Positions 1 through 48,646 of a DNA stretch of 48,646 nucleotides are shown piece after piece. Numbering within the stretch: position 1 is the first letter of the stretch; every line of letters starts with the position of its first letter. The notes beneath the pieces were generated by a model. The model saw only the letters and a list, made by a program, of their open reading frames with translations. It was not told the origin of the DNA and searched no databases. The DNA is from a phage, in the sequence record NC_136441.1, one strand, 5' to 3'. The position numbers were made by a program, and so were the translations under genes.

Positions 1-13
1 GGAGGATTTTATT

Positions 14-538
14 ATGGCTAAAAAAACAGAAGCGCCAGCGGCGGAAAGTCTAAACTTTAAAAAGTTATGGAATAAGCGATATTCCGATCTGGTAGGTAGT
101 GAGATTGATAAACGCGCAACGCTAACGCCGGAACAAGTCATGAACCTGATTGTTCAGTATTTTGAGTGGGCGGAGCTAAACGCCATTAAAGCAGGTGAAA
201 CGGCATCATTTCAGGGTCGAGTGTATCAGGATACGATTCACAAGCCGCGTATTTTTACATGGGAAGGGTTAAAGCTGTTTTGCGGTTTTTCCGGCACAGC
301 ACTAGCAAAGTGGAAACTTAAACCAGGCTATGATGTTGTTATTGAGTTTGCGGAATCGGTAATCAAAGAACAAAAATACCAGTTAGCTGCAAACGGAATG
401 ATTAACAGCACCATGATCGCAAAAGAGCTTGGTATTGATAAAGGCGACACGTTCAATATTAGCGCCAACGCAAAAGAGCAAGACAATACAGAAGAAGCGA
501 TGAAAAACGCAGTCGCAAGCGTCCTAAGCAAGATTTAA
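14..538 (+). CDS. terminase small subunit
   Basis: 174-aa ORF with SD GGAGG just upstream, directly 5' of the large terminase; resembles P27-type small terminases from memory (not searched). Confidence 0.55.
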   Translation: MAKKTEAPAAESLNFKKLWNKRYSDLVGSEIDKRATLTPEQVMNLIVQYFEWAELNAIKAGETASFQGRVYQDTIHKPRIFTWEGLKLFCGFSGTALAKWKLKPGYDVVIEFAESVIKEQKYQLAANGMINSTMIAKELGIDKGDTFNISANAKEQDNTEEAMKNAVASVLSKI

Positions 539-549
539 AGGTGAATTCT

Positions 550-2121
550 ATGTTGATTTGGGAAGATTTAACAAAACTTGAAAAGCTGGCTATTAAGGAA
601 TTAAGCACACACGATTTTGATACTTTCGTTAAAATCTGGTTCCCGATCCAGCAGGGCGAAAAATGGATTCCTAACTGGCATCACCTTTATATTGCAAGGG
701 CAATTGATGAAATTATTGAAGGTGTGCGCAAAGATACCATTTTTAACGTAACACCAGGTTCAGGCAAAACCGAATTACTTTCGATCCACTTTCCGCCTTA
801 TTCATATTTGAAATTGAACAAGGTGCGAAATCTGAATATTTCGTTTGCTGATACACTGGTTAAACGTAACAGCAAGCGTGTGCGCGATCTGGTTAACTCG
901 CGAGAATGGCAAGAGCTTTACCCCGCAAAAACTGGTACAAGCAAGGATGATGAATTTCAGATCCTTAATGACGCTGGCAAAGTTCGCCTGGAAATGATTA
1001 GTAAATCAATGGGCGGTCAGATTACTGGTAGCCGTGGCGGTTACATTACGCCTGGCGTTTATTCAGGTTGCGTAACGCTTGACGATCCAGAAAAGCCAGA
1101 TGATATGTTTTCGAAGGTGAAACGTGAGCGCGGTCAAATGATCGCAAAGAACACCATTCGATCACGTCGCGCACATTCAGAAACGCCGATTATCGTTATT
1201 CAGCAGCGCCTACACGCGCAGGATATGACCTGGTTTCTGATGAATGGCGGAATGGGTATTGAATTTGACCAGATATCAATTCCGGCGATGGTTACAGAGG
1301 AATACGGGAAATCGCTTCCTGATTGGTTGCAGCCGCACTTTGAAAAGGATGTGCTTTCGTCTGAATACATCGTTATTGACGGCGTGAAGTATTATTCTTT
1401 TTGGCCTAGCAAGGAAAGCATTCATGATCTTAAAGCGCTACGCGATGCGGATTTGTACACGTTCCTTTCTCAGTATCAGCAAGAGCCAATTGCTCTTGGC
1501 GGTAACGCAATTAACGTTGGATGGTTCCAGTATTACGGAACCGGAGAAAAATCAACGATGCCAAAACCGGATCGCTTTGATTATACGTTTATTACAGCAG
1601 ATACCGCTCAGAAAGAAGGTGAGCTAAACGACTACAGCGTTTTATGTTATTGGGGCATGTTCAAAGGCCGTATATATTTTATTGACGGTGTGCGCGGAAA
1701 ATGGGAAGCGCCAATGTTAGAAACGCAGTTTAAAGCGTTTGTTAAACAGTGCTGGAACCGTAACAAAGAATGCGGAAACTTGCGTAAAATTTACGTGGAA
1801 GATAAAGCGAGCGGTACAGGTTTGATCCAGAATTGCCGCAAAGCATTTCCGATAGAAATTACGCCAGTGCAACGCGATAAAGACAAAGTAACGCGCTGCA
1901 TGGACGCACAGCCAGTGATCAAGAATGGTTATGTTGTATTGCCTGAATCGCATCACATGCTTGCTGAATTTCTGGCAGAGGCGGCGGCATTCACTTATGA
2001 TGATAGCCATCCTCATGATGATATTATGGATAACCTTTTTGATGCGGTTAATATTGAGCTTAACCTTGCTGATAATGCGGTTGATAGAATGAAGCGTTTA
2101 GCTGGATTAGCGAAGCGTTAA
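550..2121 (+). CDS. terminase large subunit
   Basis: about 523-aa ORF; P-loop-like TPGSGKTE near N-terminus, acidic nuclease-like C-terminal half; ATG 550 preferred over in-frame GTG 541 by SD AAAGGTG spacing. Confidence 0.85.
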   Translation: MLIWEDLTKLEKLAIKELSTHDFDTFVKIWFPIQQGEKWIPNWHHLYIARAIDEIIEGVRKDTIFNVTPGSGKTELLSIHFPPYSYLKLNKVRNLNISFADTLVKRNSKRVRDLVNSREWQELYPAKTGTSKDDEFQILNDAGKVRLEMISKSMGGQITGSRGGYITPGVYSGCVTLDDPEKPDDMFSKVKRERGQMIAKNTIRSRRAHSETPIIVIQQRLHAQDMTWFLMNGGMGIEFDQISIPAMVTEEYGKSLPDWLQPHFEKDVLSSEYIVIDGVKYYSFWPSKESIHDLKALRDADLYTFLSQYQQEPIALGGNAINVGWFQYYGTGEKSTMPKPDRFDYTFITADTAQKEGELNDYSVLCYWGMFKGRIYFIDGVRGKWEAPMLETQFKAFVKQCWNRNKECGNLRKIYVEDKASGTGLIQNCRKAFPIEITPVQRDKDKVTRCMDAQPVIKNGYVVLPESHHMLAEFLAEAAAFTYDDSHPHDDIMDNLFDAVNIELNLADNAVDRMKRLAGLAKR

Positions 2122-2136
2122 TGTGTAAAATCAAAT

Positions 2137-2159
2137 GCTGGAATATTCCGGCCTTTTTT
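2137..2159 (+). terminator. possible weak rho-independent terminator between terminase and portal genes
   Basis: short near-palindrome CTGGAATATTCCGG followed by CCTTTTTTA. Confidence 0.3.
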
Positions 2160-2174
2160 ATTATGGGGGTATTT

Positions 2175-3470
2175 ATGAGCGACAAGGTAAAGGCCATTAC
2201 TAAAGAAGATGGTTACAACGAAATTTTCGGATCTAAAGATGGAACGTTTAGGCCAAATGCTTTTTACATGCAAAGTGCGGCATTTAAAACGTTATCGCAA
2301 TTTTATGAAGAAGATGGAATGGCGCGGCGCATTGTCGATGTTATTCCAGAAGAAATGGTAACGCCTGGTTTTAAAGTTGACGGCGTGAAAAATGAAAAGT
2401 CTTTTAAATCGCGTTGGGATGAATTGCGATTAAACGCTAAAATTATTGATGCGCTTTCATGGTCGCGTTTATTTGGCGGTTCTGCAATTCTTGCTGTTGT
2501 TGCTGATAACAGAATGCTGAAATCACCTGTAAAGCCTGGTGCACAACTTGAAGATATTCGCGTATATGATCGCTATCAGATCACCATTCAGGAACGTGAA
2601 ACTAATGCGCGGAGTGTTCGTTACGGTGAGCCAAAACTTTATAAGATCTCACCTGGCGGAGATATACCGGAATTCTTTGTTCATTACTCGCGTATTTGCA
2701 TCATTGATGGTGAGCGCGTATCGAATGAAAAACGCAGTCAAAATGATGGTTGGGGCGCAAGCATTTTAAACAAGCGTTTGATTGAGGCGATTATTGATTA
2801 TAACTATTGCCATGAATTAGCAACGCAATTGCTACGCAGAAAACAACAAGCAGTATGGAAAGCGCGTGATCTGGCTTTGATGTGCGACGATGAAGAAGGG
2901 CGCTATGCGGCGCGTTTGCGTTTGGCTCAGGTTGATGACGAAAGCGGAGTTGGTAAGGCAATTGGTATTGATGCCACCGATGAAGAATATGAGGTTCTCA
3001 ATTCTGACGTTTCCGGCGTTCCAGAGTTCTTACAGGAAAAGATTGATCGAATTGTTGCACTAACTGGCATTCATGAAATCATCCTCAAAAATAAGAACAC
3101 TGGCGGCGTTTCAGCGAGTCAAAACACGGCGCTAGAGACTTTCTATAAGTTAATTGATCGCAAGCGCGGAGAGGATTACAAGCCGATTCTTGAATTCCTT
3201 TTGCCGTTCATGATCTCAGAAGCGGAATGGTCGATTGAATTCGAGCCTTTAAGCGTTCCGAGTGATAAGGATAAAGCTGAAATCATGGCTAAAAACGTTG
3301 AGTCAATCGTTAAGCTGAAAGCAGAGCAAGCGATCGATCTCAAAGAAACGCGAGAGACTTTGCGATCAATCTGCCCTGACATTAAAATTAGTGATGGTGA
3401 CAACATTGAACTACCAGATCCAGAAGAACAGGAACCGGAGCCAGGAACGGAGGAATTAAACAATGAATGA
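2175..3470 (+). CDS. portal protein
   Basis: about 431 aa, position after terminase; ORF opens at 2121 but ATG 2175 has SD GGGGG 5 nt upstream; assignment by synteny and size. Confidence 0.65.
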   Translation: MSDKVKAITKEDGYNEIFGSKDGTFRPNAFYMQSAAFKTLSQFYEEDGMARRIVDVIPEEMVTPGFKVDGVKNEKSFKSRWDELRLNAKIIDALSWSRLFGGSAILAVVADNRMLKSPVKPGAQLEDIRVYDRYQITIQERETNARSVRYGEPKLYKISPGGDIPEFFVHYSRICIIDGERVSNEKRSQNDGWGASILNKRLIEAIIDYNYCHELATQLLRRKQQAVWKARDLALMCDDEEGRYAARLRLAQVDDESGVGKAIGIDATDEEYEVLNSDVSGVPEFLQEKIDRIVALTGIHEIILKNKNTGGVSASQNTALETFYKLIDRKRGEDYKPILEFLLPFMISEAEWSIEFEPLSVPSDKDKAEIMAKNVESIVKLKAEQAIDLKETRETLRSICPDIKISDGDNIELPDPEEQEPEPGTEELNNE

Positions 3471-4203
3471 TGTCTCATGGAGATTTCCAGAGGCAACGAG
3501 GCGCGACGTTGATCGCGCCTTACAATTGCTTGTGAGGGATCTTGTTGTAAGAATGCGCCGTAACACAAAGCGCCTTAAATTTGATGATCAGGTTAGTGAA
3601 GCGGCGGCAGATAATGAATCATACGCAGAGGAATTAATTTCCGCATTCATTGCGCTACTGCCAACTTTCGCGCTATCCATCTATAAATTCAACTCAAAGG
3701 AATTTATCAGGATCGCAAATAAGACTGGAGGCAAGAATAATTTAGCCGTCCTGTTGCTGATTGGTCGAGGTGCTAACGCTGGTGAATCGTGGTACGCGCC
3801 TAAATATCATGTATGGCGGCAAATGGTGCGCGACTCTATCAGAAAGATTGTTGACAATATTCTTGACGATTGGGAGATGCAAGTAAGGTTAGCCGAATTG
3901 CACGAAGCGGATCAGAAAAGACTAAATGCAATTATCGAAAGGCGATTTAAGGTCTATAAAAATTGGGCGTCCCGTCGCACTTCTGGTATAGTTGGCGCTT
4001 GGAATAGCGTGTTAATGTATCAGCGTTGCGTTGATGCTGGCGTTACCCATTATATTTGGCGCGGTCAGTTAGATGATCGCGAGCGTGAAAAACATTTGAT
4101 GTGGGAAAAGAAACGGATCGCCTTAACATCCAATCATGTTTTTCCTGGTGAGGAATTTAATTGTCGTTGTTGGGCGCAGCCGGATTGGGAGACAGCAAAA
4201 TGA
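3463..4203 (+). CDS. head morphogenesis protein (Mu F / SPP1 gp7-like minor capsid protein)
   Basis: 246 aa; C-terminal NCRC motif (EEFNCRCWAQP) typical of Mu F-like proteins; SD GGAGGA; overlaps portal stop. Confidence 0.6.
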   Translation: MNDVSWRFPEATRRDVDRALQLLVRDLVVRMRRNTKRLKFDDQVSEAAADNESYAEELISAFIALLPTFALSIYKFNSKEFIRIANKTGGKNNLAVLLLIGRGANAGESWYAPKYHVWRQMVRDSIRKIVDNILDDWEMQVRLAELHEADQKRLNAIIERRFKVYKNWASRRTSGIVGAWNSVLMYQRCVDAGVTHYIWRGQLDDREREKHLMWEKKRIALTSNHVFPGEEFNCRCWAQPDWETAK

Positions 4204-5309
4204 AAAAAGTGCAACGTTTTGACAGCGTGAGAGTAAAAGCGCATTTTGATGAACATGGTTTTTTAGTTGATCGTCCTATTGTGGCGCGAATTGGTTTGCA
4301 GATTTACCAAACGCCATTTGGAGAGCGTAGAGAATTCAGGCCAGCAAGTGAAGTATTCAAGGCTGATTCACTGGCAACTTACGCAGGAAAACCAATCACA
4401 GTAGGTCACGTAACTGTAACGCCGGAAAATGCGCGTAATGTCGTTGTTGGTACTTGTTCAGGCGCTGGAATCCCGAACGGGATCGGAGTTGAAGCGCCTT
4501 TGAATATTTACGCAAAGGATGCAATTGAAAGCGCGAAGAAAAAACAAACGGCTGAAATCAGCGTTGGCTATACTTCAATTGATATTGATAAGCCAGGCTG
4601 GGGGTCTAATGAAACGGGCGAATACATCTTTGAAGAAGATCTAAAAGATGGTGAGAAGCCGCCGAAAGATTGGGTTAAGTTTGATGCGCTACAAACAAAC
4701 ATTAGCGTAAACCATATTGCGCTTGTTTTTAAAGGTCGTGCCGGAATTGCAAAATTGAATCTTGATAGCGAACAGGAATTCCCGTATGATACTGACGTTA
4801 AATTAAATAAAGAGGACGAAGTTATGACCGTTAAAATTAAACTTGATGGTGCTGTTGAGTTTGACGTGCCAAAAGAAGTTGCTACCTTTATCGAAACCGT
4901 AAAGGCAGATGCTGAAAAAGCCAAAACCAAAGCCGACAGCCTGGAGGCAGAGCGTGACGCGCTACAGGCTAAAGTTGACGCCATTCCTGCGCAGATTGAA
5001 GAAGCTGTGAAAAAAGCAAAAGCTGACGCTGATGAACATGCCGCGCTGGTCGCTACCGCTTCCGAAGTTGGCGTAAAATGCGACGGCCTAACCGCCAAAG
5101 AAATTAAGATCGCATATGTGAAAGAGGTCATGGGTAATGACATTAGCGCAAAGGCTGATGCATATATTGATACCGCTTTTGATATTGCGAAAGAATCTGA
5201 TAAAATGGCGGCTCAACGTATCGCATTAAAAGGCGATGCAGCAAGAAACGAACAGGATGCAGCGGAAACCGTTCTTGATCCTTCCGCACGCCTGAATAAA
5301 GCTAAGTAA
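4200..5309 (+). CDS. putative capsid scaffolding / prohead maturation protein
   Basis: 369 aa between head morphogenesis and capsid genes; Ala/Lys/Glu-rich predicted coiled coil in C-terminal third; ATGA overlap with upstream gene. Confidence 0.35.
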   Translation: MKKVQRFDSVRVKAHFDEHGFLVDRPIVARIGLQIYQTPFGERREFRPASEVFKADSLATYAGKPITVGHVTVTPENARNVVVGTCSGAGIPNGIGVEAPLNIYAKDAIESAKKKQTAEISVGYTSIDIDKPGWGSNETGEYIFEEDLKDGEKPPKDWVKFDALQTNISVNHIALVFKGRAGIAKLNLDSEQEFPYDTDVKLNKEDEVMTVKIKLDGAVEFDVPKEVATFIETVKADAEKAKTKADSLEAERDALQAKVDAIPAQIEEAVKKAKADADEHAALVATASEVGVKCDGLTAKEIKIAYVKEVMGNDISAKADAYIDTAFDIAKESDKMAAQRIALKGDAARNEQDAAETVLDPSARLNKAK

Positions 5310-5321
5310 GGAGAAAATATT

Positions 5322-5801
5322 ATGGCTCAGATTTCAGCAAGTTATCATGTTGCAATGGCTCGCGCCTTGCCTGGTCAAGTTTCTGACACTTCCGCGTATA
5401 ACATCGACGGCGCTTGTGTTCTTGATGGTGATTCCGGATCAACAATTTATGTTGGCGTTGGTGTTCAACATGGCGGAGTTAGCGCAAGCGGTGAGAAATT
5501 AATTAAGGCTATGGCGGCGTCTGGTAATGCTTATGGTGTTGCTATTCGATCCAACTTCCAGACCACATCTAAAGATGGTCGCATGGTTTATGAGGCTGGT
5601 AGCGGAATTAACGTAATGACTAAAGGGCGCGTTTGGATGTTATCTGTAGAGTCGAAAGCGCCAGCATTCAAAACAGCTATCAAACTTGATAATTCAGGAC
5701 GGGTTGATTTAACGTCTGGATTAATTGAAACCACTTGGATCGCAACTGGAGACTTTACGGAATTCCAAGGTCTAAAACTCGTTGAGGTTCAACTGGTATA
5801 A
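5322..5801 (+). CDS. hypothetical structural protein (paralog 1)
   Basis: 159 aa, SD AAGGAG; shares motifs with the next ORF (YNIDG..., KGRVWM/HGRIWV, C-terminal LxxVQL). Confidence 0.5.
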   Translation: MAQISASYHVAMARALPGQVSDTSAYNIDGACVLDGDSGSTIYVGVGVQHGGVSASGEKLIKAMAASGNAYGVAIRSNFQTTSKDGRMVYEAGSGINVMTKGRVWMLSVESKAPAFKTAIKLDNSGRVDLTSGLIETTWIATGDFTEFQGLKLVEVQLV

Positions 5802-5807
5802 TAATAA

Positions 5808-5830
5808 GGCCGGATTATTCCGGCCTTTTA
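5808..5830 (+). terminator. rho-independent terminator
   Basis: GGCCGGA-TTAT-TCCGGCC stem-loop followed by TTTTA. Confidence 0.7.
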
Positions 5831-5844
5831 TATATGGTGGTTTT

Positions 5845-6285
5845 ATGTCTGATTACGGTTCTATAATAGGTATAGTTGAAAATGGGTGCTTGGTAGATTC
5901 AAGCCTTTATAATATAGATGGCTCGCCAGTTATGGATGTTTCAGCCGTGATAGGTAAGGCCGTATGTGTTGATCGCATATCTTGCGGTTACAAAATAATC
6001 AGCCACAATTTTAATGAAAACTCAAAGCATTACGGAATCGTTACGCGTGATTATATGGATTTTTGCAAAGAATATTACGACGCCGGAGATCCGGTTAACG
6101 TAATAACTCATGGTCGAATTTGGGTAATCACTCAGGACGAACAGGATATTCCATCGTATAAAGATCCTGTTTTTGTTAAAGACAATGGCTCTATATCAAC
6201 AAGTGGATTTCCTACTAGTTGGTTTTTTACTGGCGAATACGTAAGATATTCACACGGATATATTTTACTATCAGTTCAGTTGTAG
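5845..6285 (+). CDS. hypothetical structural protein (paralog 2)
   Basis: 146 aa from ATG 5845 (SD GGTGG); paralogous to 5322..5801. Confidence 0.5.
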   Translation: MSDYGSIIGIVENGCLVDSSLYNIDGSPVMDVSAVIGKAVCVDRISCGYKIISHNFNENSKHYGIVTRDYMDFCKEYYDAGDPVNVITHGRIWVITQDEQDIPSYKDPVFVKDNGSISTSGFPTSWFFTGEYVRYSHGYILLSVQL

Positions 6286-6305
6286 CGTGCTAACACAAAA
6301 AACAC

Positions 6306-6333
6306 TTGAACGTTTAACAAAAAATGCTATATT
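6306..6333 (+). promoter_or_regulatory. sigma70-like promoter upstream of major capsid gene
   Basis: TTGAAC-N16-TATATT. Confidence 0.4.
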
Positions 6334-6374
6334 AAAGCCGTTATTATGACTACTTTTCTATGAGGGAAAATATT

Positions 6375-7349
6375 ATGTCTAAAGAAATGAAATATGATGA
6401 ATTTGAAGCAAACGTGATCGCAAACCATATGCAGTTACGCGGAGCTAAAAACGACGCATCTGATATGGGTATTTGGACGGCTCAAGAGCTTCATAAAATT
6501 AAGGCTCAAGCCTATGAGAAAGAATATCCGGCAGGTTCCGCGCTGCGTGTATTCCCTGTAACGTCCGAACTTTCTGATACAGATAAAACCTTTGAATATC
6601 AGACTTTCGACAAAGTAGGACACGCAAAAATCATCGCTGATTACACTGATGATCTGCCAACTGTTGACGCGCTGATGACTTCTGAATTCGGTAAAGTGTT
6701 CCGCCTTGGTAATGCGTTCCTGATTTCCATTGACGAAATCAAAGCAGGTCAACGCACTGGCAAGAGCCTTTCCACTCGCAAGGCCAACGCCGCACAGAAT
6801 GCGCATGATCAGCTTGTAAATCACCTGGTTTTCAAAGGTTCTAAACCGCATAAAATTATCAGCGTGTTTGATCATCCAAACCTGACAACTATCAACTCCG
6901 CAGGTTGGAACAACGCCGCAGGTACTGGTAAAAAGCCGGAAACCGCACAGGATGAATTAGAGCAAGCGATTGAAAAAATCGAAACGCTGACAAACGGGCA
7001 GCACCGAGCTAATATGATCCTGATTCCGCCGTCAATGCGTAAAGTTCTGATGGTTCGTATGCCGGAAACCACCATGAGCTATCTTGATTATTTCAAGCAG
7101 CAGAATGGCGGTATCACTATCGAATCCATTTCAGAGCTTGAGGATATCGACGGTGCAGGCACTAAAGCGGCGCTGGTTTACGAAAAAGATCCGATGAACA
7201 TGAGCATTGAGATTCCAGAAGCGTTTAACATGCTTACCGCGCAACCTAAAGACCTGCATTTCAAAGTGCCTTGCACCTCTAAATGTACTGGCCTGACGAT
7301 TTACCGTCCGTTGACGCTTGTTCTGATTAAAGGTCTTGTAGTAGGCTGA
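6375..7349 (+). CDS. major capsid protein
   Basis: about 324 aa ORF (ATG 6375 with SD GAGGG) flanked by promoter and strong terminator; position and size fit major capsid protein. Confidence 0.65.
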   Translation: MSKEMKYDEFEANVIANHMQLRGAKNDASDMGIWTAQELHKIKAQAYEKEYPAGSALRVFPVTSELSDTDKTFEYQTFDKVGHAKIIADYTDDLPTVDALMTSEFGKVFRLGNAFLISIDEIKAGQRTGKSLSTRKANAAQNAHDQLVNHLVFKGSKPHKIISVFDHPNLTTINSAGWNNAAGTGKKPETAQDELEQAIEKIETLTNGQHRANMILIPPSMRKVLMVRMPETTMSYLDYFKQQNGGITIESISELEDIDGAGTKAALVYEKDPMNMSIEIPEAFNMLTAQPKDLHFKVPCTSKCTGLTIYRPLTLVLIKGLVVG

Positions 7350-7365
7350 TAATTCAATTAATATA

Positions 7366-7392
7366 GGGAACCGTTAAAGGTTCCCTTTTTTA
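7366..7392 (+). terminator. rho-independent terminator
   Basis: GGGAACC-GTTAAA-GGTTCCC followed by TTTTTT. Confidence 0.8.
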
Positions 7393-7409
7393 TATCTGGA
7401 GAAAAGCAA

Positions 7410-7682
7410 ATGGCTAAAGAAAAAGAAATTACACTGGTAAACACTGGCGTTGCACTGATTATTATTGATCGCGTTGACGTTATGCCTGGTAAAGAAATTA
7501 CCGTTTCGGAAAGCGTATTAGAGCGGCAGGGTACAAAATCACTGGTTGCCCATGGCAAGCTAACCGTAAAAGATAACAGCGAGCTAAACGATAAGATCAT
7601 TGAAGCGTTCAACGAAAAACGCAAGCCAAACCCAACCGAAGGCAAAAGCAAGGCACAGCTTGAGGAAGGCGGCGAGTATTAA
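7410..7682 (+). CDS. hypothetical small protein (possible capsid accessory/decoration)
   Basis: 90 aa, SD GGAGA, bracketed by two strong terminators. Confidence 0.45.
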   Translation: MAKEKEITLVNTGVALIIIDRVDVMPGKEITVSESVLERQGTKSLVAHGKLTVKDNSELNDKIIEAFNEKRKPNPTEGKSKAQLEEGGEY

Positions 7683-7686
7683 TTAG

Positions 7687-7713
7687 AAAGGGCGCTCATG
7701 TAGCGCCTTTTTT
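7687..7713 (+). terminator. rho-independent terminator
   Basis: GGGCGCT-CATGT-AGCGCCT stem-loop followed by TTTTTT. Confidence 0.8.
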
Positions 7714-7730
7714 ATTATGGAGAATACACC

Positions 7731-8135
7731 ATGAATGATATTGAGATCCTAGAGCAAATTTATAAAATCGCGCCAGCATTCAAGAAAGTTGATCCTGAAT
7801 TGATTCAGGCATGGATTGAACTGGCTAAAGATTTCGTTTGCGAAAAGCATTTCAAAGACAAATATTTCCGCGCTGTTGCTCTTTACACTTTGCACCTGAT
7901 GACTCTTGACGGAGCTATGAAACAGGAAAGTGAGAGCGTAGAAAGCTACTCGCATCGTATAGCATCATTTTCCCTGACTGGTGAGTTTTCGCAAACGTTC
8001 AGCAAAGTTAGCGACGACACAAGCGGTAACACGTTGCGCCAAACTCCGTGGGGTAAAATGTACGAAGTTCTCAACAAGAAAAAAGGCGGCGGATTTGGCC
8101 TTACAACTGCATTTCATCGGAGGTGCTCACGATGA
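7731..8135 (+). CDS. hypothetical head-tail connector module protein
   Basis: 134 aa, SD GGAGA; function from position only. Confidence 0.35.
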
Positions 8136-8503
8136 ATTATGAACAAATCAGATCTATGGCATCGGCTGGAATTAATTTTTTTAGCGATGGAACGGGTGAA
8201 TTTGATTGCATTACTCAACCTGGAAGCGTTGAAATTGTTGGCGGTATTGAGGTTGAAAAACCTGAAATAAAGGTGAAGATTAAAGGTCTTGTTAGAGCAC
8301 CACGGACGCGAGAAGTTGACGGAGAGACAATTAGAGTTACCGACAAGTTAGGCGTTTTTAATGCTGATATAGAGCTTAAAAACGGATATCAGATTGATAT
8401 CGACGGCGAGCGTTATGTTATGGTTGAAACAAGACCAATCAGACCAACTAGCATTACCGTTGCTTACCGTCCAATAATGCGGAGGGTTGCGGTTCATGGC
8501 TGA
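8132..8503 (+). CDS. hypothetical head-tail module protein
   Basis: 123 aa from ATG 8132 (SD GGAGGTG), translationally coupled. Confidence 0.4.
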
Positions 8504-8936
8504 TTATTCGATCCGAGAATTTCATGGCAATGTTGATAAATGGATCGAGCAAGTAGAAAGCGGATTGAATGACGTGATTCAGATTTTTGGTGAAAAGGTT
8601 CACGGCGCATTAGTTGATATTGCGCCAGTGGACACAGGACGATTCAAAGCCAATATGCAGATCACAGCAAACAAGCCGCCTCTTTACGCGCTCAATCAAT
8701 ATGATCCTGATGGTGAGAAAACAAAGGCGGAAGGTCGCAGGACGCTTTATGCTTTATTGCATGGCGGCGGCGCTATTAAATCAATATACTTTTCCAATAT
8801 GCTGATTTACGCTAATGCTCTTGAATATGGTCATTCAAAGCAAGCGCCAGCGGGGGTATTTGGTATCGTTGCGATCCGGTTGCGCTCTTACATGGCGGAA
8901 GCGATAAGGGAGGCGAGAAAGAAAAATGCACTATGA
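8496..8936 (+). CDS. putative neck/head-tail joining protein (HK97 gp10-like)
   Basis: 146 aa from ATG 8496 (SD GGAGGG); family from position and weak motif memory. Confidence 0.35.
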   Translation: MADYSIREFHGNVDKWIEQVESGLNDVIQIFGEKVHGALVDIAPVDTGRFKANMQITANKPPLYALNQYDPDGEKTKAEGRRTLYALLHGGGAIKSIYFSNMLIYANALEYGHSKQAPAGVFGIVAIRLRSYMAEAIREARKKNAL

Positions 8937-9318
8937 ATTATCTGTTGCGGCAAGAATGGCGCTGGCTCAAGAATACGAAAGCGAATATATGATCGCTTAT
9001 GAAAACGTTGAATTTACGCCACCAAAAGGCGGCGGAATTTGGCTGAAATATGACTACAAAGAAGCAGATACAATAATTCATGATCTGAAAAGGAAATGCA
9101 TTAGCTATATTGGAATGGTTCAGATCGGAATTGAATTCCCGCCAGGATCAGGAATTGACAAGGCTCGCAAGCTGGCAAAAAATATTGCTGATTTCTTTGA
9201 AGATGGTAAAATGCTTTCGAATGGCTATATTTCAGAAGGTGCAAAAGTGCATCAAGTTCAGAAATCAGAATCAGGCTGGTTTTATCCAGTACGTTTTTAT
9301 GTTCGTTATGATGGTTAA
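8926..9318 (+). CDS. hypothetical tail completion protein
   Basis: 130 aa directly upstream of major tail protein. Confidence 0.3.
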   Translation: MHYELSVAARMALAQEYESEYMIAYENVEFTPPKGGGIWLKYDYKEADTIIHDLKRKCISYIGMVQIGIEFPPGSGIDKARKLAKNIADFFEDGKMLSNGYISEGAKVHQVQKSESGWFYPVRFYVRYDG

Positions 9319-9332
9319 TAAAGGGGGCTATT

Positions 9333-9995
9333 ATGCACTTACCTAACGGAGCACAGATTTTTATTGAGAATACTCGCGCACAGGCAGTAAGCGCAACCAA
9401 CGTTAGCAACGCTGAAAAACCGGAGTTCACTGTTGCAAGTGGCGGAACTGACTTTAAAAAGGGTGATTACATTATCGTTACCGCCTCAAGTTGGGGTAAA
9501 TTGCTTGATCGCGTTCTGCGTGTGACGGCGGCTGAAGAAACTAAGGTTACTGTTGAAGGTATCGACACAACCGATACTAACGTTTTCCCGGTTGGCGCTG
9601 TAACTGCGAGCTTTGCGAAAATCAACGGTTGGACAGAGATCCCATGCGTACAGGACTTGGGGCAGGACGGAGGCGAGCAACAGTATTACAATTACCAGTG
9701 CTTGAGCGATGACCAGGAGCAGCAGTTACCAACCTATAAAAGCGCGGTATCACTGACTTACACATTTGCGCATGAATACGATAACCCGATTTATCCGCTA
9801 TTGCGTAAGGCTGACGAATCCGGCGACGTTAAAGCATTGCGCATGTATGTACCAAAAGCGAAAGAAATGCGCCTTTGGGCTGGTGTGCTTTCTTTCAACG
9901 AGATCCCACAAACGGCGGTAAACGAAATGGAAACCGTTTCTTTGTCGGTATCCCTGAAAGGTCGCTTTACTTTCCTCCCTGCTAACCAGGATTAA
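9333..9995 (+). CDS. major tail protein
   Basis: 220 aa, SD AAGGGGG, followed by a strong terminator and then the G/G-T chaperone genes. Confidence 0.55.
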   Translation: MHLPNGAQIFIENTRAQAVSATNVSNAEKPEFTVASGGTDFKKGDYIIVTASSWGKLLDRVLRVTAAEETKVTVEGIDTTDTNVFPVGAVTASFAKINGWTEIPCVQDLGQDGGEQQYYNYQCLSDDQEQQLPTYKSAVSLTYTFAHEYDNPIYPLLRKADESGDVKALRMYVPKAKEMRLWAGVLSFNEIPQTAVNEMETVSLSVSLKGRFTFLPANQD

Positions 9996-10000
9996 TATTA

Positions 10001-10025
10001 AGGGGCGCATTGCGTCCCTTTTTTA
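10001..10025 (+). terminator. rho-independent terminator
   Basis: AGGGGCGC-ATT-GCGTCCCT followed by TTTTTATTT. Confidence 0.8.
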
Positions 10026-10072
10026 TTTGATGTAATATCACCTCAATATTTAACCACTCAGGAGAAATGACA

Positions 10073-10387
10073 ATGGCTAAAATGAAATTGACTCTTGCCC
10101 CGCTTCCAGATTTCAAACTTCCAGTTAAATTTGTATTGCCGGATGGTAACGAGCAAAAAATTGTGTTTACCGTTAAGCATAAAAAGGCCAGCGAGATTCA
10201 AGAGCTTTACCAGAAAGAAGGTATTAAAGATCCTGAATTCATCATGAATGTTGCCGTGGGTTGGGATCTGGAGGAAGAATTCAACGAAGAAAACGCGCAA
10301 CTGTTAGTTGATTATTATCCTGGCGCGGCGCTGGCTCTTATGGGATCTTATTTAAGTGCGCTGGCAGGGCAACGCGTAAAAAACTAA
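10073..10387 (+). CDS. tail assembly chaperone (lambda gpG-like)
   Basis: 104 aa from ATG 10073 (SD GGAGA 7 nt upstream); ends at TAA just after slippery heptamer. Confidence 0.7.
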   Translation: MAKMKLTLAPLPDFKLPVKFVLPDGNEQKIVFTVKHKKASEIQELYQKEGIKDPEFIMNVAVGWDLEEEFNEENAQLLVDYYPGAALALMGSYLSALAGQRVKN

Positions 10388-10704
10388 AACTGGCGGTTTA
10401 TCTGTATTATCAGAAACCGCCGACAGATGCAGAATTGCAAGCCGTAGGATTAACCCGCGCAGACTATGAAGGAGAAGATCCGCCAGAGGTCATATTTGAT
10501 GAAAGTATGATGCAATCATGGGATATATTTTGCGCGATGGGTACACAGTGGCGTAGTGCTGGCGCTGGTGCTTACGGTTTTGATTATAATGTTTTGCCTA
10601 TGTTATTCAGAATCTATAAAATAGACGATGAAGAAATGGCCTTAAATGACTTGCGCATCATGGAACAAAAAGCACTGGAAATGATGCAAGCAAATAACAA
10701 ATAA
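10073..10704 (+). CDS. tail assembly chaperone G-T fusion (via -1 frameshift at 10378-10384)
   Basis: -1 frame downstream of slippery site open for about 107 codons with no independent SD/ATG; conserved G/GT arrangement upstream of tape measure gene. Confidence 0.6.
10378..10384 (+). promoter_or_regulatory. -1 programmed ribosomal frameshift slippery heptamer A AAA AAC
   Basis: heptamer lies in the G frame 1 codon before stop; the -1 frame stays open to 10704 (ORF 10435..10704). Confidence 0.65.
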
Positions 10705-10728
10705 AGCGCCTACGGGCGCTTTTTTTTA
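10705..10728 (+). terminator. rho-independent terminator / attenuator
   Basis: AGCGCC-TACG-GGCGCT followed by TTTTTTTT. Confidence 0.7.
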
Positions 10729-10742
10729 TGAGGGTAAAATAT

Positions 10743-13652
10743 ATGGCTGAACAATTTGCAGGTTTAACACTTGGCGTGAACGTCGAGCAGTTAAACAAAG
10801 CTGTTAAGTCGTTACAGGACTTTAAAAAAGCCAACGACGAAGCAAAGAAAGGCGTTGAGAGCTTTGTTAACGAGGAAGAAGTTGCAAAGCAAAAGGCTAA
10901 ACAGTTAGCCGATGAATTAGCGAAACAGAGCCGTGAATTTAAGAGAATTCAGGATACAGTTGATCCGACAGCGGCAAAAATGCGCAAGCTGTCACAGGCA
11001 GCAAGTGATCTTGATAAGCTATGGCAAAAAGGGATTGTACCTGATGAAACATTCTTCCAATTAGGGAGCATGTTGGAAACTCAGATCAGTAAATTGGAGC
11101 GCAACAAAAAGGCGCTTACGGAAGAAGGCCGCGCAGCGTTGGAAGAATCACGCGCCAAAGAGAAAGCAGCGGCAGCAGGAAAGAGCTTCCTTGCGGATCT
11201 AGAATCACAAGCGGCGGCTCTTGGAAAAACCAAATCTGAATTACTGGAAATGAAAGCCGCGCAACTTGGCGTAAGTGCTCAGGCCGCGCCATTCATTGCA
11301 CAGCTTAAAGCGCAAGAGCGCCAGATGAAATTAACCGGAATTAGCGCGGGGCAATATAACCAGGCAATGCGACAACTTCCGGCTCAGATCACTGACGTTG
11401 TAACGTCGCTGGCTTCCGGCATGCCTGTTTGGTTGGTTGCAATCCAGCAGGGTGGACAGATTAAAGATTCTTTCGGCGGCGTTGGTAATACGTTTAAAGT
11501 GCTGTTGTCGTTTCTTAATCCGGTAAACGTTGGCCTTGCCGCATTAGCCGTTTCAATGGGTGCTCTTGTTAAGGCTGGTTATGATGCGTATAAGTCGCAA
11601 CGTGACTTGCAAGAGGCGTTGGTGCTGACTGGTGGCTATGCTGGCACAAGCGGCGCACAGTTCGATAAGCTGGCGCAGGACATTAATAACAGCACTGATG
11701 CGACGATAGGAAACATCCGATCCATCGCAACAGGGCTTGCAAAATCCGGCAAATTCACGATTGATCAGATTAAATCGATCACAAAGACTACCGCTCAGTG
11801 GTCAACGGTAACGGGTGAATCAAGCGACAAGATAACCGATTACTTTAATAAGATTGCTGGCGATCCGGTTAAAGGTCTTGCAGAGCTAAACGAGCAATTC
11901 AACTTTTTAAGCGAAGGGCAGTTAACTTATATTGCAGACCTGGAGAAAACGAAAGGAAAAACGGAAGCAGTGACGGCGGCGACAAAGTTATTTGCTGATG
12001 TTATGGATCAGAGATTAGCTAAACTGGCAGACTCCGCAACGCCATTAGAAAAGATGTGGACGAACATTAAAAAATGGGCGTCAGATGCTTGGGGATGGGT
12101 TGGAGATCACACGCTGGCGGCGCTTAACCTGATTATCGACGTTGTAGCCGGAACGGTTGAGCAGGTTAGATACTTGCTTAATCAGGGTGATATTCTCATT
12201 GGTGAATTTATTGTGTCGGCAACTAAGACGATGCAAAAAATCCCAGGTCTTGATAATGTTGGCGATTCTGTAATTTCGCAACAACAGAAGATCATTAATA
12301 ACGCCAAAGAAAACAACAAGGAGCTATTAAAATCAATTGCAGAACGTAACGAGCGAGTCAAAAAAGGCGAGCAGGGTTACATTGACATGATGAAAAATCG
12401 TGCGGCGGTTGAACAGCAATATGCTACTAAAACAAAGGAGAATATCAGGAAGGAAGCCGAGGAATTAGCCAAACGCGATAAAAAGCAAAAGGCTGAAAAA
12501 GTTAAGGTATCGGCTGGCGATAAGCTGGAAGAACAATATCAGCGTGATATCCTGGCGTTAGAAACTCAATTAAGAGTTTTGAAAGAGCACAAGACGATCA
12601 CAGATACCATAAGCCAGCAACGTAAATCTTTATGGGCTGAACAAGCTAAAATTCAGATTTTGCAAGAAGCCTCAACAAAACGGCAACTTACTGATGAAGA
12701 AAAAAGCATTTTAGCAAACAAAGATAAGATCCTGGCGATGGCTGAACAAAAATCTATTTTAGGCGATCAGATTGTTGCACAAACGCGACTTAATCAGTTG
12801 CAAGATAGCTCAATCAAGTTTATCCAGCAGCAGAAAGCAGCAACAGAAGCACTAGCCAAAACCAGAGGGTTAAGCGAGCGTGAAGCAGCAAGAGCGGCGG
12901 AACGTGCAAAGGTTGAGGCTGATTATCTTGCCAAAGGAGGTAAGGAAGGAGATCCGCAACTCACCGCCATGATGGATGAATTAGACAACCGCTATAAAGA
13001 GGAAGATGCTAAACGTGCTGATTGGTTATCTGGTGCAAAACATGCCTTTGCGGAGTACGGCGAAGAAGCAATGAACATGTATGATAATATCGGCAACATT
13101 GCGAGCCAGGCGTTAAACGGCCTATCGCAACAAATGGCTGATTTCTTGACTACTGGACAAGCAAACTTCAAAGACTTTGCAAAATCGATCATTAGCCTTA
13201 TTGTTCAGATGATCACAAAGATGGTTATCTTCAATAGCATTTCCGGCATGATGGGCGGCTCAACCTGGACACTTGGAAGCCTTTTAAGCGGTGCTGGTTT
13301 TGCTGGCGGCGGTTATACTGGCGACGGTGGCAAATATGATCCGGCTGGCGTTGTTCATAAGGGTGAGTTTGTTTTCACCAAAGAGGCAACGCAAAGAATC
13401 GGAGCTAAAAACCTGTATCGCATGATGCGAGGTTATGCAAACGGCGGTCAAGTAGGAAGCGTGACAACTGGCGGCGCTGGCATCAATCGCGGTGCATCGC
13501 AATTTGCATTTGGTGATATCAACGTTAACATTGACAACGGTCAAGATCCAAAAGGGATGGAAACTGGTATTAAGATGATTTTCACTGAAATGATTCAACG
13601 GTCATGCTCGCAAGGTGGCGAGGTTTATAATTTTGTTCATGGGAGGGCTTAA
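10743..13652 (+). CDS. tail tape measure protein
   Basis: about 969 aa, long coiled-coil-rich ORF with Gly-rich C-terminal region, between G/GT and minor tail genes; ATG 10743 with SD GAGGG. Confidence 0.85.
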   Translation: MAEQFAGLTLGVNVEQLNKAVKSLQDFKKANDEAKKGVESFVNEEEVAKQKAKQLADELAKQSREFKRIQDTVDPTAAKMRKLSQAASDLDKLWQKGIVPDETFFQLGSMLETQISKLERNKKALTEEGRAALEESRAKEKAAAAGKSFLADLESQAAALGKTKSELLEMKAAQLGVSAQAAPFIAQLKAQERQMKLTGISAGQYNQAMRQLPAQITDVVTSLASGMPVWLVAIQQGGQIKDSFGGVGNTFKVLLSFLNPVNVGLAALAVSMGALVKAGYDAYKSQRDLQEALVLTGGYAGTSGAQFDKLAQDINNSTDATIGNIRSIATGLAKSGKFTIDQIKSITKTTAQWSTVTGESSDKITDYFNKIAGDPVKGLAELNEQFNFLSEGQLTYIADLEKTKGKTEAVTAATKLFADVMDQRLAKLADSATPLEKMWTNIKKWASDAWGWVGDHTLAALNLIIDVVAGTVEQVRYLLNQGDILIGEFIVSATKTMQKIPGLDNVGDSVISQQQKIINNAKENNKELLKSIAERNERVKKGEQGYIDMMKNRAAVEQQYATKTKENIRKEAEELAKRDKKQKAEKVKVSAGDKLEEQYQRDILALETQLRVLKEHKTITDTISQQRKSLWAEQAKIQILQEASTKRQLTDEEKSILANKDKILAMAEQKSILGDQIVAQTRLNQLQDSSIKFIQQQKAATEALAKTRGLSEREAARAAERAKVEADYLAKGGKEGDPQLTAMMDELDNRYKEEDAKRADWLSGAKHAFAEYGEEAMNMYDNIGNIASQALNGLSQQMADFLTTGQANFKDFAKSIISLIVQMITKMVIFNSISGMMGGSTWTLGSLLSGAGFAGGGYTGDGGKYDPAGVVHKGEFVFTKEATQRIGAKNLYRMMRGYANGGQVGSVTTGGAGINRGASQFAFGDINVNIDNGQDPKGMETGIKMIFTEMIQRSCSQGGEVYNFVHGRA

Positions 13653-13999
13653 TGTTAGATGAATTTACCTGGTGTACGCAGATTCAGAGCGGCGGCGGTG
13701 TAATGACAACCACCAATAACGACAGGGAAGTTGTTTTTGGTAACGGTTATCGCCAAAAGGCATCTTCTGGATTTAACACGGAGCGGAGGGAGTTTTCTAT
13801 TGTTTACGCTGGCACTGATTATAAAAAAGTGAAAGCATTCATGACGGATCACAGATTAAAGCCTTTCTTGTGGAGGATGCCGGATGGTGATTTAGGGTTG
13901 TTTACGGTTAAAGCCGGAACGGTAGGGCTAACGCCAATAAGCCCAACCGCTCAGGAAGTCAAAGCAACATTCACGGAAGAATTTACATCCATGCGATAA
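13652..13999 (+). CDS. minor tail protein (lambda gpM-like)
   Basis: 115 aa, start overlaps tape measure stop (TAATG); position in lambda-like M-L-K-I-J order. Confidence 0.65.
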   Translation: MLDEFTWCTQIQSGGGVMTTTNNDREVVFGNGYRQKASSGFNTERREFSIVYAGTDYKKVKAFMTDHRLKPFLWRMPDGDLGLFTVKAGTVGLTPISPTAQEVKATFTEEFTSMR

Positions 14000-14003
14000 A
14001 TCA

Positions 14004-14029
14004 AAGCCGCCATTGTGCGGCTTTTTTAT
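14004..14029 (+). terminator. rho-independent terminator
   Basis: AAGCCGC-CATTGT-GCGGCTT followed by TTTTATT. Confidence 0.7.
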
Positions 14030-14066
14030 TGTGTCTATAATGGTGCTTTATTGGAGGGTATATAAT

Positions 14067-14825
14067 ATGGCTGAAAAACAGATCAAAAAGACTTTTGAAA
14101 ATTGTCTGCAATCGCTTTTTCCTGGTGAAATAATTACGCTTGTTGAGGTTGACGGCACAAAATTTGGTGCGCAGATTTACCGCTTCCACGCTGAAAATAT
14201 CGCGTACACTCCAGAGGAATTGATGCAAGCGCGTGAAACTGGAATATTGCCGCCGAAAGACATTAAATTCCGTGGCGAGGTTTACGGGGCGCGGCCTTTT
14301 GGGATTACTGGCATTGGCTTTACAAGTAACGGTAAAGCAGAAAAACCACAATTAGCGCTTTCAAATTTAGATAGCCGCGTATCTGCATTAATCAGATCAT
14401 ATAATGGAATGATGCAAGCCAAAGTAACAATTTGGGTTACATCGGCTGATTTAATTGATGAAGAAGGAAACGTGGAGGACGGCGCATATAGAAAGTTTGT
14501 TTATTATATTGAGCGTCCAAATTTTGTTAATCAGACAGTTGCACGTTTTGAATTAACATCACCTTATGATATGGATGGAATTATGATCCCGCCACGACTC
14601 ACGCAAAGCGTTTGTTATTGGGCGCAAAGGGGATGGTATAGAAGCGGGAAAGGTTGCGGATATAACGGATCGGCAATGTTCGATAAAGACAATAATCCGG
14701 TAACAGATCCGAGCAAGGATTATTGCGCCGGAACAGTGACAGCCTGTAAATTGCGCTTTGGCGCTCAAAATGAATTAGATTTCGGCAGTTGCGCGGTTGC
14801 ATCACTATTGAGGAAAAACCAATGA
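14067..14825 (+). CDS. minor tail protein (lambda gpL-like)
   Basis: 252 aa from ATG 14067 (SD GGAGGG); C-terminal Cys cluster (CYW...GKGCGYNG...CAGTVTAC) as in Fe-S-binding gpL. Confidence 0.7.
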   Translation: MAEKQIKKTFENCLQSLFPGEIITLVEVDGTKFGAQIYRFHAENIAYTPEELMQARETGILPPKDIKFRGEVYGARPFGITGIGFTSNGKAEKPQLALSNLDSRVSALIRSYNGMMQAKVTIWVTSADLIDEEGNVEDGAYRKFVYYIERPNFVNQTVARFELTSPYDMDGIMIPPRLTQSVCYWAQRGWYRSGKGCGYNGSAMFDKDNNPVTDPSKDYCAGTVTACKLRFGAQNELDFGSCAVASLLRKNQ

Positions 14826-15544
14826 TTAACGCAAAAATTAAACTTGAAATTATGCGCCATGCCAATGACGTTTATCCTAATGAATGTTGCGGCCTGGTAA
14901 CTCAAAAATCACGCGTACAGAAATATCACCGGATCGACAACGTAAGCAAGGAGCCGGAAAAACATTTTGAAATGGACGCTGAACAATATGCGGAAGTTGA
15001 GGACGGCGGCGCTGATATCATAGCGATAGTTCACAGCCACACAGGGGAAGGGGCAACAACAATCCCTAGCGCACACGATTTGTGCATGTGTGATGAAACT
15101 GGTGTTTCTTGGGTTATCGTTTCGATACCAGAAGGAGACATGAGAATCATAGAGCCACAATCACGGCCTTTGATTGGTCGCCCCTGGTCGCTTGGCGCTT
15201 ATGATTGTTGGGGTCTTATTATGGCCTGGCATAAAGAGCAAGGCGTGATCCTGAATGATTTCCGAAAGCCGTATGAATGGTGGAAGCCGGAACATGGTGA
15301 AAACCTTTATCAAGATAATTACTTGAAAGAAGGTTTTATAGAAACAGGAGAGCCACCAAAGCCAGGTGATATGATCATAATGCAGTTACAAGCGCCAGTA
15401 TGGAACCACGCCGGAATTCATTTAGGCAACAATCAACTATTGCATCATGCATTCGGCAAGTTGTCGCGAGTTGATTTATATTCTGGATGGTATCAGGAAC
15501 ACACAACAATGATTTGCAGACATAAGGATCTGAAAAATGAATAA
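14822..15544 (+). CDS. tail assembly protein (lambda gpK-like, MPN/JAMM + NlpC/P60 domains)
   Basis: HSHTGEGATTIPSAHD JAMM-like motif, then Cys/His of NlpC/P60 (YDCWGL...HAGIHLG...HHAFGK); ATGA overlap with L. Confidence 0.8.
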   Translation: MINAKIKLEIMRHANDVYPNECCGLVTQKSRVQKYHRIDNVSKEPEKHFEMDAEQYAEVEDGGADIIAIVHSHTGEGATTIPSAHDLCMCDETGVSWVIVSIPEGDMRIIEPQSRPLIGRPWSLGAYDCWGLIMAWHKEQGVILNDFRKPYEWWKPEHGENLYQDNYLKEGFIETGEPPKPGDMIIMQLQAPVWNHAGIHLGNNQLLHHAFGKLSRVDLYSGWYQEHTTMICRHKDLKNE

Positions 15545-16136
15545 GGTTATCAACGTAAAATTATCAGGCTCATTAGGTCGCCGCTTTGGTGTTTTCCATA
15601 AATACGCCGTTGAGAGTTGGCCTGAATGCGTAAGGGCATTATCAAGCCAGGTTGAAGGATTCAAAGAATTTATGCAAAGTGAAATCGGATCAAAGATGAA
15701 ATTTGCAATTTTCGTTGATGGCAAAAATGTTAGCTTGAATAATGATAGCGCTTGGCGTTGTGCTCGCGAGGTTCGAATTATTCCAGTGCCTACAGGTTCA
15801 AAATCTGGAGGCTTATTTCAAGTTGTGCTTGGCGCTGTAATGATGGTTGCCGCGTTTTATACTGGCGGCGCTTCACTTGCCGCAATGGGTGCTTTTGCGT
15901 CATCTGCATTTATGATGGGTGGTGCAATGGTGTTGGGTGGTGTAATGCAAATGATAAGCCCACAGCAAGGAGGGATGAAAATGGAAGCGCAGAGCGCGGA
16001 AAATAAGCCTTCATATGCTTTTGGCGGTGCTGTTAATACAACTGCGGCAGGTTATCCAGTATGCCTACCATATGGATACAGAACTGTTGGCGGTGCTGTT
16101 TTCAGTGCTGGTTCATATGCAGAAGATAAACTTTAA
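15537..16136 (+). CDS. tail assembly protein (lambda gpI-like)
   Basis: 199 aa, overlaps K stop, Gly/Ala-rich hydrophobic C-terminal half; synteny. Confidence 0.6.
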   Translation: MNKVINVKLSGSLGRRFGVFHKYAVESWPECVRALSSQVEGFKEFMQSEIGSKMKFAIFVDGKNVSLNNDSAWRCAREVRIIPVPTGSKSGGLFQVVLGAVMMVAAFYTGGASLAAMGAFASSAFMMGGAMVLGGVMQMISPQQGGMKMEAQSAENKPSYAFGGAVNTTAAGYPVCLPYGYRTVGGAVFSAGSYAEDKL

Positions 16137-16142
16137 TTATAT

Positions 16143-16170
16143 AAACCCGCCGTTGCGCGGGTTTTTTGTT
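16143..16170 (+). terminator. rho-independent terminator
   Basis: CCCGC-CGTTGC-GCGGG followed by TTTTTTGTT. Confidence 0.75.
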
Positions 16171-16217
16171 ACATGTACAATGGCAGCACGTTTAAATAGC
16201 ACAAAAGGTTAAAAGCT

Positions 16218-19200
16218 ATGATCAAAAATATGATAACTGGCAGTAAGGGCGGTTCTTCAAAGCCTCATACACCTGTTGAAATGGAAGATAACTTGATTTC
16301 TATTAACAGGATCAGAATTCTTTTAGCCGTTTCTGATGGTGAAGTTGATCCAGACTTTTCATTGAAAGATTTATATTTTGATGATGTTCCGGTTATGAAT
16401 CAGGATGGTTCACTAAACTTTCAGAATGTTAAGGCAGAATTCAGACCAGGGACGCAAACGCAGGATTATATTCAGGGGTTTACTGATACAGCCAGCGAAA
16501 TTACAGTTGCTCGCGATCTGACAGCCGCAACGCCTTATATTATTTCTGTTACCAATAAAAACCTTTCTGCGATCCGTATTAAAATTTTAATGCCTCGCGG
16601 GGTTACTCAGGAAGATAACGGAGATCTAACAGGTGTTCGCGTTGAATATGCTGTTGATATGGCTGTTGATGGTGCTGAATATAAAGAGGTTTTGCATGAT
16701 GTAATTGAAGGCAAAACAATGAGCGGTTACGACAGAAGCCGCCGAATTGATTTACCTGCTTTCAATGAGCGTGTTTTATTGCGCGTCCGTCGCCTGACAG
16801 ATAGCACGTCAGCAAGGGTAACGGATCTGATTAAAATGCAAAGCTATGCTGAAGTTGTAGACGCTAAATTTCGTTACCCACTGACTGGTTTAGTATATGT
16901 TGAGTTTGACAGCGAATTATTCCCTAATGCGTTGCCGAATATCAGCATTAAGAAAAAATGGAAAATCATTAATGTTCCGTCAAATTATGATCCTATTTCC
17001 CGCACTTACTCAGGGTCATGGGATGGAACCTGGAAAAAGGCATGGAGTAATAACCCTGCTTTTGTTCTGTATGATTTGATTACCAATCAGCGTTACGGAC
17101 TCGATCAAAGAGAATTAGGCATCGCGCTTGATAAATGGAGCATTTACGAATGTGCGCAGTATTGCGATCAGATGGTTCCAGACGGTAAAGGCGGTACAGA
17201 GCCGCGCTATCTTTGCGACGTTGTGATCCAGAGTCAAGTAGAGGCTTATCAGCTTGTCCGTGATATTTGCTCAATCTTTCGAGGAATGAGTTTTTGGAAC
17301 GGTGAAAGCCTTTCAATTGTGATCGATAAGCCGCGCGATGCGTCATACATCTTTACCAATGACAACGTGGTTAATGGTGAGTTTACTTACACGTTTGCCA
17401 GCGAGAAAAGCATGTACACGCAATGTAACGTGACTTTCGACGACGAACAAAACATGTATCAACAGGATGTTGAGGGAGTTTTCGAAACGGAGGCGGCGTT
17501 ACGCTTTGGATATAACAGCACGTCAATAACTGCTATCGGTTGCACTCGACGTAGTGAGGCTAATCGCCGTGGGCGCTGGATTCTGAAAACCAACGTCAAG
17601 AGCACAACAGTAAACTTTGCTACTGGCCTGGAAGGTATGATCCCAACGGTAGGCGATGTAATTGTTGTTTCGGATAACTTCTGGTCAAGCGCTTTGACGC
17701 TGAATCTATCAGGTAGATTGATGGAGGTTAACGGGTTGCAGGTGTTCACGCCGTTTAAGGTTGACGCAAGAGCGGGTGATCGCATTCTGGTAAATAAGCC
17801 GGATGGTAAGCCAGTTGGTCGAACCATTGCGCGCGTGAGCGATGACGGCAAAACGCTAACGCTAAACACAACGTTTGGCTTTGACGTTCATCCTGACACC
17901 ATTTTTGCAATCGAAAGAACGGATATTGCACAGCAACGCTATGTTGTAACCGGAATCACTAAAGGTGATGGTGATGAAGAATTTACCTACAACATAACGG
18001 CTGTTGAATACGATCCTAACAAATACGATGAAATTGATTATGGCGTAAACATTGATGACCGTCCGACTTCAATCGTGCAGCCTGACATTTTGCCAGCGCC
18101 GCAAAACGTCAAGATCGAATCTTATTCGCGAGTTGTCCAGGGCGCGAGCGTGGAAACAATGCATGTTTCATGGGATAAGGTTGAATATGCAAGCCTTTAT
18201 GAAATGCAGTGGAGAAAAGACAATGGCAATTGGAACAACACGCCGCGCACAGCCAACAAGGAAACGGAAGTTGAAGGAATTTATGCTGGTAACTATCACG
18301 TAAGGGTTAGATCTGTTGCAGCGAATGGTTCAGCGTCTGGATGGTCAGCCATTGTAAGCGCCGGATTAACTGGCAAGGTTGGCGAACCGGAAAGGCCAAT
18401 TAACCTTACTGCGTCTGACAATGAAGTTTTCGGAATTCGCGTAAAATGGGGTATGCCAGAAGGAAGCGGAGACACTGCATATATTGAGTTGCATCAAGCG
18501 CCGAACGGTGCTGATGGTCATCCTATCGTTGATGAAGCAACGCTATTAACGCTTGTACCGTTCCCACAATATGAGTATTGGCATTCAATACTTCCAGCGG
18601 GTCATGTTGTCTGGTACAAGGCAAGGGCTGTTGACAAAATCGGGAATGTGTCTGATTGGACTGACTTTGTGCGCGGCATGGCTTCCGACGATACGAGCAT
18701 TATCACGGATCATATTAAGGTCGATATTGAAAATTCTGATGGATATAAGTGGTTACAGGAAAACGCAATAAAGGCCAATGATAAGATCCACAGCACAGCG
18801 GAATCAGTGATTGAAAACGCATTAGCGAATGATAAAGATGTGCGACGTATGCGAGTTGAAAACGGCAAGCGTAAAGCGGAGTTCTTGCAATCGCTGAAAC
18901 TCATTGCAGACGAAACAGAAGCAAGGGTAACGCAGGTCACTCAAATGAGTGCGCAATTTGACGAGAAATTAACGGCTCAAAATAGCGAATTGAGAGAGGT
19001 AATTGCTAACAGCACTGAAACCATTAGCCAAAGGATTGATCAGCTTACAGCTACGTTTGAGAGCGAAATTTATGGTGTTAAGCAGGATATCAAAGCACAG
19101 ATAACTGATGTTAACCAGGCAATCACCAATGAAGCGGAAGCGCGAGCGTCAGCGGATAGGGCGTTATCAACTCAAATTGGTGATACCCAATCAGCGGTTA

Positions 19201-19994
19201 ACCAGAAACTTGATTCTTGGGTTAATGCCGATAGCGTAGGCGCGATGTACGGCGTTAAGTTGGGGTTACGTTACAACGGGCAGGAATATAGCGCGGGTAT
19301 GGCTCTTTCCCTTGTTGGTGACGGATCAGGAGTTAAATCACAATTCCTGTTTGATGCTGGACGATTTGCGATCATAAACAACCAACAGAGCGGAGGTTTT
19401 ACACTACCGTTTGTTGTTGAGAATAATCAGGTGTTTATCAACAGCTTACTTGTGAAAAATGGCTCTATTGGTAACGCTCAGATTGCGGATCAGATTAACT
19501 CTAACAACTGGAGCAGCGGCGCGGCTGGATGGATGATTAATAAGAATGGTTATGCTGAATTTAACCAGATAACGGTAAGGGGTACAGTGTACGCAAACGC
19601 CGGATCATTCACTGGTAACGTTTACGCTACTGATGGTTGGTTTAGGGGTACTGTTTACGCTGAAAAAATCGAGGGCGACGTTGCAAAGGCTGTTGTGCTT
19701 GGGTTTAACGGATCGGTTCACATTCCGGCAGTAAACTACAACAGACACCTTGTGATCCCTTATGTTGGTATTCACGGGTACACATATTCAGGTGGTACAT
19801 GGGGCGGCGGTACTGTTTGGGTTGATTCAACATATGGCGGTCGCCTTGCTAACGTTCAGGCAACTGCAATGCATGGCGGATCAAGTGGTTATGTTCTGTT
19901 GCCAGCGGGTAACGCAACTACGCTTTCATATGGTGGAAATCTAAACCACGCAAACGCAGTACCGATCTTAACAGTTCTGCTATTCAAAGCATAA
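16218..19994 (+). CDS. central tail fiber / host specificity protein (lambda gpJ-like)
   Basis: 1258 aa; N-terminus MIKNMITGSKGGSSKPHTP matches gpJ-type start; follows M-L-K-I. Confidence 0.85.
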   Translation: MIKNMITGSKGGSSKPHTPVEMEDNLISINRIRILLAVSDGEVDPDFSLKDLYFDDVPVMNQDGSLNFQNVKAEFRPGTQTQDYIQGFTDTASEITVARDLTAATPYIISVTNKNLSAIRIKILMPRGVTQEDNGDLTGVRVEYAVDMAVDGAEYKEVLHDVIEGKTMSGYDRSRRIDLPAFNERVLLRVRRLTDSTSARVTDLIKMQSYAEVVDAKFRYPLTGLVYVEFDSELFPNALPNISIKKKWKIINVPSNYDPISRTYSGSWDGTWKKAWSNNPAFVLYDLITNQRYGLDQRELGIALDKWSIYECAQYCDQMVPDGKGGTEPRYLCDVVIQSQVEAYQLVRDICSIFRGMSFWNGESLSIVIDKPRDASYIFTNDNVVNGEFTYTFASEKSMYTQCNVTFDDEQNMYQQDVEGVFETEAALRFGYNSTSITAIGCTRRSEANRRGRWILKTNVKSTTVNFATGLEGMIPTVGDVIVVSDNFWSSALTLNLSGRLMEVNGLQVFTPFKVDARAGDRILVNKPDGKPVGRTIARVSDDGKTLTLNTTFGFDVHPDTIFAIERTDIAQQRYVVTGITKGDGDEEFTYNITAVEYDPNKYDEIDYGVNIDDRPTSIVQPDILPAPQNVKIESYSRVVQGASVETMHVSWDKVEYASLYEMQWRKDNGNWNNTPRTANKETEVEGIYAGNYHVRVRSVAANGSASGWSAIVSAGLTGKVGEPERPINLTASDNEVFGIRVKWGMPEGSGDTAYIELHQAPNGADGHPIVDEATLLTLVPFPQYEYWHSILPAGHVVWYKARAVDKIGNVSDWTDFVRGMASDDTSIITDHIKVDIENSDGYKWLQENAIKANDKIHSTAESVIENALANDKDVRRMRVENGKRKAEFLQSLKLIADETEARVTQVTQMSAQFDEKLTAQNSELREVIANSTETISQRIDQLTATFESEIYGVKQDIKAQITDVNQAITNEAEARASADRALSTQIGDTQSAVNQKLDSWVNADSVGAMYGVKLGLRYNGQEYSAGMALSLVGDGSGVKSQFLFDAGRFAIINNQQSGGFTLPFVVENNQVFINSLLVKNGSIGNAQIADQINSNNWSSGAAGWMINKNGYAEFNQITVRGTVYANAGSFTGNVYATDGWFRGTVYAEKIEGDVAKAVVLGFNGSVHIPAVNYNRHLVIPYVGIHGYTYSGGTWGGGTVWVDSTYGGRLANVQATAMHGGSSGYVLLPAGNATTLSYGGNLNHANAVPILTVLLFKA

Positions 19995-20008
19995 AAGGAG
20001 GTAAATCA

Positions 20009-20080
20009 ATGCCCTGGCTTAACGGTCTGGGCATTTTGTTTTCTTTTGTTCTACGGTGTTCACAACTTAATCCGGCGTAA
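20009..20080 (+). CDS. hypothetical 23-aa hydrophobic peptide
   Basis: ATG 20009 preceded by near-perfect SD AAGGAGG at 7-nt spacing immediately after J; MPWLNGLGILFSFVLRCSQLNPA. Confidence 0.3.
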   Translation: MPWLNGLGILFSFVLRCSQLNPA

Positions 20081-20113
20081 ATAATAAACGTTTGCACAAC
20101 AAAAAGAACAAAT

Positions 20114-20164
20114 AAAATATCTATATAATACATACACTTAAAGAATAATTATTATTATATATCT
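20114..20164 (+). repeat. AT-rich conserved element, copy A (AAAATATCTATATAATACAT-N11-ATAATTATTATTATATATCT)
   Basis: identical arms to copy B at 40917..40967 (same 51-bp length); embedded in a 325-bp non-coding AT-rich region. Confidence 0.8.
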
Positions 20165-20397
20165 CTATTTGTATTCTTATTGTTTCTATTGTTCTCTATG
20201 GTTTGGTGTGGTTGTGTGTTTTGGATTGGTTAATGGTTATATATCTCATGGTATATATTTATATATGGTATCCGGCGCAAATGCGTGAACAATGGAACAC
20301 TAAAACAACAATCAATATAATCATAAACTTACGATGTGATTTTGTTGTCAGTTCCTACTTTGAACGTATGTAAAACAAAAAGAACACATAAAGGCTA

Positions 20398-20425
20398 TTG
20401 ACTACATGAAACATTCGCATATAAT
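20398..20425 (+). promoter_or_regulatory. strong sigma70-like promoter for the recombination operon
   Basis: TTGACT-N16-TATAAT about 30 nt upstream of SD/ATG at 20454. Confidence 0.6.
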
Positions 20426-20453
20426 GCAGACATACCAACGAGAGGATGACAAA

Positions 20454-21509
20454 ATGAGCGATTTTAAAGTTTACACCTTTGACCAGTTAACCAACGATGA
20501 ATATCACGATCCGAAAGGCTGGGCGGCTGAATACGTTAGCGGTTCAAGCCTGGCAGAAATCTTTGCAACTTGTCCGGCTGCATGGAAGTACAAGCCACGC
20601 GAAGAAACAAAGGCGCTTACTTTCGGTACGCAGTCACACACAAACTTCCAGAGTAGTGAGCTATTCGCAAAAGAGTACCGCAGAGCGCCAGCGCCGGAAG
20701 ATTATGAAAACCTGATTACAAGCCAGGCAGCATTGGCAGCGAAATTAAAATCTTTTGGCCTGACTGGTACAAGCGGGAAAACGTATCCAGATCTGATTAA
20801 GATGATGGTTGATTGTGGTGAGGATCTTAATGTTCAGTGGCTGATTGAAATGATCGCAGAGAGCCAAGCGCGATCTGATAACGTTGAATTGGTTCCGGCT
20901 AAAGATTACGACGCTTGCGTTACCATGCGCCGCGTACTGGAAAACATACCGGAACACAACGCTTGCATGAATAGCCCAACAGCACAACGCGAGCTATCAA
21001 TTTTCGGCACTATCAAAGGCGTGAAAGTCAAAGTAAGGATTGACCATGTTGATATTTGCAAGGATGTGCTTGCAACAGTGATTTCCGGCTATGATGGTGA
21101 TGGTAATCCTGTATATAAAACAACGCGATTTGATGAAGCGATTGTGATCACGGATTATAAAACAACGTCAAGCGCTAACCCGTCAGAGTTTGCAAGGCTG
21201 GCATTCAATCACGGATACTACTTGAAAATGGCATTGCAGCATGACCTATTCAAGAAAGCGTATCCAGAAGAAACGCGCCCCGTAGTAGTCAGATTGCTGG
21301 CGCAGGAAAAGAAAGAGCCTTATTTACCGATTGCATACCGCATGACGGATGAACAATTGAAGATCGGACGGCTTCAATACATGAGTGTGATAAACCAGTT
21401 TGCAGAATGCCAGGCAAATGACAGTTGGCCTTCATACGCAAACGGAGAGCCTGAAATTGATCTTCAAACGCCTGATTGGGTACGCAGACAATACAAAGGT
21501 TTTTTATAA
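20454..21509 (+). CDS. PD-(D/E)XK-family nuclease (recombination exonuclease candidate)
   Basis: 351 aa from ATG 20454 (SD GAGAGGA); VRIDHVD ... VITDYKTT resembles a D...(D/E)XK core; first gene of operon with Erf and SSB; ORF-track start 20406 lies inside the promoter. Confidence 0.5.
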   Translation: MSDFKVYTFDQLTNDEYHDPKGWAAEYVSGSSLAEIFATCPAAWKYKPREETKALTFGTQSHTNFQSSELFAKEYRRAPAPEDYENLITSQAALAAKLKSFGLTGTSGKTYPDLIKMMVDCGEDLNVQWLIEMIAESQARSDNVELVPAKDYDACVTMRRVLENIPEHNACMNSPTAQRELSIFGTIKGVKVKVRIDHVDICKDVLATVISGYDGDGNPVYKTTRFDEAIVITDYKTTSSANPSEFARLAFNHGYYLKMALQHDLFKKAYPEETRPVVVRLLAQEKKEPYLPIAYRMTDEQLKIGRLQYMSVINQFAECQANDSWPSYANGEPEIDLQTPDWVRRQYKGFL

Positions 21510-21552
21510 ATAGCACTTTTTGCTAAAACAGCCATTCGATGCGTGGTATACT
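21510..21552 (+). promoter_or_regulatory. motif promoter (ATAGCACTTTTTGCTAAAAC + 21 nt + TATACT)
   Basis: conserved motif begins right after upstream stop; hairpin GATGCGTG/CACGCATC encloses the -10; upstream of gene 21585. Confidence 0.5.
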
Positions 21553-21584
21553 ACACGCATCAACAAACAAGAGAGGAAATAAAA

Positions 21585-21866
21585 ATGGAAAAGCAATTCA
21601 ACGAGCATGAAATCAAAGAAGTTCAGGATCACGTAGAAAAAGTCACCTCCGCACTTGCATTTACACAGCGTGAATTTTTAAAGGTGATTGATCCAAGTGA
21701 ATCGCTTGAAACTATGGCATACGTTCGCAAGGTTGCACATGCATTTGATAATGTAATTCTCACAATCTTTCAGCATGAAGATAATGAGCAATATAAAAAC
21801 ATGTTGCACCAAGCTAGTGAGGTAATGATCCAGAATTTGATTGATTACCATAATGAAGGTAAATAA
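21585..21866 (+). CDS. hypothetical protein
   Basis: 93 aa from ATG 21585, SD AGAGAGGA. Confidence 0.5.
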   Translation: MEKQFNEHEIKEVQDHVEKVTSALAFTQREFLKVIDPSESLETMAYVRKVAHAFDNVILTIFQHEDNEQYKNMLHQASEVMIQNLIDYHNEGK

Positions 21867-21922
21867 ACTCATTAATTAAATTGGCGGTGAAAGCCGCCTA
21901 ACCTATCAGCGGAGTGAATTAG

Positions 21923-22585
21923 ATGAAATTTTCAGAGCAAAACGCAAATGTGATTAAGGCATTGTTTGAGGCGCGTCAATTATTCACTAAAGTAAAAAAA
22001 GATAAGCAGAATACGCACCTTAAAAATAAATATGCAACGCTTGACAGTGTTCTTGATGCAATTATGCCTGGGCTTACTGATAAGGGTTTATTCCTTACAC
22101 AAGATCAGAAAGTCAGTGAAGATCTTAAATCAATGACTGTATTCACGCGATTCATTCATGTTGAATCAAACGAATGGGTAGAATATAGCTTCACGCTTCC
22201 AATGCAGAAATTAGATCCTCAAGGCGGCGGCTCAACAAATAGCTATGCTCGACGTTATGCGCTTTGCACTGCTTTAGGATTGGCAACGGCTGACGATGAC
22301 GCAAATCTTGCCACCAAAAACGCGCAGGATTGGAAAAAAGATCTTGATGCTTGCGATAACCTTACAGATCTGCAAGAGACGTTTAAAACGGCTTACAAGC
22401 AATCTGACGCAGCAAACCGCCGCATCATTAAAGAGCATTACGACAAGCTAAAAGCAAAAATGGAAATCGGAAATGCTCGCGGTTTTAATCCGGCAGCGCC
22501 AGCGGCTAATGTTGCGAAGAAGGAAAAGGTTGAAAACGAGCAGCAACAGGAAGTAAAATCTCAATCTATCACAGACTTTGAATAA
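21923..22585 (+). CDS. erf: Erf-like single-strand annealing protein
   Basis: 220 aa, SD GGAGTG; N-terminal region resembles ERF-family SSAPs; adjacent to nuclease and SSB. Confidence 0.6.
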   Translation: MKFSEQNANVIKALFEARQLFTKVKKDKQNTHLKNKYATLDSVLDAIMPGLTDKGLFLTQDQKVSEDLKSMTVFTRFIHVESNEWVEYSFTLPMQKLDPQGGGSTNSYARRYALCTALGLATADDDANLATKNAQDWKKDLDACDNLTDLQETFKTAYKQSDAANRRIIKEHYDKLKAKMEIGNARGFNPAAPAANVAKKEKVENEQQQEVKSQSITDFE

Positions 22586-22623
22586 ATTAACGTGGGGCGG
22601 TAACGCCCCAATAAGGATTAAGA

Positions 22624-23049
22624 ATGCACGTAATCACCGGAGAAATTCGCAAAGAGCCATTTGTAAAGCAAGGCGCAAACGGCACGTTATACATCGTTGA
22701 ATTAGCGGAATCGTATAAAGATCGTGAAGGTAATCGACAGTATACCAATTACAAGTTTTTCTTTAATGCCAAAAGCGACGGCATGAATAATTGGTATCGC
22801 GATGCGTTCCAGATCGGTAAGGTTGTTTCAGTATCGTGCGATCAGTTACGCATTGATAGCAACGAATACAACGGACAAATTTATAACACGCTAACAAGTG
22901 CTGGATTTGCTAACCTGCAATTTAGCCAGCGCGGGGAAGGTCAAGCACCACAACAGCAACGACCGCCTCAGCAACATCGACCACAGCAACAGCAAGCGCC
23001 ACAAAACAACGAGCCTCCAATGGATTTCGACGACGATATCCCATTCTGA
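22624..23049 (+). CDS. ssb: single-stranded DNA-binding protein
   Basis: 141 aa with Gln/Pro-rich linker and acidic C-terminal tail ending DDDIPF. Confidence 0.75.
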   Translation: MHVITGEIRKEPFVKQGANGTLYIVELAESYKDREGNRQYTNYKFFFNAKSDGMNNWYRDAFQIGKVVSVSCDQLRIDSNEYNGQIYNTLTSAGFANLQFSQRGEGQAPQQQRPPQQHRPQQQQAPQNNEPPMDFDDDIPF

Positions 23050-23053
23050 TAAA

Positions 23054-23084
23054 ATAAAACCCCGCAATGCGGGGTTTTTTATTA
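23054..23084. terminator. bidirectional rho-independent terminator between convergent genes
   Basis: AAAACCCCGC-AAT-GCGGGGTTTT flanked by A-run and T-run. Confidence 0.8.
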
Positions 23085-25253
23085 CTTAGTAAGCTGAACA
23101 AGCATTGCTTGCATTTCAGCAATTGCGGCTTTCATTTCTGCGATCTCGTTTTTCAACTCTTTAATTTCCTCCTGTTGAGCCTGAATAGTTTTATTCTGCT
23201 TATCTGAATCATCAATCATTTCATTGATCGCGTTAACCAAAAGAGCAGTAACACCGCCATAGCTAACACCTAAATATTCTGAATCTGAAATCTTGTAAAC
23301 CGCTTCCGGTAAAACAGTTTGCACGTCTTGAGCTATTACACCAGCCTCCTCCGAATAGAAAGAATATTCATCTTCATCAAGATTGTTGCGCTTAAAATAA
23401 GTGTAACCTTTTATTGATTTCACTTTTTCTTTAGCGCTTTCAATCTCTTTTAGGTTTGCTTTCAGGCGAATATCGGAAGTGTTAACCCATTGCACAGCAG
23501 ACGCATAACCAGCATCGTTAAACCCATAAACAGCGCCCCTTACATTAAAATGAGCCTCGCAACCTCCAGCGCCATATCTGGCAACATCTATACCAAAAGC
23601 CCAATCACCACCCCACCTTACAACCTTAACAACGTTAACGGCTACATCATCGCTTGGAAGTTCAACAAGCATACCAGCGGCGCGATCACGCCATGCAGTA
23701 AAAGCACCACCCTCAACATTTCCACCTATAAAGCAATTAGCGCCACCGCGTCTAACTCCTTCAACATAAGCGAATCTAGCATCTTCTGGAGCAAGTGATT
23801 GAATAGTTCTGTATGCAATATTGCCACTTTTTGTAAATGCAAACATCACTTGACTATCAGCAATTGCTTGAAGAATCCCATCTCCATTTTGCCTAAATCC
23901 AGTGTCTGTATCACCAATTACTAACGCATTACTTCCAAGCGCATTACCAATACCCCTACCGATAACTATTGAATTGTAATTTATCGCGTTACCGCTTTCA
24001 TCAAATTGATAATAGTTTGTATCACCTCCTTCCCTAGTGACTTGTATTGTTGTTTTTGCTAATCCACCTTGAATTTCGTTGTAAATTCTTGAGTATGAAA
24101 GCTGTACATCTTCTGGACTTTTGTTTATTAAATAAAGAATTCCAGATTTTGCAGAGTTTTTTTCTGTTAGTCTTATTCCTCTAAAAACAGGTATATCAGC
24201 CTCACCAATGCCAAAATTATTCCTTGCTTGGCTTACGTTTGCTGCACCTGTGCCGCCAGCACCAACAGAAAGAGCGGATGTGCTGTTATCGCTATTTCTT
24301 GCAACTCGCCACTCGCCGTTGTTTGCGATCCGTAATTCATAAGTCCATGCAGGGTTACGAAATGAGTTATAATCACCTGGATTTTGACCCTTAACTGAAT
24401 TAACAGCCTCAACTTTCAGCGCCTCCCTTGCTAAATCTTTATTAGCAAGATCATTAAGATTCTGATCCTTATGCAGAAGGTTTTCAGGGTTAACTTGTTG
24501 TGCCCATTGGCGAGCTTCATCACGCGCAGTTTCAGCGCCTTGTTTAGCGTTTCCGGCTGCAACGTTTGATTGTTCAGCGGCAAGTTGTGATTCCTTTGCT
24601 GCATCGCGAGCATTAACAGCCTCGTTTTTAATTGATCCAATTTCAGAAACGGCGCTATCTTTTATTTGTTGCGTCTGCGTTTTTATTGCGTCAGTGTCTG
24701 CCTTAATCTGATTGGTTTCATTGACGGCAGCATCCTTAATCTGTTGAGTCTCAGATACAGCAGCATCCTTAATCTGTTGAGTCTCAGATACAGCAGAATC
24801 CTTAATCTGTTGCGTTTCATTTTTTAGTTGCTCAGTTGCCGCTTTGTCGTTTGCTACCTGTTGAGCATCAGCATTAACCTTGTTAACTAAATCTTGCAAT
24901 GTTTTCAGATCGAAGTTTTTAAAGAATTCAATTGCTTCCTCAATTACCGTTTCTTTACTTTGGTAATAACGCAGCGTTTCCGCTACATCTTGCGCCATTC
25001 CATCGACAGTTAGCGAGTCATTCAACAGGATCACATAATTTCCGTTTGCTACTTGCTCGCCGTCAGTCTGGATCGCTTTCATTTCCGTGTCGCTTACAAT
25101 ATCGCTGATAACCGCCAGCTTTAAAGGCGTGGTTAAAAAAACGATTGTTGCGCCAGTGCGAATAAGAGAAAGCGGCTCACGCCATTTTGTGCCAGTACCA
25201 GTGATAACGCCTTGTGCGTCCATTGCAGCCGTACCAGTGCGATATAAAGCCAT
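23082..25253 (-). CDS. tail fiber with C-terminal intramolecular chaperone (peptidase S74-like) domain
   Basis: 723 aa; C-terminal [15 protein letters not shown] autoproteolysis-type motif and coiled coil; internal 11-aa repeats. Confidence 0.75.
24695..24826 (-). repeat. in-frame 33-bp tandem coding repeats within tail fiber gene (about 4 copies)
   Basis: CAGCATCCTTAATCTGTTGAGTCTCAGATACAG repeated at 24728..24760 and 24761..24793 with degenerate flanking copies; encodes [11 protein letters not shown] repeats. Confidence 0.8.
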
Positions 25254-25294
25254 AATTTCACCTCATAGCATTTTTTGTTAAAATAGGTCATGTA

Positions 25295-25323
25295 ATTATG
25301 CTACAGCCATTTGTTACATGCAA
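25295..25323 (-). promoter_or_regulatory. sigma70-like promoter for tail fiber gene
   Basis: minus strand TTGCAT-N17-CATAAT; leader holds a reverse-oriented degenerate motif copy (25265..25284) just upstream of SD GAGGTG. Confidence 0.4.
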
Positions 25324-25346
25324 TAAAAAACCCCGCCGAAGCGGGG
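25324..25346 (-). terminator. rho-independent terminator (minus strand) after primase gene
   Basis: CCCCGC-TTCG-GCGGGG followed on minus strand by TTTTTTATTG. Confidence 0.7.
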
Positions 25347-25417
25347 CATCGTTAACGACAACGAGAAAGTCAATGAGCATGAGCCATCGAAAAGAAGTAT
25401 CAGTAGCAAGGTGAATA

Positions 25418-26344
25418 TTATAATAAGTCACTTGCCTTGTAAAGCATCCGCTCTATTCCATTTTTGAATTTTCCGTTAATTGGTAACATAACGTCTAATT
25501 CCCTTTCATCGGCTGCAATAATAGTTTCCTTGTCATCCTTATGGCAAACAACGCGCATTTTGCGATCTCCTTTGTACCTGTATGCTACAATTTCAAGATT
25601 TGATGCAGAGAAACAAGCCCATACTTCTTGTCCCGTCGCTAGGTGGATATGTTGCGCATCAATCCAATCAACGCAAAGATAGATCGTCTTATCAGTCTTG
25701 CCAGTTACTGCAACAGAGCCTCGCGTATAATCCTTAGCGTAAAAACTGCTTTGACCTTCCTCATTGACGAAAAGAATATTACACATATCATCGTCCAATT
25801 CATCACTATGCACTAGGTGGCAAGGAATGGCGTGAATATGTTCGCAGTATCCGTTGTCGTGAGTTTTTACGCCAACTTGATATGATTCACCATCTAACGG
25901 ATAAAACGCCTCAAAAACGCTTAGATTTGTTATTTCCATGCTTTCGGTTTTGCTCATAACATCAACGCATTTTTCGTGTGGCGCTTGAGATCCGAAACTA
26001 TAACCAGAATCACGCTTTGCCGCTTTGTTAGCCTTGTTGACAACCTCAACCGGAACCAGGTTTAACCATTCTCCTAGCGTGTCGATTGCTTCACTGTAAT
26101 TTTCACCACGGATACGCATGAATAATCCGATCCCTGAATCATTTCCGCACTGGTTGCAGATGTTCCCGCCGTCGCCTTTCTCGTTGATTTTATCAGTCCA
26201 GCGAAAGCGATCCTTACCTCCGCAATAAGGGCAAGGTTGATGTTTGCCGTTGAATGTTAATTGAGGAATATCACAAAGTTTCATCAATGCCGCTTGCCAC
26301 ATTCCGCGCATCTTTGGGATCACTTCTTCTTTCTGGTAATGCAT
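25418..26344 (-). CDS. DNA primase (P4-type zinc-ribbon N-terminus)
   Basis: 308 aa; CPYCGGKDRFRW...CNQCGN zinc ribbon; SD GGAGG; between tail fiber and helicase region. Confidence 0.5.
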   Translation of the reverse strand: MHYQKEEVIPKMRGMWQAALMKLCDIPQLTFNGKHQPCPYCGGKDRFRWTDKINEKGDGGNICNQCGNDSGIGLFMRIRGENYSEAIDTLGEWLNLVPVEVVNKANKAAKRDSGYSFGSQAPHEKCVDVMSKTESMEITNLSVFEAFYPLDGESYQVGVKTHDNGYCEHIHAIPCHLVHSDELDDDMCNILFVNEEGQSSFYAKDYTRGSVAVTGKTDKTIYLCVDWIDAQHIHLATGQEVWACFSASNLEIVAYRYKGDRKMRVVCHKDDKETIIAADERELDVMLPINGKFKNGIERMLYKASDLL

Positions 26345-26375
26345 TTCTCAACCTCCAAATAAAAAGCCTGGCACG

Positions 26376-26420
26376 ATGATAAACCATGCCAGGCTATAAT
26401 TTTTAGCAATCAGTGCTATC
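26376..26420 (-). promoter_or_regulatory. motif promoter (ATAGCACTGATTGCTAA + 22 nt + TATCAT) upstream of primase
   Basis: motif overlaps last codons/stop of HTH gene; -10 sits in loop of hairpin 26366..26394, which is followed by a T-run (also terminator-like). Confidence 0.45.
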
Positions 26421-27011
26421 CATAGTGATGACAACTTTCTTTTTCTGATTGGCTTCCTTTGCTTTCCTGCGTTCTTCTTTCGCCTTGTCTCGTTCAGCCT
26501 TGCGCCGCGCTTTCTCCTTCTCGCGTTCTTCTGGTGGCATTGACCGCAACGGATCGTAAGGCCGCACAAATCCGCGCGCCTCCGCTTCTTCTTTTGTGAC
26601 AAATCGCATGAGCTTTCTGTTGCTGCAACGATTCTCTAATGGCTTGCCGTTGTTGTCAAAGCGCAAATCTGGACGGCAATATGAAGCGCGGAAGCCGTTA
26701 AAACCTTTGCGGCGGTAATCCTTTTGGATCAGTTCAGCGCCTTTAGCTGAAATCATGCCGCGCTCTTTCCATCCCCACACTGTTTTAAGGTTAACGCCAA
26801 TCTCACGCGCCAACGCAGCACAGCCGCCATAAGCGCTAACCACCTCATCAAGCCTCGCTTTTAATCCTGCCCTTACTTCTTCCTTTAGTACCAGATAACC
26901 GCTAACAGGTGCGCGGCGCTTCCGGTCTTTACCACGCCTTACGCCGTTGTTACCATTGATTGTGCGTTTGTCGATTTCGCCCGTTGAGGCCGCAATTTTG
27001 ATTTCGCTCAT
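26403..27011 (-). CDS. helix-turn-helix DNA-binding protein (candidate transcription regulator)
   Basis: 202 aa; HTH-like GGCAALAREIGVNLKTVWGW; highly basic Lys/Arg/Glu C-terminal tail; SD AGGTGA. Confidence 0.5.
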   Translation of the reverse strand: MSEIKIAASTGEIDKRTINGNNGVRRGKDRKRRAPVSGYLVLKEEVRAGLKARLDEVVSAYGGCAALAREIGVNLKTVWGWKERGMISAKGAELIQKDYRRKGFNGFRASYCRPDLRFDNNGKPLENRCSNRKLMRFVTKEEAEARGFVRPYDPLRSMPPEEREKEKARRKAERDKAKEERRKAKEANQKKKVVITMDSTDC

Positions 27012-27021
27012 ATTTTCACCT

Positions 27022-27064
27022 ATAGCACTTTTTGCTAAAAAACTTGATTAAGTTTGTGTATGAT
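27022..27064 (+). promoter_or_regulatory. motif promoter (ATAGCACTTTTTGCTAAAAA + 21 nt + TATGAT) upstream of helicase
   Basis: motif, -10-like hexamer, hairpin ATGCC/GGCAT, then SD AAAGGA and ATG 27100. Confidence 0.5.
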
Positions 27065-27088
27065 ATGCCGCAAATGGCATTTAGTCAA
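27060..27088 (-). promoter_or_regulatory. sigma70-like promoter for HTH gene, overlapping the divergent helicase promoter
   Basis: minus strand TTGACT-N17-TATCAT; leader contains the reverse complement of the conserved motif. Confidence 0.45.
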
Positions 27089-27099
27089 AAGGATAAAAA

Positions 27100-29073
27100 A
27101 TGATTCCTAACATTGAAAAGCAGATTGCAGATCTTGGAGAGGAAAGGATTAAGGCAATCCAGAAGCGTTTCACGGTTGGTGAGATTGTCCCGTATGAATA
27201 CCAATGCGTTGCTTACGCTGAAATTGCAAAGCGCTTGAGTAAGTATGTTGATCCGTTTTTCGTTAAAGCGGCGGTGTCGGCAGGTAAAACAATCATCTTT
27301 GCTATGGTTGCGGCTCAGTGCAGGAAAATGGGATTGAAAGCGTTATTTCTGGCGCGTCAATCTGAAATTGTGGATCAGGATTCAAAAGAGATTAGCGCCT
27401 TTGGTGTTCCGAATTCCGTTTATTGCGCTGGCCTGAATACCAAAAGCGCTTATTTCCCGATTGTTGTAGGATCGGAAGGTACTGTAATTGGCGGATTGAA
27501 TAAGGCGTTAGGTGATTACGTCCCACAGGTTTTAGGTATAGATGAATGTCATCAAGTCAACTGGAATGACATTGTTGAAGCCGAGGAAAACGGAGAAAGC
27601 ATAGAGCAGATGATGACGCCGAAAGGTGAACCAGTTGAAGGCAATCCGTTGCTGATTGGTTCAGGCCGCGCACAATACACCATTATCATTGCAGAAATGC
27701 GCCGCCGTTGTCTTGAGACTTACGGTCATCAGTTGCGTATATTTGGAATGACCGGATCGGAATATCGCGGAATTGAGCCGATACTTGTCGAAGATAAAAG
27801 AATTCCTGGGTTTTGGCGTGAGCAGATCACAAACATTGATACTGATTACCTGGTAAAATTTGGTTCAGTTGTTCCCACTTATTTTGGCAATGTTGGTGAT
27901 TTGGGTTACGACTTATCAGAATTTACGCCAGTGAATGAATTTGGCGTTGCTGATTATGACCAGAAGCAATTAAAGGCCATGAGTGACAAGATTCACCAAT
28001 CAGGAACCATGACGCAGAAAATAATGCAGATGGTTCACGAGGTGATGAAAAACCGCTTGTGCGCTCTTGTTACTTGCGCTGACGAAAGGCACTGCAAAGA
28101 GGCAGCGGCGGCGCTTCCGTCTGGCACGAAATATCACATTATTACCGGAAAAACTGGAGAGAAACAGCGGCGCTTATGGCTTGAGGATGCATATGAAGGG
28201 CGCGTTAAATACATCTTCCAGGTTCAGGCGCTAACAACTGGCGTTAACGTTCCGCCGTGGGATACTTCTGTGATTTTGCGTAAGATCGGAAGCCTGACGC
28301 TATTAACTCAGCTTTTGGGGCGTGGTATGCGTCAATTAAAAACATACCATAAAGAAGTATTGGGAATGCACAAAACAGATCACCTTGTTTTAGATTTTTC
28401 CGGCACGATGTTTGAAATGGGTAATTTGTATTTCGATCCTATGCTTGAGCAAGCGCAATTCCAGTTGCGTAAATCGCAGGATAAAGATCCGAAATTTTGC
28501 CCGATTTGCGGAACGGAAAATTCATTCTATGCGCGGCGTTGCATTAATGAAGATGAAAACGGAAATCGTTGTGAGCACTTTTGGACGTTTCAAACGTGTG
28601 AGGATCAGATTGATGGCCGCACAAAGAAAATAACGGTAAAAGGTTGTGGTGCTAAAAATGACGTTGCGGCGCGTGTATGCCGTTGCTGTAATGTTCAGTT
28701 ACGTGATCCAAATGATAATTTATCCGGCAAGATGTACCGCAAAAATGATTGGTGCGACGTGTTAGATTTTAATGTGACGCTGACAAAAAACCAGGCTGGC
28801 GTAATATTCTGCTACACGTTGCGCGATAGTGGCGGCGTAGAATTCAGGGCATACGAAAAATATTTCCCTGAATCAGAACACAAGATATGCAAAACGCTTT
28901 GGACAAAGGCTGTTAGAACACACGTTATAGATCGCCAGGCTGCAAACTATATGATAACTTGCCGCAACGCAATTAAGATCATGAGTTATGCGGGGCAAAT
29001 ATTGCCACCGAAGCGCGTTACGCATCGCAAGAACACAAAGAAAGAAGATTTAATAGCACAGAAGGAATTTTAA
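27100..29073 (+). CDS. SF2 DEAD/DEAH-box-type helicase with C-terminal Cys-rich zinc-finger region
   Basis: 657 aa; Walker A AVSAGKT, DEAH-like GIDECHQ, several CxxC pairs near C-terminus. Confidence 0.8.
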   Translation: MIPNIEKQIADLGEERIKAIQKRFTVGEIVPYEYQCVAYAEIAKRLSKYVDPFFVKAAVSAGKTIIFAMVAAQCRKMGLKALFLARQSEIVDQDSKEISAFGVPNSVYCAGLNTKSAYFPIVVGSEGTVIGGLNKALGDYVPQVLGIDECHQVNWNDIVEAEENGESIEQMMTPKGEPVEGNPLLIGSGRAQYTIIIAEMRRRCLETYGHQLRIFGMTGSEYRGIEPILVEDKRIPGFWREQITNIDTDYLVKFGSVVPTYFGNVGDLGYDLSEFTPVNEFGVADYDQKQLKAMSDKIHQSGTMTQKIMQMVHEVMKNRLCALVTCADERHCKEAAAALPSGTKYHIITGKTGEKQRRLWLEDAYEGRVKYIFQVQALTTGVNVPPWDTSVILRKIGSLTLLTQLLGRGMRQLKTYHKEVLGMHKTDHLVLDFSGTMFEMGNLYFDPMLEQAQFQLRKSQDKDPKFCPICGTENSFYARRCINEDENGNRCEHFWTFQTCEDQIDGRTKKITVKGCGAKNDVAARVCRCCNVQLRDPNDNLSGKMYRKNDWCDVLDFNVTLTKNQAGVIFCYTLRDSGGVEFRAYEKYFPESEHKICKTLWTKAVRTHVIDRQAANYMITCRNAIKIMSYAGQILPPKRVTHRKNTKKEDLIAQKEF

Positions 29074-29074
29074 T

Positions 29075-29482
29075 ATGGTTATTGATAAAGGCGATTATCT
29101 GGAGTATTACGACAAGTCAGATCCAGACGATAGGAAGGAGGAATCGCACCAGGTTGATTCTTATTCATGGCTAACATATGAGTTTCCCATGTGGCTTGTT
29201 TGGCACACTAAAAACGAGGGGAAGAAAACCATAGGCACAGCCGTAAAGGATCAGCAAGCGGGTGTGAAGAAGGGAGTTAGCGACATTCTAATCCTGACTG
29301 GTTTTATTGGCTGCAAGTATTCATTTATAGCCATTGAGCTTAAACGCGCCAACAAGAAAGGCACGAAGGTAAGCGACGAACAAAAGGAATTCTTGCGACG
29401 TGTCAGAGAGTGCGGAGGGTTTGCCGCCGTATGCTATGGAGTAGAGCAAGTAAAATTGGCTATCGCAGACGCTACAAAATAG
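29075..29482 (+). CDS. VRR-NUC domain nuclease
   Basis: 135 aa; D...E.K-type core (SDILIL ... IAIELKRA) typical of VRR-NUC; immediately downstream of helicase. Confidence 0.55.
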   Translation: MVIDKGDYLEYYDKSDPDDRKEESHQVDSYSWLTYEFPMWLVWHTKNEGKKTIGTAVKDQQAGVKKGVSDILILTGFIGCKYSFIAIELKRANKKGTKVSDEQKEFLRRVRECGGFAAVCYGVEQVKLAIADATK

Positions 29483-29522
29483 CACTTTTTGTTAAAACAG
29501 GCGCAACGGAATGCGCCATAAT
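29479..29522 (+). promoter_or_regulatory. motif promoter (ATAGCACTTTTTGTTAAAAC + 22 nt + CATAAT)
   Basis: motif overlaps TAG stop of VRR-NUC; spacer hairpin GGCGCA/TGCGCC; upstream of lipoprotein gene. Confidence 0.55.
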
Positions 29523-29553
29523 GCACCCATCAGAACGAAACGGAGAATTAACC

Positions 29554-29832
29554 ATGAAAAAGATGTTATCAGTAGTTGCTTTATCACTTGCTCTTGTCGG
29601 TTGCATGGATAAACCCAAAACATATATTTGCGGAAATGAAGCGTTTGAGGTTACAAGCGAATATATGAAAGTTGTGCAAGGCAAAAGCACAGGCGTTGTA
29701 ATGGATAATATCAGCAAAAATCAATATAAGTTGTTTACGCCAATTGGAACGGCTTTCTACACAGTTAATGAAAACACAATTGATATTAAAGTTGGCGTTT
29801 ATCAGAACACTCTAACTTGCGAGGTAAAATAA
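29554..29832 (+). CDS. small lipoprotein (candidate superinfection-exclusion, Cor/Llp-like)
   Basis: 92 aa; signal peptide with lipobox LVGC; SD GGAGAA. Confidence 0.5.
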   Translation: MKKMLSVVALSLALVGCMDKPKTYICGNEAFEVTSEYMKVVQGKSTGVVMDNISKNQYKLFTPIGTAFYTVNENTIDIKVGVYQNTLTCEVK

Positions 29833-29833
29833 A

Positions 29834-30574
29834 ATGGCTAAGGATTTTCAGGACAAAGCAACCATTGATACTTTTGAGCCGGAAATGGATTTTCATGAAC
29901 TGCAACACGGCAGATATTCAGATATTGCGTTGCGTTCAGGTGGTCATTATCAGCCAGTTAGAGAAAACCCAATGTTCAAGGTTAGCGGCAACCGTTATGC
30001 AGGAAGTAAAACGCCGGACGTTGTGCGCGACTTGTGGGAAACTCCAGATGAAATTGTTGAATACCTTGCTGAACGTTACGGCAAATATGATCTTGATGCA
30101 GCCGCAAGCGAAAACAACAAAAAATGCGATAAGTTTTATAGCAAAGAGACAAACTGCTTAAAGCGTTGGTGGGGTAGCAATAAGCACGTTTGGTTAAATC
30201 CACCATACAGCAATCCAGATCCATTTATCAAAAAAGCAATTGAGCAGATGGAACACGGAAACCAGATTGATATTTTACTTCCGGCTGATAATTCAACTGC
30301 ATGGTTTAGTGACGCACAAAAACACGCGGCAGAAATTATCTGGATTACTGGTGAAACCTGGAAGGATGAAGAAGGTCGCGAATATTCCCGAACTGGTCGA
30401 GTGGCGTTTATTTCTGGCATGACAGGTGAGCCAGTTAGCGGAAACAATAAAGGTAGTGTAATTTTTATCATGCGCCAATTGGAAGAAGGTGAGCAACAGC
30501 AAACACACTATGTGAAGATTAGCGACATTTGCCCTTCCGTAAAAAATAAACGAGCCAAAGCGCGGAGTATTTAA
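29834..30574 (+). CDS. dam: DNA N6-adenine methyltransferase (phage Dam-type)
   Basis: 246 aa; catalytic NPPY motif (WLNPPYS) and DLDAAAS region typical of phage N6-adenine MTases. Confidence 0.75.
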   Translation: MAKDFQDKATIDTFEPEMDFHELQHGRYSDIALRSGGHYQPVRENPMFKVSGNRYAGSKTPDVVRDLWETPDEIVEYLAERYGKYDLDAAASENNKKCDKFYSKETNCLKRWWGSNKHVWLNPPYSNPDPFIKKAIEQMEHGNQIDILLPADNSTAWFSDAQKHAAEIIWITGETWKDEEGREYSRTGRVAFISGMTGEPVSGNNKGSVIFIMRQLEEGEQQQTHYVKISDICPSVKNKRAKARSI

Positions 30575-30575
30575 A

Positions 30576-30806
30576 ATGAGCATTCGATTAGCCGATCACA
30601 TGAAATGGGATTTATTTGTCGGTATGACAATTCGCTTACTTGATAAGCATGGTTATAACGCTGATAAAATGGAGTTGATAAACTGCCTGGATATGACATT
30701 TGACGAAATCAAAGTTGCGCCTTTGTACATGTGGGAAAGAAAAATTGAGCACGACCTGATACAATACAAACGCAGAGAGGGCGCACGATTTTTCAATGTG
30801 AAATAG
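30576..30806 (+). CDS. hypothetical protein
   Basis: 76 aa, coupled to dam stop; TAG stop embedded in motif. Confidence 0.45.
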   Translation: MSIRLADHMKWDLFVGMTIRLLDKHGYNADKMELINCLDMTFDEIKVAPLYMWERKIEHDLIQYKRREGARFFNVK

Positions 30807-30846
30807 CACTTTTTGTTAAAACCCGCTTCGGCGGGTTTTGTATTAT
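30803..30846 (+). promoter_or_regulatory. motif promoter (ATAGCACTTTTTGTTAAAAC + 22 nt + TATTAT) with terminator-like hairpin in spacer
   Basis: hairpin CCCGC-TTCG-GCGGG plus TTTTGTATT at 30821..30844. Confidence 0.5.
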
Positions 30847-30877
30847 GTGCTTAACGGAAAACAAGAGGACTCAAAAA

Positions 30878-31042
30878 ATGAAAATTGTAAACGTCGAATA
30901 CTTCAAAGATGCGCAATGGCTGGCTAAAGAATCATTATTTATGCTTGATCGCAAAAATCCAAAGGTTATTGCACAAATACTTTGGAATGACGCAATGGAG
31001 TTACTTAAAAAGGCTTACGGTTATGAAAGTGACAAAAGGTAA
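30878..31042 (+). CDS. hypothetical protein
   Basis: 54 aa from ATG 30878 with SD AAGAGGA; ORF-track start 30845 lacks SD. Confidence 0.45.
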   Translation: MKIVNVEYFKDAQWLAKESLFMLDRKNPKVIAQILWNDAMELLKKAYGYESDKR

Positions 31043-31265
31043 AAAGGAAACTTGGGAGTTAGCGAAAAAAGGCGGTCTTGATGATGGGATCGCCAAAATA
31101 GCGCAATATTTCGATATTAAAGACGTGTGCGTTATTGTCGGTGATGAAATGGCGTATGTGGATGAAAGGCCGCGACGTGTTCACCGTGTTCCAGCAATAC
31201 CAACTACAATCGACTATAAAGAAGTTATTAACAAAACTAAAGAGCAAAAGAAATATTACAAATGA
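31023..31265 (+). CDS. hypothetical protein
   Basis: 80 aa from ATG 31023, overlapping previous gene end; weak SD. Confidence 0.35.
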   Translation: MKVTKGKKETWELAKKGGLDDGIAKIAQYFDIKDVCVIVGDEMAYVDERPRRVHRVPAIPTTIDYKEVINKTKEQKKYYK

Positions 31266-31349
31266 GATACATTTCTGTTATTTTGTTGCCGCCTGTTATC
31301 GCTTGGGTTATTATGTACGCCGTTGTTATGAATTAAGAGGATGTTAAAC

Positions 31350-32465
31350 ATGAGTTTAAAAAAGATTACCGACGAGCAATTGATCGCTGAACGTGAGGCT
31401 GGTTTAAAACTGCGTGAGATTGCGGAAAAATACGGAATGAGCTTGCGCCAGGTTGAGCACCGACACAGCAAATTGGCTAAACGTGGTGAAATATCAACAA
31501 TCGGATCACCTGGCTTTGCGGTAATTGGTGAATCACAGCTTAAACGTGCAAATGGTGAGGTTGTAATGACCTGGACTAAAACGCACAAAGACAAAGCGCA
31601 ATTAGAGGCAATCATGCAATCAGCTATGGCTGCATTTTCTGACGAATTGCCACGTCTGGAGCCACAGCCGGAAAAGATTGTTGACTACTCGCAAACGCTT
31701 GCGCTATATCCGATCTTTGATATTCACATTGGCGCAATGGCTCATAAGCATGAAAGCGGAGAGAATTACGACACATCAACGGCAGAAAAGATCATGAATG
31801 AATTCTTTGATTATGCCGTCGATAAAGCACCGAATAGCGAAAAAGCTGTATTGCTGATTGGTGGTGATATGATTCACAGTGACGGCCTGGAGGCGGTAAC
31901 ACCTGCAAGCGGCCACGTTTTGGATCAGGATTCGCGATATGCGAAACTTGTTTATGTTGCCATTCGATCCACGCGTCGAGCAGTAAGCAGGATGCTTGAA
32001 AAGCATAAAGAAGTTGAGATCCAGATCATTGAGGGTAATCACGACCAATCAGGAATGATCTGGCTACGTGCTGCAATGGCGGCGGCGTATGAGAATGAGC
32101 CACGCGTAAAGGTTGATGTTTCTCCGCGAGTCGTGCATCACACTCAATATGGTAAAACTTTCCTGGCTTATCATCATGGTCACACTGTACGCAAGCCAGA
32201 AACGCTTTTAATGATGTGTGCAGCGGATTGGCGGGAAGATTTCGGAAACTCCAATTCAATGTATGCGCATGTAGGGCATTGGCATCACCAGACTGTTACA
32301 GAAACGAGCCTTGGCATTGTTGAGGTGCATAGCACTATGGCAGCAAAAGACGCTTACGCCGCGCGTGGTGGCTGGCGTTCACGTCGCAGGGCTGCGATAA
32401 TTATTTATGATAAGGAATATGGCGAAATAGGGCGTTTTATGTTTTACCCTGAAATGATTGCTTAA
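31350..32465 (+). CDS. HTH domain fused to calcineurin-like metallophosphoesterase
   Basis: about 371 aa; N-terminal HTH-like LKLREIAEKYGMSLRQVEHR; phosphoesterase motifs DIHIG, GGDMIH, GNHD, HHGH; ATG 31350 with SD AAGAGG. Confidence 0.6.
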   Translation: MSLKKITDEQLIAEREAGLKLREIAEKYGMSLRQVEHRHSKLAKRGEISTIGSPGFAVIGESQLKRANGEVVMTWTKTHKDKAQLEAIMQSAMAAFSDELPRLEPQPEKIVDYSQTLALYPIFDIHIGAMAHKHESGENYDTSTAEKIMNEFFDYAVDKAPNSEKAVLLIGGDMIHSDGLEAVTPASGHVLDQDSRYAKLVYVAIRSTRRAVSRMLEKHKEVEIQIIEGNHDQSGMIWLRAAMAAAYENEPRVKVDVSPRVVHHTQYGKTFLAYHHGHTVRKPETLLMMCAADWREDFGNSNSMYAHVGHWHHQTVTETSLGIVEVHSTMAAKDAYAARGGWRSRRRAAIIIYDKEYGEIGRFMFYPEMIA

Positions 32466-32482
32466 TTAAATTATCAAGAAAA

Positions 32483-32516
32483 AGGCTGGATAAGTGCTGG
32501 CCTTTTTTTGTTTTTG
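32483..32516 (+). terminator. rho-independent terminator
   Basis: AGGCTGG-ATAAGTG-CTGGCCT (G-U pairs) followed by TTTTTTTGTTTTT. Confidence 0.6.
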
Positions 32517-32576
32517 TGGTTAACATATTCACACTAATTTTGGCATTGACATTTTAATTTAATTGAGGATCAGATT

Positions 32577-32801
32577 ATGAGAGACTTTCTTTTAATGGCG
32601 CAAAACTCTTTCGGAGGTGCAACGGTAGTTGGATCTTTTACTGGTGAGTTTTTGCTTGCACTTGCTACGTTTATTTTGTTCGCTATTTTCGGCTGTTGGG
32701 GCGCATGGCTGAAATGGCGTGATAGTAAAGCGATCCGAGAGGCTTTAGATTCAGGGGATTTAAAAACGGCGCTTAATCTACGGCAGAAAGAGAGGGTGTA
32801 A
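32577..32801 (+). CDS. holin (possible pinholin)
   Basis: 74 aa with Gly/Ala-rich hydrophobic segment then second TM helix and charged C-terminus; first gene of lysis cassette. Confidence 0.55.
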
Positions 32802-33295
32802 TGACAATCAAGAAAGGTATAGCCGCCACCGTCACAGGGGCGGCTTTAATGTTGGCATCGCCTTTGATTGAAGAAATTGAAGGTGTAAAGTATAAGCCTT
32901 ACAAGGATATTGCTGGTATCTGGACTGTATGCCACGGCATCACAGGAAAGGATGTTATTCTTGGAAAGGAATATACCAGGAGAGAATGTGACGCGCTATT
33001 AGCAAAGCATATGAAAGTTGCGGCTGACTCTGTTGATAAGGCGGTTAAGGTTGAAATTCCTTTATCAATGCGAGCGGCTCTATACTCATTTACTTTCAAT
33101 GCTGGTACTGGTGCATTTCGTAAGTCAACCATGCTGAAAAAGATCAACAATGGTGATCTATGGGGCGGTTGTGGCGAGCTTTGGAACTGGACATATTACC
33201 GTAACCCGAAAACGGGCAAAAAGGAAAAATCAAAGGGATTGAAGAATCGCCGCGCTGTTGAATATAAATATTGTGTAATGGATCTGAATAAATGA
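32801..33295 (+). CDS. SAR endolysin (T4 lysozyme-like muramidase)
   Basis: 164 aa; N-terminal signal-anchor-release-like Gly/Ala-rich TM; catalytic E-x8-D-x5-T triad (E...[12 protein letters not shown]); start overlaps holin stop. Confidence 0.75.
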
Positions 33296-33693
33296 AAAGA
33301 AAATTACTGGCTATTATGATGTGCATTGCTCTTTCTGGTTGTTCAGCTTCAAGCGTGTTACCTGGTCTGATTGGTAGCAAGCCTGATATAACGGCACAGG
33401 CTGGAGCGGAGAATGTGAAACAGACTGTTGGTGTAACAGCAAAGCAGGATACATCAAGCAAGCAGGAAACCACATTCAAAGAATCGGCAGTTGGAAAGGT
33501 TGACACGTCGAATAAAAAGCAGGTTAGCACTTCAAGCATTAAGGCAGACAATATAACGGCTGAAAGAATAGAAATACGAAACAGCGAGACGGACACAATA
33601 GGAATGGCGATTGCTTTTTTTGTTGCTGGTGCTATTGCTGGATCTGGAATCACAGCAATATATTCAACAAGGCGTAAAAACAAGGCGGCATAA
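33292..33693 (+). CDS. unimolecular spanin (lipoprotein with C-terminal transmembrane helix)
   Basis: 133 aa; N-terminal lipobox LSGC, Thr/Ser/Lys-rich middle, C-terminal TM ([19 protein letters not shown]) plus basic tail, as in T1-type u-spanin; ATGA overlap with endolysin. Confidence 0.6.
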
Positions 33694-33708
33694 GCCGCCT
33701 TTTCTTTT
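33682..33708. terminator. rho-independent terminator at convergence of lysis cassette and minus-strand block
   Basis: AAGGCGGC-ATA-AGCCGCCTT followed by TTCTTTT. Confidence 0.6.
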
Positions 33709-33904
33709 ACTCAAATTTTCTAGCATGAATTAGCAATTCACCATCATGATTTGTCAGTTGATGCTCTTGATCCCCAAACGCTCGCATATCACTGTAAAGC
33801 AACAGCATTAACGCATAGACAAAATCATCATGCGGAATTTGCATTGCTGAACTTTCTTTCAAAATAAGATCTATCAAATGCTGGCTTGCTGAATAATTCT
33901 TCAT
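33707..33904 (-). CDS. hypothetical protein (overlaps 33828..34220 out of frame)
   Basis: 65-aa ORF; 77-nt overlap with upstream ORF in another frame. Confidence 0.25.
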   Translation of the reverse strand: MKNYSASQHLIDLILKESSAMQIPHDDFVYALMLLLYSDMRAFGDQEHQLTNHDGELLIHARKFE

Positions 33905-34220
33905 CGCTCATTTTCTCAATGTTCATCATCTCCCACACATAACGATTGTAATCACCTTCCAGGCTATGCAACTCAAAATTAAACGGCCTTTTCATCTTGT
34001 TTTTGCACCAGTACACGCAATGAACGCCGTCAAGATATCCATAACCAATCATTCGCGCTATAAACTCTTTGCTTGAACTTGATGCGAAATAGCGTGGCGT
34101 TACCCCCGCATTTTTTGCGAGCCTTTCACATTCACGGTGACGGAATATAAATCTTGCTAACTCTTGGCGGTTGAATTTCTCGCGAGACTCGCAAAAGCGA
34201 TACAGATCTAATAAGAACAT
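33828..34220 (-). CDS. hypothetical protein
   Basis: 130 aa, start adjacent to stop of upstream ATPase gene. Confidence 0.45.
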   Translation of the reverse strand: MFLLDLYRFCESREKFNRQELARFIFRHRECERLAKNAGVTPRYFASSSSKEFIARMIGYGYLDGVHCVYWCKNKMKRPFNFELHSLEGDYNRYVWEMMNIEKMSDEELFSKPAFDRSYFERKFSNANSA

Positions 34221-34222
34221 GA

Positions 34223-35803
34223 TTACCCCATTAACGCCGGATTTACATAAACAAATTTACCAACGCTGCAAACATAATTCTTTTCTTCAAGCATTGGCAA
34301 TAATTGTTCCTCAATTCGTTTCATCACGCCTGATTGACCTGTAAACGGCTTAACCTTACGCGCACTTTCATAGATAGCTCTTGCATTGGTAACGCCTTTA
34401 TTTTGACGTGAGATCTTAATGATGATTTCAATTAACTTGCTCATTTCGGCATCATCGCCAGCGTGACCGGAAGCATTCGCGGCGTTGATATATGTTTTGC
34501 TTAATTCGCTGAACATTACCAAAGCCTCTTGCATTGTCTCAACTTCAATTTCTCGCGACTTTTGCGGCGTACCGTTTGGATTAAACCAATTGCGGATCGT
34601 GTGCAATACTGACGCAATGCGGATCACTTGTTTATCCATTTTACCCAAAGCACCACGCAACATTGTATGTGAATATTTTCCGCCGTCTGCTAAATCCGGC
34701 TCTAATTGCTGGCGAGCAATATTAAGAACACGCATTGCAGAACGTGACGGCTTCAATACAACATTTTGCTCAGTCATGATGTTATGAATCAACTGGAAAT
34801 ATTGCGCCTTTAATTCTTTATCAACTGGCGTGTAATCAAGATCACCATTTTCATCAATAAATACACGCTCGCCTAACATTGTTTTTTCACGTACAAGCAA
34901 GAAACGTTCACTAACACCGATACCCCGCGCCCCTGCATCCATGATCCCTTTTATCGTTTCATCCTGGGCAATTACGCTCATGCAGCCCAACGCAACAAAA
35001 CTCATATTGTTTTCAGAGTTGGCGCGAGCTATTGAAACGTGTCCGGCGTCCCATGCTTTTAGAACCAATTCGCTGTTAGTCTTGCGATCACTATTAGCGT
35101 AAGTCAATCCGAGTAAGCTGTTGATGCTTGTTGCTTCATCGGAAATGACAGCAAAGTTACCCTGGCGATTGTTGATCTTTGCTAACCCTTCCGGCGTGGT
35201 GTCTGATACCGGAAAAACGATATCGCACATTTTTTCTAACTTTTCCTCTAATTCCTCCTTTTCCTCAAACAACGCCGCTAACTCAGTGCCTGAACGTTCA
35301 GCTTTCAATTCCTTTTCAACGCCTTTTAATTTCGCTGAGATCTTCTTTCGCTCTTTCTTGCGTTGTTCGTTGATTCGCTCAACTTCACAGACCATTGGCG
35401 CAATAGCCAGGCTGTTGATTGCTGATTTACCAGTTGATGGCGGCTGACTGGTTACAACATAAAGCGCCGTTGGTTGTTCAGTGCCGTGGTACTCAACTTG
35501 GAAGCGTCCAACCATAGCGGCGGAAACGCAACCTATGAAATGCATATAGGCCGATGATTCAGGAAATTGAACAGATTGCGCAATGCTACGTGACAGTTTA
35601 CCCACAACATCAACATCATTACCCAAAGAGATCACAGGATAACGGTCATTAGCGCCGTTGATATCCTTCACAGGTTCCCAAAAGCTGGATGATTGGCGGT
35701 AGCCGTTAGACTGAATAGCAACGCGAAGCGGCGATGTTCCCTGCGATTCTGCAATGGCTATAACTTGTTGAGGTGTCAATTTGTTGGTGTCAAAGTCAAA
35801 CAT
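34223..35803 (-). CDS. P-loop NTPase with coiled-coil insertion (possible replication/helicase-like protein)
   Basis: 526 aa; Walker A SQPPSTGKS, Walker B AVISDEAT, Lys/Glu-rich coiled coil between them; own motif promoter; SD AAGGAGA. Confidence 0.55.
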   Translation of the reverse strand: MFDFDTNKLTPQQVIAIAESQGTSPLRVAIQSNGYRQSSSFWEPVKDINGANDRYPVISLGNDVDVVGKLSRSIAQSVQFPESSAYMHFIGCVSAAMVGRFQVEYHGTEQPTALYVVTSQPPSTGKSAINSLAIAPMVCEVERINEQRKKERKKISAKLKGVEKELKAERSGTELAALFEEKEELEEKLEKMCDIVFPVSDTTPEGLAKINNRQGNFAVISDEATSINSLLGLTYANSDRKTNSELVLKAWDAGHVSIARANSENNMSFVALGCMSVIAQDETIKGIMDAGARGIGVSERFLLVREKTMLGERVFIDENGDLDYTPVDKELKAQYFQLIHNIMTEQNVVLKPSRSAMRVLNIARQQLEPDLADGGKYSHTMLRGALGKMDKQVIRIASVLHTIRNWFNPNGTPQKSREIEVETMQEALVMFSELSKTYINAANASGHAGDDAEMSKLIEIIIKISRQNKGVTNARAIYESARKVKPFTGQSGVMKRIEEQLLPMLEEKNYVCSVGKFVYVNPALMG

Positions 35804-35830
35804 CTAAAAATCTCCTTCTTGTTGCCGCTA

Positions 35831-35874
35831 ATTATAACGGCAACATTCTACAGCCTTTTAGCAATTCGTGCTAT
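35831..35874 (-). promoter_or_regulatory. motif promoter (ATAGCACGAATTGCTAAAAG + 22 nt + TATAAT)
   Basis: minus strand; motif overlaps TAG stop of 35871..36119; hairpin TTGCCG/CGGCAA with -10 in loop; upstream of ATPase gene. Confidence 0.5.
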
Positions 35875-36119
35875 TTGATCGGCTCAACCCTGGCTAATAA
35901 CTTTCCGTCTATAATGCTATGACATTCAAGAGTTTTAGGATCGAATGCAAGCGAACGATGGAACGTATGACCAATCAGCAAATATGAATGCTTATCCCTG
36001 ATGCGATAGACCGTTTCACCTTCCTTTAATGACGATATCGCACTAAAAACAACCTTGTAACGATATTTTTGCATAGCCTCAGAACGGTGAGGAATGTAAT
36101 CTTTTTCCGGTAAACTCAT
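35871..36119 (-). CDS. hypothetical protein
   Basis: 82 aa, coupled to upstream gene. Confidence 0.45.
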   Translation of the reverse strand: MSLPEKDYIPHRSEAMQKYRYKVVFSAISSLKEGETVYRIRDKHSYLLIGHTFHRSLAFDPKTLECHSIIDGKLLARVEPIK

Positions 36120-36478
36120 GAGTATTTGGCCTCAAACAGATAAGCACCGCCAGCGGCTGAAAATCCAACTTCTTCCCGATACAGCGTGAAACGGTCGCCG
36201 TTTTCGTCGAACACGTATCCAGCAACAGCACCTAACACGCGTCCTTGTTCGATCTGGTAACGCTTATCGGCTTTGAAAGTTTTCTTGATCTGCATGGAGT
36301 GGTTTACCCATGTGCATTTAATGGTTTTGGTCTTAACATTTCGGAATGTTAATCCTGTTAAGTTGGCGTGAATCCATTTCCCATCTAACTTAACGAAAGT
36401 ATCATCATTTTCGTCTACCCGCGCTTTGTATAGGCGGTTATCAGATCCGATAAGTTTGATTGATTTGAATTTAGCCAT
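36116..36478 (-). CDS. hypothetical protein
   Basis: 120 aa, SD AAGGAGA, downstream of motif promoter. Confidence 0.5.
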   Translation of the reverse strand: MAKFKSIKLIGSDNRLYKARVDENDDTFVKLDGKWIHANLTGLTFRNVKTKTIKCTWVNHSMQIKKTFKADKRYQIEQGRVLGAVAGYVFDENGDRFTLYREEVGFSAAGGAYLFEAKYS

Positions 36479-36510
36479 TTGATTTGTCTCCTTTTGTTTT
36501 CGTTGAAAGC

Positions 36511-36554
36511 ATTATGCCGGATACGTGATCCGGCGTTTTAACAAAAAGTGCTAT
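36511..36554 (-). promoter_or_regulatory. motif promoter (ATAGCACTTTTTGTTAAAAC + 22 nt + CATAAT)
   Basis: minus strand; motif overlaps TAG stop of MTase-like gene; hairpin GCCGGAT/ATCCGGC in spacer. Confidence 0.55.
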
Positions 36555-37246
36555 TTCTGATTTGCCAGGCATACAGCAAGCGCAAAGCCGCGCGGAGTGA
36601 GTGAGCGGATCAGCTTTGTTCGCTTAGACTTTCCGCCGAGCTTTTGCCAGCCTGGATTGTTGTTCCCTGTTGGCAATACTGCGTTTGTATCCGGCATCAC
36701 AAAACCGTTACCCGTCCAAAGGCAAGTTTTTTTGGTGTACGCATCGCGAGCAGGAATGATTTCAGGAAAGTGAGGATGATTATCATCTTCCGGCAACAAA
36801 CCGCCAAACGCGCAAGGATGAAATATAAAATCAGGTTGCCGCCACATCGACGACAGGACGCTAACAGGATTCTCGATCATGTATGGAACGTTGAACCAAT
36901 CCGCAATTTCAGCCGCAATCTTGCATGTTGAAACGGCCTTGTCCTGGAATAGCGGATCACGTTCACGCTTTGCGGCAAAGTGACGCGAACCGCTAACAGC
37001 TAAATCAGTGCATGGAGGAAACGCGATCACAAAATCAGGCTTGCCGTAAACCTCATTGCGAGCCTTAAAGCTGAAATCTGAATCAATCCAAACGTTTACA
37101 TACTCAATGTTTTGATGACTTACGCGCACTGAATGGTAATCACCATGATCGGCATCATCATAATTGAAACAGATTACTTTGTGACCACGTTCAGCCCACG
37201 GCAACGCATCATAACCGGAACCGCTAAAAAGAGAAAAAACCAACAT
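36551..37246 (-). CDS. compact DNA cytosine-5 methyltransferase-like protein
   Basis: 231 aa from ATG 37246 (SD AAGGA); motif I-like LFSGSGYD, motif IV-like FPPCTDLAVSG (PCT not PCQ), motif VI-like MIENPVSV; no large target-recognition domain. Confidence 0.45.
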   Translation of the reverse strand: MLVFSLFSGSGYDALPWAERGHKVICFNYDDADHGDYHSVRVSHQNIEYVNVWIDSDFSFKARNEVYGKPDFVIAFPPCTDLAVSGSRHFAAKRERDPLFQDKAVSTCKIAAEIADWFNVPYMIENPVSVLSSMWRQPDFIFHPCAFGGLLPEDDNHPHFPEIIPARDAYTKKTCLWTGNGFVMPDTNAVLPTGNNNPGWQKLGGKSKRTKLIRSLTPRGFALAVCLANQK

Positions 37247-37354
37247 ACTTAAATCCTTTGTGTATGGCCTTGTGAGGCGTTTTGTTTGTAGGTGTGACAA
37301 TCGTATTAGTTACGGCCTGAAATCGCGCCATAATGCGAAACAGGCCGCTATTTT

Positions 37355-37432
37355 TTACTTACAGAATGGGCATGTTGTTTTATCCCCGCTTCCGCCGTGT
37401 TTTGGACAGCAAATTTTTTCGATAGGTGTCAT
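37355..37432 (-). CDS. hypothetical 25-aa zinc-ribbon-like peptide
   Basis: MTPIEKICCPKHGGSGDKTTCPFCK with SD GGAGTA 6 nt upstream. Confidence 0.25.
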   Translation of the reverse strand: MTPIEKICCPKHGGSGDKTTCPFCK

Positions 37433-37444
37433 TTTAAATACTCC

Positions 37445-37687
37445 TTAGAATGGGAAACAACGCTTGCAAGATGGATCGAAGTTACAACCGCAATCATTGA
37501 TTATTGCGTTAGGATCAGCAAGCATCACGCTACTTTCTTGATCCATATCCATAGCGCCTAATGCGTCATCAAGCGTTATTTCAAGATAGGCAACTTTAAG
37601 CGCCCATTCCTTGTTGAGTCCAGCCGCCTCCGCTTCATGTAGGCGAGCAAAGAAAGCATCTTGAACCATATCAACCCCACTTCTCAA
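37445..37687 (-). CDS. hypothetical acidic protein with C-terminal Cys cluster
   Basis: 80 aa, ends CGCNFDPSCKRCFPF. Confidence 0.4.
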   Translation of the reverse strand: MRSGVDMVQDAFFARLHEAEAAGLNKEWALKVAYLEITLDDALGAMDMDQESSVMLADPNAIINDCGCNFDPSCKRCFPF

Positions 37688-37892
37688 TAAACATGCTCAT
37701 TTCGTCAATCATCGCGTAAGCATCGCTTTCAGTCATGCGACGGATTTTTCCGCCTGGGTGTTCGCCAACAGCGTAACCAGTTTTTACGCGGGTAATCGTT
37801 AACTGATGGAATCCAGAAGCGCGATCCATTTTCAAAACTACTTTCCCGTGAGCTTTGACAATGTTCATGATGGATTCAGTTTTCAGTTTCAT
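37671..37892 (-). CDS. hypothetical protein
   Basis: 73 aa downstream of motif promoter. Confidence 0.45.
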   Translation of the reverse strand: MKLKTESIMNIVKAHGKVVLKMDRASGFHQLTITRVKTGYAVGEHPGGKIRRMTESDAYAMIDEMSMFIEKWG

Positions 37893-37923
37893 TTTTGATT
37901 CTCCATTTTGTTTATGTGAAAGT

Positions 37924-37967
37924 ATTATATCAATCAGAGCGATATCGTTTTTAGCAATTCGTGCTAT
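37924..37967 (-). promoter_or_regulatory. motif promoter (ATAGCACGAATTGCTAAAAA + 22 nt + TATAAT)
   Basis: minus strand, upstream of 37671..37892. Confidence 0.5.
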
Positions 37968-38118
37968 TTACGGCGATAAACGGATATCCTGTTAAATCTG
38001 CATTTCTATAACGTGCAGACCTAACCCAACAGCCGCCTTTGCTCATAATTAAAGCGTTTTTATGGCGAATGTTCACGCGGTAAATTCTTCCGGTTTTTAT
38101 GTTTTTGAAATATGTCAT
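37951..38118 (-). CDS. hypothetical 55-aa protein
   Basis: ATGA overlap with upstream gene stop and SD GAGGT; 3' end runs through the motif. Confidence 0.3.
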   Translation of the reverse strand: MTYFKNIKTGRIYRVNIRHKNALIMSKGGCWVRSARYRNADLTGYPFIAVNSTNC

Positions 38119-38348
38119 AATTTAACCTCATGATATTCTATGAATTCTTGCACATATGCGCATTCGCGCGGCGACTCCTGGCCTTTTATCACCTCACAGC
38201 CACCATTAAACAGATAGCAGTGCTGGCAAAGGTTGCCACCTGCGTTTTCCTCAGCGATCTGAATTCCGGTACACAAACCGCCACCAAACCTATGAGGAAA
38301 ATCGTAAGCCTGGCAGCGGCACGTTGCTTGATTCCGCTTACGTTTCAT
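38115..38348 (-). CDS. hypothetical Cys-rich protein (possible zinc binding)
   Basis: 77 aa with 7 Cys including CRC and CQHC pairs. Confidence 0.45.
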   Translation of the reverse strand: MKRKRNQATCRCQAYDFPHRFGGGLCTGIQIAEENAGGNLCQHCYLFNGGCEVIKGQESPRECAYVQEFIEYHEVKL

Positions 38349-38629
38349 TAGATGTTCTCGCTAATAAACTGGATAACCTGGCGAAGATGTTTTTCATCTT
38401 TAATTAATGCTGGCAATTCTTCCATAACTTCTTTTTTAAGATAAATGTTTGCATTCCAGGTGAATGAGCCATCACCATTTACGCGGTAAGAGCAAAGCCA
38501 TTCGCAATCATTATCAGATTCCCAAATGCACAGCGTTTCAAATTCTTCAAACTTGTTGTAACCCGTTTCAATGCTTAACTCAATGCCACGTTTTCCAGCG
38601 AAGTTAGTAGTTGTTTTTGATACCATCAT
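38348..38629 (-). CDS. hypothetical protein
   Basis: 93 aa downstream of motif promoter. Confidence 0.45.
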   Translation of the reverse strand: MMVSKTTTNFAGKRGIELSIETGYNKFEEFETLCIWESDNDCEWLCSYRVNGDGSFTWNANIYLKKEVMEELPALIKDEKHLRQVIQFISENI

Positions 38630-38661
38630 TTTAAAATTCTCCGGTTCGTTTCGATGAATGT

Positions 38662-38705
38662 ATTATGCCAAAACAAACCGGATCGCTTTTAACAAAAAGT
38701 GCTAT
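38662..38705 (-). promoter_or_regulatory. motif promoter (ATAGCACTTTTTGTTAAAAG + 22 nt + CATAAT)
   Basis: minus strand, upstream of 38348..38629. Confidence 0.5.
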
Positions 38706-38807
38706 TTAATTAAAATACGAATACCTTTTCGCACGCTTTCCGTCGCCTCCGTAATGGTCATTAGCAACAGCAAGAATCCAAGCGTTAGGAATAAAAAATA
38801 GCTTCAT
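38706..38807 (-). CDS. hypothetical 33-aa hydrophobic peptide
   Basis: MKLFFIPNAWILAVAN...; SD GGAGAG; start overlaps stop of upstream gene (TAATG). Confidence 0.25.
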   Translation of the reverse strand: MKLFFIPNAWILAVANDHYGGDGKRAKRYSYFN

Positions 38808-39001
38808 TAATCACTCTCCATGATAATTACAGGCTCCATGCGCTCAAGCACCACTTTGAAATCGGAGTAAAAAGTAGGGCGACGTTTTGTCAATTCCTCA
38901 TAGGTATCAGTTGCCAGGCAAGCGCGATCACCTTCATAGCACACAACGCGTTTACCATTTGCGCGACTGATTGCAACTACGCGATATGTATTATTGATCA
39001 T
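38807..39001 (-). CDS. hypothetical protein
   Basis: 64 aa, translationally coupled. Confidence 0.4.
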   Translation of the reverse strand: MINNTYRVVAISRANGKRVVCYEGDRACLATDTYEELTKRRPTFYSDFKVVLERMEPVIIMESD

Positions 39002-39234
39002 TTCATCACCTCAATTGAATAAATACTTTCAACGCCTGGCGCGTATAACCGCTTTCCATCTTCAGTTATGCAAAGACAAAGGGCAAGGCCGCGATTGTCT
39101 GAAATATGCAAGTCATTTTGTCTATCCATCAAAATTTCATATTCGCGATCTTCATCAAAGCGCCAAACGCTTAACATGCACTTTCCAGATGATTTAACTT
39201 TTACTTTCTTTCCGGTGAAATTTAAACGACTCAT
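38998..39234 (-). CDS. hypothetical protein
   Basis: 78 aa, translationally coupled. Confidence 0.4.
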   Translation of the reverse strand: MSRLNFTGKKVKVKSSGKCMLSVWRFDEDREYEILMDRQNDLHISDNRGLALCLCITEDGKRLYAPGVESIYSIEVMK

Positions 39235-39455
39235 TGCGCCACCTCAACAGTTTCAAATACGGTATTGAATGCCAGAAGTTTAAATTTCTTGCCTGGCTCA
39301 ACCACTGCGATATTCCAGGTAATGCCGCCGTGATATGCAACCATATCATCAATATCGACGGTGATTTGTGCGCCCTTCTTGAATAAACCTTTCTCATGAG
39401 TAGCGTCACGTTCAGTAACTACAGTTTCGAATTGCGTTTGTTGTTCAAAGTTCAT
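39231..39455 (-). CDS. hypothetical protein
   Basis: 74 aa from ATG with SD AGGAGA; ORF-track extension to 39596 (TTG) spans the motif promoter and is rejected. Confidence 0.45.
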   Translation of the reverse strand: MNFEQQTQFETVVTERDATHEKGLFKKGAQITVDIDDMVAYHGGITWNIAVVEPGKKFKLLAFNTVFETVEVAQ

Positions 39456-39485
39456 CGTTGATTCTCCTGATTGGTTGATGTGTGC

Positions 39486-39530
39486 ATTATGCCCGGAATC
39501 AGATCCGGCACGTTTAACAAAAAGTGCTAT
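39486..39530 (-). promoter_or_regulatory. motif promoter (ATAGCACTTTTTGTTAAAC + 23 nt + CATAAT)
   Basis: minus strand; hairpin CCGGA/TCCGG in spacer. Confidence 0.5.
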
Positions 39531-39672
39531 TTCAAAACACAGAATGCTCTTGCGTCGTAGGTATGCTTCATAACAATCTCGCGAGCATCCAGGCAACGCG
39601 ATTTGCTATTAAACTCTTGTGTCGTAACCGCCTCACCTTGCATTGTTTGAAGAGCAATAATTAGCACGTAAA

Positions 39673-39891
39673 TCATTTTTCCTTTCCTTCATTGTATGTA
39701 AGGTTAATGTGAATTGATGCACTTCCGACAATTTCAGCGGTTCCAATCTCAACCATGTATATCAATTCATGGCGGCTAAATGATGTGTACGCAGGGAAGC
39801 CGTCAACAATGCGCATAACCGGAAGTTCACTGTATTTTGTGTTAGGCACTGCGTATTCATTGCCAGTGCTCTTGATGCGTATGAGTATCAT
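39673..39891 (-). CDS. hypothetical protein
   Basis: 72 aa, coupled to upstream gene. Confidence 0.45.
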   Translation of the reverse strand: MILIRIKSTGNEYAVPNTKYSELPVMRIVDGFPAYTSFSRHELIYMVEIGTAEIVGSASIHINLTYNEGKEK

Positions 39892-39905
39892 TGTTCTATC
39901 TCCAG

Positions 39906-40157
39906 TTACTTAGTAAGCCATTCCACACATTTAATGATGCACTCACCCTGTGAGCCGTAAAAAACACTTATCCCTTTCTGGCAGATTGTCCAGGTGCGAG
40001 ATCCCTTTGCGGTCTGCCTTACTTCAATCTGTAAGCCGCCACGCACCATGCATTTGAAAGCGCCAACCTTCTTACCTTTGCGCTTAGTGGTGTAATAGTC
40101 AGTTACCGTGATGCCTTTGTCAGTTGCCAGGTCAATCGCTTGTTGGATAGTTGCCAC
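39906..40157 (-). CDS. hypothetical protein
   Basis: 83 aa from GTG 40157 with SD AGGGGA; ORF-track TTG start 40199 is upstream of the predicted transcription start. Confidence 0.4.
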   Translation of the reverse strand: MATIQQAIDLATDKGITVTDYYTTKRKGKKVGAFKCMVRGGLQIEVRQTAKGSRTWTICQKGISVFYGSQGECIIKCVEWLTK

Positions 40158-40187
40158 TTTAAAATCCCCTGTCGTTTCGATGTGGTT

Positions 40188-40231
40188 ACTATATCGCAAC
40201 CCCTGAATCGAGTTTTAACAAAAAGTGCTAT
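40188..40231 (-). promoter_or_regulatory. motif promoter (ATAGCACTTTTTGTTAAAAC + 22 nt + TATAGT)
   Basis: minus strand; palindromic TCGAT...ATCGA and GGTT/AACC around the -10. Confidence 0.5.
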
Positions 40232-40341
40232 TTACCAGTAATGATGATCTTCATTTCCGAAGTGCTTACTGATGAATTGAGCAATCAAAATAAGCACATA
40301 TAATACAATAACCAACGTGAATAATTTTAATAAGAAGCAAA

Positions 40342-40524
40342 TCATTTCTTTAATACTGAAAAGTAATAAGGATTTGACAATCCGTGTTTGCGAGCAATTT
40401 TTTCAGCCTCAACAGCGCCAACAATTGATGCCAATATCTCTACGCTATCCTTTCTATCTGTCATATCGGCAGAGTTAGCAAGGTTGATTTGAAAAAACGC
40501 AATCGGATCTTGTGTGAAGTGCAT
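40342..40524 (-). CDS. hypothetical protein
   Basis: 60 aa, SD GGAGAT, first gene of minus-strand early block. Confidence 0.4.
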   Translation of the reverse strand: MHFTQDPIAFFQINLANSADMTDRKDSVEILASIVGAVEAEKIARKHGLSNPYYFSVLKK

Positions 40525-40554
40525 TGTTTTATCTCCAGTTGTTTAGATGTGCTC

Positions 40555-40599
40555 AATGTAGCGCATTCGTTTTGATTGGTTTTAACAAAAAGTGCTATT
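40555..40599 (-). promoter_or_regulatory. motif promoter (ATAGCACTTTTTGTTAAAAC + 22 nt + TACATT)
   Basis: minus strand, first promoter of the leftward early block. Confidence 0.5.
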
Positions 40600-40607
40600 C
40601 ATGCAGT

Positions 40608-40635
40608 AGACCGATTGGTCTAGACCGTTTGGTCT
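40608..40635. repeat. two tandem 14-bp near-palindromes AGACCGATTGGTCT / AGACCGTTTGGTCT
   Basis: direct reading; operator- or iteron-like. Confidence 0.8.
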
Positions 40636-40775
40636 AATGAACGCATCGTTCAACGTATCGAACGCATTCACGATCACGTTATACGATCACAATATGATCA
40701 TGTTGATGATTGATGTGTGAGTTGATGTGATTGAAATTGATTTGATTTGATTAGATTTGAGTAGTGAGTGAGTAG
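40636..40775. repeat. iteron-like cluster of short direct repeats (GAACGCAT x2, ACGATCAC x2, GATTGA/GATTTGA series, GTGAG x2)
   Basis: direct reading of non-coding control region. Confidence 0.7.
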
Positions 40776-40916
40776 AAATAATCACACCTTGCCGATCTCG
40801 TGAAAACTTTTCTCGCAAAACATCACTCCAGGCTACGAATGTTTCGTTTTGTTCCTCGCTGTTCCCAGCCCGACCTTCCGCAGTTTAGCGCAACGTTACA
40901 CAACACGTATAACAAC

Positions 40917-40967
40917 AAAATATCTATATAATACATTGAAAAGTAAGATAATTATTATTATATATCT
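40917..40967 (+). repeat. AT-rich conserved element, copy B
   Basis: same two 20-bp arms and 11-bp spacer length as copy A at 20114..20164. Confidence 0.8.
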
Positions 40968-41188
40968 ATATTGTTATATAACTTGTTTTGCTTGTTTCTC
41001 ATGATATTGATACCCCTTTACTGATTGATAGAGTATAAAATTATAAGATAGGTGCTCTTATTTATTATAGGTGGCGGTGATTTTTAGCGAAATGGTATAA
41101 CGATTTAGAACATAGTTGATTTGAAAGGATAAATTTGCAATTACTGTTACATTGCGTGATGTTTTTGTTGCCTAATCAAAAATAACAC

Positions 41189-41216
41189 TTGACGCATAAG
41201 CCAGGCTTGCTAAGAT
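41189..41216 (+). promoter_or_regulatory. sigma70-like promoter for rightward early block
   Basis: TTGACG-N16-TAAGAT about 35 nt upstream of SD GGAGG and ATG 41251. Confidence 0.5.
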
Positions 41217-41250
41217 TTCTGCATCGAGCAACAACGGAGGATAACCAATC

Positions 41251-41538
41251 ATGGTAAGGGGCAAAATCGTAAAGCGTGACCTATCCATAGTTGATGCAAC
41301 GCCAGAAGATGCAACCAAAGATATCATGCGCCTAATGTACATAGCACGGATATTGGGGGCTGCAAAACCAAACAGGCTGTATTACATCGACATTAAGGCA
41401 TCCGGTCGCGACGTTAATTCATTGCGCCAGGCAATAAACACGATTGCGAAAGAGGATCGCAGAACCATTAAGACAATAACCACTGATAACGGCTATATCG
41501 GCTTTGTTATCATCGACGTTAAAGAAGCGTTTGTGTAA
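41251..41538 (+). CDS. hypothetical early protein
   Basis: 95 aa, SD GGAGGA. Confidence 0.5.
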   Translation: MVRGKIVKRDLSIVDATPEDATKDIMRLMYIARILGAAKPNRLYYIDIKASGRDVNSLRQAINTIAKEDRRTIKTITTDNGYIGFVIIDVKEAFV

Positions 41539-41549
41539 AGAGGTGAATC

Positions 41550-41993
41550 ATGGAACAAATGACAAGTAAAGAGTTTTGCGAAAAATTGCGTGAAGCAGCA
41601 AGAGCGGCGGCAAAAGGTGAGGTGATCAAGTTGCCAGTTGCCTACATAACAATGAACGTCCAGGCAGAGGACGCAAAGAAGCTAAATTCCTCATACATTC
41701 GCACGATCATGAATCGTGTTCCAGAAGTAAAAGAGGTTGGATCTGTAAGCGTAAAGAAAAAGACAAGCGATGACGGCGCGGAATATTACGAGATCGCAAT
41801 CAACCGTGACACAAAGCGCCGCATCGTAACAACTAATGACCTTCCGGCAATCAAAGAGCATGAGCGCGAAAAACTGGTCGAAAAGATTATGCGTATATCG
41901 CCGGACTTCTCACACCTGGACGATGAAAAGGCACTTGTTGCAATGCGAGCGGTTGCCACGTTCAAAGATCTGATTAAGGAGATCTCAAAGTGA
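41550..41993 (+). CDS. hypothetical early protein
   Basis: 147 aa, SD AGAGGTGA. Confidence 0.5.
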   Translation: MEQMTSKEFCEKLREAARAAAKGEVIKLPVAYITMNVQAEDAKKLNSSYIRTIMNRVPEVKEVGSVSVKKKTSDDGAEYYEIAINRDTKRRIVTTNDLPAIKEHEREKLVEKIMRISPDFSHLDDEKALVAMRAVATFKDLIKEISK

Positions 41994-42097
41994 AAGCATT
42001 CGCCCTTGTCGCTGCAATGTGGTGCATGGTTATTGGTCATCCTGGCGTTACGCTGGCGTTGTGCGTATTTATTTTGTTGGGGGTGTTTGATGAATAA
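41990..42097 (+). CDS. hypothetical 35-aa hydrophobic peptide (GTG start)
   Basis: GTGA overlap with upstream stop, SD AAGGAG 8 nt upstream; single TM-like segment. Confidence 0.25.
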   Translation: MKAFALVAAMWCMVIGHPGVTLALCVFILLGVFDE

Positions 42098-42203
42098 GAA
42101 ACTTTTAGATCATGCCGTGGTGTTCTTTATCGCTGCTGCTGGATTTTCGCTGTTGTCAATTGCTTTTTCAATCCTTGCTTTTGCCGTGTCAATGCTGAAA
42201 TGA
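42090..42203 (+). CDS. hypothetical 37-aa membrane peptide
   Basis: ATGA overlap with preceding peptide ORF; MNKKLLDHAVVFFIAAAGFSLLSIAFSILAFAVSMLK. Confidence 0.3.
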   Translation: MNKKLLDHAVVFFIAAAGFSLLSIAFSILAFAVSMLK

Positions 42204-42225
42204 CGGATTACATCCTGATTGCTAA

Positions 42226-42269
42226 ATAGCACTTTTTGTTAAAACTCGATTGGGGTAGTTTGGCATAAT
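42226..42269 (+). promoter_or_regulatory. motif promoter (ATAGCACTTTTTGTTAAAAC + 22 nt + CATAAT)
   Basis: long hairpin TCGATTGGGGTA/TACCCCATCGA with -10 in loop; upstream of 42308. Confidence 0.55.
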
Positions 42270-42307
42270 TACCCCATCGAAACGAAACGCACTAACAGGA
42301 GAACATC

Positions 42308-42496
42308 ATGAAATTATTAGGAAAACTTAACGCTAGCTCTTTGGTAATTGGTGACTTGATTGAGGTGGCTGGATCTTTATCGGTGGTGACTAGCGTTTTT
42401 GTTGATGGGGTAAAGGTGATAATTGAGACCGACAAGCTGCACCCATTCGAGCTTTGCTGTCTTGATGAAATTAAAGTTTATTCATCATTTAACTAA
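42308..42496 (+). CDS. hypothetical protein
   Basis: 62 aa, SD AGGAGAA. Confidence 0.45.
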   Translation: MKLLGKLNASSLVIGDLIEVAGSLSVVTSVFVDGVKVIIETDKLHPFELCCLDEIKVYSSFN

Positions 42497-42501
42497 CTGG
42501 A

Positions 42502-42545
42502 AAAGCACGAATTGCTAAAAAATAATCCTGGGCTTGCGGTATAGT
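42502..42545 (+). promoter_or_regulatory. motif promoter, variant (AAAGCACGAATTGCTAAAAA + 22 nt + TATAGT)
   Basis: hairpin GGGCTT/AAGCCC around -10; upstream of 42578. Confidence 0.5.
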
Positions 42546-42577
42546 AAGCCCATACCAAACAACGAGAGGATCACAAA

Positions 42578-42977
42578 ATGAAATTAGCACGTAACGCGGT
42601 TTATGGCTTACACCTTAATAAAGGCGGCAAAGGCTCAACTTATGCACACCTTTTTCATGTTAATGAGCGCGGTCAAATTGATATTGCAATGTATGTTGAC
42701 AAACTGGTTAAAGGTTGTGAGTCCAACAAGTTCAGACCAGATCTGATTGAATACGATCACACACACAGTCACGACCACTGGTTAGGTGGTTAAAGGTTGT
42801 GAGTCCAACAAGTTCAGACCAGATCTGATTGAATACGATCACACACACAGTCACGACCACTGGTTAGGTGGTTATAAATTTACAATGCTGGATAGCCATG
42901 TTATTGACACAAGAAAATTAACGAATCGTGACTATAGGCGCATGGCTCGAAAAATCCTGAGGCAGAAAGCGCAATAG
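42578..42977 (+). pseudogene. early gene split by a perfect 82-bp tandem duplication (fragments 42578..42793 and 42786..42977)
   Basis: two ORFs share a 28-aa overlap (VKGCESNKFRPDLIEYDHTHSHDHWLGG); removing one 82-bp copy restores a single 106-codon ORF. Confidence 0.55.
42705..42868 (+). repeat. perfect 82-bp tandem duplication (2 copies) flanked by TGGTTA microhomology
   Basis: 42705..42786 is identical to 42787..42868; next 6 nt (42869..42874) repeat the unit start. Confidence 0.9.
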
Positions 42978-43017
42978 CACGAAATGTTAAGCGGCCATGT
43001 GTGCTGATTGGTACAAT
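42974..43017 (+). promoter_or_regulatory. motif promoter, variant (ATAGCACGAAATGTTAAG + 22 nt + TACAAT)
   Basis: motif overlaps TAG stop; upstream of small ORF 43050. Confidence 0.45.
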
Positions 43018-43049
43018 GACCGCATCAACCAATAGGAGAGGATAGAAAA

Positions 43050-43157
43050 ATGTCAAAAGAATCAATTAAGCAGTTTCTGAAATACGGCTCTATGATTGTG
43101 CTCGCTACCGTTGTGCTGGCTGGCATAGCTTACAGTGTCATTGAATTTGTGGGGTAA
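43050..43157 (+). CDS. hypothetical 35-aa membrane peptide
   Basis: SD GGAGAGGA; MSKESIKQFLKYGSMIVLATVVLAGIAYSVIEFVG. Confidence 0.35.
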   Translation: MSKESIKQFLKYGSMIVLATVVLAGIAYSVIEFVG

Positions 43158-43160
43158 TGG

Positions 43161-43724
43161 ATGTTTAAGATCGAATTGTGGGGCAAGGAATACACTAATC
43201 ACTACGTTGCAACAAAACAGCGTTTCGTTATTTTCGACTTGGACGGCACATTGTCAAATGGTGAGCACCGCTTACACCTGTTGCCAACTGTTGACTTGCA
43301 CCTTACTGAAAGCTGGAGTGAGTTTAATCGCGCCGCAAAGGATGATTTACCATTCATGGATAACATATCCGTGTGCAACGCCATGTTTGACGCCGGATAC
43401 CTGGTTATCATCCTAACAGGACGTAGTGATGAAGTTGAGGCAGAAACGCGAGCATGGTTAGCTGAAAACGGCGTTTCTTTCGATTGGCTGATTATGCGCC
43501 GCGCGGAGGACAACCGGAAAGATACCGTGATCAAAGAGGAAGTTTTACGGACTATCGGACTTGATCGCATTGTCGCATGTTGGGATGACTCACCAAACGT
43601 TATTGCACACCTGCGCGGCCTGGGCTTGACTGTTTACCAGGTCATTGACTACGGCGAGCAGTTACACGATCACTTAAAATCTCACGGCGTGGAGGAATTG
43701 AGCGATGACAGCAAAGCTAATTGA
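43161..43724 (+). CDS. HAD-superfamily phosphatase (polynucleotide 3'-phosphatase-like)
   Basis: 187 aa; HAD motif I FDLDGTL, motif II ILTGR, motif IV WDDSPN. Confidence 0.6.
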   Translation: MFKIELWGKEYTNHYVATKQRFVIFDLDGTLSNGEHRLHLLPTVDLHLTESWSEFNRAAKDDLPFMDNISVCNAMFDAGYLVIILTGRSDEVEAETRAWLAENGVSFDWLIMRRAEDNRKDTVIKEEVLRTIGLDRIVACWDDSPNVIAHLRGLGLTVYQVIDYGEQLHDHLKSHGVEELSDDSKAN

Positions 43725-43893
43725 AGATCGGCATGGTGATAACGTGCTTATTTACATCGAAGGGAAATCGGTGTGGATTGACTGCAAATATGAGGATGAC
43801 ACACATTTGCAGTTTCGCGGAATCTTTGACAAGAAAGGCGCGTTAGAGTTAGCGGAGCACATCAAGCGGCTTGCGGAAGAATTACCGGAATAG
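43705..43893 (+). CDS. hypothetical acidic protein
   Basis: 62 aa overlapping upstream gene end. Confidence 0.4.
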   Translation: MTAKLIEDRHGDNVLIYIEGKSVWIDCKYEDDTHLQFRGIFDKKGALELAEHIKRLAEELPE

Positions 43894-43903
43894 AGGATTT
43901 ATT

Positions 43904-44089
43904 ATGTTGACTTTTATCTTGATCGCTATCGTTTTAATTCTGTATGTTTGCGGCGCTTTCCTGATGCGAGCGCTACTAAAAGAGGCTGACGCTGATGATA
44001 AGGATAGTTGGAAGCCGATTCTTTTATGGCCTTGTTATATCATCGTGCCAATTTACGAGCTAATCCGCGATGGTGAGTTTAAATGGTAA
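43904..44089 (+). CDS. hypothetical membrane protein
   Basis: 61 aa from ATG 43904; N-terminal TM helix. Confidence 0.4.
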   Translation: MLTFILIAIVLILYVCGAFLMRALLKEADADDKDSWKPILLWPCYIIVPIYELIRDGEFKW

Positions 44090-44133
44090 ATAGCACTTTT
44101 TGCTAAAACTTGCTAAGGCACATTTGATAAAGT
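44090..44133 (+). promoter_or_regulatory. motif promoter (ATAGCACTTTTTGCTAAAAC + 22 nt + TAAAGT)
   Basis: hairpin GGCACA/TGTGCC; upstream of 44167. Confidence 0.5.
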
Positions 44134-44166
44134 GTGCCTTGTCGAGACAAGCAAGGAGAATGACTA

Positions 44167-44421
44167 ATGAAACATTACAGGTGCGGAAGTCTTATTTATC
44201 GTGACGATGGGGTTAATATTTTTGTTGCCTATTATGACAAGATGGAATTTTTTGAATCCATTTACACAAGGCGCGTTTTTAATTCAATGGTTGATGCTGG
44301 ACTTATGAAAGAGTGCGAGCCACCAAAAGCGAAGCCGTTTTATAAAAATGTTGATTTCTGGCATAACGCCGTATTAATCACAATTCTGTTAATTCTTTCT
44401 ATGTGGTTTATTTTCTTATGA
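44167..44421 (+). CDS. hypothetical protein with C-terminal TM helix
   Basis: 84 aa, SD AAGGAGAA. Confidence 0.45.
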   Translation: MKHYRCGSLIYRDDGVNIFVAYYDKMEFFESIYTRRVFNSMVDAGLMKECEPPKAKPFYKNVDFWHNAVLITILLILSMWFIFL

Positions 44422-44600
44422 TGCTTGATAATAAAGTTGAAACACAAAAGACGATCAACTATCTGCGAGCGCTTGCTGATGCTCTTGATTCCGGCGAGGC
44501 AGCATTAAATGATGTTAGTATTGAGTCAAGAAATCACGGATGGACTCAGATCGAAGAAACATTAACCGTTCAATATTTTAAGGTGAATAAAGATGGCTAA
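44403..44600 (+). CDS. hypothetical protein
   Basis: 65-aa ORF overlapping neighbours; start uncertain. Confidence 0.35.
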   Translation: MVYFLMMLDNKVETQKTINYLRALADALDSGEAALNDVSIESRNHGWTQIEETLTVQYFKVNKDG

Positions 44601-45168
44601 AATTATAATCCTCAATGCGCCTCCTGGTGCTGGTAAAGACACGATAGGCAAGATGATTTCTGTCTATTCGCCTGGTAAGCAATGCCGAATCATTAGCTTT
44701 AAAGAGCCAATGTTTGATATTGCATTAGCTATCCTGGGCAAAGAGAACTATAAGCGTTTCATGCTGGCTTACGATGACAGAGAGCAGAAAGAAAGGCCGC
44801 AAACGTTCCTGATGGGTATGTCACCGCGCGAGTTCATGATCTGGATTAGCGAGGATGTGATCAAGCCTAAATTCGGTAAGGATTATTTCGGCGTAAGGTT
44901 TAATCAGAAAGTAAAAGAGTGTGATGCTCCTGTTGTTTGCACTGATGGCGGTTTTCCAGATGAAATTATAGCGCTAATCAATGCTGGTAATGAGGTGAAG
45001 TTATGCCGCTTGCATCGCGAAGGGTTCACGTTTGCAGGTGATAGCCGCAACTACATTCGAATCAATCCCTATTACCAGAAAAACGGATATAGCGAGCACG
45101 ATTATAAATTGGTTGATAAGCAACCGAATGTAACTGTAAAGGAAATTATTCGCGATCACCTTAAATAG
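44593..45168 (+). CDS. P-loop nucleotide kinase (dNMP kinase-like)
   Basis: 191 aa; N-terminal P-loop ILNAPPGAGKDT, resembling the GxxxSGKDT pattern of phage dNMP kinases. Confidence 0.5.
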   Translation: MAKIIILNAPPGAGKDTIGKMISVYSPGKQCRIISFKEPMFDIALAILGKENYKRFMLAYDDREQKERPQTFLMGMSPREFMIWISEDVIKPKFGKDYFGVRFNQKVKECDAPVVCTDGGFPDEIIALINAGNEVKLCRLHREGFTFAGDSRNYIRINPYYQKNGYSEHDYKLVDKQPNVTVKEIIRDHLK

Positions 45169-45208
45169 CACGAATTGCTAAAACTTGCGCAAGGCCATTT
45201 GTTATAGT
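45165..45208 (+). promoter_or_regulatory. motif promoter, variant (ATAGCACGAATTGCTAAAAC + 22 nt + TATAGT)
   Basis: motif overlaps TAG stop of kinase gene; hairpin AAGGCCA/TGGCCTT. Confidence 0.5.
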
Positions 45209-45248
45209 GGCCTTATTCAAGAGAAGCAACCAATCAGAGGAATAAGCG

Positions 45249-45446
45249 ATGAAAATTAAATGCACAAAATCAAACACCATGAATCTGACAGTTGGCGCGA
45301 TTTACCATATGGAAGAAGGTGTAAACGGGTTTAGCCCAACTGTAACGCATGAATACGGCGGTCACTTCTTCTTAAACGGTAAAGACGGATTATCTGTAAA
45401 CGTTGGCTCTTTCGTACTGGCAGAATTTGAGGTCGTGGAGGAATAA
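45249..45446 (+). CDS. hypothetical protein
   Basis: 65 aa, SD AGAGGAA. Confidence 0.45.
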   Translation: MKIKCTKSNTMNLTVGAIYHMEEGVNGFSPTVTHEYGGHFFLNGKDGLSVNVGSFVLAEFEVVEE

Positions 45447-45448
45447 AA

Positions 45449-45613
45449 ATGTTTTGGATTCATTCGCCGCAAGGGTTGCTTTATGTGCCTGGCGTTGAAT
45501 TTGAAGAACGACGCGACGGCGACACGGTAAACATCATAACGAAGGATTCAAAAGGCCACACTCTTAAAACGTATGTTTTTAACACTCCGGTTAAGGTCGA
45601 AAAAGATGATTAG
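45449..45613 (+). CDS. hypothetical 54-aa protein
   Basis: ATG 45449 with SD GGAGGA inside end of upstream gene. Confidence 0.35.
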   Translation: MFWIHSPQGLLYVPGVEFEERRDGDTVNIITKDSKGHTLKTYVFNTPVKVEKDD

Positions 45614-45788
45614 ATTTATTGGTTTTGTGGCATTGCTTATGTGCGGAATATTGCTTACTGATAATGACACTTGGCAAAGCGCTGTTGGCGGTTTACTTAT
45701 TTTTCTTGCAGGTGGCATGGTTGGCAGTGATGACGCAGCAAACAAGAATAAACTTTCCGATCATTTACGCAGAGAGACAAAACGATGA
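45606..45788 (+). CDS. hypothetical membrane protein
   Basis: 60 aa from ATG 45606; two hydrophobic segments. Confidence 0.4.
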   Translation: MIRFIGFVALLMCGILLTDNDTWQSAVGGLLIFLAGGMVGSDDAANKNKLSDHLRRETKR

Positions 45789-46030
45789 ATAGAAAAATGC
45801 TGGTACGCGCATTCGCAAAGATTGCTAAAAGATGGGGTGATTCAGCTAAAACACCTTACACGTTTAGTATGTACGGTTACAAGAATGCTCGCGCCTGGGG
45901 TCGCTGCATTGCGGATAACTACAACTCCGAAATTCTGGAAGATTTCGCAAGCTGGATTGATACGCCGCTAAATGAATGGGGCCAGGCTGAATATGATTGT
46001 TTTGCTGATGAAGAAATTTCTTGCTGGTAA
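45785..46030 (+). CDS. hypothetical protein
   Basis: 81 aa, ATGA overlap. Confidence 0.45.
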   Translation: MNRKMLVRAFAKIAKRWGDSAKTPYTFSMYGYKNARAWGRCIADNYNSEILEDFASWIDTPLNEWGQAEYDCFADEEISCW

Positions 46031-46041
46031 GGAGAATTAAC

Positions 46042-46554
46042 ATGATCGCTAAAAATGACCTTTGCAACCTGTTAACTGCTGGTAATGATTATCAGGTTTT
46101 GAATAGTACAGAAGACCGTTACTTTATTGAGTGTGACAATGGTGATCGCATGTGGATTAAAAAAGGATTTTTCGAAAGCGAGCACCTAAGCAATGCAAAG
46201 CGGATCGCAGATGAAGCAAGCGCATTAGCAGAGCGTGAACGAATTCGCGATATAGTAGCGGATCAGGTTAGAAATTCTTGTTTGCCTGGTGGCGATATCT
46301 TCAAATCAATGCGCGGTGAAATGACGGTTGGAATTCAAGATCGAGTAATTGAAAAATCAGTTGATTATGTAATTGAGAATGCGAAATTCAATGCGTTGAT
46401 TGACTCAGAGCATAACGAATACGTCAAAGTATTAGAGCAACTGCGTGAAGTGCTGCGAGTGCCGGAAGGTAAAAACATAGTGACACATGCAAAGGTTGTA
46501 AGAGCGCTTGCTGATGCTTTACTTGACGTTTATCCAGGAATGAAGTGCAAATAG
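46042..46554 (+). CDS. hypothetical protein
   Basis: 170 aa from ATG 46042 with SD AAGGAGA. Confidence 0.5.
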   Translation: MIAKNDLCNLLTAGNDYQVLNSTEDRYFIECDNGDRMWIKKGFFESEHLSNAKRIADEASALAERERIRDIVADQVRNSCLPGGDIFKSMRGEMTVGIQDRVIEKSVDYVIENAKFNALIDSEHNEYVKVLEQLREVLRVPEGKNIVTHAKVVRALADALLDVYPGMKCK

Positions 46555-46594
46555 CACTTTTTGTTAAAACTTCCGCGAGGGCATTTGTTAAAGT
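46551..46594 (+). promoter_or_regulatory. motif promoter (ATAGCACTTTTTGTTAAAAC + 22 nt + TAAAGT)
   Basis: motif overlaps TAG stop; hairpin GAGGGCA/TGTCCTC. Confidence 0.5.
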
Positions 46595-46628
46595 GTCCTC
46601 ATTGAAGCGAAACACGGAGATTTAGAAA

Positions 46629-46838
46629 ATGGCTGTATACACTGGCAAGATGTTTGAAAGCGAAAACCCGATTTACGGCGGCACTTATGAGCTAATCATT
46701 GATGAAGATCGCGTAATTCTGGCTGATGACGATAACCAGGAATATTACGAAGTAGAAGCCGATAAATGGGATAACGACGTTATGTTTCTTGTTGATAATA
46801 GCCGCATCAAGTTTTATGCAGTGGAGGAAGAAGAATGA
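46629..46838 (+). CDS. hypothetical highly acidic small protein
   Basis: 69 aa, SD ACGGAGA; Asp/Glu-rich, ends EEEE. Confidence 0.45.
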   Translation: MAVYTGKMFESENPIYGGTYELIIDEDRVILADDDNQEYYEVEADKWDNDVMFLVDNSRIKFYAVEEEE

Positions 46839-47092
46839 TCACAATTAACCTATCAGAAGAACAAGCGAAATCATTGTTAGACAGCTTTGGTTGGCGCTGG
46901 TGTGACGATCCAAAATATCACGACAACGTTACAATCGAAAGCAATGTTGCGAGTGAGCTTTTTACTCAGCTTGAGCAGCAATTAATGCCACGCTCAACAA
47001 GCGCGGCGGAGTTGGCTGTGTGGAGGCATGAAAACGGCCTTAATGAAATGGATGTTGAAAAGTGGAAGCGTAAAAATGAGGTGTTAGCATGA
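46835..47092 (+). CDS. hypothetical protein
   Basis: 85 aa, ATGA overlap. Confidence 0.45.
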   Translation: MITINLSEEQAKSLLDSFGWRWCDDPKYHDNVTIESNVASELFTQLEQQLMPRSTSAAELAVWRHENGLNEMDVEKWKRKNEVLA

Positions 47093-47415
47093 TTTACATT
47101 CACTCTTACGGTGTTGGCAAGTTTGGCAGCAAGCAGATCCGAAACATCCACGACACGTTAGAAGAAGCGCAAGCACAGCAACGCGTTTTAGGTGGAGTTG
47201 TTCAGGCTTTCGAACCAGTGGAAGATCTGGAAATGCAGGAGGCCATAAAGGAAATCGTTGTTGATGAAGTTTCATGTATAATCGACGAATTGAGCACTAA
47301 CGCGCCAGGGTCGCCGCGAAACTATGAGCCAGGCTCAACGCAATGGGATTGCTGGAAGGTAAAAACGCTAGGCAACATCCGTGATATTCTGGACGGAAAA
47401 TTTAACGAAAATTGA
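47089..47415 (+). CDS. hypothetical protein
   Basis: 108 aa, ATGA overlap. Confidence 0.45.
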   Translation: MIYIHSYGVGKFGSKQIRNIHDTLEEAQAQQRVLGGVVQAFEPVEDLEMQEAIKEIVVDEVSCIIDELSTNAPGSPRNYEPGSTQWDCWKVKTLGNIRDILDGKFNEN

Positions 47416-47426
47416 TAGCTTTTAAA

Positions 47427-47461
47427 GCGCCTCAATCGCATTCTAAGAGGCGCATTTTTTG
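47427..47461 (+). terminator. rho-independent terminator
   Basis: GCGCCTC-13 nt loop-GAGGCGC followed by ATTTTTT. Confidence 0.6.
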
Positions 47462-47474
47462 GAAAGGTGATTAT

Positions 47475-47603
47475 ATGCCTGAATACATAAAACCGTCGCA
47501 GTGGTGCGCACAGAAGCAAGAGGAAGCGTTAGAGCGCGGCGACACTGACACAGCGTTGCACTACTTTGAAATGTTTCAACTTTGGAAATCAAGAGGACTG
47601 TAA
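47475..47603 (+). CDS. hypothetical 42-aa protein
   Basis: ATG 47475 with SD GGAAAGGTG; ORF-track start 47412 lies upstream of the terminator hairpin. Confidence 0.35.
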   Translation: MPEYIKPSQWCAQKQEEALERGDTDTALHYFEMFQLWKSRGL

Positions 47604-47604
47604 A

Positions 47605-47832
47605 ATGTTTGGACTTAATGAGGCTGAATATAACATTGTTAAACGTGCTGCAAAAGAATGCATGAAGGATCTGAAAGTTGAAGTGACAAGCGGAAACAAA
47701 TACGATCATATTGCGGCTGGAATTATCACCAAACATCACACGCCGATTTCAACGCTAATCACGCGCACAAAGTTTGTATGGCTTGCTGGCTATATAGCTG
47801 GTCGATGGGGCAAGCCTGGCGAGTACGAATAA
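47605..47832 (+). CDS. hypothetical protein
   Basis: 75 aa from ATG 47605 with SD AAGAGGA. Confidence 0.45.
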   Translation: MFGLNEAEYNIVKRAAKECMKDLKVEVTSGNKYDHIAAGIITKHHTPISTLITRTKFVWLAGYIAGRWGKPGEYE

Positions 47833-47854
47833 TAAGCACTTGAATCAATGAAGG

Positions 47855-47883
47855 TTGACGGCGTGTTGTCTGATTGGTAGATT
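47855..47883 (+). promoter_or_regulatory. sigma70-like promoter with long leader
   Basis: TTGACG-N17-TAGATT; about 130-nt leader with hairpin GCGGG/CCCGC before SD AGGAGA. Confidence 0.4.
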
Positions 47884-48014
47884 AAACGCCGTGAACATAA
47901 GAGGCTCAATAGAGCAAAGCGCGGCGCGTTAGCCGTAAAACTTAATCGGATTGGATCGCAAGGCGAATGACAATCGCGGGAACCGTAACCCGCAACCATT
48001 CAGGAGAATTCACG

Positions 48015-48176
48015 ATGCAAAACAAAGAAATCGCAAAGGTAACAATTATCGTTGAGCGTGACGGAAAGAAAACGCGATACAAGAAGCGATTTAAACAAGG
48101 CGAGGCGATGTTAGGCCGGATCGGTGATTTCATGGTGAAATTGCAAGAGGATAAGCCGGATGAAATTCAAGGTTAA
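48015..48176 (+). CDS. hypothetical basic small protein
   Basis: 53 aa from ATG 48015 with SD AGGAGA. Confidence 0.4.
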   Translation: MQNKEIAKVTIIVERDGKKTRYKKRFKQGEAMLGRIGDFMVKLQEDKPDEIQG

Positions 48177-48342
48177 GCTAACCATACGTCGCATGGGTCG
48201 CAATTGCGGATCATGTAAACAAGATTTCGAATGCGAGGTTGAAGCGCTAAACACTGTTGATGCGGTTCAATGCGCTAAAGTTCTTTCAGGTGCTAACCCT
48301 GAAACACACCAATTTTCAATTAATTATGTGAGGGCTATATAA
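48160..48342 (+). CDS. hypothetical protein with CxxC pair
   Basis: 60 aa, overlapping upstream gene; CGSC...C motif. Confidence 0.4.
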   Translation: MKFKVKLTIRRMGRNCGSCKQDFECEVEALNTVDAVQCAKVLSGANPETHQFSINYVRAI

Positions 48343-48572
48343 TGCTGATGTTCATTGCGGGTTTTGGTTTTTGTGCGATTATCTGTTTCTTTCTCTATCT
48401 TTGTGTTTCATGGGGTGTGCAGCGTTGCGTAAAAGACAACGAATTAGTGATCGCCATTTACGAAAACAAAACTGATAAATGGAAGATTACTAAAAACTTT
48501 GAAAAGATTGCTGATGAAATTGCATTTCGTCGCAAGTTTGGCAAGCCTGGAAGCATCAAGTATATTGATTGA
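48342..48572 (+). CDS. hypothetical membrane protein
   Basis: 76 aa; N-terminal TM helix; ATGA-type overlap. Confidence 0.45.
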   Translation: MLMFIAGFGFCAIICFFLYLCVSWGVQRCVKDNELVIAIYENKTDKWKITKNFEKIADEIAFRRKFGKPGSIKYID

Positions 48573-48588
48573 TGCAACGCCAAAAGAT

Positions 48589-48613
48589 AACCCGCCTTGC
48601 GCGGGTTTTTTTG
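48589..48613 (+). terminator. rho-independent terminator at right end of window
   Basis: AACCCGC-CTTGC-GCGGGTT followed by TTTTTT; a TATAAT hexamer follows at about 48629. Confidence 0.75.
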
Positions 48614-48646
48614 TGCATACAATTTAGCTATAATCACGCATCAACA

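Follow-up and report, generated by a model that had tools for sequence, protein, structure and literature searches.

A conserved non-coding gap in a Tlsvirus genome is probably the T1-type pac site with divergent promoters

Introduction

Because T1-like phages often contaminate laboratories, perform generalized transduction and are candidates for therapy, a defined pac would be useful for engineering these phages and for predicting transduction. The closest described system is phage TLS, which packages its DNA by the headful from a pac site and whose record was opened at that site (German et al. 2024, PMC11447400). The TLS pac was mapped via a submolar 6-kb pac-HindIII fragment, narrowed by a 2.7-kb EcoRV fragment, and named at base level as 'AGATTT' from its resemblance to the pac of P22 (PMC11447400). 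TLS virion DNA was reported to be GATC-methylated, and the genome to contain no iteron-like repeats (PMC11447400). No replication origin was found in TLS (PMC11447400) or in SU57, and the SU57 paper places a read-depth step and the pac in the corresponding untranslated region. PhageTerm placed a forward terminus of the Rtp-like phage MSK, which packages by the headful from a single site, at 36,862, and found no termini in either KanT1 or 7WV. The TLS and Stevie papers also describe a T1-family repeat, the function of which is given as unknown.

The pac and divergent-promoter region of T1-like phages has been described before; its finer anatomy is new. Here we analyzed the phage sequence NC_136441.1 (48,646 nucleotides, hereafter the window), in which positions 40600-41250 had been proposed from sequence to be a replication origin or a regulatory hub (the original prediction). 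We conclude that this region is probably the known T1-type pac (~40600-40830) together with divergent promoters, and not a newly found origin.

Results

A bipartite non-coding gap in a Tlsvirus genome

Since about 50 records of Tlsvirus (Drexlerviridae, T1-like) match the query region with 92-96% identity, and since the window opens 13 nt upstream of the small terminase gene as several deposited Tlsvirus genomes do, we treated the window as a single Tlsvirus genome, complete and circularly permuted. A 94% identical counterpart of this enterobacterial region is also present in OR786094.1, deposited as 'Streptococcus phage MBBL140' with S. agalactiae as the stated host; its small terminase subunit (TerS) is 99% identical, and mislabelling or contamination is the probable explanation of this record.

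The leftward gene block starts at 40524 and the rightward block at 41251; the 726 bp between them (40525-41250) are non-coding. The earlier statement that the region holds no ORF stands in so far as none is conserved or credible, while mechanical ORFs of 31-51 aa do occur. The elements listed in the original prediction were all found where it had placed them. The gap is bipartite, with a left third at ~40573-40835 and a right part at ~40828-41250, and has the following features:

40541..40599, minus strand: leftward promoter-like module, made of a family 21-nt repeat, a -10-like hexamer and a short leader to the ATG at 40524
40608..40635, no strand: two tandem 14-bp palindromes, AGACC-N4-GGTCT, unique in the genome
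40639..40668, no strand: alternating GAACG / CGTTC pentamers
40669..40700, no strand: block with three Dam sites (GATC) at 40672, 40685 and 40696, at intervals of 13 and 11 bp
40700..40782, plus strand: run of short TGAT/GATT/GTGAG repeats in one orientation, free of C, and proposed as the recognition core of pac
40719..40811, plus strand: zone of the likely first packaging cut, with rightward packaging, from record openings, the MSK terminus and the TLS fragments
40828..41250, plus strand: ~420-bp upstream module including a TA-rich core at 40916-41000, paralogous to 19995-20455
41189..41216, plus strand: TTGACG-N16-TAAGAT, the sigma-70 promoter that serves the rightward block, with a TG before its -10

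The gap was aligned across 13 Tlsvirus genomes, and the promoter at 41189-41216 across nine. The best conserved part is 40573-40835. To its right conservation drops steeply, except for the TA-rich core (CTATATAATA) and the TTGAC of the -35 at 41189. Self-BLAST of 40525-41250 showed that 40600-40830 is single-copy in the window, and an invariant 17-mer of the left third was confined to Tlsvirus contigs in IMG/VR. When we looked for copies of the pac core outside Tlsvirus, for example in satellites, E. coli genomes and plasmids gave no match, and GTDB genomes gave only chance-level matches in unrelated taxa.

Two tandem repeats lie elsewhere in the window. A perfect 82-bp tandem duplication at 42705-42868 (2.1 copies, 100% identity), within the rightward ORFs 42578-42793 and 42786-42977, looks very recent. 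A 33-bp unit is repeated in tandem at 24701-24819 (3.6 copies, 88% identity), within the 723-aa leftward ORF 23082-25253, whose homologues in relatives carry a tail fibre label. A 'GntR-family' label on the Mishu homologue of 46021-46554 was set aside, being without Pfam support.

Packaging ends of relatives map to the left third

The end evidence used here is published data from relatives, namely the restriction mapping of TLS and the PhageTerm analysis of MSK. Position 1 of the TLS record (AY308796) reads AGATTTTGTGATTGAAATTGATTTGATTTGATTAGATTTGAG, and the end of that record holds the family repeat, the palindromes, the GATC triad and TGATGATTGATGTGTG. With its end joined to its start, AY308796 aligns to the window and TLS position 1 falls at ~40719, inside the repeat run. 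The left third is equivalent in position to the published TLS pac. Because the HindIII site at 5876 and the EcoRV site at 2733 of the TLS record are consistent with the published fragment sizes, the record was opened at the assigned pac, with packaging to the right.

A search for matches to the P22-type pac (AAGATTTATCTG / GAAGATTTATCTGAAGTCGTTA) with up to 3 mismatches found 58 against 64 expected, which is the chance level, and the sole match within the repeat block lies at 40706, with 3 mismatches. Because the 'AGATTT' assignment rests on this similarity to P22, the resolution of the TLS pac is that of the gel-based mapping, ~100 bp.

The MSK terminus at 36,862 falls in the homologous divergent gap, 20 bp past GTGAGTGAGTG. 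The T1 record was opened within a GATGTGATT|GTTG block of matching layout, and the PHB17 record directly after TGATTGTGAGGGGAATC. Placed on the window, the record openings of TLS and MBBL140 are at 40719, those of GS71, GS156 and GS166 at 40778, and those of YSP2 and KKP3830 at 40810-40811. The record openings of relatives and one published PhageTerm terminus are within ~90 bp of TLS position 1, and several of the openings may be copies of the TLS or T1 conventions. The start of the LL5 record was dropped as end evidence, LL5 having been reopened for synteny only. A first cut at ~40720-40810 followed by rightward packaging is supported by the published mapping in relatives.

A C-free run of same-oriented repeats

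The run of GATTGA, GATTTGA and GTGAG repeats noted in the original prediction is present, with a period of 5 at 40718-40760 in Tandem Repeats Finder (TRF) and GTGAGTGAGTAG at 40764-40775. TGAT reaches its genome maximum here, at 9 per 90 bp, and none of 100 shuffles reached 9. The 83 nt at 40700-40782 contain no C at all, which is the longest base-free run in the genome. Among the 13 genomes, 17 of the 20 positions of TGATGATTGATGTGTGAG are invariant, as are 38 of the 55 positions in the repeats that follow it. The original prediction had named an origin mapped elsewhere, together with repeats not conserved among related phages, as evidence against itself; for the T1-like phages in the papers used here no origin has been mapped. 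The repeats are conserved, and comparable repeat blocks are found in T1, PHB17 and MSK.

We propose that the run is the recognition core of pac, predicted to be read by the small terminase. The terminase genes are:

14..538, plus strand: small terminase subunit of the P22 gp3 family (PF16677, 41.8 bits; phrog_606), the presumed pac reader
541..2121, plus strand: large terminase subunit (PF17289, Terminase_6C), the presumed nuclease and motor

Within Tlsvirus, where the repeat core is conserved, TerS sequences share 92-100% identity; in PHB17 TerS is 53% identical and the repeat block is different, a comparison that covers few lineages. On the circular map terS lies ~7.9 kb downstream of the repeat site. 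In P22, Sf6 and SPP1, unlike at the site described here, pac is not ~7.9 kb from terS, and this distance counts against the pac reading.

The region lacks the features of an iteron origin

The original prediction read these repeats as iteron-like and the region as a candidate origin. At such an origin, an initiator of the phage would bind both repeats and palindromes, the TA-rich DNA would melt, and the phage helicase and primase would be loaded. The repeats do adjoin TA-rich DNA, and the layout of repeats followed by TA-rich DNA is also seen in T1 and MSK. The conserved GATC cluster resembles oriC and P1 oriR. The TLS and SU57 papers report no origin, so that none has been mapped elsewhere. 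However, the repeat units are 4-7 bp long, next to two 14-bp palindromes, and are not iterons of 17-22 bp; the term iteron-like does not hold for units of this size. There is no DnaA box, TTWTNCACA having 4 matches in the window and 0 in the region. Nor does an initiator gene adjoin the region: the flanking genes encode tiny proteins without a functional family match (none, phrog_18483, phrog_28623 and DUF7174), and the primase, the helicase and a DUF3987 ATPase lie 5-15 kb from the gap. The GC skew merely mirrors gene orientation, and the repeats coincide with the mapped packaging ends.

The AT-rich element points the same way. Copy B of this element at 40948-40996 was confirmed as 78% identical to 20145-20193, and self-BLAST extended the similarity to 40840-40996 against 20037-20193 (70%, E 9e-17). 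In a four-way alignment with the two copies in TLS, the similarity spans ~420 bp, from ~40828 to the ribosome-binding site, at 53-58% identity, and both module copies share CTATATAATA and the TA-rich core. The second copy (~20.0-20.4 kb) lies between the tail-fibre terminator and a recE-like gene, is without the repeats, and has at its end TTGACT-N16-TATAAT (20398-20425), which corresponds to TLS P51. The module at 40828-41250 is also far more variable among relatives than the left third. Because the module recurs at 20 kb before a second sigma-70 promoter, the AT-rich element belongs, as judged from sequence, to a generic module lying upstream of both main sigma-70 promoters and is not a melting element tied to the repeats. 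With ~420 bp the module is of unusual length for so compact a phage genome, and one copy stands upstream of each main sigma-70 promoter.

Thus, of the attributes of an iteron origin that we looked for in the region (at least three direct repeats of ~17-22 bp, an adjacent initiator, DnaA boxes and a locus-specific AT-rich element), none was found, and with the repeats sitting at the TLS pac the origin claim was not upheld. We consider an origin at this site unlikely. More natural places to seek one are the following loci:

25418-26344: primase
27100-29073: helicase
33828-35803, minus strand: pair of a 130-aa protein, annotated as HTH in TLS, and a 526-aa DUF3987 P-loop ATPase

A rightward promoter and a leftward promoter-like repeat module

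The sigma-70-like promoter at 41189..41216 was found as listed. Its hexamers match at 9 of 12 positions and carry the TG extension, their spacing is within 16-18 bp, and they are conserved in relatives, the TTGAC of the -35 being invariant in the nine genomes aligned across the promoter. It corresponds to TLS P01 at 523-549 and is followed by GGAGG at 41236-41240 and the ATG at 41251.

At the other end of the gap, the family repeat copy at 40580-40599 reads AATAGCACTTTTTGTTAAAA on the minus strand and is followed by a -10-like TACATT at 40560-40555. The T1-family repeat has at least 14 copies in the window, each oriented with transcription, and 27 of the 34 positions of its copy in the gap are invariant among the 13 genomes. 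The 21-nt repeat is merely the 5' part of a ~65-nt module, of which 20 copies were compared, among them:

40598-40541, minus strand: repeat module of the gap
42226-42290, plus strand: repeat module
44090-44155, plus strand: repeat module
45165-45230, plus strand: repeat module
46551-46615, plus strand: repeat module

In 15 of the 20 copies the -10-like hexamer begins exactly 38 nt after ATAGCAC, and TGn often precedes it. The bases that bracket the hexamer are complementary within a copy and different between copies (permutation p = 0.0006), for example GGCACA/TGTGCC, GGCCA/TGGCC and GGGGTA/TACCCC. The ~65-nt module resembles a promoter class of its own, in which a hairpin would enclose the -10.

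The palindromes are optional

The two tandem near-palindromes were recovered as AGACCGATTGGTCT at 40608-40621 and AGACCGTTTGGTCT at 40622-40635, and their junction forms a perfect 10-bp palindrome, GGTCTAGACC. The motif has no further occurrence in the window, and none of 100 dinucleotide shuffles gave tandem near-palindromic 14-mers. Eleven of the 13 Tlsvirus genomes keep the palindromes, and ElisaCorrea and CF1 have an unrelated 45-bp cassette instead:

ElisaCorrea ~35730-35790 and CF1 ~31500-31545: replacement cassette TCAGCAAAAT.ACCAACGTTCATCTTAACGAACAATC.GTTC, aligned to window 40607-40655

The swap is independent of the TerS variant. TerS of CF1 is 100% identical to that of the window, which rules out the palindromes as the specificity site of the terminase, and TerS of ElisaCorrea is in the same 92% class as those of Punny and Mishu, which keep the palindromes. 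A search for a trans-acting partner by gene presence and absence in five whole genomes found no ORF of the window that was specifically absent from the palindrome-less genomes; the only gene co-varying with the cassette in this comparison is the adjacent 106-aa leftward ORF. A dimeric protein probably binds the palindromes, which are dispensable. Because they are lost in 2 of 13 genomes and the swap does not follow TerS, we regard them as an optional, putative protein-binding site that lies outside the terminase target and is not the core of the region.

Next to the palindromes, the 8-mer units of the original prediction were found, GAACGCAT at 40639 and 40660 and ACGATCAC at 40670 and 40683, as pairs that occur at chance level by a rough analytic estimate of pairs at such spacing. 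The GAACGCAT repeats belong to the alternating pentamers of 40639..40668, in which 16 of 32 positions are invariant. The ACGATCAC unit is not kept in relatives, where only its GATC core remains.

The regulatory-hub half of the original prediction fits the gap, which has a rightward sigma-70 promoter, a leftward promoter-like module and palindromes resembling protein-binding sites. It could be asked whether the whole region is purely transcriptional, its motifs being operators or activator sites of the divergent promoters and pac lying nearby but not in these repeats. That the palindromes are directly upstream of the leftward module, and that the cassette co-varies only with the adjacent leftward gene, would suit such a reading, as would the presence of the two promoters themselves. 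Yet the promoters are ~640 bp apart, far beyond the needs of control, and the best conserved block (40669-40800) adjoins neither of them, is strand-asymmetric and contains the mapped ends. The most operator-like element, the palindromes, is the one part that relatives can lose. We therefore hold purely transcriptional control to be quite improbable, and retain pac with divergent promoters as the preferred reading.

A small RNA encoded by the G+C-richer island at 40778-40915 was also considered. This island is non-coding and is flanked by AT-rich stretches, but an Rfam scan of 40000-41600 gave a best hit with E 0.24 and 14.6 bits against a 60-bit cut-off, the folding z-scores of the two strands were +0.70 and -0.91, and 40836-40915 is poorly conserved, with indels. 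An RNA gene here is highly improbable.

The GATC triad is conserved

All 12 columns of the three GATC sites are invariant in the 13 genomes, while 14 of the 37 columns of the block vary, most of them separating two haplotypes; the variable columns would all miss the GATC columns by chance with P about 7e-4. Local density was discarded as evidence, since ~98% of random placements give three GATC within 30 bp. The triad is informative by conservation alone, not by density.

The window also encodes a methyltransferase:

29834..30574, plus strand: phage Dam methyltransferase (PF05869, 210 bits), predicted to methylate the triad

A phage-encoded Dam and the GATC methylation reported for TLS DNA are both features of a P1-type pac. 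TGATC(A/G) hexamers on both sides of the cut were not found: the three GATC hexamers are on the left side only, the third alone is TGATCA, and the GATC at 40794 is not conserved. By analogy with P1, the triad might be a Dam-methylation switch that times the first packaging cut, with the 83-nt C-free run serving as a track around which a terminase ring would wrap; we offer the two together as a tentative and rather doubtful proposal. If the switch were true, methylation-timed packaging would have been invented a second time, independently, and with an unrelated small terminase of the P22 gp3 type.

Discussion

The results suggest the following course of events for the region as pac with divergent promoters. 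Late in infection, the small terminase (14-538) would bind the same-oriented TGAT/GATT/GTGAG repeats on concatemeric DNA and, as known for the family, recruit the large terminase, which would make the first cut between ~40720 and ~40810. The DNA would be reeled in rightward for slightly more than one genome length, and a few further headfuls would follow. The promoter of the family-repeat type would fire leftward from ~40599-40555, and the sigma-70 promoter at 41189-41216 would fire rightward with the ~420-bp module upstream of it, a module reused before the recombination genes. Binding of the terminase to the repeats, the exact position of the cut and the roles of the GATC sites and the palindromes are conditional parts of this scheme.

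We propose annotating the region as the pac and divergent promoters of a T1-like phage instead of as an origin. The pac of the T1 family is at present defined to ~100 bp, and its assignment to a 'P22-like' sequence fails statistically. The GATC triad, the C-free TGAT/GTGAG run and the optional palindrome cassette would provide a concrete target for a precise pac of the family.

Compared with known systems, the region shares with iteron-type origins (lambda ori, plasmid oriV) direct repeats beside AT-rich DNA, and differs from them in the size of its repeats and in having neither an adjacent initiator gene nor DnaA boxes. It shares with the pac of P1 the clustered, conserved GATC hexamers beside the cut zone, one of them exactly TGATCA, and a Dam of its own. 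In P1, 4+3 hexamer sites flank the cut; here there are three sites on one side only, and the terminase is of the P22 gp3 type. With P22 the window has in common a small terminase in PF16677, and packaging in P22 is likewise headful and processive. In P22 the pac occupies 22 bp within gene 3 (quoted in PMC11447400), whereas the site described here is non-coding, repeat-based and far from terS.

T1 and the Rtp-like phages show the same order of elements: family repeat, family-specific palindromes, GAT-rich or GTGAG-type repeats, end or record opening, TA-rich DNA and promoter. Rtp-like MSK likewise packages by the headful from its single site. The sequences are not alignable to those of the window, the palindrome half-sites are TTGCA or TTCCA versus AGACC here, and in MSK no GATC cluster was seen by eye within the stretch displayed.

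The pac region of TLS is the closest of all. TLS differs from the window in having two identical palindromes, the second of the two haplotypes flanking the GATC triad, and another first rightward gene with its own upstream DNA. The TLS paper names only 'AGATTT' as pac, the GATC triad, the repeat run and the palindromes being undescribed there (PMC11447400). The DNA of the two phages is orthologous and can be aligned base for base from the family repeat to ~40835, it is flanked in both by divergent blocks of small genes, and TerS is 100% identical.

Follow-up and report, generated by a model that had tools for sequence, protein, structure and literature searches.

A very recent microhomology-bounded tandem duplication probably truncates a dispensable early gene of the Tls-like coliphage Stevie_ev116

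Results

Two overlapping ORFs occupy the place of one early gene

The window, by which we mean the whole 48,646-nt stretch analysed here (NC_136441.1), carries two short overlapping ORFs on its plus strand whose products are residue-for-residue identical to VUF55138.1 and VUF55146.1 of Escherichia phage Stevie_ev116. This phage is a T1-like coliphage belonging to Tlsvirus, Drexlerviridae, and its genome is colinear with that of Citrobacter phage Stevie, with 96.6% identity over the first 25 kb. ORF1 (42578..42793; 71 aa; VUF55138.1) retains the native ATG together with the native Shine-Dalgarno sequence GAGAGGA (42564-42570), and encodes native residues 1-71 before it ends at a TAA. ORF2 (42786..42977; 63 aa; VUF55146.1) opens with GTG and, reading in the native frame, covers the C-terminal portion of the gene. 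The two ORFs overlap by 8 nt and their frames differ by +1. The GTG of ORF2 is a fortuitous start codon with no Shine-Dalgarno sequence before it, and ORF2 is therefore probably poorly translated or untranslated.

Both fragments belong to the same family. ORF1 matches positions 1-70 of the phrog_8382 profile (E = 2.7e-26) and ORF2 matches positions 44-107 (E = 3.9e-23), so that jointly they span positions 1-107 of the Tls gp07 / phrog_8382 family. This is the sole match of the gene product in PHROGs, where it is labelled 'unknown function', and no domain match was found in Pfam.

A promoter-like cassette precedes the split gene on the plus strand (42502..42545). It consists of the repeated motif AAAGCACGAATTGCTAA (42502-42518) and a -10-like TATAGT (42540-42545), the latter lying within the inverted repeat GGGCTT..AAGCCC (42530-42551). 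The next promoter-like cassette, also on the plus strand (42974..43020; ATAGCACGAAATGTTAA ... TACAAT), overlaps the TAG stop of the split gene and would serve the downstream 35-aa ORF and pnk. Since these downstream genes have a cassette of their own, polar effects of the truncation are unlikely.

The motif at the head of these cassettes recurs throughout the genome. The pattern ATAGCAC-N5-GYTAA (full form AAATAGCACTTTTTGTTAAAAC) was found at 21 sites where 0.47 would be expected, and every copy points in the direction of the genes around it; the sites include 42226-42242, 42502-42518, 42974-42990, 44090-44106 and, on the minus strand, 40215-40231. About 20 nt downstream of the motif stands a -10-like hexamer (CATAAT, TATAGT or TACAAT), followed by a Shine-Dalgarno sequence and an ATG. 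The hexamer lies in or adjoins a short inverted repeat whose stem sequence varies from copy to copy. In the Stevie record the motif copies are labelled only as 'repeat_region'; to us the motif looks like a phage-specific promoter or regulatory cassette with a variable hairpin.

The region of about 41750-42500, which lies immediately before the split gene, is a mosaic replacement relative to Stevie 42173-43564. Six Stevie early genes, including the gene for an Stp-like peptide, have no nucleotide match in the window, and different small ORFs are found in their place.

A perfect 82-nt tandem duplication splits the gene

The boundary between ORF1 and ORF2 lies within a perfect tandem duplication. 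A repeat search of the genome found 42705-42786 to be contiguous with, and 100% identical to, 42787-42868, and TRF described the array at 42705-42874 as having a period of 82, 2.1 copies, 100% matches and 0 indels. A script comparing the sequence with itself at an offset of 82 showed that the identity is exact over 88 nt (42705-42792 = 42787-42874), that is, over the unit plus TGGTTA. The earlier note, made from the letters alone, had described a perfect 82-bp duplication followed by 6 nt of further repeat, and all three methods reproduced its coordinates to the base. No exact direct repeat elsewhere in the genome comes near these 88 nt, the runner-up being 37 nt, and the chance of finding such a repeat in 48.6 kb is negligible (about 1e9 position pairs x 4^-88).

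Copy 1 (42705..42786, plus strand) codes for native residues ~43-70, including an invariant SHDHW motif. Copy 2 (42787..42868, plus strand) aligns with the single copy of the relatives, and the choice of which copy to call the original is arbitrary. TGGTTA, the first 6 nt of the unit, occurs at 42705-42710, at the junction (42787-42792), and once more directly after copy 2 (42869..42874, plus strand). The copies stand head to tail with no filler or foreign sequence between them; the junction in Stevie_ev116 reads CACTGGTTAGG followed immediately by TGGTTAAAGG, and the single-copy arrangement reads GACAAAC-TGGTTAAAGG...TTAGG-TGGTTATAAA. Each copy also contains a (CA)5 tract (42758..42767 in copy 1 and 42840-42849 in copy 2, plus strand), which is the site of frameshifts in the alleles of other assemblies.

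Because 82 = 27x3+1, reading goes out of frame at the junction, which turns the native TTA GGT GGT TAT into TTA GGT GGT TAA. Deletion of one copy in silico restored a 105-codon ORF plus stop, whose product is 96% identical to Stevie gp69. Thus the split into ORFs 42578..42793 and 42786..42977 (GTG) that the earlier note had read from the sequence was recovered in full, and removing one copy rejoins the gene.

We considered whether a DNA hairpin might bring the two TGGTTA sites together and dropped this idea: the folding energy of the single-copy region is unremarkable (z = +0.71).

Other tandem repeats in the window include a 33-nt repeat at 24701-24819 (3.6 copies, 88% matches), which is in frame (11 aa) and lies inside the minus-strand tail-fibre gene homologous to Stevie gp27. 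A further one is the 14-nt unit TAGACCGATTGGTC at 40607-40636 (2.1 copies), which is non-coding, lies between divergent early gene blocks and adjoins two promoter-like cassettes.

Relatives carry the unit once in an uninterrupted gene

In Stevie, KMB25, Tls and U136B the 82-nt unit is present once, within a gene of 104-108 aa that reads through without a break (Tls gp07, Stevie gp69). Synteny is kept: the 35-aa ORF and pnk follow the gene of the Tls gp07 family. In the three closest relatives (Stevie, KMB25 and Tls) the single-copy sequence reads AAC TGGTTA AAGG at the upstream edge of the unit and GG/AT TGGTTA TAAA at its downstream edge. The flanking TGGTTA microhomology that had been proposed from the window is thus present at both unit edges in single-copy relatives.

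A tblastn search against phages showed the gene in one piece in 38 of the 40 matching GenBank records, and in none of the 40 was the unit present twice. One copy of the unit was also found in four IMG/VR contigs and in 15 protein clusters. Every member of the family alignment (15 sequences) is 103-111 aa long and contains one unit copy. Homologues that naturally hold the repeated segment in frame had been named beforehand as the finding that would speak against a recent duplication; none was found. The single uninterrupted ORF of 103-111 aa, which is the hallmark of the family, is absent in Stevie_ev116 (71 + 63 aa), and by sequence comparison we regard its gene as a disrupted allele of a Tls gp07 / phrog_8382 family member. 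The suggestion that a genuine gene had been interrupted is accordingly borne out for an early gene of 105 aa, which relatives carry unbroken.

The family is small. Sequence and profile searches covering about 5.8 billion proteins found it confined to Drexlerviridae, and a profile search run exhaustively over 1.84 billion representatives gave 15 matches, mostly small phage proteins of ~100 aa; three long matches with multiple stretches in this search look like low-complexity noise.

Two substitutions set both copies apart from Stevie (CCAACAAG and CCAGATC, where Stevie has CCAGCAAG and CCCGATC). Since these substitutions are common to both copies and absent from Stevie, the duplication arose after the two lineages had separated and did not come from elsewhere. 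The exact junction was not found in IMG/VR viral contigs. A degenerate junction pattern gave two genome and five metagenome matches, all of them chance 20-mers without homology to the gene.

With respect to the rest of the genome, 65 of the 89 Stevie genes are full-length and intact in the window, the others being mosaic replacements or end-diverged, and no other frameshifted gene was found among the shared Stevie genes. A second candidate for a disrupted gene, at 21585-21875, was dropped, as its stop merely lies 3 residues earlier and there is no frameshift.

The truncation removes conserved elements of a predicted fold

Pairwise dN/dS for the intact gene ranges from 0.05 to 0.33, values that mark it as genuinely coding and subject to purifying selection. 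In an AlphaFold model made from the 15 family sequences (pLDDT 72, pTM 0.68; moderate confidence), three strands at the N-terminus are followed by a middle of poor prediction quality, where the duplicated stretch lies, then by a strand beta4 (residues 74-78) and a C-terminal helix (residues 88-99). The SHDHW motif is invariant in the 15-sequence alignment. Beyond the truncation point lie beta4, the C-terminal helix and seven invariant residues; because all of these are removed, the 71-aa product is likely to be non-functional, as far as a model of this confidence can indicate. A comparison of the model with the PDB yielded nothing significant (best E = 0.22), and its matches among viral models were uncharacterised Drexlerviridae orthologues only.

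The same gene is broken in other Tls-like phages

Frameshifted alleles of this gene also occur elsewhere. A loss of one CA in the (CA)5 tract was found in Logan contigs of runs SRR25477579 and SRR25477406 (L005 1201-1413; L006 532-744), and a gain of one CA is inferred from the sequence of protein P0013 only. The Salmonella Infantis phages Sephi301i (Chile) and vB_GS156 (Ecuador) have in common a 1-nt deletion (TTTCATG -> TTTATG) at ~codon 26, and their gene is annotated as two hypothetical proteins (L007 601-914, PP503414.1; L008 601-914, PV153712.1). As in Stevie_ev116, the same gene is truncated after about 25-70 residues in genomes that are otherwise intact. The lesions differ in that the others are 1-2 nt slippages at a short repeat or run, whereas that of Stevie_ev116 is an 82-nt slippage between separated hexamers.

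As a baseline, we screened three other genes for breakage among the matches listed (60 records per gene). No split was seen among the 60 listed records each for pnk and for a 120-aa gene. A Stevie gp84-like early gene of 108 aa matched as two tblastn pieces in three different phages among its 60 listed records, namely HCF1 (NC_054897.1/MN545971.1), 2019SD1 (NC_049820.1/MT360681.1) and N5822 (MW032452.1). This suggests that deposited Drexlerviridae genomes contain more small early genes with frameshifts, or else sequencing errors. Together the screens point to small accessory early genes being occasionally lost in this group, reflecting dispensability rather than targeted loss.

Discussion

The faecal virome of a child aged one year yielded Stevie_ev116, and after plaque purification the phage was grown up on MG1655 hsdR::kan or E. 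coli C (Mathieu et al. 2020, PMC6969025). It was sequenced by TruSeq/MiSeq with reads of at least 200 nt kept, and assembled with SPAdes at k = 21, 33, 55, 77, 99 and 127, with contig-end repeats removed by hand before re-orientation (PMC6969025). More recently, the phage was used in a study of the Type VI retron Retron-Vpa2, and its escape mutations fell in exo and in rec, which encodes an ERF-type recombinase, and not in the split gene (2025 preprint).

We consider it highly probable that the locus records a real and very recent tandem duplication, bounded by microhomology, which arose in the Stevie_ev116 lineage or stock and truncates a dispensable early gene. The ancestral single-copy gene would have held two TGGTTA hexamers at a distance of 82 nt. 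As the DNA was replicated or recombined, a 3' end may have extended through the downstream TGGTTA, re-paired with the upstream one and copied the 82 nt a second time, by slipped-strand mispairing or by annealing at the microhomology, possibly assisted by the phage's own exonuclease/ERF-type annealing system. The frameshift at the junction leads to the TAA, so that only residues 1-71 of the 105-aa early protein would be made, and the lesion should be precisely revertible through loss of one copy. The structure has the features expected of such an event: microhomology at both edges in the parental arrangement, and one TGGTTA retained at the junction. Among the three origins put forward in the earlier note, a recent slipped-strand event fits best, given the TGGTTA pair that already existed at the edges. 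The engineered insertion that it also listed finds no support: there is no foreign or other non-phage sequence, both copies are native, and we dropped this option.

Comparable events have been described in phage T4, where the tandem amplifications involving dmd-tifA are bounded by microhomologies of 6-10 bp, with one copy kept per junction (Srikant et al. 2022, PMC9391042). The Stevie_ev116 duplication resembles the T4 rII duplications and the dmd-tifA amplification in being head to tail and without filler, with edge homology in the parent of which one copy is kept at the junction. Moreover, as in T4, the copies are identical because the event is recent, and such duplications are unstable and revertible. 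However, the T4 cases amplify whole genes, over kilobases, and are selected for dosage. In Stevie_ev116 the repeat is 82 nt inside a gene, the outcome is a frameshift and truncation, and selection is not part of our proposal. The lesion belongs to a well-known class of mutation and is not a new mechanism or biological device.

An artefact of assembly or finishing, which the earlier note had likewise raised, is unlikely in our judgement and is disfavoured by most of the evidence, yet it keeps a small share of the probability. The contig of this circularly permuted genome might have both begun and ended inside the gene, with an incompletely trimmed end overlap or a manual join surviving rotation to the terminase start; the zero divergence between the copies is compatible with this, the junction was seen in no second assembly, and the manual trimming of end repeats and the joining of three genomes by hand (Mathieu et al. 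2020, PMC6969025) offer a route to spurious tandem duplications. Once a circular or permuted genome is rotated, an uncollapsed de Bruijn contig-end overlap would likewise leave a perfect tandem duplicate anywhere in the sequence, but its length would equal the k-mer size and its edges would be unrelated to microhomology, neither of which fits Stevie_ev116. A SPAdes end overlap equals k, and neither the period of 82 nor the identity of 88 matches any of the six values used; by our estimate the chance that an arbitrary overlap has 6 nt of extra flanking identity is about 0.2% (7 x 4^-6), and edges that fall exactly on a TGGTTA pair pre-existing in single-copy relatives are the signature of a molecular event. 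Additionally, the largest k, 127, exceeds the repeat and the reads reach at least 200 nt; given how de Bruijn assemblers work, the 170-nt structure with its 88 nt of self-identity should then be unambiguous in the graph and would be assembled only if reads hold the junction. The finishing also appears to have been careful, with no terminal overlap and no second frameshift among the genes shared with Stevie.

If the duplication is real, the truncation might itself have been selected, or might work as a reversible on/off switch, with loss of the gp07-family protein advantageous in hosts where it is sensed by a defence or is costly. In favour of this, four independent frameshifting lesions fall in a 315-nt gene (the 82-nt duplication, -CA, +CA and the 1-nt deletion), and a direct repeat of 82-88 nt is a good substrate for precise deletion in a phage that encodes an exonuclease/ERF annealing pair. 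Targeted recurrent inactivation is weakened, however, because the gp84-like gene is also broken in the baseline screen, and the breakage rate of gp07 is not clearly exceptional beside it; at (CA)5 the tract is short for a contingency locus, the Tls and LL5 alleles lack it, the gene is otherwise under purifying selection, and the Retron-Vpa2 escape mutations of Stevie_ev116 lie in exo and rec. We therefore hold selected inactivation or switching to be quite improbable. The earlier note had offered either an inactivating mutation or a revertible switch; the truncation stands and a switch is mechanistically feasible, but we saw no sign that it is used as one. A more specific version, in which the gp07-family protein is a liability towards the host, for instance as a trigger of abortive infection, and is recurrently or reversibly switched off, the repeat being an off state that exo/ERF can reverse, appears very doubtful to us. 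If it held, this ORFan would be a phage protein sensed by a defence; we know of no host factor for a gp07-family protein. We give barely any credence to a functional split or recoded gene, in which termination-reinitiation at GTGGTTAA or +1 frameshifting in the 8-nt overlap would produce either a pair of fragments that complement each other or one protein of 133 aa in which 27 aa are repeated internally. The ORF1 stop (42791-42793) and the ORF2 GTG (42786) do overlap in a way that permits coupling, and every native residue is covered by ORF1 and ORF2 together. Nevertheless, the GTG lacks a preceding Shine-Dalgarno sequence, 42786-42793 contains none of the known +1 slippery motifs, no relative shares the split arrangement, which is thus not a conserved design, and the split would fall inside a single predicted domain, between beta3 and beta4.

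Taken together, a recent duplication that truncates a dispensable gene remains our preferred reading, and it bears on how this phage is used. The stock is viable on MG1655. Plaques are obtained and experiments are done with the phage on E. coli K-12, a host in which the gene is therefore dispensable. Users of Stevie_ev116 in work on defence systems should note that the deposited genome has a truncated early-gene allele, whose two pieces are entered as separate 'phage proteins' (VUF55138.1 and VUF55146.1), and that single-copy revertants may be present in stocks of the phage. For the family, the finding identifies a conserved Drexlerviridae ORFan as dispensable for growth on E. coli K-12, and the broken allele and its revertant would form a natural allele pair with which the function of the gp07 family may be probed.
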